NCBI RefSeq assembly: GCF_028641065.1
Contig: NC_073380.1
Coordinates: 60,946,001 to 61,010,000, forward strand
Source of the DNA: Leucoraja erinacea
Lineage: Eukaryota
Direction of reading: 5' to 3'
Length of the DNA stretch: 64,000 nt
Shown here: piece by piece, positions 1-64,000 of the stretch
Position numbering within the stretch: the stretch's first letter is position 1
Layout of the letters: each line of letters starts with the position of its first letter
Translations under genes and position numbers: made by a program
The notes under the pieces: generated by a model
The model's database searches: none
What the model was told of the DNA's origin: nothing
What the model saw: only the letters and a program-made list of their open reading frames with translations

Positions 1-465
1 TAGATTCTGGAGTAGTTCCTGAGGATTGGAGGGTAGCTAATGTAACACCACTTTTTAAAAAGGGCGGGAGAGAGAAAACGGGGAATTACAGACCAGTTAG
101 TCTAACGTCGGTAGTGGGGAAACTGCTAGAATCAGTTATTAAAGATGGGATAGCAGCACATTTGGAAAGTGGTGACAGTTTAAGGATAAGGGGGAAATCT
201 TTTAGGACCGAGATGAGAAAAACTTTTTTCACACGGAGAGTGGTGAATCTCTGGAATTCTCTGCTGCAGAAGGTAGTTGAGGCCAGTTCATTGGCTATAT
301 TTAAGAGAGAGTTAGATGTGGCCCTTGTGGCTAAAGGGATCAGGGGTATGGAGAGAAGGCAGGTACAGGATACTGAGTTGGATGATCAACCATGATCATA
401 TTGAATGACGGTGCAGGCTCGAAGGGCCGAATGGCCTACTCCTGCACCTATTTTCTATGTTTCTA
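1..465 (+). mobile_element. CR1 LINE fragment: RT N-terminal part fused to the 3' end (internal deletion)
   Basis: Reads ...RVANVTPLFKKGGREKTGNYRPVSLTSVVGKLLE, then jumps at ~175 to the C-terminal RTEMRKTFFTRRVVNLWNSL. Ends in the CR1 tail gggccgaatggcctactcctgcacct...(tttctatg)n. Confidence 0.9.
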
Positions 466-619
466 TAACAGCATGAATATAATCTGATTTCCATACATGA
501 ATATAGTCTTTCATGTGCTGCACCTGTTGATCAGAGCCTGGCTCTATTGTGGAATGTAATTAGGAATGTAAGTTAGCCTTACCTATTCATACCTAATCCA
601 ATTTAAAGCATAAATGTTG

Positions 620-790
620 CATTCAAATGCAAGTTAAAAGACTCGCTAAAGTATGCACCAGATTGCACAATTTCAAGCTGAAAAATGCAAAAGCTCCCTA
701 CCGTGGGAGGGGGAACACCCCCCCACCCCCGGTCGCTACGCTCCCTCGCAATGTCTCACTCTCAACTCTCACCCAATGTTGGCAGCCCTG
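620..790. mobile_element. hAT-like DNA transposon terminal fragment
   Basis: Ends in caatgttggcagccctg (reverse complement CAGGGCTGCCAAC). Subterminal layout resembles the hAT end at 40250-40328. Confidence 0.5.
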
Positions 791-876
791 TCTTACCTCT
801 CATTTTCAGTCCCCCCGCTCCCCACTTTTTTACAATTAGTCTGAAATATGGTCTCGACGTGAAACGACGTAGTGTC

Positions 877-910
877 CAAAGATTATAGAGGAGCTCCTCT
901 ATAATCTTTG
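877..910. mobile_element. 34-bp palindromic element (17+17 bp) with 8-bp TSD; P/hAT-type footprint or micro-MITE, copy 1
   Basis: CAAAGATTATAGAGGAG|CTCCTCTATAATCTTTG, flanked by gtagtgtc at 869-876 and 911-918. Confidence 0.85.
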
Positions 911-999
911 GTAGTGTCCATATCCTCCTCAGATGCTGCCTGCCGCGCTGAGTTATAGCAGTACTTTGTATTTTCGCTCAAGATTTCTGCAGCTGCAGT

Positions 1000-1273
1000 T
1001 GTCGTGTCCCCGGCTGCAAACATTGCATTGATGCGGGGGGGCGCTGGCGAGCGGAATACTACTACGCCTGCGCCAGAATGGGAGGCACGTGGGCGGGACC
1101 AAAGATACTAGAGGAGCTCCTATAGGATCTTTGGGCGGGACGAGGTCCGGGCGCGCGCACCAACTGTCACAGGCTCCCGCGCGCACCAACTGTCAAAGGG
1201 AATCTCTCTCTCTCTAGCTCTCGCGCGCGCGCACGCGCACAATCCCCCCGACTGTGACAGGCGCCCGGTCGCG
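1000..1273 (+). promoter_or_regulatory. MCMDC2 CpG-rich promoter/5' region
   Basis: GC/CpG-rich stretch directly upstream of the ATG. Contains E-box CACGTG (1085-1090), GGCGGGA twice, and CCAACTGTCA twice (1160-1169, 1186-1195). Confidence 0.7.
1100..1133. mobile_element. 34-bp quasi-palindromic element with 8-bp TSD, copy 2
   Basis: CAAAGATACTAGAGGAG|CTCCTATAGGATCTTTG, flanked by ggcgggac at 1092-1099 and 1134-1141. Confidence 0.85.
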
Positions 1274-1373
1274 ATGGCACCCGAGGATGTGGCGCTGAAG
1301 GAGGCGGCTCTCATCTACCTGGACAGGACTGGGGGGCTACACAGGTTCATCAACGACTGCAGGCGCTACAATG
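1274..1373 (+). CDS. MCMDC2: MCMDC2 coding exon 1
   Basis: [33 protein letters not shown]; donor G|gtaatt. Confidence 0.92.
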
Positions 1374-4300
1374 GTAATTTGTCCAAATGAAAAACACCTC
1401 TGATACATTTGCACTATTATTGTTTGTTTTTGTGTATGTGTGTGCATGCATGCATATGCGTGTATATGTATTTATTTATATAAATGTGTCTATAGACGCA
1501 TATATATTTTAAAAAAGTGCATCTGTATATGCACATTTTTTTCTCGTTTATTATTTTGTAGCAATGTTACAAAATTTTGAGATTTAAAAAATCAAGCCTG
1601 CAATTTATCCCATCAGATAAAGGATAAATATGTTTAATTTGACACCTAATTCACTATCATATCTTCAGTATTAAAAAGGTTATGGCCATTTTCATACTTG
1701 GAAATTAGCATCTTCCCTATTGCTTTTCCATTGACTTAACACAAAAGCTGTGATCGAGGACAGTCAAAAGCCCATAACTTACTTAAATATTAAGAGAACT
1801 GAAATAATTGTTCAGTTATTATGGATTGAAGCATTCTGAACCAAATATGAAACAATCTTACTTGGGTGACCTGAAATTAAAGCATATAATTAGTTACCTA
1901 ATTGTAGCTAATTACAAAATTCAATTACTAGATCTAAACATCTATCCATGTTTAGGGTGAACAAGAGGAAGCGGATTGAACTTTTTTGCCTTCCCTCACA
2001 GTGGGAAACGTTGATTCCGCTGTGGGGGGATGTTTTTATGTTTAATGTTAAATTCTATAGTGTTATGTTTATCTTATTTGTGTGCTGCATGGTAACTCAA
2101 ATTTCACTGTACCAATTGGTGTATGTGACATTAAATGTCCTTTGTCCTCTCCTCTTTCAGCATTGTAAAGGGATTGCTCCCTTTGTGAGTCCCTGATCTA
2201 TTCTTCCATTTCTACTGACCGATCTCAATGCACTTTTACGTGTTTGCATGGGAAAGTGATTGGTAAGGAAGGAAAAGTGGATCAGGGAGTGATTCCTTCT
2301 AAATACTGAAAGGGTCAGGTAACAATTGTAGGGATAAAATCTTGTTGGAGCTGGCATTATTGTAATATTTACTAACTGACCAGATTGCATGTACATTTAT
2401 ATTGGGACTCTTGTAGGATCAGAAATTATGTATTTGGTTTAACATTTGTTTATTTTACAGATTCCAAACAGTGTCATGCTGTATATCGCTTCATTATTTA
2501 TGTGAATCCAGCTGATCTTACAGAGTTGGATGCAAGTCTTGGGAACTGTGTTCTTCATCAGCCAATAAGAGCTACATATTTGTTTCAGTCTGTGAGTAAA
2601 TATTCCTGAATTATGCCAGTGGTGTACAAACCGTGATATTTACATTTTCATTTCAAGGTTTCCCAGTTTACATCTGATTGATGCCAGTTTACAGAGATTA
2701 AACAGTTTAAGAATGTGTTTTTCAGGTATGCTTTACATCTATCAAGACTTTGTCATTAATTCCACAATTAGAAACAGAAAATCAGGTAAGTAGGCATATT
2801 AAGTTCCAATTAAAATTAACCATGTTTAATGAATGGGTTGCACAGTAATCCTTCATATATAAGATGTAAGTAATAGGCTAGATTGGACTAATGCCAGGCT
2901 TGCAGATCCAAAGAGCCAGCTAGCTGGCAGCACACCTGTGCATGGAAATTGGACTAATGCCAGGCTTGCAGATCCAAAGAGCCAGCTAGCTGGCAGCACA
3001 CCTGTGCATAGAAATGCAGCATGAACTAGGGTTCAGCTCTGGGCACATCTGAGCCTCCCTGTCACTAGACTTTCCTCTGAATCATGGGGTCCTCATAAGC
3101 TATTGAACGGAGGGCAGGATTCACGTTGTATCTGCCCCCATAACCTTACACAGGGCATAACTGCATCTTGCACTGTCCAAGTAATTTGAGGGGGTAATTG
3201 AGCTTTATTCAATAATATTTTTAGACCTGCATGAATATTTTAATTAACTTGTGTCAGTTAAAAAGTATTTTTAAATGATTTATTTGACATTTAAGATATT
3301 TTTCTGTATGAGCTATGATAGTTGTGAGGCATAAGGCAGTCATGCAATACATTTTTTGAAGCTGTTTCACATTGCAGTGTCAGTCAAGGATCCTACATCA
3401 AAAGCCCTGGATGCAGTATAAATATCAACAAAATAAGTATGTTAATGTCCCACCAATATTGTAAGATTTCACTTCCACTGATACCTATGAATTCCTCCCC
3501 ACCCAACCTTCTCTGGGACTTCAAACAACTTGTTTTCTCTCCCAATTCTGATTAGGGATCTGTGACTTATGTTGCCTGGTCTAGTTCTAACAATTTCTTT
3601 CAAATCGTTGTGATTATTTCAAGTAGCTTCATATTTATAATTATCCAGTTTATGGTACAGCTATAAATGGTTAAAATAAAATGTTAACAGAATTGAATAT
3701 TTTCTATTGCACTTTTCCTTTTATTCTCTTCCCACCTCCACTTTAACAGTACGTGCCAGACAGCATCATGTAAGCAAACATGATGCTTGCTCAGACGTGG
3801 CAGTCCTGTCCAGCTCCTGCTCTCCACACCTGGAACACCTGGTGGTGAAGTGCCGTCCCTTCTACCTCCCAAGGGAATTCACATCCATCATCCTGACCGC
3901 GGTCTACATCCCACCCCAGGCAGACGTCCGTCTGGCACTGGAGGAGCTGCACGCCGTGGTCAACAAACACCAGACGTCTTACCCCGAGGCATTTACCACC
4001 ATTGCCGGGGGCTTCAATAAGGCAAACCTAAAGAAATCACTCCCTGACTTCCACCAACATGTCTCCTGCTGCACCAGAGGACCAAACACCCTCGACCACT
4101 GTTACACCACCATCAAGAATTCCTATCGCTCTATCCCTCTCCCTCACTTCGGTAAATCCGACCATACCGTGGTGCTGCTTCTTCCTGCCTACAGGCAGCA
4201 ATTAAAGAGCGCACCCCCAGAGGTGAGGACAGTACAGAGCTGGTTGGGGGGTGCAGAGGAACAACTACAGGACTGTTTGGAGTCTGTAGACTGGGCAATG

Positions 4301-7300
4301 TTTAAGGACTCGGCAACGGACTTGAACGAATACGCCACAGTCGTTACAGATTTCATTAAGAAATGGGTGGAGGACTGCATCCCCACCAAAACCTTCCTAG
4401 TGTTTCCCAATCAGAAACCTTGGATGAACTCTGAGATCCGCACTCTTCTGAAGACCAGACACCGGGCATTCATGTCTGATGATACAGTGGTCTACAAGAA
4501 GTCCAGGTACGACCTTGGTAAGGCCATCAAAAAGGCCAAAAGGGACCTGCTCCAAGCTGGAGGATGTTCGGCACCTGTGGCGGGGCCTGAATGCAATCAC
4601 CTACTACAAGGCGAAATCAAGAGGCAGGTCAATTGTCCGCGAAACATCACTCCCGGATGAGCTCAATGCGTTTTACGCACGCTTTGATAGCGAGAACAAC
4701 GATGTGCCTTCCCGAGCCCCCATTCACTGTGCTGGTATTTCCGTCTCAGTCACAGAGGCCGACATCAGGAAATCCTTCAGAGGGGTGAATCCTCGAAAAG
4801 CGCCTGGACCTGATGGTATACCCGGTCGTGTTCTAAAAACCTGTGCGGACCAACTGGCTGGAGTTTTTACGGACATTTTCAACCTCTCACTTCTGAGGTT
4901 CCCACCTGCTTCAGAAGGGCATCAATTATATCAGTGCCCAAGATGAGTAAGGTGACGTGCCTCAATGACTATCGACCTGTGGCACTAACGCCAGTGGTGA
5001 TGAAGTACTTTGAGAGGTTGATCATGGCGCAAATCAACTCCTACCTTGACAAAAACTGGACCCACTGCAGTTCGCTTACCGCCACAACAAATCAACGGTG
5101 GATGTGATCTCGCTGGCCCTCCATTTCGCTCTAGACCACTTGGACAACAAAAACTCATATGTCAGGCGGTTATTCATTGATTACAGCTCGGCATTTAATA
5201 CTATCATCCCCTCCAAGCTGGTTACCAAACTCGCAGAACTGGATCTCTGCGCATCCCTCTGCAATTGGATCCTCGACTTCCTCATTCACAGACTAGTCTG
5301 TTCATATTGGTGGAAATGTGTCAAACTCGATAACGATCAGCACGGGAGCACCTCAAGGCTGCGTGCTCAGCCCCCTGCTGTACTCACTCTATACTCATGA
5401 CTGTGTAGCCGGTCATAGTGCGAACTCCATCATCAAGTTCGCTGACGACACCACTGTTGTGGGACGTATCACTGATGGGGATGAGTCAGAGTATAGAAGA
5501 GAGATCGAGCAACTGTCCATATGGTGCCAGCACAATAACCTGGTCCAACACCAGCAAAACCAAGGAACTGATTGTGGACTTTGGAAGGAGTAGGATGGGG
5601 ATCCACAGTCCCGTTTATATCAACAGGTTGATGGTTGAAAGGGTCAAGAGCTTCAAATTCCTGGGCGTGCACATTCTCTGAAGATCTTTCCTGGTCCGAG
5701 AACACTGATATAATTATCAAGAAAGCACATCAGCGCCTCTACTTCCTGAGAAGATTACGGAGAGTCGGTTTGTCAAGGAGGACTCTCTAACTTCTACAGG
5801 TGCACAGTGGAGAGCATGCTGACCGGTTGCATCGTGGTTTGATTCGGCAACTTGAGCGTCCTGGAGAGGAAAAGGCTACAAAAAGTAGTAAACACTGCCC
5901 AGTCCATCATCGACTCTGACCTCCCTTCCATCGAGGGGATTTATCGCAGTCGCTGCCTCAAAAAGGCTGGCAGTATCATCAAAGACCCACACCATCGTGG
6001 CCACACACTCATCTCCCTGCTACCTTCAGGTAAGGTACAGGAGCCTGAAGACTGCAACGACCAGGTTCAGGAATAGCTACTTCCCCACAGCCATCAGGCT
6101 ATTAAACTTGGCTCGGACAAAACTCTGAACATTAATAGCCCATTATCTGTTATTTGCACTTCATCAGTTTATTTATTCATATGTGTATATATTTATATAA
6201 TGGTATATGGACACACTGATCTGTTTTGTAGTCAATGCCTACTATGTTCTGTTGTGCTGAAGCAAAGCAAGAATTTCATTGTCCTATCAGGGCCACATGA
6301 CAATAAACTCACTTGAACTTGAATAATACTGCTGCACAACACTGACACTAAATTGTATTAATGAAATTATAGAGTGATTTAATCAAAATCCAATTGTTAG
6401 AAGAAAGCAATCCACTAATCTTCATCTTTATGTTCAAGGTTAATGTTGTGCTAAAGCTTACACACTTACCTTCATTGCCAAATTACTCACTTGACCTTTG
6501 TCAATTCCCCCGTGGATATCAGTTACTGAGATATTATACGGTCGAAGGAGTGGTTACTGCACTGACAACTGTGACAAAATACACACAAGGTGCAAGATTC
6601 CTATGCTCTGAATCAAACTGCCCCTTTTCAACAGGTAAGAAAAATAGACAACGGGAAACTTAATAAAAACGTGCTTTGCATGTGTTATTTATTTTACCAT
6701 TTATTACACTTCTAATTATAATTTGATTTGATATCCTTGGAACATAAATCTGGAAATGTTGAAATATTTACAAGTAATAATTGCAATCTGTTTTATAATT
6801 AAGTTAGGAAGTTCTTTCTCAGTATTTTATTCCAAACCTCACATGGTTTTAAATGTTTTTCTTCCTGGATTAGTCATAGAATCTTACTCCGTGGAAGCAG
6901 GCCCTTCGGCCCAACTTGCCCACACCGGCCAATATGTCCCATTTATACTAGTCCCATCTGCCTGCATTTGGCCCATATTCCTCTAAATGTGCCCTATCCA
7001 TGTACCTGTCTAAATTTTTCTTAAACATTGCAATAATACCTGCTTCAACTACCTCCTCCAGTAGATCAATTCCTACACCTACCACCCATTGTGTGAAAAA
7101 GTTACCCCTCAGGTTCCTATTAAATCTTTCCCTCCCCACTCAAGTTAAACCTACGTCCTCTGGTTCTCAATTCTCTTACTCTGAGCAAGAGGCTCTGTGC
7201 GTCTACCCGATCTATTCCTCTCATGAATTTGTACACCACTATCAGATCACCCCTCATCCTCCTGTGCTCCAAGGAGTAGAGTCCTAGTCTGCTCAACCTC

Positions 7301-10300
7301 TCCCTATAGCTCAGGCCCACGAGTCCTGGCAAGATCCTCGTAAACCTTCTCTGCACCCTTGCAGCTTTCCTATAACGCTGTCCAAAACTGAACGCAATAC
7401 TCTAAATACGGCCTCACCAGCGTCTTATACAACTGCAACATGACTTCCCAATTTCTATACTCAATGCTCTGACTGATGAAAGCCAATGTGCCAAAAACCT
7501 TTTTGACCACCCTATCTAACTGTGATGTTACTTTCAATGAACTCTGTACCTGTACTCCTACATTTCTCTGCTCTACAACACTCCCCAGAGCCCCACCATT
7601 CACTGTGTAGGTTCTGCCCATGTTATTGCTCCCAAAACACAACATCTCTGTATTAAATTCCATCAACCATTCCTCAGCCCACCTGCCCAACTGATCAAGA
7701 TCATGCTGCAATTTTTGACAACCGTCTTCACCATCTACAATACCTCCCATTTTTATATAATCTGCAAACTTGCTGCCATGTACGTTCTTATCTAAATCAT
7801 TGATATAAATATATATAACAGCAGTGGGCCCAGTACCGAACCCTGAAGCACACCACTAGTCACAGGCCTCCAGTCTGAAAAGCAACCTTCTACCATCACC
7901 CTCTAATTCATTCCATGAAGCCAATTTTTTTATCCATTCAACTATTTCTCCTTGAATCCCATGAGATCTAACCTAAAGCAGCCTTCCATGTGAAACCTTG
8001 TCAAATGCCTTACTAAAATCCATGTATACGTCTACAGCTCTGCCTTCAAAAACCTTTTTGGTCACATCTTCAAAAAACGCAATCAGATTCGTGAGACACG
8101 ACCTCTCACGTACGAAACCATGTTGACTATTCCTAATTAGCCCTTGTCCATCTAAGTGCATGTATATCCTATCCCTCAGAATACTCTCTAGTAACTTTAC
8201 AATCAGATATTAAGCTCACTTGCCTGTAGTTCCCAGACTTTTCTCTGCAGCCCTTCTTAAATAGAGGCACGTTTACCTCCCTCCAGTCTTCTGGCACCTC
8301 GTCTGTATTTAACCACGACTCATTAATCTTAGCGAGGGCTCCTGCAAATTCCTTTCTAGCTACCCACAGCGTCCTCAGATATATCTAATCAAGCCCGGAA
8401 GAATTGTCGATCTTCATGCACGTTGGGATCTTCAGCACATCTGCGTCCATAATATTGACTGCTCTCGAGATACTTGAGAGCAAGATCCCCCGTCTTCTTG
8501 TCTTTTTCCACGATAAAAACGGAAGAAATACTTATTGAGGACCTTGTCCATCTCCTGTGGCTCCACAGAGTTGACTGCTTTTATTCCTGGGGTCCCACTC
8601 TCTTTCTGGTTACCCTTTTCCCCTTTAGGTGCTTTTAATGCTCTGCAGCGGACAGGAGCCCTTCAAAGGGTCATCAACACCGCACAAAAAATCACTGGCT
8701 GCCCACTGCCCTCCCTGAAGGACATCTTCAGCTCTCGCTGCCTTGGCAGGGCAGCCAACATCCTGAAGGACCCTCCCCACACTGGACACAACCTGTTCCA
8801 CCTGCTGCCCTCTGACAGACGGTACAGGTCTTTCAAAACTCGCACAAACAAACACAGAGACAGCTTCTACCCCATAGCCATACGTGAACATAACAATGCA
8901 AAATAAGAAATAACACTCACATTCAACTGAATGGTTCTACCTCAGCTGCTATTGTTATTTATCTGTAATTTTTTTTAATATATATATATTTTTACCTTTT
9001 CTTATATATTTAAAATTGCTCTTGTGAAGCGCACCGTGGGATTGACTTTTAAATGTTGTTGTACCATGTGCAATGACAATAAAGAGATTCATTCATTCAT
9101 TCATAAAATTGTTGTTTATAAAATGTGATTGTTTGATGACATATTACCGTTGCCATCGCTCTATGTGTACAATTCTTTAGACAACTTCAGGGAATCATCT
9201 ACATTTGCAAAGTGCCTATCACACCCTTAACAGAACCCAGTTAAAATGCAGTCTTTAATTTATTTTTAATGCAAGTGCTGCCACAGATCCAGGCTGTTAT
9301 TTTAATAAATATTAGCAACCACCCTTATGGAGGCCACCTTTTATCAGTAGGTAATTTTATTTAAGGTAGCTTATTATCTAATACTAAAGCACTGTACATT
9401 TGTATGGTTCCTGAGTCATAGAGCCACAGTACAGAAACAAGCCCCTCGGGCCAACTTGTCCATGCCAACTAACTTGTCTATTTGAGCTAGTTCCATGTGC
9501 CTGTGCCTGGTCCTTATCAGTTACACAAGACATTGGTGAGGCCACATTTGCAGTACTGTGATCTGTTTTCGTCACCCTGCTAAAGGAAGGAGACAATTAA
9601 CCTTGAAAATGTGCAGAGATTTACGAGGATGTTGCTAGGACTCGAGTTATAGGGAAAGATTGGACAGACTAGGATGTTTTTTCTTGAAGCACAGGAGACT
9701 GAGGGGTGATCTTATAGAGGTGTATAAAATCTTGAGGGGAATAGATAGAATGATACACAGTATCTTTCCCCATGTTAGGAGAATCAAGAACCAGGGGACA
9801 TACTGTAAGTTTAAGGGAGAGGGACAACCTTTTTGTTCAGAGGGTGGTGGGTATATGAAATTAGTTGCTAGAGAAGATAGTTGAGGCAAGTACTATAAGG
9901 ACAATAAGAAACTTTAGACATTTAAGATACTTAAGATAGATTAAGACGACAGATGCATGGATTCGAAAGGTTTAGAGGGATATGGGACAAACATGGGCAA
10001 ATAGGACCAGCTTTGATGGGCCATCTTGTTTAGCATGGAAGAGTTGGGCTGAGGGGCCTGTTTGTGTGCTGTATGATTCAACAACTCTATTTCCCACCAA
10101 ACTCTTCCTAGCCATGGACCTGTTGAAATGTATTTTAAATATCATAATTGTACCGTCTATAGCTTCTTGTAGCAGCCCATTCCATATATGCACCACCTTG
10201 TGTGAAATAGCTTTAAACCTTTGAAACCATTACCCTCTCACCAGACAATACTGCAAGCAAATGTTTGCACTGATGTTAAGAACGCAGATCATAAAAGAAA

Positions 10301-13300
10301 TGTAAATATTATAAATTTAAGATGTATATCGTTATATCCACAGGCTTTCGGTATATTCGGGTTCATATAGTAGGTGCTACAGAATCGGCAACTGTGCGAA
10401 ATGACTTCACATGCACCTTGTGTGACTCTGCACTTAAGGAAGATGTGAAATTCAGAGTGCTGGGTGGTATGTGCATAATTCTATATATTCCTAATATCTA
10501 CATAAAATAATATTTTGCATATAGAACCTAGAGGCAATTCTAAAACAACAGTGAAAGGGCTTTAGTGTGTGCCTGAAGGACAAAACCTGGTATACTTTGC
10601 TTAATGCATATTGAAAGTATAAACGTGGAATAACATTTTTATGATTAGCAACCTTTACCATTAGCAAGGCATTGCAATTAACCTCAGTAGTCTAATGTTA
10701 GTGACCAACTTTTCATTGTTTACCAAAGATTATTTGTGAATATGTGTGTATTGATGAAGATGGGGTCAGACCAGTATTGGAGATGTTATTATTTGATCGC
10801 TTTTGTTGTTTAGTTTAAACGCTACATTGTTTCTGTTATTCTGGCAAACAAGGTGCATGTGACTGAGCTTGGTACTCGATTTTGAATTTGTCTTGTCTCT
10901 ATGCAAGGGAACATCTATGTAAGTGAAGGGAAGATAGATGGAGAGCAGTTTAATTTGAGGTCCAAAAGGATTGCAGGTGATTTCATGGAGGCCATGAAGG
11001 AATTATGTTGATTGTGCAAGTATAGGATTTTTGTGAGGCCTAAACAGAAGGCTTTTGATAACTTTGAAGAAAGTTTTACTTTTATATTATTCCCTTAAAT
11101 ATTATAAAGCAAATGTAGAAAAAATGTTACTTTCATGTGTTTTGAAAATAATAATGCTCATTTTTTGTGTTGTAATTAATTTTTTAAAATAATGTATTTG
11201 TTTTTAAATTCCATATTCACTTGGAAGGTGTAATTGAAAATGACTTCTGGCTTGTTAAACGTAAAGATTATAACACTGCCTTAATGTAATCTGTGAAATT
11301 TTGATGAGCATGAAAATATTTAACATGTAGTTAAATTTTTTTGAAGGGGGTATGGAGTTCCTTAAGTAATGAAGGATATGTGAAGAATTAGAAGACTATC
11401 ATGGTGTTAACAAGTAAATATATTTAAATAAAAGCATGGCACAATGTTTGGGGGGCTTCCTGGCCAATGCAGAAGTCCGAAACCTGGTGGCTAAGCTTGG
11501 ATGTGATTTCCTACTTATTGGGTTACAACACTGGAGCAGGAGCTTGCTAAGGGTCCCAGCATTTACACTGGGAAATTTGTTTACAGATCCTGCACCAGGT
11601 ATGTCTCAATTTAATGATTAATTTCACACATTATTAACCATAAAGAATTATTTAATTTGTTTAAGTTTATTGAGGAAACATGTGCAAATTCAATATATAT
11701 ATATATATACGGGGGGGAAATTTAAAATATAAAACACATGTGCTTCTGAAATTGCACATTTTCCCACCATGCCACTATCATGTAATTTTTATAAAAAAAG
11801 GTCACAATATTCTCATGTTGCATTTAGCTGGAAATTTACATGTATAATTGTTCATACTACAGGAAGATTAAATCATTGAGGTCCTCAAATCTGTTTTGCC
11901 ATTTAGAATGTTTTGGCTGATTTGTATTACAATTCCAAATATTTTCCTACGCTAATTGCTTCACTTAACAAAAATCTATTGCATTGAGTTTTGACACGTC
12001 TTCAGCCTTTTTGGGGAAAGTTCTGAATTATTCTCCCCCTTGGTTTGAAATAAGTACTTCTTGTTTAATCACTTTTAAATGTTTTGATAAAACAATGGGT
12101 TGTGTCATCCTCATATGCTCTCTAAAGTTTTCTAAAATTGTTTACTTTCAAGACAAACAGCTCGTTGAAATGATTGATGCAGCTGCCCTTGGTGTTATTA
12201 AAGGAAGTCAAGTCAACAAATCATGTTCTAGATATCAGTCTTTTACTGTATTTTTAAGGGGTAAGCCTGCTTTTTTAATTGCAACACCGGGGGCTAGTTT
12301 CGGGTTTCATTTTTATTGAAATAACAAGTAATATTTAAGAATAAGGAGTAAGCCATTTAGAACGGTGACGAGGAAACACATTTTCTCACAGAGAGTGGTG
12401 AGTCTGTGGAATGCTCTGCCTTAGGAGGCAGGTTCTCTGGATACTTTCAAGAGAGAGCGAGATAGGGCTCTTAAAAATAGCGGAGTCAGGGGATATGGGG
12501 AGAAGGCAGGAACAGGGTACTGATTGGGGATGGTCAGCCATGATCACATTGAATGGTGGTGTTGGCTCGAAGGGCCTACACCTGTATCTATTGTCTATTT
12601 CAAGATTAGCAATCTCAAATGTTTTAAGTTTTAAGTGTCTTTGTTGCCGACTCATTTTGGCCAGCTTATCTCTAAGAATGAATACCACTTCAAACTGTTT
12701 TCTTAATTTGTGTACCAGGACCCATAATGTAATCAGTAAAACAAAACTTGGAAAGCAAACTTAAAAAATTAGCACTGGGAAAATCCAACACGTTTCAATT
12801 GCACAGTTCTTCTTTCCATTGGTATCTTAGGTTTGGCTTCTTTTATGTCCAAGGTTAAAGACAAACTAAGGCAAGGGATTTGTTCGCACAAAGATGAAGT
12901 CATTTTAACTTCTCTGGGCAGGAAGAGACTTTTTAAAAAAAATCAGAAGGTTATCCCGTACTAGCTTTTGTGGAAATGGAGACAGAATTTGAATTCCTCA
13001 TTGAGGCAGCATGCTTCATGGTGGAAGTGCACTTCACGTATAACACTGGGTAGTTCTGATATGCTATTTTTGTCTTATAGTTCAGTTTTTTCTTTTTTGC
13101 ATAATGTACATTACATTGTATGCTGACACCACAGAAGCTCTTTCCCTGATTTTCCACAAATTTGTAGCAGTCTAAGTGACGACAGTATTGTTGTCATTTT
13201 TTGTTCACGGTTGCATGTGGAGAAAGGACAGCACTAACTGAAATACTGCATAGAAGCTCGAGGTTTTCAATAAAATGATAACTTAAATCAAACAAGAAGC

Positions 13301-16300
13301 TCCTAATAAATACTGCCAGCAATTTCCTGGTATTTTAATTAAATATTTAATTTTCTTGCATCAAACTGCAAAACAATGTTTAAGTGCACATCAATAAGAA
13401 TACAGGGTCCAAAAATCCACTTTGTGGTGGAGTGCTCAGGATCACTAATGTTCAGATAACATCCCCTTAAAAAGGTCCAAGAAAAGAAATCTGCAGGTGG
13501 GTTAGTTCTTTAGGCTAGCAGCAGGTTCTTGATTCTCTTCTATCACCATCATTATCTCATGCTTGAGTGGAAGTGAGCTCCCCGCTTCTTTTGGAACACC
13601 AATTGCTTATTTACCTACAGAAATAGAATGTTGAATGTCACCTTCAAAATACCTCCATAAACTGGATCATACAGCTAGTAATATGCTTGAATACATTGGT
13701 GGGTGGGGGAAGAAAGAGAGGTATGACTGCACCTATTCTCATTTGCACATAATAATTCTAAATCGTGAAAACCAGCCATATAATGTGGTAATCCAAGTAC
13801 TTCATTAGGTCCAATGTCACTGAATCAAGATCATTTGTGCTGTTATGTTGAAAGGATTGTGATGCTCACTTTTTGAAATGGCAATGCAGTAATAGATATG
13901 ATTTGAAATGGCAGTGAAGGAGTTTGATATATTGGGTGTTCTTGTTACTCTGAAACATATTTACTAAGGACTTAGTTTGCAATCCCTGGTTCAAGTGACT
14001 GAAATGAAAATGTTAGAGCAGTGTAGTTCCAAATACAGATATATATTGGTCTAGCAGAATTTTATCAATTTGGAATCTTTGATCTTTGATTTCCCATCAC
14101 ACCCATGGGAAATCTTCCTTTGCGACAAAACCCGCAAAACCTTCTACAAAGCTAAAAATGTAGCTAGGCTATTAATAGTAGTTACAAAAGTTAAAGAACT
14201 GTTTCTCTGTCTGATGAATGATTTCCTTACAGCGGGTGCCCGTGGATAAAAATGTGAATGTAAGATTAGCTTGATGGTAAGCTTTTGTGACCAATCTCAA
14301 AAAGTGATTAATGAGTACAGATCATAATTTTATTGATTAATATGAAGTAAAAATCTGTACAAAAATCACTGCATTAAAGCTACACGACCACAATTCTGAG
14401 ATGAGGGCTTTCTGATTATATATGTGTACAATCACCAACAATTCACACATTACTGCCCGTTAAAATGAACTACGACTGGTGAGCATAGTATCAAAGACCC
14501 ATTGTTAAATGAGAGTGAACTCATTCAGAAAGCCTCCCCATCTCAGAATTGTGGCACTGTACCTTTAATGTAATGATTTTTGTACAGATTTTCACTTCAC
14601 ATTAATTACCAATCTGTAAACATCTGCAAACATGTACAGGATCAAGTCATTTCAAACCTGATATTTTTTATTCTTCCTATTTCACTTATTTTGTTCTAGA
14701 ATATAATTGCAAATCTTGCAACCACTAGCAATGCCAATTGTCAGCAGTATTGTTCTGCAGACACCTTTTTCAGGATAATTTGATCTGAACTTAATACAAT
14801 GACATAGTAAGCAATAGCTGGTACCCTGTAGACCTCCTCTTAATACAGTGAATGAAGTGTGATAATATTTGTGCGACTTGAATGAGATTATTATTACCAG
14901 CACTTAATTTGTTATTTTGTCCAGGAACTTGATAGAATGAGCTGCGAATAAATTTATCCAGTAAAGACAGGCAGAAATGGTTAAAATAGGCGTATGAAAT
15001 AAACCCATGCTTAATATAAAGCATATATTGATTGTGAAATTATATTTTTTTGATTAAAGATGAACTCCCCAACAGAATGAATATGGGTGACAGATACTAT
15101 GTAACAGGAATTCCAACTCATGTCTACAGTGGTTCACAACTAACATTATGTATGGAAGCAAACAGTATACAACCCTGGTTATCAAGTGGTAAGATTTCTG
15201 TTAATAAGAAATATTTGGAATAGAAGAAAATTGAAAAGTTTGTGTAAAAGAGTTTAGTTGATATGGTGCAACTGAATGCCCGAATGGATTTAATTCAAAG
15301 GGATACAATCCAAGTTAGTTTCAGAAGCAGACTAGAATCGCAAAGGAAATTATTGCCGGAAGAGAAAAAGATTTGTCTGGTGATGCAGTCTAGTGGAATT
15401 TATGAAGGATGCCCTGTTGAATGCTGAGGTTGGTCAGGTGGAAAGTTATAAGTAGTGGCATTCTATCCTTACTTAACTGGAATTGGGGGGGGGGGGGGAA
15501 ACTGAACACATGTGTGGAAACAAAGCAGGTCATTTTTGAGGGCTCAGTGACTAGTAGACAGAGAATAATGAAGACATCTTTGAGGCACCACTGTAGAATG
15601 GACAAATTTGGACGACGGTAAAGAGTGGGAGGATGTATACCAATAAAGCTGAGAGTGTTAGTGATGAACCATGTGCAAGGATAGAAATTGAAGTATAAAC
15701 TGTTTCTCTTTACAAATATGCTTTGTGATCCGCATGCTTTCACTATTTTCCATCTTGGACTGAAGCCTGTTGTAGCACTTCCGTTGCCACCCTAGCTGAA
15801 CTTCCATGGTTCTCCTCTGATTTCAGCACTCATTTATTCCCTGAGCGTACATTCCATCCATGGCAGAAATACAGCACATGTATAAGCGTTTAAAGAACTC
15901 AGCATTCTTTACACCGATTTCAATTGTATTAAAGGTGCTTAAAACAGTATTTGTTCAACCTCTTAATGTTAGAAAACTATTAATTATTTTTGTTTATATG
16001 AAGACCCACCTGTCATCAACGACAACTTCAAATATCTGCTGTCCATCACAATGTCTTCACCCTGGAGATTTACAGCCGTTCTTGCTGACATCTTTGCTGC
16101 ACAGATTGTCCCTCCAGGCACTTACAACACCCTCAAACTCAGCCTGCTCCTGAATCTGGTTCAGACCTGCAATAATGGAAAACAGTCCATGGAACATTTA
16201 GATCTTTTGATTGGGACGAGTGACCCGGTAACAGTGGACAGGTACAGCCTTGTATTATGTGACATCTATGATCTTTACATTAAGGGTGGTATTTATAAAA

Positions 16301-19300
16301 TCAGTTTGAGAAGTTTGCTAAATATTCTAGATCTTTCAAATTATATAATATTTCTATGATATTCACAATTCCGAAAATCTATAGCATCTATTAATCCTGA
16401 CCCTTGTTTTGTTCCTCAGGGTTTAGTCACCCTGAAGATGATTATGTATCAGTTGTGGGGAACAACCATCAACATCAGTCCTTCAGATGAAATTTAGAAG
16501 ATATATACGAACAAACTTGGTGGTGGGGGGAGAGATCAAGAAAAATCACAGAGCTATTTACTTAAAGTTCCAGAGGTCCCTTAAATGGTTTTTGCAATCA
16601 GTATATTAGGATTTTCATATTGTTATTCAAAATGTAAAGCTCTTGAGAGAAAAATATCCTAAAGACTGGAGATAAATTCCTTCAGAGCTACCTGGCAGAA
16701 CAACACTTACTTTGTGCATAACTCTATTCAAATAGGTCTTTCTGCCTTGCAGCTTTTGTTTCTCTTTTTACAACATATCACAATCAGGACAATTCCCATT
16801 GGAAAGCTGAAAGAATATTCTAATGAAATTCACACCAGAAATTTCCAAATTAAACTAAGCACCTCAAAAAAAAAACGCTAATATTTTGCAGGAAAAATTG
16901 GACCCCCCAAAAAAACAAGCAATTTTAGAGGTCATAAAACCTAAAACTGGATAGCACGCAACAAAAGCTTTTCCTGTACCTCGGTACACGTGACAGTAAA
17001 CTAAACTAACTAAATTAAGGATCTAAACTGAGAAAATGAAAAGGAAAAGATAAATTAATTTGGATGGACCTAACAAATAATGAAAAATATTGGTGGAAGT
17101 TGTATTAAGACTCCCACAGTAGTGATAATGCAGAGCATAATGCAAGTTCGGAGACCAAAGGGTAACAAGGATAATATTATTGCATTTGGTGCTCCCAAAT
17201 TGGCCTCTTTTAAATCAGCGTAACTAATCGTAAACTAGGCAACTGTTCTGCCAAACACGTGCACTCTGTCCACCAAGGCTTGCTAACCATTTTAATTCCC
17301 ATACCAACTTTTCTGTCCTTGGCCTACACTGCCAGAATAGGAACATACACAATTGGAAGAACATCACCTCAAATTCATTTTGGGTAGCCTACAATACGAT
17401 GGTATGATCATTGAATTCTCCAATTTCCACTAACAACTTCCTACCGGTATCATGTCCCCTGGCCCAATCCCAGTGGGCACCCATTTCTCTCACCATCTTA
17501 GTAACCATGCTCCTTTCCTCTCCTCCATATTCATATCCTAAAAGCCAGGTATTCCGAAAAACACAACGAATCATGGGATTTGGCAAAGGTCATTCGAGAA
17601 TTAAAAAAGCGAGCGGGGTGTAACAGCAAGCGAGGGAGGATAGATGCGAGTGGGAAACAGGAAGAGATGGGGGAAGAGAGGTTTCAGTTAGCAGACAACC
17701 ACTGGTAAAGCCATGGCTCTAGGAGAGTCTAGAAAATGTCCTCAATTGATAGAATGCAACTTCAGAACCTCCTCATCTCGACCGTGCTGGAGATTTCCGC
17801 GCACAAGGAACAAATGACCTAAAGTTTGCATTGAGCGAACTGAGTGTTTTTACGGTCTTCATCATATACCGGCGTTTGGTGAGTGGTTGGATCCCGGGAT
17901 CGAGGAGTCAGCGCCCGATAGGTGAGCGGGCCGCGGTAGCTGGTGCCTCTACGCTCGCCCCAGGAAGAATCGACACCTCTACTCCCGGGTCGGGCACTGC
18001 CTCCTCGATCTCGCTGCTTGGCGGCAGCCGACTAGGATTCCAGAGCATCACCGATGCCTCACATCAGCTCCTGATCCTCCGCCGCCTGTCCGGATAATGT
18101 GACCGACATTGGTTGAGCTGAAGCTGGGCTCCAACCTCTCTCACAAAACGCTGGCGTACGAGGACGTTAAGAACACTCAGTTCACTCAACGCAAACTTTA
18201 GGTCATTTGTTCCTTGCGCCCATGGAAATTGCCACTCCCATCCATCCCAATCACAGTGCAAAACTCTGTGTAGGAAGTCGGAAGTCGGGTCTTCTATCCA
18301 GAGGTCCGTGGACGGGAGTGTCGGCCCAGGCCCATTGGTAGTGCGGAGGGGAGTCGCCAGCCCCAGCTCGATTCTGCCTGTTGACCTGGAATTGGTGCTT
18401 CTTTTCCGCGCCGCCTGCGGGCTAAATACCCCCCACCCCCGGCCGGGACACTCGGGAGGGGACAGGGACGGCCCAGCAGCGGCTGGATAGGGACAAGACA
18501 CAGGTCTGCACCCATGCAGTGGCATGGCCGCCGCAAGTGTTTAGCCCGAGCGACCTATGCATGTGCAGTCGGAATACCGAACTGGCTTATTCATGAGTCA
18601 CATATTTCTCTTCTATCCATCTCTTCCCCTGCCCCTTCCACCTTTACATCCCTCCCCCCAGCATTACATTTCACTCCTCCTTATCTTGACAGCTTTTCAC
18701 TGTCCCTTGGTACACACAACAATAATAAACCTAAAACGACTGCCCCTTTTTACCTCTCACCTTAGTCACTTATTCCACCCACCTACCAATCTCACCTGTA
18801 TCCACCTATCACATGCCAGGCTTTGCTCCACTCCCACCTCCCTTTAAAAAAAAACTTTGCTTCCCCCACTCCTTTAGTTTGGAGGAAGGTCCCGACCCGA
18901 AAGGTTGTCTGTCCGTTCCCATCACAGATGCTACCTGACTCACTGAGTTCCTTCAGCCTTTTGTTTCACTCACGATTTCAGTATCTGTGGTTTCTTGTCT
19001 CTCCAATATAATCATGGATGGCTTTAATCTACATTCGGACTAGGAAAACCCAGTAAGCAATAATGGTGGCGGAATATAGTTTATGGGATAGTTTTCGTAA
19101 TTAATTATCTTGTTGAACCAAAGGGGGAAATAGGCTATTATTGTGTGATGTGAAAATAATAATCTGGTAGTTAAGGGAACCATAGTCACAATAAGAATTT
19201 TGTATAAAAATGTATAAATTATTTAGTTCAACCTGAAACTATGAAATAATTCTGAATAAACAAACTATGAAGCCAAGGATTACGAGTTAGCTATAATAGA

Positions 19301-19433
19301 TTGGGAAAGTATATTAAAAGGAATGATAAACAAGTAATGGGTAACATTTATAGGCCTTTCTCACGGGGAGACTTGACGCAAGATGTAACCAGAGTGAAGT
19401 GGTCGTGGTCTAGCACGATATCACACGATATAA

Positions 19434-19478
<45 letters not shown>

Positions 19479-20827
19479 AGATAAAGAGTTCCCAGGGTAC
19501 TCGGCATTTCTGTTATTTGTGCGAGTGACTTGTCCGTCTCCTGAGCTTTCTTGAATGAACATTGAATCTTGAATGAACATTGTGAACTGTCAAGTGTAGT
19601 TAAATCATCACGTGGCACAAATGATGTGACTTTTTTTTCCACACACTATAAATATCCTCTCTTGGTTGAAATGGCTCATTTGGAGACATGCCTGTACTAA
19701 TGCTGTGACTTTACTGCAGGAAGATGCCACATTACTTAGAGAGGGGGAGAGACAGAGAGAGAGGCACAGAGGCAGTGTGATGTACTTCGGGGTGACTGGC
19801 GGAAGAGAAAGAGCGCACATGACCTTGGTCTATGTGTGTGTGGGAGCGAAGAGAGACTAAGCAGAATACATCGGTCTTATTGTGTGTGGGGGGGGGGGAG
19901 AGAAGAGAGAGGAGGGGGGGGGGGGAGAAAGAGAGGGGTGGGGAAAGAGAGGGGGGGGGAGAGAGAGAAATGAGGGGAGACATATATACACACACAAAGC
20001 AGAGTTTTACTGTGTATGTGGGAGACACAGATGGACTGAGCACACTACCTCGGTCTTACTGTGTGTGGGAGAGGGGGAGAAAGAGACGTACACTCACAGA
20101 GGCAGAGTCTCTCAGCCTGTGTGAGAGGGAGGGAGGAGAGAGAGGCACACACAAGGTGGATGTGAAATCTCACCTGCCTGTTTCAGTGACAGACACCCGC
20201 CGCCAGTAAATGAAGACACCCCCATCTGTCTCCCCCTCCTCTCCCTCGACTCCCCCACCTTTCCTTCCCAACTCCAGTCCCGTCCCGACCCCCTGGGAAA
20301 CTGAATGGAGCAACAATTAACTGCTGCCTGCCCACTGAGTTAAAGAGTTCCCACGGTAGTAAGACGATGTTAATTGCGCCCAAGTTTAAATTTCCAACGT
20401 GTGTTTCAGAGTAAAGAGTCAGCGCAGAATCCTTGATAATCAAAAACTGTCTGAATCAGCAAGTTAGACACAAAATGCTGGAGTAACTCAGCGGGCCAAG
20501 CAGCATCTCTGGAGAAAAGGAATAGATTCCATTTTTGGTCGGGACCCTTCTTCGGGATGATTGTAGGGGGGAACTGGAAGCAAGAAAAGACCGGGACAAA
20601 TCAGGGCCAACAACAGATGACCTCAGCAGGGTATTTTGAAGAGGGGTCCCGACCCGAAATGTAGCCTAACCCTTTCCTCCAGAGATGCTGCCTGACCCAC
20701 TGAGTCACTCCAGCACTTTATGTCTATATTTGGTTCCCTGATAGGCCAATTGTTGGCTAGGGATAGTGTGATCCCAAGAGGGAACCATCGTTGCAAACCT
20801 TGGACTGGTGAACCAACATTTACTGCA

Positions 20828-20860
<33 letters not shown>

Positions 20861-23800
20861 CAGGGGGGGGGGGGGGGGGGGAGAGAGAGAGTGCAAGTTA
20901 CCTAAAATTAAATAATTCAATGTTCATAGTGAACACAGACACAAAATGTTGGAGTAACTCAATGGGTCAGGCAACGTCTCTGGAGAAAATGAACAGGTGG
21001 CGTTTGTGTCTATCTTCGGTAAAAACCAGCATCCGCAGTTCCTTCCTGCACAATGGATCTCAGTGTCAAGTCTCTGACTCCCGTTGGCAGGTCATTCGGC
21101 CCACAGCCCGCCCAGCGATGACTAACCCATGTCACAGGGGGATGGTGTGAAGGCGTAGTTAGACAGAGCTTGATTAATGTAACGGTTGGGGAATGGGCCA
21201 TAATATGGCCAGGGAAACGCTGTTATTCGTGACGCCCCCTCCGGCCTTTCCCAGCTGTTCTCAATCGCACCCCTGGCCACACAAAAATCTATACTTTAAG
21301 AAGGAATACACGGAACATTTAAACTCAGAACACTTCTAACAGAGTGAGCCATGTGAGCACTTTGATCATTCTCCCTGTATTTGCATTTGACAAAATAGTC
21401 GGAAAAAAATGTTTTAAAGTGTTCATACCTTTTGCTATGCCTAATTGGCCCTTACCTCTGCGAAAATAGTGAAATGTCACCAACAATAATTGATTCTATT
21501 ATTAATTGACTAATAATTGACTATTAGTGGAAAGATGCAATTCTGATCTAATATTATAAGTGCCTCTGTCTTTGGAAGCAACACCAGCAATTTATTAAAT
21601 CTGACTACATGCGGCACAGTGGTAGAGTTGCTGCCTCACAGCCCGAGAGACCGGGGTTCGATCCTGACCATGGGTGCACCGGTTTCCTCTCACACTCCAG
21701 AGATTACAGGTTTGTAAGTTAATCGGCTTCGGTAACATTGTAAACTTGTTCCTGGAGTGTATAAGAATAGGTGGTCGGCGCGGACTCGGTGGGCCGAAGG
21801 GCCTGTTTCCTCGCTATATCTCTAAAATCTGAAGTTAGGTAATGTCTAAAGGAACTGCAGATGCTGGTTAATACGCACAAAAGGACACAAAATGTTGGTG
21901 TAACTCAGCAGGTAAGTCAGATCTGGGAAGAAAAACATAAAAAGCTGGAGTAAGTCAGCGGGTCAGGCAGCATCTCTGGAGAAAAAGAATAGGTGACGAT
22001 TCGAATCGGAACCCTTCTTCAGACATCCTAATCGGAATTGAGTCTGAAGATGTGTCTCGTCCCGAAACATCACCTATTTTTCTCCAGAGATGCTGCTTGA
22101 CTCGCTGAGTTACTCCAGCTTTTTGTGTCTGTCTTCGTTTTAAACCAGCATGTGCAGTTCACTCCTTTACACGGGTCTCTGGAGAACATTGATTGGTAGC
22201 GTTCCGGACCCTGCTTCGGAAAGGCATCGATCGCTAGTCGGCGAGGACTCCGAGCTGTATCTCTCAAAGAAGTACATGTGAAAAATTTCTCACGGACCAT
22301 AAAAATGCGGGACCTTTCAGTAAAGTCCCTTTTAAAGATTATAATTATTTTCTTGAATCTCATTAACATAACTCATGAATAAGTTGATGTCCATATGCGG
22401 ATGCAAATCTTTATTTTTTTAATTCAATCCCGCAGAAGACAATTTTTACTCCCCTCTGTCCAGCTTCCGGGTTCACCGTTCGCAGGAGTTCCCACGGTAA
22501 CCGCAAGAGTTATTACGGATATCGCACTGGCCATTACGTTCATATAATGTTGCAATGCTCAACCACAAGTGTACAAGTCACTCTTGTCAAGCTTGCTTGA
22601 ATTTTCTCCCGAGTCACCAAGTTACACGATTACCTGCCGTTAGCGCCACGGTGGTCCAACAATGCCGTACTGTTATCGCACGAGGTTCCCACGATGTTAC
22701 CTCTGGTTACCTCTTGCGTCAAGTCGCCCCCGTGACAAAGGGGTTTTAAAGAATGATACATAGATTACAAGTAATATAAATCCATTTTGTGGTTTAAAAA
22801 TATGGTTAAGCCATAGCTAACAAGTCGAATCCAAGGTACACAAAAAATGCTGAAGAAACTCAGCGGGTGCAGCAGCATCTATGGAGCGAAGGAAATAGGT
22901 GACGTTTCGGGCCAAAACCCTTCCTCAGACCCTTCCTCCAATATTGCTTAAGATTAGAGGAAATAACAGTGCCACAAAAGCAGCACATTTTAAGATGGAG
23001 AAAGTTAAGAATTTAGCAAAAGAGGACCAAGATATCGATAAGAAAACAGAGTATGTGAACACACTAGCAGGAAACATGAAAACCAGTGAAAAACTGTTGT
23101 GGATTAGTTAAAATAAGTTAATGTGGTTCCTTAATAGATAGAGGCAGGAGTAATTATATTGGTGTATAAGGAAATTGCAGAAACATTTAAAAAAATCGCC
23201 TTCACAGAAAACCTCCTGTGAATAGAACTATGTCTAGAGAATCCCAAATAAACTGGCAATGATAAATATTAGTGGAAATTAATGGAAAGTGGGAAAAGGA
23301 AACTTATATATGTAACCTCAGGCCCTTCTTAAAGTTGCATGTGCATGGTCTCTATGTTGCCAATAATTTCAGGGATCAAATTCCCTCTTGGATATTTTTT
23401 TATGAATGTGTCTGTGCTTTTTTGCAGGCTGTTAATATATAGTCTGAACCTTCTGCCTTTTGGAGTGAGACATTTGCCATCATATGAACTTTTTGCAACA
23501 GTCTCCAAAGATGAACATGGAACTGGCACTGCTAAAGTGCAAGCTGGGTCTGCACTTCTGGCCAAGGGGGGTATCTGCTACATAGGAGATATTCTTTCTC
23601 TCAAAAAAGAGGCATTTAAATTACTTCAGACAGGTACAGTGAGTATTTTAACACCATGTTCACTGAACAGCAAATTCTTAAAAATATATTGCATTTTAAT
23701 TTCTTCCATTTCCTGTGTTAAGTTTTAGAAACTAGGAGTATCACAGTATTTATTTCTGGAAAAAAGTTTGGAGAAGATGTTGATCAGCAAATGAGCTTCC

Positions 23801-26800
23801 CGATTCAGTGCAACTTCTGGGCTTTAGCTGATGCTAACATGCACCTAAAGAAAGCTGGCCAACAAGAAGATCCAGTAATTGGGTCAGTGGTAAGGCAAAC
23901 TTGGTTGTGAGGAGACTTGATAGAAGTTTATAAAATTATTTGATGCATAAATAGGGTAGACAGTCAGAGCCGTGTAAAAGACTAGAGAACATAGCTTTAA
24001 GGTGAGAGAGGTAAAGTTTAAAGGAGATGTGCAGGGCAATTTGTTTTAATTTACACAGTGGTGGGTGCCTGGAATGCACGTGTGATTGTTAAATTCTCTT
24101 GTCCATTTCCCAGTTGATCTATATCATGTTGAAACCTCAGATAACCTTTGTCACTGTTCAGTATACTCCCACACTACAGCAGTTCAGATTAGGAGATTTA
24201 TCCTTACAGAAATCTTGTCACTACCAAAAAACTCAGATATGGACTAAAAATCACCCTTCAAATTTGTGGTTGAGGGGGAGGGGGAATTAGAAAATAAGGC
24301 AAAATATATACAGCAAACTTTACCAAGGACAGTGATCACAGGCTCTCTGTTCATAGCAAGAGGCCTAACAGATTACTTAACAGATTGCTATTGATTTGGA
24401 AATTAAAAGACACGGCTCTTCTGCCCATACAATCTCTTCTATTGATCGCACCACATATCTGCATCTCCACCTATAAAATGCAATAGGAATATTGAAACAA
24501 TATTCAACAAGTTTTTCATTAAAAGGTATATTTGACAAATATGTGAATCATGTGCGCATGCTCTTCTGCCATACAATACAATCGCGGGAATTACCTTGCA
24601 TGTTTTGATCGCACCACATCAGCCATGTTTGCCAGGGAATGCATCTCCACCTATAAAATAGCATTCAATAGGAATATTGAAAATTCAATAGAAAACAGGG
24701 TTTACATTCCAGGGCACAACACCTCTGTAACAAGGTAGTTGTGCCCTGTAGCACAATTTGTTTTATGCCATTCGCAAACTATCCATACATGCCACTTCTT
24801 GATAACACTAATCGAGAACTTCCTCTGTCAGCTCCGTTGCTTCACCTAACTGGAATTTCTTATCCAAACTTCTATTGGTCTAAATGACAATATATGTATG
24901 ACCAAGCAGTTTTGGCTATTGGTATCTCCTGAGGCTCCAGTGCTGCGACGGTCATCAAGTAGAAACAGGGATTGATGGTAATTCACCAGACAGAGGTGCG
25001 CAAAGGACATTTCTAGTGTTGTGCACAGGACATTTCGGGAGTGTGTCTAAAGAATTGCGGGGAAAAAGCCTGCAGATGCTGGTTCATACCACAGGTAGAC
25101 AAAATGCTGGAGTAACTCCACAGATCAGACAGCATCTATGGTGAAAATAGATAGGTGACGTTTCACGTCAGACCTCTTCAGACTGAAGAACTCTCCAGCA
25201 TTTTGTGTCTATCTGAGATGAAGTTAGTGTTGGAAATCCCTATGTACTTGCAAGCATGTTACTTTGGGCCTGTTGCAACTACATTTTGAGATTGAAATGA
25301 GATTATATGGGCATAAAATAAATATCTGCTTATATCTAATACAATTTTCTTTGTTTAACAATGCAATGATTTTTTTTTGGTTTCCATAATTCAGGATGTC
25401 AGTTCAGTACCAGCTAATCTGGCTGATGGCTTTGGTCTAATGAGATTATATGGGCATAAAATAAATACCTGCTTATATCTAATACAATTTTCTTTGTTTA
25501 ACAATGCAATGATTTTTTTTTGGTTTCCATAATTCAGGATCTCAGTTCAGTACCAGCTAATCTGGCTGATGGCTTTGGTCTAATGATTTACTGCAATGAA
25601 TCTTCCAATTACAATTCTCCCATGCATCTAATACTGCATAAACTGAATGAAGCTATGCACCAAAGCAAACATCTTTATCCAGCACTACAGCAGTTTACAA
25701 CACAAGACTATGAAGAGGTAAAAATGAGAAGTTAGTCAAGTTGGTCAAATAGAGAAAAAATGTAAGCCTGGCTACTCCACGTATATTTAAAATCGTTTAG
25801 TTTATTGTCACGTGTACAGTCGTACATTGAAAAGCTTTTTTGTTGCAAGCTATGCAGTTAACGAAAATTACAATGATTACATAGAAACATAGAAAATAGG
25901 TGCAGGAGTAGGCCCTTCGAGCCTGCACCGCCATTCGATATGATCATGGCTGATCATCCAACTCGGTATCCTGTACCTGCCTTCTCTCCATACCCCCTGA
26001 TCCCTTTAGCCACAAGGGCCACATCTAACTCCCTCATAATTACAATCAAGTGTGTACAGATGTAGTGTACAGATACAGGATAAGGGAAAGATGCTTAGTG
26101 CATGATAAAGTCCAGTAAAGTCTGATAAAAGAGTGCAAAGGTATCTAATTAAGTAGATTGTAGGTCAGGACTGCTTTCTAGTTGGTGATAGGAAGACTTT
26201 CTGTTTCATAACAGCTGGGAAGAAACTGTCCATGAATCTGAAGGTATGAAGACAGTCAGAAAAATTCCTACCAAGGGTCGACAGATGCTGCTACCATGAA
26301 AGTGTTTCTTATTTTCTGTTTACATTTCAAATCTGTGAAAATTACTTTGAAAATTTGTAAATGTATAAAATGTGGCCAGGTATTGTAAATTAATAACAAA
26401 AATTGTTAAGATCATTCTGCGCCAACTTTGGAGTCTGAACAAATTGAATATAGGTTGAATATTATAAATGTAAAAACTAAGGTACAAAACAAAAGAACAC
26501 CAATTTTACAGCTTTGCAATCCAAACTGGTTGGCATCAGGTTAGTAATATTTGTTACAAACAGCTCATCTTCGGCAGGCATCTTGAAAAGGACTGCGATG
26601 ATTAGTTTTTGTTCTTTTCAAATAGAAATGATGAATTTTCTCCAGCATTTTTGTGTATGAACATTGAATTCTCCCAATTTTGTTAGTCCTTGCTGTCTCC
26701 TCCCCTTCCTCAGCCCCCGGGCTATCAGCCTTCCTCAGCCTTCGGGCTCCTCCTCCTTTTTCCTTTCTTCTCCCCGACCCCCCCCCACCAGTTTGAAGAA

Positions 26801-29800
26801 GGGTTTCGGCCCAAAACGTTGCCTATTTCCTTCGCTCCATAGCTGCTGCTGCACCCGCAGAGTTTCTCCAGCATTTTTGTGTACCTTCAAATGACGAATA
26901 CTTTGTTTGCTGCTATAAACCGTCTAATTGATAAATATCTTTTTGGTTTTAATTTCATGGATCCACTTGCAACTATAAAAATGAGGAATGTAATCATTTT
27001 TATGGAAAGTCTAATGTTATTTACTCCCAGAGCAAGGCGGCAATGCAGAAATGTATGTATATATCATTAGCTTTTGGTATACTGTTTCTAAATGAATAAT
27101 TATACGTCAACTTGATGTATACGTTTTGATGTGTATATTGGGATCAGTTCATATACATTCCTCTTTGAGCAGTCTGTGAATGGCTGCAAACTCTAATTTA
27201 ATATATATTTGAATAGTTTCTAGCATTTGCCAGAAACCAGGAAGCTGCACTTACTATGAAAGCAGAGAGGCTTATACAGGGATATTACACTGCAAGTAGG
27301 AGAGTTCGAACTGATCCCATTCATGGATCTAAAATTTCTCCAATTGCACTGAAGACTTTGTGAGTGTTTTATTTTATTCAAACTTGTATCTATTAATATT
27401 GAGCACAATAATCTATCTGCATTGTCTTTTCTGCATAGGGTTAATATAGAATCAATTCATCATTAAAGCAAATTTATATTGCAGGTGTGTATATTTAAAG
27501 TAAACAGAAAAACACATTTAAATAGTGCCTTTTAATAGTCCTTTTGGAACCGCAAAATGCTGTGCAACCACGTAGTGCTGTTTTTATGCAGTGGTAAAGT
27601 AGTCACAAGAAAAACTTCCATATATCATGTTTGCTAATCCAAAAACAAAATAGCCTAAATGGCGAAAATATGAAATTAAATATTAGATGTCAGAAATATA
27701 AAGCTGGTCTTACATTTCCGGCCACAGAATCACACAGCTTTAGAGCACAGAAACAGGCCTATCGCCCAACACATCTGTGACGCCCAAGTTGCCTAAAATA
27801 TGGGTCCTGCTTTTCTGCACCAAACCAATATTCTTCAAAACCTTTCTCCATGTACTTGTCCATAGGTCTTTAAAATATTGTTTTTGTATCTGCCTCAACT
27901 ACCTCATCTGGCAGCATACCACATCACCATTCGACTTACCTTTACCCATTACGTTATTATACACTTCTATAAAACCACCCCTAACTTCCTGCGCCCCAAG
28001 GAATAAAGTGCTTGCCTGCCCAACCTCTCCCCACATCTCAGGGCATTGAGACCTGGCGACATCCTCATGGTGACTTTTCTCTACACTCTTTCCAGATTAA
28101 TGGTGCCTTTCCTGCAGCACGGTGACCAAAACTGAACACATAATTCAAGTGCAGCCTCACACAGTACACAATGACATGTGATCATATCTTCAATATTTAA
28201 TTCCCTGACTAATGAAGGCCAACATGCCAAAAGCCTCCCTCACCACTATCTACCAGTGCCGCCACTTTCAGGGAACTTTGTGCTTGTGCTCCTAGATCCC
28301 TTTGTTCAACAACACTCCCCAGGGCCCTACTGTTGACTAGTATTCCCTATCAAAATGCAACACCTCACAATTACCTCAATTAGACTCCAACTGCCATGTC
28401 AATTGACCCGTATAATCAAGATCCCATTGTAACAGTGCACTACACCACCAATTTTAGCACCATCCGCAACATACGGACCATGACACCTACATTCAAATCC
28501 AAATTGTTAATGTAGATAACGGACAGTGGACCCAGCACCGATCACTGTGGTACCCCAATTTATACTGGCCTCCAGTCTGAAGAATAACCCACTACCACCA
28601 CCCTCCATTTCCCATCTTCAAGCCAATTTTGTCTCGAAGTGCTCAACTCACCCTGGATCCCATGTATTCTACCCTTCCAGATTAACCTACTATGCGCTAC
28701 CCTATTAAAGGCCTTACTAAAGACCATGTGGGTAACATTCACAACACCTCCCTCATCAATCATTTTGGTCACCTTTTCAAAAAGCTCAAATTGAGGAGAC
28801 GCAATTTTCCACAAACAAAGCCATGATGAGTATCCCTAATCAGTTCTTGCACATAGATCCTTTCCCTTAGAATCCCCTACAAAAACTTACCCCACCAATA
28901 ATGTGAAGCTCATTAGTCGGTGGTTCCCAGGCTTTTCATACAGTGTGCAAAGAAGCCCATCGGCCCAACTTGCCCACACCGACCAACATGTCCCCTCTAC
29001 TTGTACCACCTGCCAGCGTTTGGCTCATATCCCTCTAAACCTATCCTATCCATGCACTTGTCTAAATGTTTCTTAAAGGTTGCGATAACACCTGCCTCAG
29101 CTCGTTCCATATACCCATCACTCTGTTTAAAAAAAGTTACCCCTCAGGTTCCTATTAAATCTTTCCCCCATCATCTTAAACCTGTGTCCTCTGGTTCTCT
29201 CTTCCCCATCTCAAGCCAAGAGACTATGCATTTACCCGATCTGTTCCTCTCATGGTTTTGTATACTTATAAGATCGCCCCATCTTCCTGCGCTCCAAGGA
29301 ATATAGTCCTAGCCTGCTCAACCGCTCCCTATAGCTCAGGCCCTTAAATCCTGACAGCATCCTCGTAAATCTTCCCAGCACCATTTCCAGCTTGACAGCA
29401 TCTTTCCAAACTTAAAACAATACTCTAAATGTCGCCTCACCAACATCTTATATAACTGAAACATGACACCCCCCCCTAACTTCTATACTCAATATTCTTA
29501 TTGATGATGGCCAAAGTGCCAAAAGCTTTTTAACCACCCTATCTACCCACGGTTACTTTCAAAGAATTATATACCTGCACTCTTGGATCCCTCTGCTCTA
29601 AAACACTTCCCAGAATCCTACCATGTAGGTCCTGCCCATGTTGGACTTCCCAAAATATTTCTTCCCTGACTTCCCACAATCTCTTTGTACACACTTGATC
29701 AGGAATTTATCTATTGTAATGCATTTTAAGCCTTCCAGATCTTTACTATATTCATCTTAATATTCCCAATTCACTAGTAAAACTCTGATAATCCTGCACC

Positions 29801-31268
29801 CTCCATACCTTCGAACTAGCAAATTATCTGGATTTTGGGTGCTACGCCTATCAATAAACCAACTCACTTTAAATTAAAATATTATGTAATAAAGAATGAA
29901 AACGGACTTGAAAACTGAACCAATGAATTTAAAGGGAACAGGAAATGTAACCTGGTGATTTCAGGTTAGGTTTCACCTTGTCAAAACATACACGCATTCC
30001 AGACGCCGGCTCCGAACTGTATTCACATTCCTGACCTCATGCTCACAACCCACCATTTCAGTCGCACATCTGGCTCACTGTCCAGTGCCACGCATGCTCC
30101 AGTCCACGTCTCACATTGCAGACCGAGCAAGCCAGGCGCCAAAATCTCAGGGCATTTGACAATCAGATACAGATTATTGGAGTTTTACTGTAAATGAGAT
30201 TTCTTACTGCCTATTTAAGAAATCACTGACCTTTCACCTCTGATAGTCAACCAATCATCACATCCTTGGGTCTGTGGTATCTCGAAATAATATTACCCAA
30301 TGACAAAATGTAGATCCATGGCTCGTTGAGACTGTAAAACATGTATTAAAAATGAAGGGATTAAACTCATGATGTCATTAAATGTATATGTACTTTAACA
30401 TAGATGTGATTCCTGTAGCTGAGGTCACATAGTGGACATTTTGCTGTATTTTAGTTTAGAATCATTTGAATAAATAGTGGTTGTATTAGAGGTGCTTTAT
30501 TCAATAACTATCTGGATCTCAGCTATAAATGATTTATGAGATGAGATGTCATGCCAGTCTTTCTCTGATAAGCACACAGAAAAGTGACAATATCTGGAAC
30601 TAAATCTTAGTATGCCCACACTAACTGTGGCAGCAGATTAGACAAAATCTGCTTTAAATATAGATAAGTTTAATGTTTTTTCTTGCAGTTATTCATTCCG
30701 TAATTAAAATTAGTTGTACTAAGTAGTTCATTCTGTATCAGTGGGAGAATCACATTATGAATATGCAGATACTTTCACATTTATTGGAGCAACAGTTAGA
30801 TAATTCTTAATTTTTTCCAACTTGCAAGAATGTCTTTATCTGAAGCACATGCCAAACTCAGCCTGAGACATAAAATACTGGAACAAGATGCCGTCATTGC
30901 AATTTTACTGTATGAGATTTCCACGACTGCAAGATACGGTAAAGATAGCAAAGAGTGCCTTTGAATAAAAATATTAATTTTATAGTATGATATACAAAGA
31001 ATAATATGATTTATAAGTTTGGATAAAGCCCTGTTTCTATTAAAAATAGCAGGATATGAATCATGACAATGGATTAAAATGATTTATGTTAATTTCTGCA
31101 GGCGCTTCTGTACTCTGTGTGGCTCCAAATGCAGTATTTCCATTTGATCAGTGTGATGAGCACAGCTTAAATCAAAGGGATATATACTTGACACAATTCC
31201 GTCAACAACTCATACAGTTCTGCTCGACATATGCCCCTGGGATGTCTGCGCTTTTTGTTGAAGAATAA
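1274..31268 (+). CDS. MCMDC2: Minichromosome maintenance domain-containing protein 2 (meiotic recombination factor); 14 coding exons, 2058 nt, 685 aa
   Basis: Manually spliced exons give a continuous frame matching remembered vertebrate MCMDC2 ([14 protein letters not shown], [35 protein letters not shown]). All junctions are GT-AG with consistent phases. Confidence 0.96.
2461..2591 (+). CDS. MCMDC2: MCMDC2 coding exon 2
   Basis: tttacag|; [44 protein letters not shown]; |gtgagt. Confidence 0.94.
2726..2785 (+). CDS. MCMDC2: MCMDC2 coding exon 3
   Basis: ttttcag|; [20 protein letters not shown]; |gtaagt. Confidence 0.93.
2882..3013. repeat. 66-bp tandem duplication (2 copies) in MCMDC2 intron 3
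   Basis: attggactaatgccaggcttgcagatcc...cacctgtgcat repeated at 2882 and 2948, nearly identical. Confidence 0.9.
3785..6322 (+). mobile_element. Rex1/Babar-clade LINE, 5'-truncated and frameshifted (APE endonuclease + RT)
   Basis: [66 protein letters not shown]; tail (cttgaa)n. Confidence 0.92.
6439..6634 (+). CDS. MCMDC2: MCMDC2 coding exon 4
   Basis: [24 protein letters not shown]...[20 protein letters not shown]; G|gtaaga. Confidence 0.94.
6873..8620 (-). mobile_element. CR1 LINE, 5'-truncated, decayed
   Basis: Minus-strand ORF pieces [56 protein letters not shown]. Confidence 0.9.
8650..9103 (+). mobile_element. Rex1-type LINE 3' fragment
   Basis: [19 protein letters not shown]...[11 protein letters not shown]...SFYPIAIR; (attc)n tail. 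Confidence 0.8.
9415..10245. mobile_element. Cluster of decayed CR1 3' fragments in both orientations
   Basis: [19 protein letters not shown] on +; CR1 3'UTR-like pieces on -. Confidence 0.75.
10344..10466 (+). CDS. MCMDC2: MCMDC2 coding exon 5
   Basis: ccacag|; [41 protein letters not shown]; G|gtatgt. Confidence 0.94.
12153..12260 (+). CDS. MCMDC2: MCMDC2 coding exon 6
   Basis: [36 protein letters not shown]; G|gtaagc. Confidence 0.92.
12338..12598 (+). mobile_element. CR1 LINE 3' fragment
   Basis: [14 protein letters not shown]-like end plus CR1 3'UTR with (ctattgt)n tail. Confidence 0.8.
14318..14616. mobile_element. Tc1/mariner-type MITE with long imperfect inverted repeats
   Basis: ta|CAGAT...ATCTG|ta termini; ~90-bp imperfect IR (14329-14418 vs 14523-14611). 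Confidence 0.7.
15060..15188 (+). CDS. MCMDC2: MCMDC2 coding exon 7
   Basis: [43 protein letters not shown]; G|gtaaga. Confidence 0.9.
15290..15620 (-). mobile_element. Penelope-like element fragment
   Basis: [24 protein letters not shown] resembles the Penelope RT C-terminal region (RIPLVLTFHP...IILRHF). Confidence 0.6.
16004..16241 (+). CDS. MCMDC2: MCMDC2 coding exon 8
   Basis: [55 protein letters not shown]...DPVTVDR; AG|gtacag. Confidence 0.92.
17160..17440 (+). mobile_element. Penelope-like GIY-YIG region, decayed
   Basis: Degenerate match to the better-preserved copy at 39858-40109 (…ttggaagaacatcacctc…tgggtagcctacaa…attgaattctcc). Confidence 0.6.
17801..18219. mobile_element. GC-rich fold-back/MITE with ~80-bp imperfect inverted repeats
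   Basis: gcacaaggaacaaatgacctaaagtttgcattgagcgaactgagtgtt vs aacactcagttcactcaacgcaaactttaggtcatttgttccttgcgc. Confidence 0.7.
19351..22745. mobile_element. PIF/Harbinger-like non-autonomous element (~3.4 kb) with nested short repeats, inserted in an old CR1
   Basis: ~40-bp imperfect TIRs (ggcctttctcacggggagacttgacgcaagatgtaaccagag / ctctggttacctcttgcgtcaagtcgcccccgtgacaaaggg); TTA TSD at 19348-19350 and 22746-22748; the flanks rejoin as CR1-like WVTFKE. Confidence 0.75.
21611..21825 (+). mobile_element. tRNA-derived HE1/V-SINE-like element (internally deleted)
   Basis: A/B-box head (ggtagagttgctgcctcacagc...ggttcgatcc) and CR1-type tail gggccgaagggcctgtttcc. Confidence 0.75.
23428..23633 (+). 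CDS. MCMDC2: MCMDC2 coding exon 9
   Basis: ttgcag|; [16 protein letters not shown]...[32 protein letters not shown]; G|gtacag. Confidence 0.94.
23723..23889 (+). CDS. MCMDC2: MCMDC2 coding exon 10
   Basis: [37 protein letters not shown]...IGSV; |gtaagg. Confidence 0.93.
25296..25586 (+). repeat. 143-bp tandem duplication spanning the intron 10/exon 11 boundary
   Basis: aatgagattatatggg...ttcag GAT.TCAGTTCAGTACC...ggtctaatga occurs at 25296 and 25439; aatga junction microhomology. Confidence 0.92.
25538..25717 (+). CDS. MCMDC2: MCMDC2 coding exon 11
   Basis: [23 protein letters not shown]...[10 protein letters not shown]; |gtaaaa. Confidence 0.9.
25880..26034 (-). mobile_element. CR1 3' end fragment
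   Basis: Reverse complement of the CR1 tail seen at 300-465 and 33120-33297. Confidence 0.85.
26665..26890 (+). mobile_element. Penelope-derived terminal repeat
   Basis: gaacattgaattctcc...ttgaagaagggtttcggcccaaaacgttgcc...ttctccagcatttttgtgtacctt. Confidence 0.7.
27217..27359 (+). CDS. MCMDC2: MCMDC2 coding exon 12
   Basis: [47 protein letters not shown]; TT|gtgagt. Confidence 0.93.
27725..29660 (-). mobile_element. Two adjacent decayed CR1 copies
   Basis: [26 protein letters not shown] on -; a second CR1 3' end at ~28935-29660. Confidence 0.8.
29775..30190. mobile_element. Tigger/pogo-like MITE
   Basis: agtaaaactctgataatc ... gattattggagttttactg|ta terminal inverted repeats. Confidence 0.6.
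30829..30938 (+). CDS. MCMDC2: MCMDC2 coding exon 13
   Basis: [36 protein letters not shown]; G|gtaaag. Confidence 0.93.
31102..31268 (+). CDS. MCMDC2: MCMDC2 coding exon 14 (terminal)
   Basis: ctgcag|; [55 protein letters not shown]. Confidence 0.94.
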
Positions 31269-31349
31269 CTTTGAACAAAAATTTAGATTGGCATTGTGCT
31301 AGGAATCTGCTTATTGTAATATTGCATTTTACTGAAATGTTTGAAAAAT

Positions 31350-31365
31350 AATAAAATTTAATAAA
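31350..31365 (+). terminator. Candidate MCMDC2 polyadenylation signals
   Basis: AATAAA at 31350-31355 and 31360-31365, ~80-100 nt after the stop. Confidence 0.5.
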
Positions 31366-32017
31366 TGCCAAAACACTGATATGTCTGCACAAATAATATG
31401 GTAACAAAGGTCTTATTAGACAAATAGCAATATTTATTACATTATATTGAATAGATTGGCATTGCTATCTCATTTTAAAATCAGTTCTTTTAAAATTATT
31501 CAAACAAAATAAATAAACTGCAAAAACAAACATGAGATGCTTAATTTATTTGCTTAAGCAATTTTCTGCCACAGAAAGGCAGGTTCAAATGTGGATATCT
31601 CCTTGGGTTCAGCAGCAATCAGTCCTACAAATGGTGACCTCTACTTTTGTGGCAGTTAACTTGCACTCTACAATAGTCGAAGGACTGGGAGGCTAATAAA
31701 GATATTTCCTGCAGTTTGTAGGATATTGTTGCTTGAGTTTCCATATGCCAGGCTTATTAGGGTTAATTTGCATGGCAAAGTCCCCAGTGGAGTTGATTCC
31801 TTTTTCTTCCAAAATCGCCGGTGACGCCGATGCACAAGGTCCAACGGGCATCCGAAAATATTCCATTTTCTGAATATTGGGGCAGTTAGTTTTGGAACTG
31901 GTATCTTAATAAATAAACAAGACTAATTAGCAATACCTCCAACTGTGACATTAACTTAGCCCTGCCTTTCATTTCATTCTAAATTGTATTATATATTGTA
32001 TTTATATTGTATTAAAT

Positions 32018-33297
32018 ATGTCTGACGAAATCTTATAGAATTTTTCGAGGATGTAACTAGTAGCGTGGATAGGGGAGAACCAGTGGATGTGGTGTATCTG
32101 GACTTCCAGAAGGCTTTCGACAAGGTCCCACATAAAAAATTAGTATACAAACTTAAAGCACAAGGCATTGGGGGTTCAGTATTGATGTGGATAGAGAACT
32201 GGCTGGCAAACAGGAAGCAAAGAGTAGGAGTAAACGGGTCCTTTTCACAATGGCAGGCAGTGACTAGTGGGGTACCCCAAGGCTCAGTACTGGGACCCCA
32301 GCTATTTACAATATATATTAATGATCTGGATGAGGGAATTGAAGGCAATATCTCCAAGTTTGCGGATGACACTAAGCTGGGGGGCAGTGTTAGCTGTGAG
32401 GAGGATGCTAGGAGACTGCAGGGTGACTTGGATAGGCTGGGTGAGTGGGCAAATGTTTGGCAGATGCAGTATAATGTGGATAAATGTGAGGTTATCCATT
32501 TTGGTGGCAAAAACAGGAAAGCAGACTATTATCTAAATGGTGGCCGATTGGGAAAGGGGGAGATGCAGCGAGACCTGGGTGTCATGGTACACCAGTCATT
32601 GAAGGTAGGCATGCAGGTGCAGCAGGCAGTAAAGAAAGCGAATGGTATGTTAGCTTTCATTGCAAAAGGATTTGAGTATAGGAGCAGAGAGGTTCTACTG
32701 CAGTTGTACAGGGTCTTGGTGAGACCACACCTGGAGTATTGCGTACAGTTTTGGTCTCCAAATCTGAGGAAGGACATTATTGCCATAGAGTGAGTGCAGA
32801 GACGGTTCACCAGACTGGTTCCTGGGGATGTCAGGACTGTCTTATGAAGAAAGACTGGATAGACTTGGTTTATACTCTCTAGAATTTAGAAGATTGAGAG
32901 GGGATCTTATAGAAACTTACAAAATTCTTAAGGGGTTGGACAGGCTAGATGCAGGAAGATTGTTCCCGATGTTAGGGAAGTCCAGGACAAGGGGTCACAG
33001 CTTAAGGATAAAAGGGGAAATCCTTTAAAACCGAGATGAGAAGAACTTTTTTCACGCAGAGAGTGGTGAATCTCTGGAACTCTCTGCCACAGAGGGTAGT
33101 TGAGGCCACTTCATTGGCTATATTTAAGAGGGAGTTAGATGTGGCCCTTGTGGCTAAGGGGATCAGGGGGTATGGAGAGAAGGCAGGTACGGGATACTGA
33201 GTTGGATGATCAGCCATGATCATATTGAATGGCGGTGCAGGCTCGAAGGGCCGAATGGCCTACTCCTGCACCTAATTTCTATGTCTATGTTTCTATG
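32018..33297 (+). mobile_element. Young CR1 LINE, 5'-truncated (RT domain nearly intact)
   Basis: ORF 32065-32793 with YLDFQKAFDKVPH, GVPQGSVLGP, SKFADDTKLG; one premature TGA, then the C-terminus and (tttctatg)n tail. Confidence 0.95.
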
Positions 33298-34584
33298 TAT
33301 TATAACCTTCCAGCTATCCCCATTAACTAACTGACCATTAATTAACTGTTAATTCATTCTCCAAGATTCTCCTACCTCTGGTTCTATTTCAAGTTTTTGC
33401 TAAAAAAATGTTGTAAGACAGTAGGAAAATCTGTCTCCACTTAACTACCAGAATACCCTCTGAAAGTCACTCGAGTAAAATAAATAAGAATAAAACGGCC
33501 ACACATTGAATGTTACCGTTCACGTCCTCTCAATTCAACAGGATGGCTCTGATCTGTCCGATCGCTTTCAAAACGAATTTAATGCCTTAAAACAGTGTAG
33601 ATCTCTCTCTCTCTCACATTGTACACTTCTCCTAATGTAGCAATTTTTCAAGTCTTTTCAAAACACGTGAATTATTTTATTTTTGAGGCAAATTTAGCCT
33701 TCTCTCCTTTTGAACATTAACCAAGTGGTTCATTACTTTTTGAATCAGGAACTTGGAAGATAGGTAGAGCATGTTTCCCCTCAAACTGCTAAACATGTAT
33801 CAGAGAACTGCTCATGGTACCATTTTTCTTTTAGCCATTCTTTCCATCATGTTTTATGTCCATTATTTATTTCTTGTATCAAAATATGTGGGTCGTTACT
33901 GATATGTGGGTCGTTACTGAAATGGTTACGGAAATGTTTCTTTGTATAATAGCTTATAGGCATCTGCAGAATTCTTGATTATTATGTTATTAGCAAATCT
34001 TCTTGAGATGTTTCAGCCGGAAACAAGCCTCCCACCTCAGAAAAGGTGGCCATTGAAAACACCCACCCAAAGATCAGTGATCTAAAATCATTGATGGCAA
34101 CTAGGGAGAAAGGCAAGGCATTAATTCTTGTTGTCCTACACATTTATGTCTGAACAAGTGTATGCTGGGAAGTGAACTAAAGAAATTCCACTGACAATTT
34201 GAGTCACTAATTGATACAAACTTTAAGTTTGTATCTAAAAGCTGTCAAATGAACATGATTGATGATGTTCTGATTTACAATTTTGACAGCTTATTAACAT
34301 TAACTAAATTTCAAAGCATAGTGAAGCTAAAATAAAGATCAATATAGCACAGTGGCAGTTTCAGTGCAATAAAATATATAATTAAAAGGCTGTCCAGCTG
34401 CATGTATTGATGGTAACTGGGAGTTTAAGTGCAAATTAATTCAGGGCCACGTCCAGCAAACAGAATATTGCCTGCAGTAATTTTGTGCCCAAACATTAAT
34501 TTGATGGTACTTACATTTAATTCTTCAAATATACAAATCACACTCTTCATTAAATTAAAATGTTGATCTCAATACAAAATCATA

Positions 34585-35450
34585 TATAAAACATAGAGCA
34601 GTACTGCACAAACAGGGTTTTCAACCCATAATATCTGATTGCAAGGTCCTGATGGCAAGACATCTTTCTGCCTGCACATAATCCATATCCCTCTATGCCA
34701 AACACATCCATGTGCATAACCATAATCATTTTAAACTCCACAATCGTATCTGCCTCCACCACCATTCCCGACAGCACATTCCAGGTACCCACCACCCTCC
34801 GGGTTAAAAATGTTCCCCATACGTCTTTAAACTTTGCCCCTCTCACCGTAAACATATGCTCTCTAGTATGACATTTGACATTTCCATCCTGGGAAGTATG
34901 TTCTTACTATCTACCCTATCAATGTCCCTCAATTTTATGTACTTCCAAGGAAGACTCTCCACAACCTCTGTATTCTAAAGAAAATAATTCAAGTATGTCC
35001 AACCTCACCTTGTAGCTAATACCCCCTAAACCAGGCATCATTCTGGTAAACTACCTCTGTATCCTTCTCAAGGCCACACATCCTTCCTGTAATGGGACAA
35101 CTAGAATTGCACACAATCCTCCAAATTTGACCAATGAAGGCAAGCCTACCATATGCCTTTTGTTTTTAACCACTCTACCACCATCTACTTGAATGAACAG
35201 CTGAACATGATAGGTGATCTCATTGCGATGTACAAGATACTTGAGGTACATCAATACATTAAATCTGTGAGGATGTTTTCCCTGATGGGAAGAGTGTAGA
35301 AATAGCAATTGTAGCCCAAGTATAAACAGTTCAGCCACTGAAGATTGATGCTGGGAGGAATTTCATAATTTTAAATCTTTGGGATTCACAATCATAGGGG
35401 GTTGTGCAATATCGTAATATGTTCACTTGAGACTGAGATAAAACATCTTT
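34585..35450. mobile_element. Old CR1 3' fragments
   Basis: FLTRRVVGTWNVL..VVEADTI on -; further decayed piece on +. Confidence 0.65.
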
Positions 35451-37641
35451 GGACTGCAGTGGAATCAGTCAAGGGAATCAGGATTGGGGACTGGGCATGA
35501 AAGGGAATGACAGCCAAAGATCTTACATAATGACAGTGGTAGACCAAATGGCTGATTTCTCTTCATTAATCAGTTCAAAGACCATAAACTTGGCATTTTG
35601 GTATCGGTTTATTAGTGGATTGATATTTTATTTTTAGATGTCTGCTCCTTAAGTGCTTATGATAAAGGGCCTGCTATTGGTATATGTTAATTATTTATCA
35701 CTCCACAATAAAATTGTATGATTCACTAATGTTGATTAAGTTGTGAAAAGAGAGGTAAATTAATCCCAAAATTATTGGCATCTCAAAGGGGAAAATACTA
35801 GCTTATCAAAGTATTTACTGAATTAAAAACTAACTAATCAGTGGTGGGATGAGAGGTTTAAAACACAGGATGTTAAAGGCTACTTACATATTTAGTACTG
35901 CTCTGGGATTATAATTTTGATGCATCTTGAAACATTTTGTAACCACACTACTAATACCACATTACCACAACTAATACCACAATATTTTAAAATTATGAGA
36001 CATCTAGAGGGTGAAAATTAGTACAATTTATCTAGAAGACATCTAGAGACGGTGAAGAGGAAGAACAATTTTTCTAGAAGAAATCTAGGGACGGTAATTA
36101 GAAGAAAGTTAGAACAGTGCAGCAGAAGAACAGGTCTTTCAGCTCACAATGTCTGTGCCAAACCTGATGCCAAGACTATCCCCCATCGGCCTGAACGTAA
36201 TAGATATCCCTCCATTCCCTGTGTAGTAGCCATTTAGTTTAACTCAGTATGTTATAACTATAACCAGTTACCTTTAAATTTTATCTGCCTGTAATTATGT
36301 GGGTGTGATTTATACGTAATCTGAGGCGTGTTTGCGACTGGGATTCTGGCGCAGAGGAGTTTAGTTGAGTAGGAATGTGCTCTTTTCATTAGAGGTTTGA
36401 TGTGACTTGGTCCAGTGGAAAAAAATGGACATGATGGAGGGATGGAAAGTAACTGCCCGGAAACATACAAAATACATTGAGAACCCATGCTTGCAGAAAT
36501 CTTTGAAAGAAAGGCGAGACATTTGCATACTGCAAAATTTGTAGGCTTCACATTAGCATTACATGTGGTGGAAACAATTACATTAAAAAACACACTGAAA
36601 AGATAAAGCACATTGAAAATGCTGAGACAGTTTCAATGTCGCGCCCGCTAGCTTTAAGGTTGCCTCTCGCTCAGTCAGAAGACTTCAGTGTTGTAAGAGT
36701 TGAAGTAATGTTCTCAGATTTTCCCTAATGTTTCCTGACAGCAAGATCGCACAAAAGTACTCCTGCGCTAGGACAAAGACAAAACATATTCTCAAATCTT
36801 TGGCTAATGAAGATGCCAGAAATCTAGCTCAAAGTATGAAACAAAGTGTCTTCAGTGTTGCCACGGATGGGAGCACAGATATGGATGCTGTAAAGCTGTA
36901 CCCAGTTCTGGTCAAAACATTCGACAACAATGTTGGACAAGTTAAAGTCAACCCGCTGTCTGTAATGGAATGCTCTGAACGTTCCACGGCATTCAAAGTT
37001 TTCAATATTCTGAATGAAGAACTGGCATCATGGGGAATCCCCTGGTCGAAATGTGTAAGCTTCGCTACAGACAATGCCACCGTCATGGTCGGAAAGCACA
37101 ATGGTGTAGCCACCCACATACGAGCACAGAATTCAAATGTGTACATTATGGGATGTCCTTGACATCTGATGCACATTTCTGCCCAGAGAGGAGCAAAATG
37201 TCTTAGCTACCAAATCGATGATCTGCTTGTGGTGACTATCTCGTCAAAAGTCAGCTAAGGCACCAAGCCGTCATTCAGCTCCAACAGGAACATGGGGTGG
37301 AAATACAGAAGCATGTGTCAACACGGTGAGTACATTTGTTCTGTTTTTTAAGAAAAACGTAGAATGTAGAAATTTAATCTTACCAAACTTGGTTTAGTGC
37401 CATGTTGGTTATGTGGACAATGTTAGATACTTAGACTCTACACCTATTTTAAATTTTCATTATTTCCTTGATTTAGTCATTTTTATTTTTTTTTTACACA
37501 TTTAGGTGGTTATCACTACACAAAGCAGTCTGTCGTCTTCTTGACAACTAGGGTCCACTGGAGGACTTTTTCAAGAATGAAAACGAGAACAAGTCTAAGA
37601 GAAAGGCTGAACCTGATGCAACCTTTCCAAGGAAGAAGAGT

Positions 37642-37767
37642 AAGAGTACAAGTTCAAGCACACAGCCAAAGACTGCAACCTCTACCTTGCGCAAGAGTAC
37701 AAATTCAAGCACACAGCCAAAGACTGCAACTTCTACCTTGCCCAAGAGCACAAGTTCAAGCACACAG
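37642..37767 (+). repeat. 51-bp tandem repeat (~2.5 copies) within the transposase
   Basis: aagag(t/c)acaa(g/a)ttcaagcacacagc... at 37642, 37693 and 37744 (KSTSSSTQPKTATSTL). Confidence 0.85.
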
Positions 37768-38056
37768 CTTAAGCAGTTTGACCTTTTGCGATATTTATAT
37801 CGTAAGGACGAGCTGACCAAACAGCATGGAGGGGCTGAGGAAATAGAGAAAACAATTGTTAAACCAAAGACTAGCAGCGTCAACCAAAAAGACCGGTGGG
37901 AGTCAAAGCACAACACATGCACAACAACCATCAAATCCTCAACCGAAGTCACGTTTGATACATCAGCAGCTGAGTGACCCAAACTGTAAACTGTTTTTGA
38001 AGGCAGCGATACCATTCTTTGAGCATCCAAACCAGGTTAGTTGACATGTAGAGTAA

Positions 38057-38551
38057 AGGGCCTGTCCCACGAGCATGCGACTCCACGCGGCAAGCGCAAC
38101 CTAACGTGGCCGCTTGAGCCGTACGGCCTCGTGGGGCCGGTACCACTTCGATCGCCGGAGCCGTATGGAGTTGTGCGGAGCTGGTCCCGACATAGCGTGG
38201 GGCTCCGAAAAACTGACCGTGTTCAAAAATTCCGCACGGCAACGGCCTGCCGGCCCGCAGCCGCCTCGACGCCGTACGCACTGCCTCGACAGGCGCACGC
38301 AGCTTCTCGACGCAGTACACAGCGTCTTGACGCCATACGCAGCTTCTTGACGCTGTACATCACGCGCGGACTTCGCTCGAACTTCACGCCACTCACTCGA
38401 CCTCCGCGCGCCCCCCGCTTCCGGTTTGGTCGTGCTCGCCGCATGCAGGTGGGACCGGCCCTGTACGGGAATCACTCGACCTCCGCGCGGCCCCCGCTTC
38501 GGGTTTGGTCGCACTTGCCGCATGCAAGTCGCATGCTCGTGGGACAGGCAT
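38057..38551. mobile_element. Harbinger-like MITE inside the second transposase intron
   Basis: Perfect 23-bp TIR gcctgtcccacgagcatgcgact / agtcgcatgctcgtgggacaggc; preceded by TAA; CpG-rich interior with internal direct repeat. Confidence 0.8.
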
Positions 38552-39629
38552 TGTTTTTATTGTTGATGCTAATGATTTTTTATTGTTACGGGATTTTATT
38601 ATTTTGTTTGATATCACTTAATTTATTGTTTATGTGCATGTTTATAAAATTAATATTTTAAACATTACTTATTGATGCATGCTTTTGATCAAAATGTTAT
38701 TTTTGTTGACTCATGCTTTAACTAATCCCATATTGTATGATTGACATACAATGTACATTTGTTTTAATTTGTTTTCAGTTGTACATTGTTTAAGTTAGAT
38801 CATTGATCCTTTACATTCTCATTTGCATGTGACAGGTACTGCAGAGGGATGAACCCCAAATACACAACATTCATCACATCTTGCTGAGCCAACTGGCTAC
38901 TCTGCTGACAAAGTTCATAAAACCAGGTGCAATTGCCTTTAAAGTGATGTGAGAAAACTGGACGAATGACAAATCAATCCACAAAGAACAGTGACATCCA
39001 AATTGGATATGTCAAGCTTTCCTCAATGAAAACAAGGACAAACTCGACACAGCAGGTTTCTACAAAAGTGTAAAGAAATTCTACACAGCAGCTGCAACAT
39101 ACATTATCCTTTTCATGATGAGCTCCTTGTCAACTCCACAGTTGTAGATATCAAAGACGGGTTGAATGTGAAGTTTGAGTTTGTAGAGTACTTTGTCAAG
39201 CACTTTGGTCTAGTTCAATCTGAATGTATGGATTAGCTTCAGTCAGAGTTCAATCTCTATCAGATCGACAGAGACATCCACTACAAGATGGCGTGCGCAT
39301 TGACAGGCAGTGGCATGAAATTGGGGAAATGGAAGACATGATATCCAGGAAGAAGAAGTACCCACTTATAACCACAGAGATGAAATCAGTGCTGGTCATC
39401 TTTCATAGCAACACGGACTGTGAACATGTATTCAGTATTGTGGGCAAAAACAAAATAAAGAGCCTCCATGAACACTGAAACAGTGAGCTCATTAATTACA
39501 CAGATTGGCGTTGGCAAGCAGCAATCAGACCTGTTATTCAACATCATATGCCAATGATGTTCTCAGAAGATGCAAGAAGGCTACATATGAGGCCCTCAAA
39601 GCTGGAAAGAGAACCAGTTATTTTGTTTA

Positions 39630-40115
39630 TGAAGGAACTGCATGCAGATGGTGGAAAATCGAAAGTAGACAAAAATACTGGAGAAACTCAGCTGATGAGG
39701 CAGCATCTATGGAGCGAAGGAAGGCGATGTTACGGGTCGAGACCCTTCTTCAGATTGATGTGGGGATGGGGCGGGAAGAAGAAAGGAGGAGGTGGAGACA
39801 GTGGCCAGTGGGAGAGCTGGGAAGGGGAGGGGGAAAGAAGGAGAAATCAGGGACCTCCTAAAATTGGAGGTCAATGTTCATACCACTGGGGTGTAATCTA
39901 CCCAAGCGATATATGAGGTGCTGCTCCAATTTACGGTGGGACTCACTCTGGCCATGGAGGAGACCCATGACAGAAAGGTCGGACTCCGAATGGGAGGGGA
40001 AGTTGATGTGTTGAGCCACCGGGAGATCAGGTTGGTTATTGCGAACTGAGCGGAGGTGTTGGGCGAAGCGATCGCCAAGCCTACGCCTGGTCTCACTGAT
40101 GTAGAGCAACTGACA
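39630..40115 (-). mobile_element. Penelope-like element 3' part (GIY-YIG endonuclease + terminal repeat)
   Basis: LYISETRRRLGDRFAQHLRSV...PVAQHIN..SH...RKLEQHLIYRLGRLHPSGMNID. Confidence 0.85.
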
Positions 40116-41840
40116 CCTCAGTTCTTTAGTTTAGTATGGTCAGCAATATCCACAGATGCTATTTCATTTTGTTTCTTTAATTAAATTAATCAAATACATG
40201 TGTCAAAAAAAACTTGTTTCACTACTTTAAAAAACCCTTAAAATCCTGGAGCTACGGCGGGCCCCTGGACCCCACCGGGCGCTCACACTCCGTCACTCAT
40301 TTTTCATTTTCAAATGTTGGCAGGTATGCAATTAAGAATTTGCTCATTCCTGATTATTATGTTTTGCCCTGCAATCGAATTAGGGTTATAAAAAAGGAAA
40401 ATTGAGATATCCTAACTTTACGAAAGCAGTTTGCTTATGTCTCATTCATGCACTATCGCACAGGTTACCCACAGATGAGGAGATGTACATTGGGTTATTC
40501 AGCACTGCTTTCTGTAACAAACATTCCCTGCTTCTGTGTTCAGTCAGGCTGTCGCTATAGCAATCATCAGGGCACAGGTAACGGCATCTGGTGCAAGCGT
40601 GCTGCTAACCGTTAGTGCAATACAGCTCATCAAAAATCAATATTTGGTACTCAATGAATGTTAAAACAATTTCTCAAGGGAAACCTCTAATTCACATACA
40701 GATGTGGTTTCTGCCATGCTGGATGATTTACATTTTTTAATATCTGGATGACATTCCTTAGAAAGAATACTTATGCAGCAGCCAACATTAACTTGTTTGA
40801 AGCTATGATCGAGCAAATTGAATTTACTCTGAGATTACGACTTCATTTTAAAAGTGTCAGAACCTGCTCCAATATGTCAGCTAGTTTCATTTGATCAAAG
40901 ATTTAAATTAGTACCCAATGTCTAAATTTGCATTTCATCACTAATCTTCGAGGATACTTCCCTTGCATTGTAAGCATTTCCCACCTCCAACACTATAAAA
41001 AAAGTTAATGTATTAGATAAGTGTTATTGACAGTTAATTTAAGACTTTGGAAAGTAATCTTTAATCTATTCAATCCATCTTTAATTTGAAATGTAGTTAT
41101 AATATCTGACAAGAAATTCAATTACATTGCACTGTTTTGCCTCATATAGACTGCTTTACTATCTAACAAGTTACAAAAGGAACTGATCCTCATTCAATCA
41201 ATGAACATCCCACATTTTTGATTCAGAAAAGATCAATTGACTGAAGACTCTGATGCTGCACCCTGCAAATAATGCAGTATGAAATCGACAGTCATTAGGC
41301 CAAGAAATGGGGAAAAAATAAACCATGTTGATCCCTTCCCAATCAACCGAAAATCAAAAAATAATTCTTACTAAGCAAATGAGTACAGACAAATAAAATC
41401 CACTCATTTGTACACTCAATAAACAAAGTCTTCTTCAGATTACAATCTTATCTACAAAATGTCATGAACTCACCAGCACGAGAAATGATTTTTTCATCGC
41501 GTCCTCATTTCCACCAATGAGGACTTGCACTTGTTAATAAATAGCAATACAGCACCTACAGAATAGAGACAATCCATCAAATGTATCCTATCTAAAGGAC
41601 TGTGTGACATAATGCCCATACAAATTAAGGCTTGTATTCCAACACTGCAAATATATCTTTAGTTCAATTTGGAGAAATTGGTCGTATATCCGTAGCTGTC
41701 ACTTCCAGAGATTCATGGGTTAAGCAGATTATTCTCATTTAATTTTAAATACACTATGTACTGAATGGAGACTATCAATAACTTATTACACAATTTGACC
41801 CATTTTAGCTTAAAAATATATTTTGAGTTACGAGGTTTAA

Positions 41841-41923
41841 TGCTGGAAACTCAGAGTTAATAAGGTTTCCTCATCACATTATCGGATGGGTAAACGGCAT
41901 TGGTAGTCATCATGGTTCCAGCA
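41841..41923 (-). ncRNA. SNORD87: Box C/D snoRNA SNORD87 (U87), copy A
   Basis: Minus strand: 8-bp terminal stem TGCTGGAA/TTCCAGCA; box C ATGATGA; guide TGCCGTTTACCCA complementary to 28S rRNA GGGUAAACGGC; D' CCGA; C' GTGATGA; box D CTGA. Confidence 0.92.
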
Positions 41924-44362
41924 AAAACTTAATCTAACTCAACTAACTACTTTTAATACATTAAATTTTATAAAAATCATTTAAACACCAGTTTAGGACA
42001 TTCCCCAATAGAATTCTTTGTCAACTAACTTTTACAAATCACAATAAATAAACACATAATTTTTACCTTCATATTCTTCAAAACGGGCACAACAGTAGAT
42101 ATCAACATCCAATCCATTCATGTTGCATTTCTTATGGTTTGTAAGACGTCTGTTGAAAATATCTGCCATGCCCAATAGGTAATATTGACAAAGAAAATAA
42201 TCAATCCATTATTTTAATTTCCCAAGTTAACACAAACAGATTCAAACTTTTCTCTTCAGATGCTGATTTTCTATCTATTAAAATCTGAAAAATAGATTTT
42301 CTATCTACTTGTTTTCCATCACATTATATTATATTACTTATTCTTTTCAACACCAAATTATTTGGATACATTATACCAAGAAGAAAAATGAGCTTAAAAA
42401 GTGCTTTACGAACAGTTTGTGGACCAGCTTGAGAAGGTCATACAAAGATCAAAATATTCAACTGTGATGTTCACAGAGCAGTTTTGCCTACTTTATTTGT
42501 GTAATTCTGTGATGAAATTGGCAAGACTGGATCTACCATATGTTTTTGTAACTCCCAGCATTTACCTCACAGGTGTGATATCTGCAGCCTGCTTTTAAAG
42601 TAACATTCTCCCAGCTATAGAATGAATCCATAATGATTGGGCTGGGGAAAGGGGGAAGAAAGTTCACCAATGATGACATGGATAGGCAGGAAGAACAGTA
42701 CCCATGGGAACAATGTTTAAGAGACGGGGAGGGCAAAGCAAACCTACACCCACCAGCAGGCACGCTAGACAAGAAAAATGTTTCTAGAAACAAACTTATT
42801 CTTATTGGATCACACTTTAAAAGTAGCAGGTTATAAACAATTCCATATAACTCTCAGAATACAAGTACTAGTGATGCCAGCTCAAAGTATAGAATGCAGG
42901 AATTAAGTTGATGGACTAAAAAAAAGATATTGAATACACAGTATAAAGTGGTGAATAAAGGAAGGGAAGATGAGTTACATCATTGCTTATCAAAGCTTGA
43001 AAAAGCTGGTGAAAATTAACTACAGATGAAGAAAGAAACTTTACAATCTTAGATTAAATAATGAAATAACTTAGAATAGCAATCAACAAAATGCTCCTCA
43101 AGTATATAGTTCTCTCCAGAACAAGAAACATATTCTATGGTTGTAAAAGTAATGGATAATAGCCATGAGATTAAATATTGATGTAAAAGATAAAATATAG
43201 AGAACTTTATGCCAAAAAAAGAATCTGTTGGCCATGCAGAACGGGAAAAAGTTAAATATGAAAATTATAGACAAAAGGTTCAAATTAGGCTGTATATTTA
43301 AATTACTTTCTCATACAACTGTATTTATAACAAACAAAATTAAAATTAATTTATTTTCTATCAAAAATAAACATTGATTTGGTTGTGGTCTGAAAGGGGA
43401 TTTACTTAAATAATCTTCCAACCAATAGAAATCTAACCTGTAATATGGCTCACAAAATATGTTTAACGATTAATAATTATGGTATAAGGTTCATAGTTCC
43501 ATTACATAGGAACACATATTCCAACACAACAAATTTGATACATCCACTGTAAGTTCATCTCAAGACTTTTGACTCAAAAAACAGTTTATAATACCGCAGA
43601 GGCAACCAAACAAAGATCCATTGAAATCTCAGCAGAAATAAATCACTGACCATTACTTTTTTCTCTTCTGTAGAGAATAGTGGCATGGTCAGATACACTG
43701 GACAGCTATGAGCATGATGGCCCTGTGGCAAGGGGCAATTTATCATCCAAATTAGAACAAACAGCTGCTACCATGATTTATGATGACACCTTCACTAGCT
43801 AGACTATAAAAGTCGCATGTCTTTTTGTAGACTAATTTATCATTTATGGAGAATTTTTGTGGCAGTGATGAAAATTAGTTTCTACAATCAGCTCTACGTG
43901 GCCATATTTAGGACAGCTCCCCATCTATGAAGTAACAATACGACTTTGACACACTCTACACCCCCCTCCCCCCACCCCAGAACAACCATAACGGGGGAGG
44001 GGGCAGGGGTTGCCTATGACCTGCTTCTCTGTTCAACATCATGGCAATACTTGGCCTCAGAGCTACCTTCCTGTCCAACCCTCACATCTTTCACTTTTTT
44101 ACTAACTGACCCTACCCACAGCAATAAATACTCCAGCCTCAACTATACTTAAAACTCAGTGTCTACACCAAATTGGCTGAAGAATTCCAAAGATTCACAC
44201 TCACAAAAGGTTTTTCATTTGCAACCTCAATGGTGGGTCCCATATCCTGAGCCTCTGAACCCTTGTTCAAAACATTCCACCAGGAGAAATATCTTCTTGC
44301 CACCTACCATGTCAAGTCTCCTCAAATTTTCACACCTATATATTAAAACAGTACACGATAGA

Positions 44363-45108
44363 TAGGCGGCACGACTCTCGTCAGCAGCGGCCTCTGCAGC
44401 CCGTCTGCGTTTTTATTATTTTTTGTCTATGTTTTTATGTAGTTTTTGTTATTTTTTGTTGGGGTGTGTGTGTGGGAGGGAGGGGGTAACTTTTAATCTC
44501 TCCCTGCACGGGAGACCCGACCTTTCTTTGTCGGGTCTCCGTTGTCGTTGGGGCTGCAACGAGGAGCGCCTCCAACAGGAAGACCGGGGGCTCTGGTGCC
44601 GACGACTCACCTCACCGTCGGGGAGCTGGCCGAGTCCAGAGCGGGTGGAGCGGTGGTGGAGTGCTGCTGCGGCCCGACCTCCGGAGATTCGGAGATGCAA
44701 CTGGATGGATACCGCTTTTCAGGGCTCCCGCAACGGCGACTTCTGCCGCCCGAGTTGCGGGGTCGAAGAGCTCCTGGAGCGGGGCCTCACAGCACCGCCC
44801 CGCGCGGCTTGGAATGGCCGCGGGACTCTGCGAGCGCACGCCGGGGGCTCCAACATCAAGAACCCGGTGTGCGACCTTGCACCACCCAGCGTGGCTTTAA
44901 TGGCCGCGGGACAATTGCCATCGCCAGTCGGGGGCTTTGACTTTGACATCTGGGGGGGGGGGGGGGGGGGGGGAAAGAGTGCAGTGGAGAGATAAGTTTT
45001 TTGGCCTTCCATCACAACAATGTGATGGATGTTTATGTAAATTATGTTGTGTCTTGGGTCTATTTGTTTGTAATGTATGGCTGCAGAAACGTCATTTCGT
45101 TTGGACCT
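44363..45108 (+). mobile_element. Unclassified GC-rich SINE-like interspersed repeat
   Basis: CpG-rich body; its 3' part (ttttggccttccatcaca...gatgtttatg) resembles repeats at ~1960-2140 and ~54225-54395. Confidence 0.55.
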
Positions 45109-45109
45109 C

Positions 45110-45452
45110 CCTGGCTTGCTGGATTCCCTTAGTGTAAGTAGAACGTGCAAGTGTGAAGTCGTGCTTGCAATGTAGTTAATAAAGTCTTTGGATCTTTATC
45201 TTGGTGCAAGGCTTCTGTTATTGTATGGTCATCACTCAACATGGTGTCAGAGTGTACGGACTTACTCCTCGATTCATTATATTGTTCTTTTATTAGTTTG
45301 TTATTTTTCTACTGTGTACAATGGCTTCTGCTCTCAAGAAACCAGAGATCTTGGTGTTTGATGCAGATCTTACAGAACGATGGCGTGCGTTTGAAGACGA
45401 TTTTTCAATCTACATTGATGCTGCATACCCTACGGCTGATCCTGCTCTTGAC
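45110..45452 (+). mobile_element. Gypsy LTR retrotransposon fragment (LTR end, PBS, gag start)
   Basis: AATAAA...CAACA|TGGTGTCAGA (LTR end + PBS-like), then MASALKKPEILVFDADLTERWRAFEDDF-IYIDAAYP, gag-like with one frameshift. Confidence 0.65.
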
Positions 45453-45495
45453 ACATTTTAGCTTAAAAATATATATTTTGAGTTACGAGGTTTAT

Positions 45496-45578
45496 TGCTG
45501 GAAACTCAGAGTTAATGAGGTTTCCTCATCACATTATCGGATGGGTAAACGGCATTGGTAGTCATCATGGTTCCAGCA
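45496..45578 (-). ncRNA. SNORD87: SNORD87 (U87), copy B
   Basis: Same boxes, guide and stem as copy A; one substitution between C' and D. Confidence 0.9.
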
Positions 45579-46431
45579 GTCAGGTGATTGTGAATTGAAA
45601 AGGATAAACAAGTGATGATGTTTCCATACAATTGCTGCCCTTGTCACTTGACATGGTGGATGTTACAGCTCGAGAAGTACTATAAAAAAAACTTAAGTGA
45701 CTGGGTGACTGCAGACCATCATGTAGATGCTGCATATGAAACAGTGAGCAGGGCAGAAGGAGTGAACATTCAAGGTGATCTGTGGGCTGCCAATCAAACA
45801 GATTGTATTGCATTGAATGAGGGAGATGATTGTTGCAGCTGTACTCATTTAAGCATGTAGAATGTGTTCCGCTACATTGCTCTCCAACACCTTATTGTTA
45901 GTGGAAAGTCAAAGGTGAATCTTTGAATGTAGAAAATCCAATGCCTGGTATGTTCAGTGCCATGGTAATTATGTATCTAGTTTGTGATCAATGATGAAAC
46001 CCAAGATGTTGCCAATGGAGGATTTGGCAATCACAATGTCATCAAATAGCAATAGAGGTGGAAGATTACCTGTGTTGGGGATGGCCGATGCTTTCTTCAA
46101 CTTCTCAAATGTTATTTAGATCTTTACAGCCAAGCCCCAATGTTGTTCAGGTTTGTAAAAGGCATGTACTGCTCATCCACTGTGGAGAAAATAGAAATGG
46201 TCATTACTCTGATCATTCATGTTTCTAACGTAAAGATGAAGCCATTAAAGATGATTGGGCCTGTGACACTGCTCTGTGGGATCCCTGCCACAATCACAGA
46301 AATGAGAATAGCCTGCAACAGCTATCTGACTTTGAACATATAACCATATAACAATTACAGCACGGAAACAGGCCATCTCGGCCCTACAAGTCCATGCCGA
46401 ACAATATATAATTTTGAGTTACGAGGTTTAT

Positions 46432-46514
46432 TGCTGGAAACTCAGAGTTAATGAGGTTTCCTCATCACATTATCGGATGGGTAAACGGCATTGGTAGTCA
46501 TCATGGTTCCAGCA
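46432..46514 (-). ncRNA. SNORD87: SNORD87 (U87), copy C
   Basis: Identical to copy B. Confidence 0.88.
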
Positions 46515-47302
46515 GTCAGGTGATTGTGAATTGAAAAGGATAAACAAGTGATGATGTTTCCATACAATTGCTGCCCTTGTCACTTGACATGGTGGATGTT
46601 ACAGCTCGAGAAGTACTATAAAAAAAACTTAAGTGACTGGGTGACTGCAGACCATCATGTAGATGCTGCCTATGAAACAGTGAGCAGGGCAGAAGGAGTG
46701 AACATTCAAGGCGATCTGTGGGCTGCCAATCAAACAGATTGTATTGCATTGAATGAGGGAGATGATTGTTGCAGCTGAACTCATTTAAGCATGTAGAATG
46801 TGTTCCGCTACATTGCTCTCCAACACCTTATTGTTAGCGGAAAGTCAAAGGTGAATCTTTGAATGTAGAAAATCCAATGCCTGGTATGTTCAGTGCTATG
46901 GTAATTATGTATCTAGTTTGTGATCAATGATGAAACCCAAGATGTTGCCAATGGAGGATTTGGCAATCACAATGTCATCAAATAGCAATAGAGGTGGAAG
47001 ATTACCTGTGTTGGGGATGGCCGATGCCTTCTTCAACTTCTCAAATGTTATTTAGATCTTTACAGCCAAGCCCCAATGTTGTTCAGGTTTGTAAAAGGCA
47101 TGTACTGCTCATCCACTGTGGAGAAAATAGAAATGGTCATTACTCTGATCATTCATGTTTCTAACGTAAAGATGAAGCCATTAAAGATGATTGGGCCTGT
47201 GACACTGCTCTGTGGGATCCCTGCCACAATCACAGAAATGAGAATAGCCTGCAACAGCTATCTGACTTTGTACAATATATAATTTTGAGTTACGAGGTTT
47301 AT

Positions 47303-47385
47303 TGCTGGAAACTCAGAGTTAATGAGGTTTCCTCATCACATTATCGGATGGGTAAACGGCATTGGTAGTCATCATGGTTCCAGCA
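47303..47385 (-). ncRNA. SNORD87: SNORD87 (U87), copy D
   Basis: Identical to copy B. Confidence 0.88.
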
Positions 47386-49954
47386 GTCAGGTGATTGTGA
47401 ATTGAAAAGGATAAACAAGTGATGATGTTTCCATACAATTGCTGCCCTTGTCACTTGACATGGTGGATGTTACAACTCGAGAAGTACTATAAAAAAAACT
47501 TAAGTGACTGGGTGACTGCAGACCATCATGTAGATGCTGCATATGAAACAGTGAGCAGGGCAGAAGGAGTGAACATTCAAGGTGATCTGTGGGCTGCCAA
47601 TCAAACAGATTGTATTGCATTGAATGAGGGAGATGATTGTTGCAGCTGTACTCATTTAAGCATGTAGAATGTGTTCCGCTACATTGCTCTCCAACACCTT
47701 ATTGTTAGTGGAAAGTCAAAGGTGAATCTTTGAATGTAGAAAATCCAATGCCTGGTATGTTCAGTGCCATGGTAATTATGTATCTAGTTTGTGATCAATG
47801 ATGAAACCCAAGATGTTGCCAATGGAGGATTTGGCAATCACAATGTCATCAAATAGCAATAGAGGTGGAAGATTACCTGTGTTGGGGATGGCCGATGCCT
47901 TCTTCAACTTCTCAAATGTTATTTAGATCTTTACAGCCAAGCCCCAATGTTGTTCAGGTTTGTAAAAGGCATGTACTGCTCATCCACTGTGGAGAAAATA
48001 GAAATGGTCATTACTCTGATCATTCATGTTTCTAACGTAAAGATGAAGCCATTAAAGATGATTGGGCCTGTGACACTGCTCTGTGGGATCCCTGCCACAA
48101 TCACAGAAATGAGAATAGCCTGCAACAGCAATCTGACTTTGTACAATATATAATTCTACCAGTTGATTTATCTTCCAATATTCCACATCACTGATTCCAG
48201 TAGTCTCCAAACATTACTAGGAATTGTTGTTTCCACACTCAAAACTAGATAGATCAACCTTCTCAACATCAGATTTAGACAGATCAAAGTCAATTCCAGT
48301 AAACCTTGCAAAGTCTTTCCCACGAAGAGCTGATGACTAGAGATACATTATGGAAATGTCCTGACAACAGCCCGACAATCATATTCAAAGAATCATTACC
48401 TTACAGCCAACATTATTGATTCTTCCACCACAATCCTCATGTGCATCTTGTGCTACTAATTGTACAAACAATTGGAAGTGGAAATACAGTGATTATATAA
48501 TCAAGAATGAACAGCCCCAAGAACATTGACGCTGGACCACAAAAAGCAAGCTCAAAACACCAGATTTGTCAAACATGGTTTCTCTATCATGAACTATATC
48601 AATCCCATTATGGTTCTCCATTACTAGATTCCAGCACTTCCCCTAATATTGATGTCAGCCTAAAATATCCCCATTTTTCTCTCCTGTCCCGAGCAGCAGA
48701 ATATTTTCTACCCCCCATTTTGTTTTTTAGAACGGTTCTAGAATTTATGGAATTTCTGAAAATGTTACCAAGGGCATCCACTATCTCTATAGCTAACTTT
48801 AAAACCTTAGGATAGAGGTAATTGGAAACTGGGGATTAATCACTTTTCAGTCACATTAATTTCACATTTTACAATTATTAATTTTTCAGTTTCTGATTCA
48901 CTCCTGCCAGTGATTTCCTACTGTCTACAGTAGGTTCATCTTTTAAATGAATATTTGCTTAATTACTCTGCCAATTCTTTATTCCCCAATTTCTTCTGCC
49001 TCCAAATGTAGACCAATTTAAGTTAGCCATAATGACAAAGACTGCTATTTGGCCCATCAAGTCCATATAAAGCAATGCACACGGTAGACAATTAATTCAC
49101 TTTTGGATGTGAGGGGAAACTGAAGAACCTGGCGGAAACCCATATGGCCATGAGAAGATTGTATAAACTTCAGACAGAACCTGAGCTCAAGATCAGCTCC
49201 CTGGAGCAGCAAAACTAATTGTGCTTCTATGCTAATCTTAAAGTTAATGAAATATTTTTTCATACCTCCAGAAGCTCTTATAATCTGTTTTTATGTTTCT
49301 TGCCACTCTCCTGTCCTCTTTTGCCTTGGCTTTTTCTGAATTCCAATGTTTCCTATTTTTCTCTGGCAAAATAAAACACATTTGCCTTAGATCTAATATG
49401 ACTTTAAATTTATTGATGGTGTCAATCATAAATTATACATTAATTCTTTAAATGTTGGTTATTTACTGCCACAACTTTTAATGTAATTAACTAATCCATT
49501 GTGGCTAACTCGTACCTTTCTTTGTAGTTTGCAGTATTCATTTTAAAGCTCTACTTTCAGACTGAATTAAATCACTTTCTCTTTTAATATAAAACTTGCA
49601 TTTTACTGTGAACGCTGTTCCCTGAAGACATCTTGACCAACTTTCAAATCCTTACCAAATGAGAGAGCAGTCATGACAAAGCACAAACTACAAGCTGAGT
49701 TTCCTCGTTATTAGCAACAGCATGGGATGTCCAAGGGGTGGTATTGTAAGGCATTTAAGAAAGAAAGGATCCGTTTGGAGGAAGTGCAAGTGCAAATCTA
49801 TTATCATAGGAAGATGTAGTGAATGTTGAAAATATGAAATCAAAAAACTGGTATCTCAAATCATGCAACGTAATTTTGTCAAAGAAAACCTGGCTACCCA
49901 GCATTTCCTGTTCTCATTTCAGTTTCCCGCTTTACTTTTGTAAATCTATCCATA

Positions 49955-51417
49955 AACCTGTGCGGACCAACTGGCTGGGGTTTTTACGGACATTATCAAC
50001 CTCTCACTTCTGAGGTCTGAGGTTCAATCATACCGGTCAAGAAGAGCAAGGTAACGTGCCTCGAAAACTATTGACCTGTGGCACTACGTCGGTGGTGATG
50101 AAGTGCTTTGAGAGGTTGATCATGGCGCAAATCAACTCCTACCTCGACAAAAACCTGGACCCACTGCAGTTCGCTTACCGGCACAACAGATCAACGGTGG
50201 ATGCGGTCTCGCTGGCTCTACACTCTCCTCTGGAACACTTGGACAATAAAAACTCATATGTCAGGCTGTTATTCATTAATTACAGCTCGGCATTTAATAC
50301 AATCATCCCCTCCAAGCTGGTTACCAAACTCTCAGAACTGGGTCTCTGCGCATCCCTCTGCAATTGGATCCTCGACTTCCTCATTCACAGACCAGTCTGT
50401 CCGTATTGGTGGAAATTGTCAGCCTCGATAACAATCAGCACGGGAGCACCTCAAGGCTGCGTGCTCAGCCCCCTGCTGTACTCACTCTATACTCATGACT
50501 GCGTAGCTGGTCATAGTGCGAACTCCATCATCAAGTTCGCTGACGACACCACTGTTGTGGGACGTATCACTGATGGGGACGAGTCAGAGAATAGAAGATA
50601 GATTGACCAACTGACCAAATGGTGCCAGCACAATAACCTGGCCCTCAAAACCAGCAAAACCAAGGAACTGTTTGTGGACTTTGGAACAAGTAGGATGGGG
50701 ACCCACAGTCCCGTTTATATCAATGGTTCGATGGTGGAAAGGGTCAAGAGCTTCAAATTCCTGGGCGTGCACATCTCTGAAGATCTCTCCTGGTCTGAGA
50801 AAACTGATGCAATCATAAAGAAAGCACATCAGCGCCTCTACTTCCTGAGAAGATTACAGAGAGTCGATATGTCAAGGACTCTCTCTAACTTCTACAGGTG
50901 CACAGTAGAGAGCACGCTGACCAGTTGCATCGTGGCTTGGTTCGACAACTTGTACGCCCAGGAACGGAAAAGACTACAAAAAGTAGTAAACACTGCCCAG
51001 TCCATCGGCTCTGACCTCCCTACCATCGAGGGGATCTATCGCAGTCGCTGCCTCAAAAAGGCTGGCAGCATCATCAAGGATCCACACCATCGTGGCCACA
51101 CACTCATCTCCCCGCTGCCTTTCGGTAGAAGGTACAGGAGCCTGAAGACTGTAACATCCAGGTTCAGAAACAGCTTCTTCCCCACAGGCTATTGAACTCA
51201 ACGCAAACAAAACTCTGAACATTAATAGCCCATTATCTGTTTATTTGCACTTTATCTGTTTTATTTATTCATGTGTGTATATATTTATACAATGGTATAT
51301 GGACACACTGATCTGTTCTGTATTCATGCCTTCTATATTCCGTTGTGCCGAAGCAAAGCAAGAATTTAATTGTCCTATCTGGGACACATGACAATAAACT
51401 CTCTTGAATCTTGAATC
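49955..51417 (+). mobile_element. Rex1/Babar LINE, 5'-truncated; same family as 3785-6322
   Basis: [54 protein letters not shown]; (cttgaat)n tail. Confidence 0.92.
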
Positions 51418-51456
51418 TAAATTTAGCAATAATTAATAACAATTTAGTTATCAACA

Positions 51457-51760
51457 TGGGCAACTTCGTGATGCATTTGGTCGAGCTGCTGCCTCACCGC
51501 ACCCCAGACCCAGGTTCGAGTCTGACCGTGGGGGTTGCCTGTGTGGAGTTTGCACGATCTCCCTGTGACCACGTGGGTTTCCTGTGGGCGCTCTGGTTGC
51601 CCTCAACACCCCAAAGACGTATGGGTTTGTAGGTTCATCAACGTTGAATGAGTGGATGCGAACGTGGGATAACCTTGAACTACTCTGAACTATGATCGAC
51701 GGTCGGCGTGGATTCGCTGGGCCGAAGGGCCTTGTTTCCACGCTGTAACTTTCAATCAAT
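51457..51760 (+). mobile_element. HE1/V-SINE-like tRNA-derived SINE
   Basis: tRNA head (ctgcctcac...ggttcgagtc), V-domain core (gtgtggagtttgcacg.tctccc...gtgggtttcc), tail gggccgaagggcc. Confidence 0.85.
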
Positions 51761-52099
51761 CGATTTCTAAAATTCCTTCACCGATCTGAAGATTATGGTT
51801 TTGAAACGGAAGATCGGTAAAAAGCTCGGTAAAAGTTAATTTAACAGAAATATAATAAACTTTGAAAAAGAGTAATATTTCAGTAGATTAAAGGTTTTAA
51901 TACTTTGATCTTCAAGTTACTTTGTTACCGAGCACAATTAATTAATTGCGAAGTTGATCTCTAACAAACCAGTGTTTATTTAATAACTTTCGTATACAAT
52001 GTATTATTCCGTAGAATAGAACGAGTTAATTTTAATCAGACATGCGGCGTGATTCATATTTCAGTGAAACAAACTATTAATCTGGCGTTGCCGCCTTCC

Positions 52100-52660
52100 A
52101 TCAACTAGGCTCGGAAGCGACTAAAACGTCTAGAAAGGTCAGCCAGATGATATAAAACGGTTTGAATTTATAAAGAAGAACATTTTCTGCTCGGTGTGAT
52201 AAGGAAGGCAATTGTAGAAAGGATTTAGTTACCGATTCAGCACGTTTTCTCGGTCGTTCTGTTGTGGCCCCGAGGTCTCGGTGCACGAGAAGGCGCCACG
52301 TCAACGTTTTTCTGGCCATGGGAAGATAAGATGCATTAAAGTCTGATCTGTGGGCGACCAGAGGTCGTGTTGGCTGAAAGAGCTCGATGGACGCCGATGC
52401 CGATGCCGATGCCGACCGGGGCACCATTGCCCGCCGCGCGGGAAGGAAGCGGCCGGGTCACCGTTACAAACGCTAACGTTCGCCCGCGTGGTGGAGTCCG
52501 CGAGCATGCGCACAGCTCCAGTCCCAGCCCCAACCCCAACCCCAACCCTAACCATAGCAACAGCCCTAACCCTAGCAACAGCCTCGCCATTGGACCGAGC
52601 GCTAGCGGGAGCGGCGGGCGCACTGCTGTCGTGAATGGTAATGTGGAGAGAGTGGCGTTT
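52100..52660 (-). promoter_or_regulatory. CpG island; candidate promoter/first exon of the snoRNA host gene with a 5'TOP start
   Basis: Minus strand CTTCCTTCCCGCGCGGCGG from 52449; NRF1-like GAGCATGCGC and RFX-like (c)tagcaac upstream; possible donor CG|GTAACT at 52232. Confidence 0.65.
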
Positions 52661-52680
52661 GTTACTAAAATTACTCGTGT

Positions 52681-52753
52681 AGAACAGTACTCGTGGTAAC
52701 GTAGTACATGTAATTTAGAACAGTACTCGTGGTAACGTAGTACATGTAATTTA
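52681..52753. repeat. 37-bp tandem duplication
   Basis: agaacagtactcgtggtaacgtagtacatgtaattt twice. Confidence 0.9.
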
Positions 52754-52992
52754 GGATAACACTAAATTCTTAATTAGTCCAGGTTTTTAGAAGTTATGGA
52801 GAGAAGGCAGGAGAATGGGGTTAGGAGGGAGAGATAGATCAGCCATGATTGAATGCCAGAGTAGACCTGATGGGCCGAATGGCCTAATTCTACTCCTCTC
52901 ACTTATGACCTTGCTCATGATAATTTAGGACAGTGCTGGTGGTAATGTAGGACAGTGGGTCCATTGCATTTATTACTTGTGGTGATTGGGGG

Positions 52993-53026
52993 CAAAGATT
53001 ATAGAGGAGCTCCTCTAGTATCTTTG
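52993..53026. mobile_element. 34-bp quasi-palindromic element with 8-bp TSD, copy 3
   Basis: CAAAGATTATAGAGGAG|CTCCTCTAGTATCTTTG, flanked by attggggg at 52985-52992 and 53027-53034. Confidence 0.85.
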
Positions 53027-53759
53027 ATTGGGGGAGGAGTCTATTACCAGCATTACTGATAGCAACCGAGGAGATGGACACAAAATGCTGGAGTAACTCA
53101 GTGGGACAGGCAACATCTCTGGAGAGAGGAATGGGTGACGGTTCAGGTTGATACTCTTCTTCAGACAGTATCAGATCTTCTGATAGTAATGTAGGGAACG
53201 GGCCATTTACTTATGGATGGCAAAATAGCATCATGGTCAGTTACTATTATTACCGTTGGTAATTAAGGAAATGTTCTGCTAATTAGAGTAATATGTTAGG
53301 GGCAGTTTGTTACTATCATTACTGGTAGTAATCCAGATGAATAAATTTGCCACAAGCAATTATATTGTTGACGGTAAGAATGGGAGTAGGTTATTTCCTG
53401 TTATTACTTCTGGTAATCTGGGAGGACTTCTTTTACTGACATTACTGATGGTGATGTAGGATAAACAGTCGGAAACAGCCTTTACTGATGGTTATATGGA
53501 AATATACTTTATTACAAATAGAAGTGATGATAATATAGGAGAGATAGAAGATAGACACAAAATGCTGGAGTAACTCAGCACATCAGACAGCATCTGTCAC
53601 AGAAGATCAACGGTGAGGGAAAGTCTTCTTAAATGTCTGAGAAGATTTGTCAAGCCCAGTAAGATTCTCTCGAAGCTCAACAGATTCTATAGAATGATTT
53701 CTGACTGGATGCATCTCACCTGTCATGGTAACTGCTCTACTCTTGACTGCCTGAATCTG

Positions 53760-55437
53760 TAGAGAATATTGAACACAACCCAGTCGCATCTTCCCATCTC
53801 CACTCCATTCCACTTTCTGTGGAGACCACCCCCTCCACAACTCCATGGTTCACTCATCCATTCCCACCAACCTTCACCATCCCCAGGAACTTACACTGGT
53901 AACCATTGGAGGTGTAAGATCCTTCCCTACAGCTCCTGCCTCACATCCATCCAGGGACCCCAGCCACTATTCCAGTTGAGACTGAGGTTCAGGTGCACCT
54001 TTTCAAACTGTTTCTATTGCATTCAATGCTTCTGGTGTGGCCAAGATATTGGGGAGACCAAGTGCAAACTAGGCAACTGTTTCTTTTTTTTTAAATATAT
54101 TTAATTTTTTTATTTGAAGTATATGCATATCATAATCCAAACCAATACAAACTTTGTTTAACAATTACATATTATCAGTATCTAGGATTCCAGGGACTCA
54201 TCCAAGGAAGAACAAAGGAAGAGACTTGAACTTATTTTGCCTTCCATCACAGTGAGGAATGTGTAGGAGTCACTGTGGTGGATGTTCATGTTAAATATGT
54301 TTTTGAATCTGTTGCTTTTAATTGTATGACTGACCTGGCCAGTGAAATTCCTTGTATGTTGCAAAACATACTTGGCGAATAAAAACTGATTCTGATTTCT
54401 GGGAATAATACAGAAGGTGTAGTTCAGTCCAAAGAGGAAGAAAGATTCCAAGGGGAGTAAGAGGCGACCGTGGCTGACGAGAGAAGTCAGGGACAGTATA
54501 AAAATAAAAGAGAAGTACAACATAGCAAAGGATTGGGTAATGTTTAAAGAGCAACAGAAGATAACTAAAAAGGCATTACGGGGAGAAAAGATGAGGTACG
54601 AAGGTAAGCTAGCCAAGAATATAAAGGAGGATAGTAAAAGCTATAGTGAAAGTAAAAGGTAGTATGTGTAGAGGAAAAAATGAGTTAAGACCAAAGTTGG
54701 ACCCTTGAAGACTGAAAAAGGTGAATTTATTATGGGGAACAAGGAAATGGTAGATGTGTTGAACAGATACCATTTCCTTGTTCCCCATAATAAATTCACC
54801 TTTTTCAGTCTTCAAGGGTCCAACTTTGAAGACTGAAAAAGGTGAATTTATTATGGGGAAGGACATTCTTGCTATTGAGGGAGTGCAGCATAGGTTCACA
54901 AGGCTAATTCCCAGGATGGCAGGACTGTCATATGCTGAGAGAATGGAGTGGCTGGGCTTGTATACTCTGGAATTCAGAAGGATGAGAGGGTATCTTATTG
55001 AAACATATAAGATTGTTAAAGGTTTGGATATGCTAGAGGCAGGAAACATGTTCCCGATGTTGGGGGAGTCCAGAACCAGGGGCCACAGATTAAGAATAAG
55101 GGGTAAGGCATTTAGAACGGAGATGATGAAACACTTTTTCACACAGAGAGTTGTGAATGTGGAATTCTCTGCCTCAGAGAGCGGTGGAGGCTGGTTCTCT
55201 GGATACTTTCAAGAGAAAGCTTGATTGGGCTCTTAAAGATAGCGGAGTCAGGGGATATGGGGAGAAGGCAGGAACGGGTACTGATTGGGGATGATCAGCA
55301 ATGATCACATTGAATGGTGGTGCTGGCTCGAAGGGCCGAATGGCCTACTCTTGCACCTATAGTCTATTGTCTATATTCCACTTAGGTAGCTTACAACCCA
55401 ACTGTATGAATATTGAATTTTCAAACTTCCAAGTAAT
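53760..55437 (+). mobile_element. Penelope-like fragment interrupted by a rearranged CR1 (~54397-55374)
   Basis: Penelope-like IQGPQ..FQ...RFRC....YCIQC...IGETK resumes at ~55376 (ggtagcttacaacccaactgtatgaatattgaattt). The CR1 carries IPRGVR..PWLTRE and C-terminal LYTLEFRRMRG. Confidence 0.75.
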
Positions 55438-57099
55438 AACTACCACATGACCCCACAGATGAGCACCAGGCCATAATATCTCAGAGCATTTCTGACTTCA
55501 TCACTTCCGGCTGTCTGCCCTCCACGGCTTCCAACCTTATCGTTCCCCAGCCCCGCATGGCCCTGTTTTACCTTCTCTGTTGAATGTGAGTTAATCCACA
55601 GAACAAATGAGCAACTGTTTAATCTGAGTTTACTTCAGTGCACAGGAGGGTCAACTTCAGTCAACAAACTGCATTCCACAAATTATGCTTGTGTAGCGTA
55701 TATTTTGTGGCTCTAAGTTATTTGAAGGTCTAAGTCTGTCAACTAATTTACTGAAGGATTCAAGTGAATGGGCCTTATCCCTAATGCCCACCAAACAAAG
55801 GTCAACTACAAGCAGTCCATAGCTGCACACCATGATGACATGCTGGAAAATATAACTAAATTCAGGCAGATATTAATAATTAAATTCACTATTGTCTGCA
55901 TGAGCACAGTCTTTGGTCGTCTGAGGAAAACTTAAGATAAAGATCTCTAATCAGGAGCAGTTCCTTCCTGCACATTTCATCTCGTCCACTGCGAAATCTC
56001 TTCAAGGTATGTCTACTTTGAAGAAGTTCTTCTCTCTCTGATGAGAGTTCTGCAACATCCTCTCTCGCTGCTCTGTGCATTCATTTGATCGACAGTGTAT
56101 CTCTCTCTACATCACTGTCTATATCTCTTGTTTCCCTTTACGCTGACTAGTCTGAAGAAGGGTCTCGACCCGAAACATCACCCATTCCTTCCCTCCAGAG
56201 ACGCTGCCTGTCCTACTGAATTACTCCAGCATTTTGTGTTTATCAAAGATCATGTCTGCTGGGCTGTGGTGATATCTCTCCTGCTGAATGCTTCTGAGAC
56301 ATGAATAATCTGCAGCAGGCATCTCAAAGGTTAGAGACACTGCCAACGCTGCCTTTGCAAAATCCGTCATCTCCAAAAGCTGCGTAGGTAAACTAATCTC
56401 AGTGGACCCTCTAGGCCAACTTTCACATCATTGACACTCAGTCAACCTTGACAGACAGGTCATGTTTTCATGCACAACACTAAACCTGCAAAATGGACAA
56501 CCTATTCTAATTTCTGCAAGCGATTACCACGTGGACTGGATAGAGAATCAAGTAAATTCTCCAAGCCTCATTGAAAACATGGGAATTCCCAATTTAAACT
56601 GATCACCACCCTCAATACCCATCAGCTTGCCCTTCAAGCACCTCCTGTCCCACCTCAAGTCTCATCAGTCACATCGGAATCCACAGAATTGGAGTGAAAA
56701 CAAGTCCTCATTCCCAAGGACTGGCCTAGAAGATTGAGGTTAAAACATCTGGATATTTTTATGTGTACAGCTATTCATAGAAGTAAAATGGAGACACAAG
56801 AGACTGCAAATGCAGGACTCGTAAGCAGTTCTGAAGAAGGGTCCTGACCCAAAATGTTGTCTGTCCATTTCCCTTCACAGATGTTGACTCGCTGTTCCTT
56901 CCACAGTATTATTTGCTCGGCTATCCATAGCCGCTTTAATTTAATCTAATATGATTTTGTTCAACTTCATTTTAATCTTTAAATGATAATATTTATTTAA
57001 AAGTTATATCAATATACATGAGTATATTTCCCTATCAATGCAATGACTGGAGAAACCAACACACTTAAAGCTATCAGGCCCATCACAAGTTCACAAGTT

Positions 57100-58121
57100 A
57101 ATGGAATCAAGGGATATGGGGAGAAAGCAGGAACAGGGTACTGATTTAGGATGATCATATTGAATGGCGGTGCTGGATCAAAGGGCCAGATGGCCTAACA
57201 TGGCCTATGTTAAGTTAAAGGAGTAGAATTAAACCATTCAGCCCATCGAGTCTACTTCGCCATTTAATCATGGCTGATCTCTGCCTCCTAATCCCATTTT
57301 CCTGCCTGCTCCCCATAACCCTTGATACCCAATCTAATCAAGAATTTGTCTATCTCTGCCTTAAAAATATCCACTGACTAGGCCTCCACAGCCGTCTGCA
57401 GCAATGAGTTCCACAGATTAACTACCCTCTGACTAAAGAAGTTCTTCCTCACCTCGTTTCTAGAAGAGCGCCATTTAATTCTGAGGATATGACCTCTGGT
57501 CCTAGATTCACCCACCAGTGGAAACATCCTTTCCACATCCACTCTATCTATGCCTTTCATTAATCTAATCCCTTCTAGATTGATAATGGATCAAGATACC
57601 AGTTTTAATAATGTGGGAACTAGAACCAGTTTTACAGTTTGCAAACATTTAGAAGTACAAAAAGACAAATTGATACAGTTTATGTTAAAACAATGCAATT
57701 AAAAAGACTATAGATTGATTTCTACTTGGAATATGTTAGCAACTGAACCTCCATAACTTCTTGGGTGGAGAACTCCAAAGCTTCACAACCATCTGCTTGA
57801 AGAAATACCTTCTCATTGGTGTCTTGAATGTCCAATCCCTTATTTTGAAATTGTGTCCACTAGCTTTAGACCCCAACTGAAAAAAAAAAATAATCTGGTG
57901 AATCTGTGGAATTCTCTGCCACAGAAGGTAGTTGAGGCCAGTTCATTGGCTAGATTTAAGAGGGAGTTAGATGGGGCCCTTGTGGCTAAAGGGATCAGGG
58001 GGTATGGAGAGAAGGCAGGTATGGGATATAGATTTGGATTATCAGCCATGATCATATTGAATGGTGATGCAGGCTCGAAGGGCCGAATGGCCTGCTCCTG
58101 CACCTATTTTCTATGTTTCTA
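57100..58121. mobile_element. CR1 3' fragments in both orientations
   Basis: [24 protein letters not shown] on -; NLWNSLPQKVVEA plus tail on + (57893-58121). Confidence 0.85.
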
Positions 58122-60490
58122 TCTTTCATCTCTGTATCTATTCTGTCAAGGCCTTATGATTTTTTTAATATTTTGATATTTTTTCTGAACTCAAAGTATA
58201 AGCTCTATCTACTTAACATATCCTCTTACATTGATTCTTGGGATGGTAGATTTAATCTGAATTTTTACTACACTCCCTCTATTTCGAGTACATTCTTCCT
58301 TAGGCAAGGAGACCAGGCCCATTCATAATATTCCCAGTGTGATTTCATTTCAGCCATATCTAGTTTTAGTAGGATGTCCTTTGTTGTGAAATTCTCACGA
58401 TAAAAAACAATATGCTATTTATCTTCCTAAGTATTACTTGTTCTGCATGATACATTTCAGTAATTTGTGTGCAAGGACATCGCAACATCAATACTTTTCG
58501 GTTTCTCACATTTATTAAACTGAGTAGTCTTTCTATTTTTTTTCTACCAACATCGATATTTTTCTACATATATTCCATCTGCTTGTCTATTCACTTAAGC
58601 TATACATGTCCCCCTAAAGCCTCTCTGCACCCTCATCAGATCTCATCCTGTCGAGCAGATTTGTACCATCAACATACTTGGATATATTGCATGACCCCAT
58701 TCAATTCATTGATGTAGATTGTGAACAGCTGGGGCCACCACACTGATCTCCGTGACATCCTGCTAAAATGACAACTTCCCAACATAATCTCTGTTTTATG
58801 TCTGTAATTCAGTCCTTATTGTACACCAGTATATTACTCCCAATATTGTGCCCTCTGATTTAGTACTCTCCTGAAAATCTTCTTTCCTGAGAATTTGAGA
58901 TGTAATAATTAGTGCAAAGTTTAGGCAATCACAAAGCACAATATTTCAAACAATTGTAAGTTTTACACAAAAAGCTGGAGTAACTCAGCGGGACAGGTAG
59001 CATCAATGTAACTGAAACAGGCCAAGCTTTTTGTGTCATCCGAAACATCACCCATTCCTTCTGTCCAGAGAGGCTGCCTGTCCCGCTGAGTTACTCCAAC
59101 ATTTTCAGTTTAAGCTAGCATCTGCAGTTCCTTTCTACACAATTATAAGTTTTAAGTCTATGAAAATAAAAAAGGCAACAATAAATTAGATTTAGACGTC
59201 TGCGGAATAACCTTCAATCTAGTTTCTGTCTGTGTACTATTAGTCTTTTTCTTTGCATTTACTAATAAAATAAGCAGTAACCTTGAGGAAATTTTCACAA
59301 TCAAATGAGCACATAGTAAGTTTATTTCTGACATGAATATTTCTGACAAACCCATCAAATTTGATACATGAATTCAATCCAACCCGATTTTGTGCAATTT
59401 AGATCATAAAGATTATGTTAAAATAATACAAAGTGTAGGTGTGAGTAAGTATGAAAATATAAATATACATGAAAACATCCGACATTACCTTCTCTCTTTG
59501 AATATATCAAATAATTAAACCAAGATTTTGATCCACCTTTTCTATCAATAATTGCTGTAAATATTGATATGATTGCCCAAGCGAAATTGAAATGATGAAT
59601 CAGACAATTTAAATAAATGGACAGATATTTTATTTTCGATCAATACAGTAAGATAAATACCAGCGTAAATTATTCTTCCAAAAATGTGGATAATTTTGGA
59701 TATCGCCAAGTCATTTTAAAATGAAGTAATAAGTAGTTCAGTGTTAATATGTGCTTATTATTCTCCATGGTATAAGGGTGGTCAGATTACCTAACATATT
59801 GGACGCATGATTTTGATTAATTTCAATTATGTAACAGTTTGGTACAAATCTGTTAGCTTGGCTGGTTGATCGTATATTGACCACTGGATAGTTTCACAAA
59901 GATTTCAATCATTTCGAAGATGATTACGTTATGAAAGTTTCAACAATCAAAGTGCGCACGCCCAGCTGCGCACAACGTTACTTTGCTATTCATTCCTGAT
60001 TTTAGTGCAAACCTATTTGAATTGAAAGTGCACAGCCGATCAGTCGCGCTGAGTTTTCAATCCCGGCAACCCGACTCAAGCCTTTCAGCACCAGAAGCAG
60101 TAAACACTTGAACTGAAAATGTCAACTTCCTCACTTCTCAAAGTTGAAGCGACGGTGCTTCAATGTCATTACGTCGGACATCACTGAAAGGTCTCCGGCA
60201 CGCATTATTTAAAGATTTCACAAATAACGCTTGGTTTATTAGTAAATCGCGAAATATGTTCATGTTTTTCATACATTTAAAATTAAACGATTTTTTTTAG
60301 ATCATCACTTTCATTTGAATAGTTCTCTTCAATTACTGTACTGTATATATGTTTACTTATTTCTGTGAATATCTGTATCTTGATAATGTTCATTTACGTT
60401 TCAAAAAGCTAATTTAAGAATTGCCAATGTGACTTTGTTTCGACAATTAACGTTAGAAGCCGTGCGTTGAGTTTTGAGGCAGTCTCCTAT

Positions 60491-60601
60491 TTAGACGGGG
60501 TCGGGGTTGGTCGTCTTTGCTTGAGTTTGAATCTCCGATTGACCCGAATTCAGAAACTGTCCCGTTGCACCGACATACAACCTGGATCGCATCGGCCATT
60601 T
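60491..60601 (-). CDS. TCF24: TCF24 terminal coding exon
   Basis: aatttcag|[36 protein letters not shown]. Confidence 0.92.
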   Translation of the reverse strand, partial: KWPMRSRLYVGATGQFLNSGQSEIQTQAKTTNPDPV

Positions 60602-62762
60602 CTGAAATTCATGAAGGAAGATAAATATTTATAACACTTGCTGGTCCGACTGTTTCATTTTAAAAACATGAACATACAATACAAATCGGCGGTTTAAAAT
60701 CAGAACGCCTGTCAAACGAAACGCTTTTTGTTTTATATATATTGGCCAAGTATTTTGTTTTCACCGATTTTCAGATAAATGTGATACCTGCATGGCCCTC
60801 GACTTCATGCACAACAATTGTGTTTTTGGGAGGCATTGAGATTATTGTTTACATCAGACCAATTCAAATACAAAATTACAATTGAGATATTACCGATTCA
60901 ATGTATTGCAATTACAGTCATCCGTTATATTAGTGTTAAATTATAAAAACATATTGGCGACGTTACTCATTTTGGAAGTTGATTTTTACATATTGGAGCC
61001 GTGTTTCCGAGTAATATTTACAATTTCCCCGATTCAGATATGTGTGGGGAATAAGTACATCTTCAGCAAGGAATCGTCATGATAATTTATGTGTGTGTTT
61101 TTAGCTTAGTCTTTCAGTCGTAATTACTTGAAAACGTCGTTTTATGTTACATGACATTTGTATTTTAAATGATGATTGATGCAAGTGTTATCAGACTGTA
61201 ATTTAAACAATGGTTAGTACTTCCAGTTATACTGCACAAATGGTTGTAATGGATTTAAACTGCTGGACATTAAAGTAGAAGAATAAAGTTACGCACAACA
61301 TTTACCCAGATCAATACAGACCGATAAAATTAAAAAATGTACGACAAAATAATCCCGCAATATTGGAATTGCAACATGTTTTACTATTTCCATTTAGTTT
61401 ACCTTCATTTTTTTTACGCATTAACGTTAACTTCAAACTAAAACTATTCGCAATGGCAAATGGATTGTGTTGAAATTCAAATATATGATCGGTAAGGCAG
61501 GGAATAAATACTTTGGTATTGGATATTAGATTGTCTTCATTTAAAAAAAAAAATTATTTTGTTTTCTCATATATTTTCTGTCCAATTTTCGGCTCGTTTC
61601 TTATTTTAAATTTGGGCGCATCTTAAAACCAGATTTCTGAGAAACGTGAACATTTTAGGGATTGCTACTTTCATTTTGAGCTATTCAAATCTAGGAGTAC
61701 CTTAAAAAAACCGCAGAGTTTGAGTCCATAACTGAAAAAGTCAAAGAATGTCCAGCAATTGATAGATCAAAAACTCTATATTCTGACTTCAGTACTAGCC
61801 AGCAAAAAGTTTAACAAAATTAGTTTTCAATGTGTTGATTTATTGTGGGCAGTTGACAATTTAATTTAAGAAAGCCGAAAAGTGAAACGTGAGTCCTTTT
61901 TAAAAGGTGTGATTCACTTTACACGGGAGTGAGGGAGAATTTTTCTTCTCTAGTTTGCATTTCAAACCATTGGAAATTACGCAGTTTTCCATCTGTGTTC
62001 TGGGTGATTTCATACGTTCGGAATCTGCCAACAATCCTTTTATCAAAACTGCCTGCTCGTCGCACCAATCGCATAGTTGATCATTTAACAAAACGAGATC
62101 ATATATAGTAATAGAGAGAAAATGATTCGATATGTATGTGAATGTATAACATTTCTTGAATTATCGTTTTAAGTGAATGTTAAAATATTGAAGGCTCAAA
62201 GTATGTTTGGAATGTTACACTGTTTATAGAAACAGTCTACAATTGCAATGGATATTTAGAAGGGGCAGATTATTTAAGCGAAACGATTAAAACATATATT
62301 TTCACAATAAAGAGGCATTGTTCCTACTTTGACCGGATGCAGATATCCGTCCACTTTGAGGGAATGCATTAACTCAGCAGATCTTCGACCTTCTCCTTCC
62401 TCCAAACTTTCTTCCAGGGTGCGGGTTAGATGTGCAATATAGGTGGTTGCTAGGATTAGGACATCCAGTTTGGACAGTTTAGTGTCCGGAGGGACTGACG
62501 GTAGAGTTTTTTGCAGCTCTAAGAAAGCATGTCGCAGGGTTTGTACTCGGCTCCGCTCCCGCGCTGCGTTTGCTGCTGCAGGCCTGCCCCTGATGCGAAC
62601 CACTTTCGGGCGAGATTGTAATTCAGAGAGCTTTCGAGTGGGACAGGTTAGAGAATCGGAATCCGGACAGGGGCTGGGACTGGGGCTGGAACCTGGACTA
62701 TCCTCGATTACGGCCTTTGGAACGGCTGCAGAATCCATTGGACTTTTTTTAGGCTGAACCAT
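60491..62762 (-). CDS. TCF24: Transcription factor 24 (bHLH); 2 coding exons, 181 aa
   Basis: [55 protein letters not shown] bHLH, and GYLHPVK|KWPMRSRLY motif split by a phase-0 intron (60602-62327). Position next to SNHG6/MCMDC2 favours TCF24 over TCF23. Confidence 0.92.
62328..62762 (-). CDS. TCF24: TCF24 first coding exon (exon acceptor at 62801)
   Basis: tatttatttttcag| acceptor; ATG at 62762 ([11 protein letters not shown]...); donor AAA|gtagga. Confidence 0.88.
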
Positions 62763-64000
62763 TCCCCGGGACAAACGCAATGGTCATAGGTAAGTGTCAA
62801 CCTGAAAAATAAATACATTCAATCTAATTTAACAGCGTTTGGTTTAGTTTTCTAAATTGTGACGAATAAAATCGATCATATATATATACACTAGATGAAT
62901 TGTGCTTTGTGAGGAATGGTGTATCAAATAACTCATAGTCGTTGCGATTAACTGGACGCCCCTTGCTTCCAGAGATGCTGCCTGGCCCGCTGGGTTCCCC
63001 CAGCAGCTTGTTTTTTTTTTGCTCCAGATCACAGCATCTGCAGTCTTTGGATCTTTATTTTGCTTTGTAAGTATCACATTTAGCCAATGTTCCAAACATA
63101 TATAGTTTTGTTTTGCAGTAAAGAAAGTTACAACAATGAATTAAGACATACTACAATAACCAGTTGCAAAATCAAGTTTGAAACGGCTCGAAGGGCCGAA
63201 TGGCCTCCTCCTGCACCTATTTTCCATGTTTCTATGTAATATCGCCCCACAATCTTTAAGCTGCGCCAATTGGTTTCAGCGATCTGTAAATATTTTGAAA
63301 AAATGAAGAAATTCCGTGTGTCTTAAATCTGTGAACTACCAAACTTGTATTTTGGCGTTCTATATATACATGGCGCCCCTGCTTTGTTTTTGCTGCAGAC
63401 CAGAATAAACCAACGCTGTATATATACATGGCGATTTTGTTCTGTAAACGGAAACGCGTGCTAATGTGTTACATAGAGTTTTAAAATTACCTTCTTGCAG
63501 GAATCCAGCGTTGATTGTGGAATTTGTTACGTTGGGTCGCTGTGAAAGCTTTCCATGTCCAAGCGTGTTATCCTTGTTTAAAATGCAGGAGTGGGCTCTT
63601 TCTATCCCCCAAGACGAACCTTCTTATAAAGCAACGATGGTAATGATTTCGGCTTCGAGCTTTGGTGGAGAAGAGCGTCGAGTGCACACCTGAGTGAACT
63701 CCCTCCTGCCTCTGGAACCAGTCGTTGACAGCTCAAAGCGCTGACAGTCGCTCCTCTGAGGGCCAATTAATCACCGTGTAGCCACCGCTCACTAACAAGT
63801 AATAGGACTCCTACGCCAACTCTCTTAAAGTGATCACATCCCAGTCTGCGTCCAGCGCAGACTACTTTTAAACAGAAAAAAATGCGCAAAGATCAAGGTG
63901 GTCTAATTTACATTTTGCAACCAAATGGAAATATATCGAGTATTTAAAAAAAAGACAGTGATGTATATTTTACTGCCACATAAATCAATGCAAAGGGTGC

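What the first reader, a model, noticed from the sequence alone, without database searches (positions are those of the whole stretch)
869..1141. 34-bp 17+17 palindromes with perfect 8-bp TSDs at promoters: candidate P-element excision footprints or micro-transposon family
Seen: three independent insertions, each exactly 34 bp of two 17-bp arms starting CAAAGAT and ending AGGAG. They lie at 877-910 (TSD gtagtgtc), 1100-1133 (TSD ggcgggac) and 52993-53026 (TSD attggggg). Arms come in three variants (CAAAGATTATAGAGGAG, CAAAGATACTAGAGGAG, CAAAGATCCTATAGGAG) in different pairings. All three sit within ~600 bp of a CpG-island promoter, and I found none elsewhere in the 64 kb. Established: Drosophila P transposase makes 8-bp TSDs, cuts with a 17-nt stagger that leaves ~17 nt of each terminal repeat at the donor site, and prefers promoter regions. 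Inference: these are excision scars (or minimal MITEs) of a recently active P/THAP9-like family in this fish. A hAT origin is also compatible with the 8-bp TSD and CAAAG terminus.
Basis: partly seen in the sequence, partly recalled or inferred. Interest (0 to 1): 0.85.

Follow-up and report, generated by a model that had tools for sequence, protein, structure and literature searches.

The report
Transposon excision scars at skate promoters
Three 34-letter DNA palindromes, each flanked by an 8-letter duplication, are copies of a high-copy family shared by related skates, and they look most like the scars a P-type jumping gene leaves when it cuts itself out.

Summary
Palindromes of 17+17 nt sit at 877-910, 1100-1133 and 52993-53026, each between perfect 8-bp direct repeats. 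The 64 kb holds no other arm with 2 or fewer mismatches and no longer element with these ends.

New here:
- Summed contig depth rises about 100- to 7,000-fold exactly on the palindromes in runs of four organism labels, so this is a high-copy family.
- Contigs of three other labels, 2-3.5% diverged, run through the filled sites. These insertions are therefore old, not recent.
- A minority of family copies lack 3 nt at the inner end of an arm.
- Sites 1 and 2 lie 364 and 141 bp upstream of an MCMDC2-like start codon inside a CpG island. Site 3 lies 253 bp from another island.

The layout (8-bp duplication, up to 17 nt of each end, 8-bp duplication) matches sequenced Drosophila P excision junctions.

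Best reading, about 0.5: immobile donor-site scars of a P-type family. I could not read a parent element. CAAAG also fits the hAT terminal motif, and a GAGCTC microhomology could give 34 bp without a 17-nt cut.

First readers noted the same palindromes on other DNA of this genome. Those notes are untested.

The parts
869..876 (.). site 1, left copy of the 8-bp target duplication GTAGTGTC
   Evidence: identical to 911-918
877..910 (.). site 1, 34-bp perfect palindrome (arm A plus its reverse complement)
   Evidence: DNA hairpin -12.4 kcal/mol, z -7.9; summed contig depth at 888 is about 670-7,000 times that of single-copy contigs in four runs
911..918 (.). site 1, right copy of the target duplication
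1092..1099 (.). site 2, left copy of the 8-bp target duplication GGCGGGAC
1100..1133 (.). site 2, 34-bp palindrome with arm B on the left and arm C on the right; 15 of 17 positions pair
   Evidence: spanned without a gap by contigs of organism labels B, D and E (records 31, 13, 21)
1134..1141 (.). site 2, right copy of the target duplication; label B has G for A at 1140
   Evidence: table 3
52985..52992 (.). site 3, left copy of the 8-bp target duplication ATTGGGGG
52993..53026 (.). site 3, 34-bp palindrome with arm A on the left and arm B on the right; 15 of 17 positions pair
53027..53034 (.). site 3, right copy of the target duplication
661..1460 (.). CpG island that holds sites 1 and 2 (GC 0.54, CpG o/e 0.85; window mean o/e 0.47)
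1274..1374 (+). exon-1-like ORF starting with ATG and followed by a GT donor at 1375; taken as the MCMDC2 start
   Evidence: The gene name comes from note s1-910950 and my recall of the human N-terminus, not from a search
52181..52740 (.). CpG island (GC 0.56, o/e 1.13) ending 253 bp before site 3

Best explanation
Each 34-mer is an immobile scar at a former donor site of a cut-and-paste transposon of the P (THAP-transposase) type.

Proposed steps:
1. The element inserted and made an 8-bp target duplication (shown).
2. It was later excised by cuts staggered 17 nt into each terminal repeat, so each flank kept a 17-nt 3' tail of the element (inferred).
3. Vertebrate end joining filled in and ligated the two non-complementary tails without loss. 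That leaves TSD + 17 + 17 + TSD (inferred).
4. Copies 3 nt shorter are tails that were nibbled before joining (inferred).

The three arm variants reflect different parent subfamilies or unequal left and right ends. The scars cluster at CpG islands because the parent inserted into open promoter chromatin, as P does in flies.

With a 17-nt stagger, a 34-bp remnant would have no duplex left after cutting. It also has no room for internal transposase-binding sites, so it should not move again.
For: - All three copies have perfect, site-specific 8-bp TSDs and arms of exactly 17 nt.
- Drosophila P cuts 17 nt inside its TIR, makes 8-bp TSDs, prefers promoters and origins, and binds sites internal to the TIR (passages of PMC7776569).
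- Sequenced P{wa} donor-site junctions read 8-bp TSD, up to 17 nt, optional filler, up to 17 nt, 8-bp TSD. The common products are 30- and 32-bp palindromes, and one is a 17+17 blunt join (Tables 1-3 of PMC2895639).
- The family is high-copy in runs of four organism labels. Length variation of at least 10% share was seen only as 3-nt losses at the inner ends (places 888 and 894), never as longer arms (tables 2 and 4).
- All 3 copies lie in or within 253 bp of one of the five strong CpG islands. Those islands plus such flanks cover about 10% of the window (my arithmetic). Two copies are 141 and 364 bp upstream of an exon-1 ATG.
- Untested lead: first-reader notes on this genome report CAAAGAT palindromes of 21-38 bp with 8-bp TSDs, and P-like THAP transposons whose notes also hold the word CAAAGAT.
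Against: - I read no parent element. The window holds no THAP-like exon (2 overlapping regex hits at one place, neither convincing) and no single arm.
- The arms start CAAAG, which is the hAT YARNG motif. Drosophila P and zebrafish Pdre2 both start CAT.
- In flies the full 17+17 join is rare: 1 isolate in the three tables. Here it is 3 of 3 and the main form. That needs an extra assumption about vertebrate end joining.
- The self-complementary GAGCTC centre offers another route to exactly 34 bp.
- One search aligns only contigs at least 85% alike, so longer or very different forms could be missed.
- Promoter enrichment rests on 3 copies at 2 loci, with thresholds chosen after seeing the data.
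Confidence: 0.5

Rival explanations
1. The 34-mers are a self-propagating micro-MITE. A TIR-only element is mobilised in trans by a transposase that needs only the terminal 17 bp, and it has been amplified to hundreds or thousands of copies by its own transposition.
For: - It shows high copy number, TIRs, TSDs and no coding capacity, which are the hallmarks of MITEs.
- One dominant length (34 bp) is what a master-copy family gives (table 4).
- Three of three copies in the window have the same length.
Against: - At 34 bp it is well below any MITE I know of (recalled; typical MITEs are 50-800 bp).
- Drosophila P transposase binds sites internal to the TIR.
- The three copies carry three different arm pairings (A/A, B/C, A/B), so at least three masters would be needed.
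- No filled-versus-empty difference was seen at sites 1 and 2 among four organism labels.
- Other notes report a spread of 21-38 bp with constant outer ends. That fits variable repair better than descent, but it is untested.
Confidence: 0.22
2. They are donor-site or deletion remnants, but the number 17 has nothing to do with a 17-nt cut. The parent could be hAT or P, with TIRs of 20 bp or more that contain the self-complementary hexamer GAGCTC at positions 15-20. Interrupted gap repair, or end joining at that hexamer, collapses the element to 14 + GAGCTC + 14 = 34 bp.
For: - All three centres read GGAGCTCC, with GAGCTC exactly at the symmetry point.
- Microhomologies within the tails dominate fly P junctions.
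- CAAAG plus an 8-bp TSD fits hAT.
- A weak hAT-like relic lies in the window (DUF4371, E 3.6e-4, below Pfam's cut-off).
Against: - hAT excision is known to leave hairpinned flanks and no TIR sequence (recalled, not tested here).
- The hAT-like relic at 36.5-39.5 kb has no CAAAGAT ends (1 weak candidate pair, unrelated).
- The parent TIR beyond position 17 is unknown, so this rival is untested rather than supported.
Confidence: 0.2
3. They arise by chance, or are an assembly or library artefact such as an adapter hairpin.
For: None found.
Against: - The chance expectation is about 6e-11 per window (arithmetic).
- Contigs assembled independently from runs of four studies carry the same sites.
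- The TSDs differ between sites.
Confidence: 0.01

Closest known systems
Drosophila P-element excision footprints (end-joined donor sites after P{wa} excision; PMC2895639, Tables 1-3 read)
   Same: - The 8-bp target duplication is kept on both sides.
- Between the duplications lie up to 17 nt of each inverted terminal repeat, joined head to head.
- The products are 30-34-bp palindromes.
- The parent prefers promoters.
   Different: - In flies these are laboratory events at single loci, mostly 14+2+14 or 15+2+15 joins through AT/TA microhomology. Here the full 17+17 join dominates.
- Here the scars are fixed, shared between species, and present in hundreds to thousands of copies.
- The terminal sequence is unrelated (CAAAGAT versus CATGATG).
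Zebrafish Pdre2 / THAP9 P-like elements (PMC10983969, passages read)
   Same: It is a vertebrate P-type family with 8-bp TSDs and an active transposase in a fish.
   Different: - Pdre2 has 13-bp TIRs starting CATACC, plus distant subterminal repeats.
- The passages I read report no TIR-only scar family.
- The cleavage stagger of a vertebrate P-type transposase is not stated there.
hAT superfamily non-autonomous elements (PMC3014272, passage read)
   Same: They have 8-bp TSDs and a YARNG terminal motif, which CAAAG satisfies.
   Different: - hAT MITEs are far longer and keep subterminal repeats.
- hAT excision footprints are not expected to hold TIR sequence (recalled).

Membership tests
P superfamily (as the source of the scars) | 8-bp target-site duplication | tested here: met
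   3 of 3 copies have perfect 8-bp direct repeats
P superfamily (as the source of the scars) | Donor site keeps at most 17 nt of each terminal repeat (17-nt staggered cut) | tested here: inconclusive
   3 of 3 arm pairs are exactly 17+17. One search shows only shorter (-3 nt) variants at 10% share or more. The cut itself was not observed, and the GAGCTC microhomology is an alternative cause
P superfamily (as the source of the scars) | Autonomous partner with the same termini that encodes a THAP plus RNase-H-like transposase | not testable with these tools
   None in the window. Notes s1-141732, s1-908659 and s1-910357 claim such elements in this genome, but I could not read their sequences
P superfamily (as the source of the scars) | Insertion preference for promoters and open chromatin | tested here: inconclusive
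   3 of 3 copies lie in or within 253 bp of a strong CpG island. This is n = 3 at 2 loci with a post hoc threshold
hAT superfamily | 8-bp TSD and YARNG termini | tested here: met
   CAAAG fits YARNG; the definition comes from PMC3014272
hAT superfamily | hAT transposase-encoding partner with these termini | tested here: inconclusive
   The only hAT-like ORFs in the window (36507-37159 and 39224-39475; DUF4371 below cut-off) have no CAAAGAT ends
MITE | Short, non-coding, TIRs plus TSD, high copy number | tested here: met
MITE | Evidence of its own mobility (filled versus cleanly empty orthologous sites) | tested here: not met
   Site 2 is filled in all four organism labels. Site 1 is filled in A and B, its right half is seen in D, and it was not shown to be reached in E. 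No empty allele was seen.

The most novel reading that the evidence does not exclude
Skate genomes carry a fossil record of hundreds to thousands of fixed P-type excision scars. Each scar marks one past cut-and-paste event. The 17+17 length shows that a vertebrate THAP-type transposase uses the same unusual 17-nt staggered cut as the Drosophila enzyme. The positions of the scars show promoter homing in a vertebrate germ line.
Probability: 0.4. Interest if true: 0.8.

Novelty: new variant of a known kind. Interest (0 to 1): 0.62.

Why it matters
Excision footprints are normally seen one at a time in experiments. A fixed, genome-wide family of them would let transposition history be counted from donor sites as well as from insertions. 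It would also give natural evidence for the cleavage geometry of vertebrate P/THAP9-type transposases, and show where such elements landed (promoters and CpG islands) without any survivorship bias from retained elements.

Such 34-bp repeats are also too short for standard repeat libraries. They go unannotated while adding 42 bp, and sometimes duplicated factor sites, to core promoters.

Tried and rejected
- Longer elements with these ends in the window: none.
- THAP zinc-finger pattern in six frames: 2 overlapping hits at one place (42536-42712, minus strand), not convincing.
- Paralogous empty sites for site 3 in the window: the immediate flanks 52906-53076 are unique.
None has a second, inverted arm, and the contexts are unrelated microbial sequence, so these are chance hits.
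- hAT-like relic at 36.5-39.5 kb as a possible parent: no matching ends.
- Rfam on the whole window: 0 matches at gathering score.
- Literature: searches found no paper describing TIR-only palindromic scars as a family in skates or any vertebrate. This covers only the open library; supplements and Repbase were not visible.
- Target-site motifs (hAT nTnnnnAn, P GC-rich palindrome) are recalled, and n = 3 gives no power, so I dropped them.
- The MCMDC2-like exons 1 and 2 were read apart. I built and searched no joined model, and I did not confirm the gene name by a protein search.

Full report
**Observation**

Searches show three 34-bp palindromes at 877-910, 1100-1133 and 52993-53026. Each is made of two 17-nt arms that begin CAAAGAT and end GGAG. 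Each lies between perfect 8-bp direct repeats: GTAGTGTC, GGCGGGAC and ATTGGGGG.

The arms come in three variants that differ only at positions 8, 9 and 12. They are paired A/A, B/C and A/B. The first palindrome is perfect. The other two pair at 15 of 17 positions (DNA hairpins of -12.4, -8.3 and -8.0 kcal/mol; 0 of 200 shuffles fold as well).

A search for all three arms on both strands with up to 4 mismatches found 6 exact arms, all in the doublets. It also found 5 hits with 3-4 mismatches and no partner.

Two structure-based scans found nothing else convincing. One looked for any terminal inverted repeat plus an exact 8-bp duplication within 6 kb. The other looked for CAAAGAT/ATCTTTG pairs within 8 kb with a near-exact duplication. 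Shuffled controls gave 0-5 and 0-1 weak hits.

**What the reads add**

I laid Logan contigs of four runs on 300-1800. The runs carry four organism labels: A, the likely source, plus B, D and E.

- *High copy number.* Summed contig depth is 17-35 in the unique stretch 1014-1064. At place 888, inside palindrome 1, it is 16,352, 249,692, 18,265 and 38,680. In the bins over palindrome 2 it is 2,200-9,700. The tool warns that summed depth is not a copy number. Even so, a rise of two to nearly four orders of magnitude confined to the palindromes, in all four runs, means a high-copy family in all four organisms.
- *Shared, old insertions.* Single-copy contigs of B (record 31), D (record 13) and E (record 21) cross site 2 with no 42-bp gap. 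For site 1, B has both halves (records 30 and 31) and D has the right half. E has a contig on the left flank that I cannot show to reach the palindrome. These contigs differ from the window by 11 of 521, 3 of 337 and 13 of 373 letters. B even has a substitution in the right TSD copy (place 1140). The insertions therefore predate the split of these organisms. 'Recently active' is not supported by these loci, and perfect TSDs are simply what low divergence predicts.
- *Length variants.* The only length variants at 10% share or more are 3-nt losses at places 888 and 894, the inner ends of the arms. At 888 the shares are 10%, 28%, 7% and 40%. At 894 they are 2%, 13%, 4% and 2%. No longer forms appear. 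The caveat is that only contigs at least 85% alike are laid.

**Context**

One search finds five strong CpG islands (at least 500 bp, o/e at least 0.8) in a window whose mean o/e is 0.47. Sites 1 and 2 lie inside the first island (661-1460). Site 3 lies 253 bp after the last (52181-52740).

An ATG ORF at 1274 ends at a GT donor at 1375. A second ORF follows an AG acceptor at 2460 and ends at a GT donor at 2591. I read the two apart, built no joined model and ran no protein search. The name MCMDC2 comes from note s1-910950 and from my recall of the human N-terminus.

On that reading, site 2 ends 141 bp and site 1 ends 364 bp upstream of the start codon, which is core-promoter territory.

The five islands plus 260-bp flanks cover about 10% of the window. 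Three of three copies falling there has P of about 0.001, or about 0.01 if sites 1 and 2 count as one locus. The threshold was chosen afterwards, so this is only suggestive.

**What it is**

Site-specific 8-bp duplications around a shared sequence mean insertion by a DNA transposase that makes 8-bp staggered target cuts. What remains is nothing but two terminal repeats.

The closest documented object is the end-joined donor site of a Drosophila P element. P transposase cuts the 3' strand at the element's tip and the 5' strand 17 nt inside the 31-bp repeat. Each flank therefore keeps a 17-nt, non-complementary 3' tail. Sequenced junctions read 8-bp TSD, up to 17 nt, optional filler, up to 17 nt, 8-bp TSD. 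The commonest are 14+AT+14 and 15+TA+15, and one isolate is the blunt 17+17 join. No arm exceeds 17 nt.

The skate palindromes have this anatomy at its upper limit. P also prefers promoters, and its transposase-binding sites lie inside the element beyond the repeat. A 34-bp remnant has no room for such sites. With a 17-nt stagger, cutting it would leave no duplex at all. That argues for dead scars rather than a mobile element (inference).

The predominance of the no-loss join would follow if vertebrate end joining fills in across non-complementary 3' tails better than the fly pathway does. That point is recalled knowledge and was not tested here.

**What speaks against it, or stays open**

- I could not read any parent element. 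The window has none. The tools gave me no route to other parts of this genome. A metagenome scan for the arm returned only chance microbial hits.
- CAAAG fits the hAT terminal motif YARNG, and hAT also makes 8-bp duplications. The two P-type ends I saw in print start CAT.
- GAGCTC at the centre is self-complementary. A parent repeat of 20 bp or more that contains it would collapse to the same 34-mer by microhomology, whatever the stagger.
- A high-copy family with one main length is also what a tiny MITE would look like. Against that are its size, the three different arm pairings in three copies, and the absence of any empty allele at two sites in four organisms.

**Earlier notes of this scan (leads only)**

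First readers reported the same CAAAGAT palindromes with 8-bp duplications on other DNA of this genome. The reported lengths are 28, 32, 30-36 and 21-38 bp.

They also reported several P-like transposons with THAP exons and 8-bp duplications. A look-up for the two words 'caaagat thap' lists those notes too. One follow-up calls the genome little skate and its element a dead P-type copy.

If those notes are right, the parent is P-type, and the length spread with constant outer ends fits variable repair. I tested none of this.

**Literature**

Searches found no paper on such a scar family in skates or other vertebrates. Only the open library was searched. Supplements, Repbase and three papers I asked for were not available.

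**Verdict**

The feature is real, old, high-copy, shared between species and associated with CpG islands. My odds:
- about 0.5: scars of excised P-type elements that preserve the 17-nt tails;
- about 0.2: remnants formed through the GAGCTC microhomology, from a parent of unknown superfamily;
- about 0.2: a mobile micro-MITE.

It is a new variant of a known kind. Interest is 0.62.

Noticed in passing
window 1086-1141: The target of insertion 2 overlaps a CACGTG box (1086-1091) and a GGGCGGG box (1091-1097). The element ends in G, so the duplication recreates a second GGGCGGG at 1133-1139. The insertion thus doubled a GC box about 140 bp upstream of the MCMDC2-like ATG. The motif names are recalled.
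   Followed up: no
window 36507-37159 and 39224-39475, + strand: These ORF pieces look like a decayed hAT-type transposase: a zinc-finger-like start, DUF4371 at E 3.6e-4 (below Pfam's cut-off), and a C-terminal piece with no Pfam hit. A CpG-rich insert lies between them. I found no convincing ends and no CAAAGAT termini.
   Followed up: partly
Rfam at gathering score found no match anywhere in the window. A repeated unit ending ...tctacattCAAAGATTCACC recurs at 45925, 46861 and 47732.
   Followed up: no
window 300-466 and 1557-1800: Many contigs join 466 directly to 1557-1559 (table 5). The two very high-depth flanks are therefore halves of one repeat family, split in this window by about 1.09 kb that holds the CpG island and both palindromes.
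   Followed up: no
window 52520-52600: A run of CCCCAA/CCCTAA telomere-like units sits inside the CpG island next to site 3, followed by a 36-bp tandem duplication at 52680-52754.
   Followed up: no
window 62274-62780, - strand: An ORF with a helix-loop-helix domain (Pfam HLH, E 1.6e-14). This fits a TCF24-like neighbour of MCMDC2, as in human synteny (the synteny is recalled).
   Followed up: no

Follow-up and report, generated by a model that had tools for sequence, protein, structure and literature searches.

The window analysed here, a 64-kb stretch of the genome of the skate Leucoraja erinacea, contains four copies (A–D) of the snoRNA SNORD87, three of which sit at the ends of near-identical tandem units. 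It is considered reasonably probable that all four lie in skate SNHG6/U87HG, that A and B are the older copies, and that C and D arose through a recent triplication of an 871-bp unit which carried an exon with it and so gave each snoRNA an intron of its own.

SNORD87 copies and their guide

An Rfam scan of the window returned four matches to RF00439, all on the minus strand and all spanning the full model (1–85 of 85).

41842..41922, minus strand: SNORD87 copy A (48.7 bits, E 2e-7), inside a predicted 511-nt intron, 42066–41556
45497..45577, minus strand: SNORD87 copy B (Rfam match), which occurs too in a single-unit relative
46433..46513, minus strand: SNORD87 copy C (Rfam match), identical in sequence to B
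47304..47384, minus strand: SNORD87 copy D (47.4 bits, E 4.3e-7), identical in sequence to B

The Rfam gathering score for RF00439 is 50 and the copies score 47.4–48.7 bits; at the gathering score the scan of the 64 kb gave 0 matches, because all four copies fall just below 50. The 13-nt guide occurs exactly four times in the window with up to two mismatches allowed, a count reached in 0 of 100 shuffles (chance mean 1.09). It is identical to the Rfam consensus at 13 of 13 positions and keeps its spacing to D′. The copies are predicted to direct the usual methylation of 28S rRNA, at the G equivalent to human G3723, which is the SNORD87 target given in PMC3349704 and in the PMC6984369 supplement.

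Most of what the first-pass annotation had said of these copies holds: four minus-strand SNORD87 copies (full-length in the Rfam scan, at 47–49 bits), an 8-bp terminal stem (which folds in A and B), a single base inside the snoRNA that distinguishes A from B–D (41862 versus 45517), and a separation of B–D by 0.87–0.94 kb (spacing 936 and 871 nt). It had also described intact C, D′, C′ and D boxes. Boxes C (AUGAUGA), C′ and D (CUGA) are indeed present in copies A–D, whereas D′ is CCGA, one base off the Rfam-consensus CUGA, in all four. The fifth base upstream of D′, said to pair with the final G of the quoted target, faces the third G of the GGG run in that target instead.

Neither a fifth copy (nhmmer; next match E 0.069, on the opposite strand) nor a decayed one (guide search and nhmmer) was found in the window. 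A guide-like stretch at 40520–40640 was rejected, with no Rfam SNORD87 match at E up to 10 and a fold no better than shuffles (z +1.33). A metagenome scan with a 27-nt motif returned 0 loci.

Structure of the tandem array

Copies B, C and D form the ends of three units that are 99% identical and arranged head-to-tail.

45466..48155, minus strand: three-unit tandem array of 871-bp units (self-comparison and read depth)
48027..48107, minus strand: reverse-transcriptase motif remnant (tblastn with an RT ORF of the window; 27 aa, 37%, E 8.5e-4)

Each unit consists of a decayed LINE piece with a candidate exon, X, followed by the snoRNA and about 30 nt of 3′ flank. The reverse-transcriptase remnant is the ground for regarding the non-snoRNA part as a decayed LINE; Pfam found no domain in two unit ORFs, in a search that covered nine proteins, two of them from the units. 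Pairwise comparison of the units shows 3, 6 and 7 substitutions over some 860 nt (0.35–0.81%). AT-rich microhomology of 10–11 nt is found at both ends of the array and at the unit junctions. The C/B junction alone carries a 65-bp private insertion (46337..46400, minus strand), the tail of a very high-copy repeat whose summed contig depth in that bin is in the millions, and which we take to be of SINE/LINE type.

The homology between A and B is confined to the snoRNA plus some 50 nt of the 3′ flank (41795–41923 versus 45448–45578, 96%), and it begins exactly at the 5′ end of the terminal stem. Inspection of the flanks by eye revealed no poly(A) tail or target-site duplication that would mark B as a retrocopy of A. 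In the step from B to C and D, the flanks were copied along with the snoRNA, head-to-tail and without a poly(A) tail; retroposition of C and D is ruled out by the copied flanks, and the pattern is that of cis-duplication by DNA recombination. Judged from their sequence, the four copies are not four independent genes, since array units carry B–D. The earlier proposal of a local dosage expansion stands as a real local copy gain, supported by Rfam and read depth, but not as selection for dosage, which nothing shows.

Host gene, candidate exons and RNA reads

The four copies lie between MCMDC2 and TCF24, and candidate host exons were placed between and around the snoRNA copies.

15973..16269, plus strand: MCMDC2 exon, low-side neighbour (93% to Leucoraja erinacea MCMDC2)
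62277..62735, minus strand: TCF24 exon, high-side neighbour (82–88% to shark and ray TCF24; Pfam HLH)
52232..52449, minus strand: candidate host exon 1 (CpG observed/expected 1.39; 10-nt pyrimidine run at 52449, 5′TOP-like)
47877..47986, minus strand: candidate exon X of unit D (XD), splice sites identical to those of unit B
47006..47115, minus strand: candidate exon X of unit C (XC), splice sites identical to those of unit B
46070..46179, minus strand: candidate exon X of unit B (XB), 110 nt, polypyrimidine-AG acceptor and CAG/GTAATC donor, RNA depth in X22 and X23
42067..42149, minus strand: host exon Y, between B and A, 83 nt, splice sites and RNA depth in X22 and X23
41474..41555, minus strand: candidate host exon Z, downstream of A, splice-site motifs only

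In human, TCF24 lies beside SNHG6. MCMDC2 adjoins the snoRNA host on the opposite strand, as expected of a SNORD87 host; the human SNHG6 gene appears in PMC11603882 under the name MCMDC2-AS1. The host of all four copies is likely skate SNHG6/U87HG.

A candidate exon with splice sites is present between successive copies, X in each unit and Y between B and A. The earlier view that B–D have no obvious intervening exon fails on the 110-nt AG/GT-bounded segment in each unit, whose splice sites are strong. A search of sequencing runs listed no RNA run containing the locus; RNA reads came from two runs added by study or species label: polyA RNA from the single-unit relative (X22) and single-cell RNA with the same species label as the near-identical genome described below (X23). 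About 6% and 1% of these runs were covered, yielding some 10 reads altogether, and the exon coordinates were not fixed ahead of the comparison. In X22, bin 45976–46125 holds 112 read-bases (2 × 56), which fits both reads ending at the donor at 46070; 91 of 13689 read-end pairs would yield the same sum. The X22 read strand agrees with the host, and the two reads, from a single-unit species, could be mates from one fragment. Exon Y depth in X22 and X23 fits a stop at the donor, and in the relative this exon starts near 42178. RNA depth is zero over 45676–45975 in both runs, and the 15 joints listed out of 43 include none that splices X or Y. Because each unit has a candidate exon with splice sites, and RNA reads fall in the bins of exon X, each SNORD87 copy likely has its own intron. 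Of the three arrangements originally envisaged for B–D (polycistronic in one intron, separated by cryptic exons, or silent), separation by cryptic exons is the best supported, though C and D may be polycistronic or silent.

At position 46092, all eight X23 reads show the unit-B-specific base and none the C/D base, so exons XC and XD are possibly skipped. If the array is real and both exons are mostly skipped, D and C would share one intron and be released as separate snoRNAs or as a 952-nt sno-lncRNA, a reading regarded as unlikely. The skew has a chance of 1.5e-4 if the eight reads are independent and the units equally used, but of 0.11 if they represent two molecules. Two snoRNAs per intron can give rise to sno-lncRNAs, which are linked to alternative splicing (PMC11028025, PMC4234469). 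However, the splice sites of the three exon X copies are identical; XB is the most 3′ and would thus be favoured in any 3′-end library; the sampled individual may have the B base in more units; and nothing unusual is seen in the folding of the stretch from D to C (z −0.68). It is equally doubtful that uneven splicing yields a 952-nt SNORD87-capped sno-lncRNA, from a duplication younger than the split from the 2%-diverged skate. If it did, the locus would be a natural experiment on how a small duplication, together with an exon of LINE origin, switches a vertebrate host between single-snoRNA introns and sno-lncRNA formation; the single-unit relative would serve as the control. A sno-lncRNA in a cartilaginous fish, should the duplicated exons be skipped, would raise the importance of the locus.

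Less probable again is that C and D, or B–D, are poorly processed passengers in the host pre-mRNA while A supplies the snoRNA. The copies are distant from the predicted acceptors and bear no sign of selection, with 0 of 8 substitutions among units inside the snoRNA against 0.75 expected (hand count). Yet the relative retains B with at most one difference over 108 nt, A itself lies 286 nt from its predicted acceptor, boxes and stem are intact in all copies, and external stems can uncouple processing from splicing (PMC5519232).

Copy number from DNA reads

DNA reads were available from a near-identical genome (X1) and from the relative, which is 2.0% diverged (X7); contig depth serves as a rough measure of copy number. 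In X1, one contig over the unit has a depth of 77 and one over the flank 26.8, a ratio of 2.87; three units like those of the window would be expected to give 2.69 once variants are collapsed. This read-depth check, suggested at the outset as a guard against assembly expansion, bears the array out. In X7, unit depth is 47.1 and flank depth 41.5 (ratio 1.13), and A and B are both present; the unit contig continues for about 1850 further letters, and the evidence for copy B is the joint 45578->41926 together with contigs 14 and 15. The roughly threefold depth in X1 and onefold depth in X7, with A and B, therefore point to two older copies and a real, recent triplication. The X1 joint 45486->46356 (depth 25.2, side 22) could correspond to the C/B junction; its order is ambiguous and it was left out of the evidence.

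An assembly error, such as two haplotypes set in tandem, is very improbable. In its favour, the units are >99% identical, the 15 joints listed out of 43 include none from one unit to another, and the array is not spanned by any single contig. Against it, the X1 ratio of 2.87 is derived from reads, the X1 unit contig stops 10 letters beyond 46338, at a point where the path would split three ways, and the units carry a private insertion and substitutions.

Proposed origin and processing

Under the preferred reading of a recent triplication within SNHG6/U87HG, B would already have been present alongside A, a microhomology-mediated event would then have duplicated the 871-bp unit, and unequal exchange would have followed. 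Cis-duplication is the usual route to new snoRNA copies (PMC2653536). The copy gain may have been near-neutral. Transcription would begin near 52.4 kb, at the CpG-rich start, and splicing of XD–XC–XB–Y–Z would leave four introns (761, 826, 3920 and 511 nt), each with a single snoRNA. Single-snoRNA introns are the prevailing arrangement in animals (PMC11028025). Each snoRNA would be freed by debranching and trimming, aided by the 8-bp terminal stem.

Distances from the snoRNAs to the predicted acceptors are 188–3347 nt, much greater than the preferred placement, some 50 nt upstream of the branch point (PMC5519232), would give, and they count against this reading.

Comparison with known systems

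The surprise at first seen in the multi-copy state is not supported: according to PMC2653536 and PMC3349704, the human single copy is the exception. The latter gives four SNORD87 genes in Xenopus, four in zebrafish and two in chicken; three chicken copies, in host introns 1, 2 and 3, are reported in PMC2653536, and three Xenopus copies, 414 and 1304 nt apart, in the PMC6984369 supplement. The skate arrangement is ordinary, since frogs, zebrafish and chicken too have several copies. The best reading, several copies with one per intron, is the documented state outside placental mammals and of little importance. Among the SNORD87 literature matches listed, no title concerns cartilaginous fish, and the locus may still be described.

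With SNORD87 (U87, HBII-276) in SNHG6/U87HG elsewhere, the skate locus shares the guide, boxes, terminal stem, MCMDC2 on the other strand and several copies per host. It differs in having three copies in very young, near-identical 871-bp units that include flanks, in its CCGA D′ box, and in a spacer exon that appears to derive from a decayed LINE. The sno-lncRNAs of PMC4234469, described there for human, rhesus and mouse, have two snoRNAs per intron and would match the skate product if XC and XD were skipped. The SNORD115/SNORD116 arrays (PMC3845636) are likewise built of units placed head-to-tail, and their non-coding host as a rule has a single snoRNA in each intron, as the skate host probably would. 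The skate array differs in having three units rather than 24–47 and in that its snoRNA is a housekeeping guide for rRNA whose target is known; imprinting is not expected. Cis-duplicated intronic C/D snoRNAs (PMC2653536, PMC3845636, PMC2817437) likewise show new copies in the same host, DNA recombination and an unchanged guide. Compared with these, the skate duplication is young enough for breakpoints to be visible and for a candidate exon to be seen to have moved with the snoRNA, and what makes it useful is the clear picture of cis-duplication that it gives, with the earlier state kept in a close relative.

SNORD87 copies and their locus

Full-length matches to the Rfam SNORD87 model, scoring 47.4–48.7 bits, confirm the four copies named in the first-pass annotation; all four fall below the gathering score of 50 bits, at which an Rfam scan reports none of them.

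SNORD87 copies in the window
41842–41922, minus strand, copy A, full-length SNORD87 match
45497–45577, minus strand, copy B, full-length SNORD87 match
46433–46513, minus strand, copy C, full-length SNORD87 match
47304–47384, minus strand, copy D, full-length SNORD87 match

The guide of copies A–D is that of the Rfam consensus, and its four occurrences in the window exceed those in every one of 100 shuffles. The D′ box is CCGA in all four copies, and their terminal stem folds in fold prediction. The single base separating A from B–D (41862 versus 45517) changes a G–U to a G–C pair within a small hairpin that overlaps the C′ region. No fifth SNORD87 copy was found within the window; a region at 40520–40640 with partial guide likeness and CUGA words was rejected, having neither Rfam support nor a stable fold.

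The likely host, skate SNHG6, lies between MCMDC2 (ORF 15973–16269, 93% identity to Leucoraja erinacea MCMDC2) and TCF24 (ORF 62277–62735, 82–88% identity to sharks and rays). TCF24 presumably also flanks human SNHG6 on the side away from MCMDC2. The antisense neighbour of human MCMDC2 is listed as SNHG6 in a passage of PMC11603882. A likely candidate for the host start, judged by composition, is a CpG-rich stretch bearing a pyrimidine run at 52449. A LINE with a reverse-transcriptase domain is present in two copies, 89% identical (4837–6324 and 49954–51416), the latter inside what is predicted to be the host's first intron. A likely DNA transposon remnant occupies 36200–38700 (DUF4371 match, E 3.8e-4, below the curated cut-off), together with GC-rich short tandem repeats at 38263–38529. 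Long imperfect palindromes lie at 54692–54828, 21927–22136, 14336–14606 and 20465–20726 (self-complementarity 95%, 78%, 70% and 70%).

Structure and age of the array

Rather than being separate insertions, copies B, C and D form the ends of three 871-bp units arranged head-to-tail at 45466–48155. The units differ from one another by 3, 6 and 7 substitutions (0.35–0.81%), none of them within the snoRNA, and the C/B junction alone carries a 65-bp repeat tail. A 10–11-nt AT-rich word recurs at the two ends of the array and at the D/C junction, and we infer that it marks microhomology-mediated duplication. A decayed LINE piece makes up the remainder of the unit (27-aa reverse-transcriptase motif, E 8.5e-4). 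Homology between A and B is limited to the snoRNA and ~50 nt of 3′ flank (96% identity), with no poly(A) or target-site duplication visible. Two young two-copy tandem duplications, each 98% identical, lie inside MCMDC2 (25296–25586, 143 bp units; 2882–3015, 66 bp units), so tandem duplications of small size are no rarity in the region.

The copy gain is real and young. Four runs were mapped on 41926–46400, a stretch containing one unit: DNA from a near-identical genome (X1) and from a diverged relative (X7), polyA RNA from a relative (X22) and single-cell RNA carrying the species label of X1 (X23). In X1, whose flank contigs differ at 5 of 2436 nt, depth was 77 over the unit and 26.8 over the flank (a single contig each). 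The ratio is 2.87, where three window-like units with collapsed variants would be expected to give 2.69; this roughly three-fold depth speaks against an assembly expansion. X1 may be the source sample; its depth is nonetheless derived from reads, not from the assembly. Counting against the array, contig depth is a rough measure, and no unit-to-unit joint appears among the 15 of 43 joints listed.

In X7, 2.0% diverged, the ratio was 1.13, and the unit contig extends ~1850 letters further without ending. The joint 45578 → 41926 is present in X1 and X7, so A and B both exist; together with the X7 ratio, it indicates that the older state comprised A plus B and that triplication postdates the species split. 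The local dosage expansion proposed earlier thus stands as a copy gain, with no sign of selection for dosage (snoRNA substitutions 0 of 8, against 0.75 expected by hand count).

Candidate exons and predicted processing

Where the first-pass annotation saw no obvious intervening exon among B–D, each unit has a 110-nt candidate exon (exon X) with splice sites; its coordinates were written down after the depth table was known.

Candidate exons
46179–46070, minus strand, XB, polypyrimidine-AG acceptor and CAG|GTAATC donor
47115–47006, minus strand, XC, polypyrimidine-AG acceptor and CAG|GTAATC donor
47986–47877, minus strand, XD, polypyrimidine-AG acceptor and CAG|GTAATC donor

A simple pattern scan of unit B picked out two donor-like sites and as many acceptor-like ones; they form no acceptor-then-donor pair other than exon X. 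In X22 (~6% of the run sampled), host-strand depth outside high-copy repeats is confined to the bins of exon X and of exon Y (42067–42149, between B and A). The lower exon X bin holds 112 read-bases, equal to two reads across its 56 exon bases, a value reachable by 91 of 13689 end pairs; both reads may stem from one fragment. X23 (~1% sampled) covers position 46092 with eight reads, and depth at 45676–45975 is zero in both RNA runs. Intronic depth at 42226–42675 shows that some X23 reads are unspliced. Among the 15 of 43 joints listed, none is a splice joint for the candidate exons.

Between A and B, a very high-copy element of ~750 bp (44362–45109) is found in both species and is abundant in both RNA runs; a lower-copy repeat (45110–45450) starts where A/B homology stops. 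In X7, a base change at 42179 makes an AG on the host strand, and RNA reads of the relative reach 42173, not 42179; this suggests that exon Y starts 29 nt earlier in the relative (42178–42180).

If every exon X were used, the introns would measure 761, 826, 3920 and 511 nt and each would contain a single snoRNA; the array likely obeys the one-per-intron rule. We think it rather probable that all exon copies are spliced, that one snoRNA is released per intron and that the four copies share a single 28S methylation target. Host pre-mRNA splicing would take in all exon X copies, debranching and trimming would free one snoRNA from each intron, and A–D would direct one common methylation, equivalent to human G3723. 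The distance of the copies to their acceptors exceeds that of the preferred site; external stems can uncouple snoRNA assembly from splicing (PMC5519232).

At 46092, all eight X23 reads carry the private base of unit B; the C/D base is seen in X1, X7 and X22. Skipping of XC and XD could explain this bias and would leave two snoRNAs sharing one intron, the setting that yields sno-lncRNAs in the accounts of PMC11028025 and PMC4234469. It could also reflect 3′ bias, few molecules or the alleles of the individual, and we regard skipping as unlikely.

Comparison with known systems

SNORD87 targets G3723 of human 28S rRNA (PMC3349704) and G2882 in Xenopus (PMC6984369). According to PMC3349704, Xenopus and zebrafish have four genes each, chicken has two and human a single one, bearing out the single human copy stated in the first-pass annotation; PMC2653536 describes three chicken copies in introns 1–3 of one host. 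The earlier interpretation holds as to a real local gain, which is young, but multiple SNORD87 genes were already documented in Xenopus, zebrafish and chicken, and the skate gain is of a kind already known. Intragenic duplication is described as the main route to new copies (PMC2653536), cis-duplication being rarer in mammals (PMC2817437). SNORD115 and SNORD116 likewise occur as tandem units, typically with one snoRNA per intron (PMC3845636).
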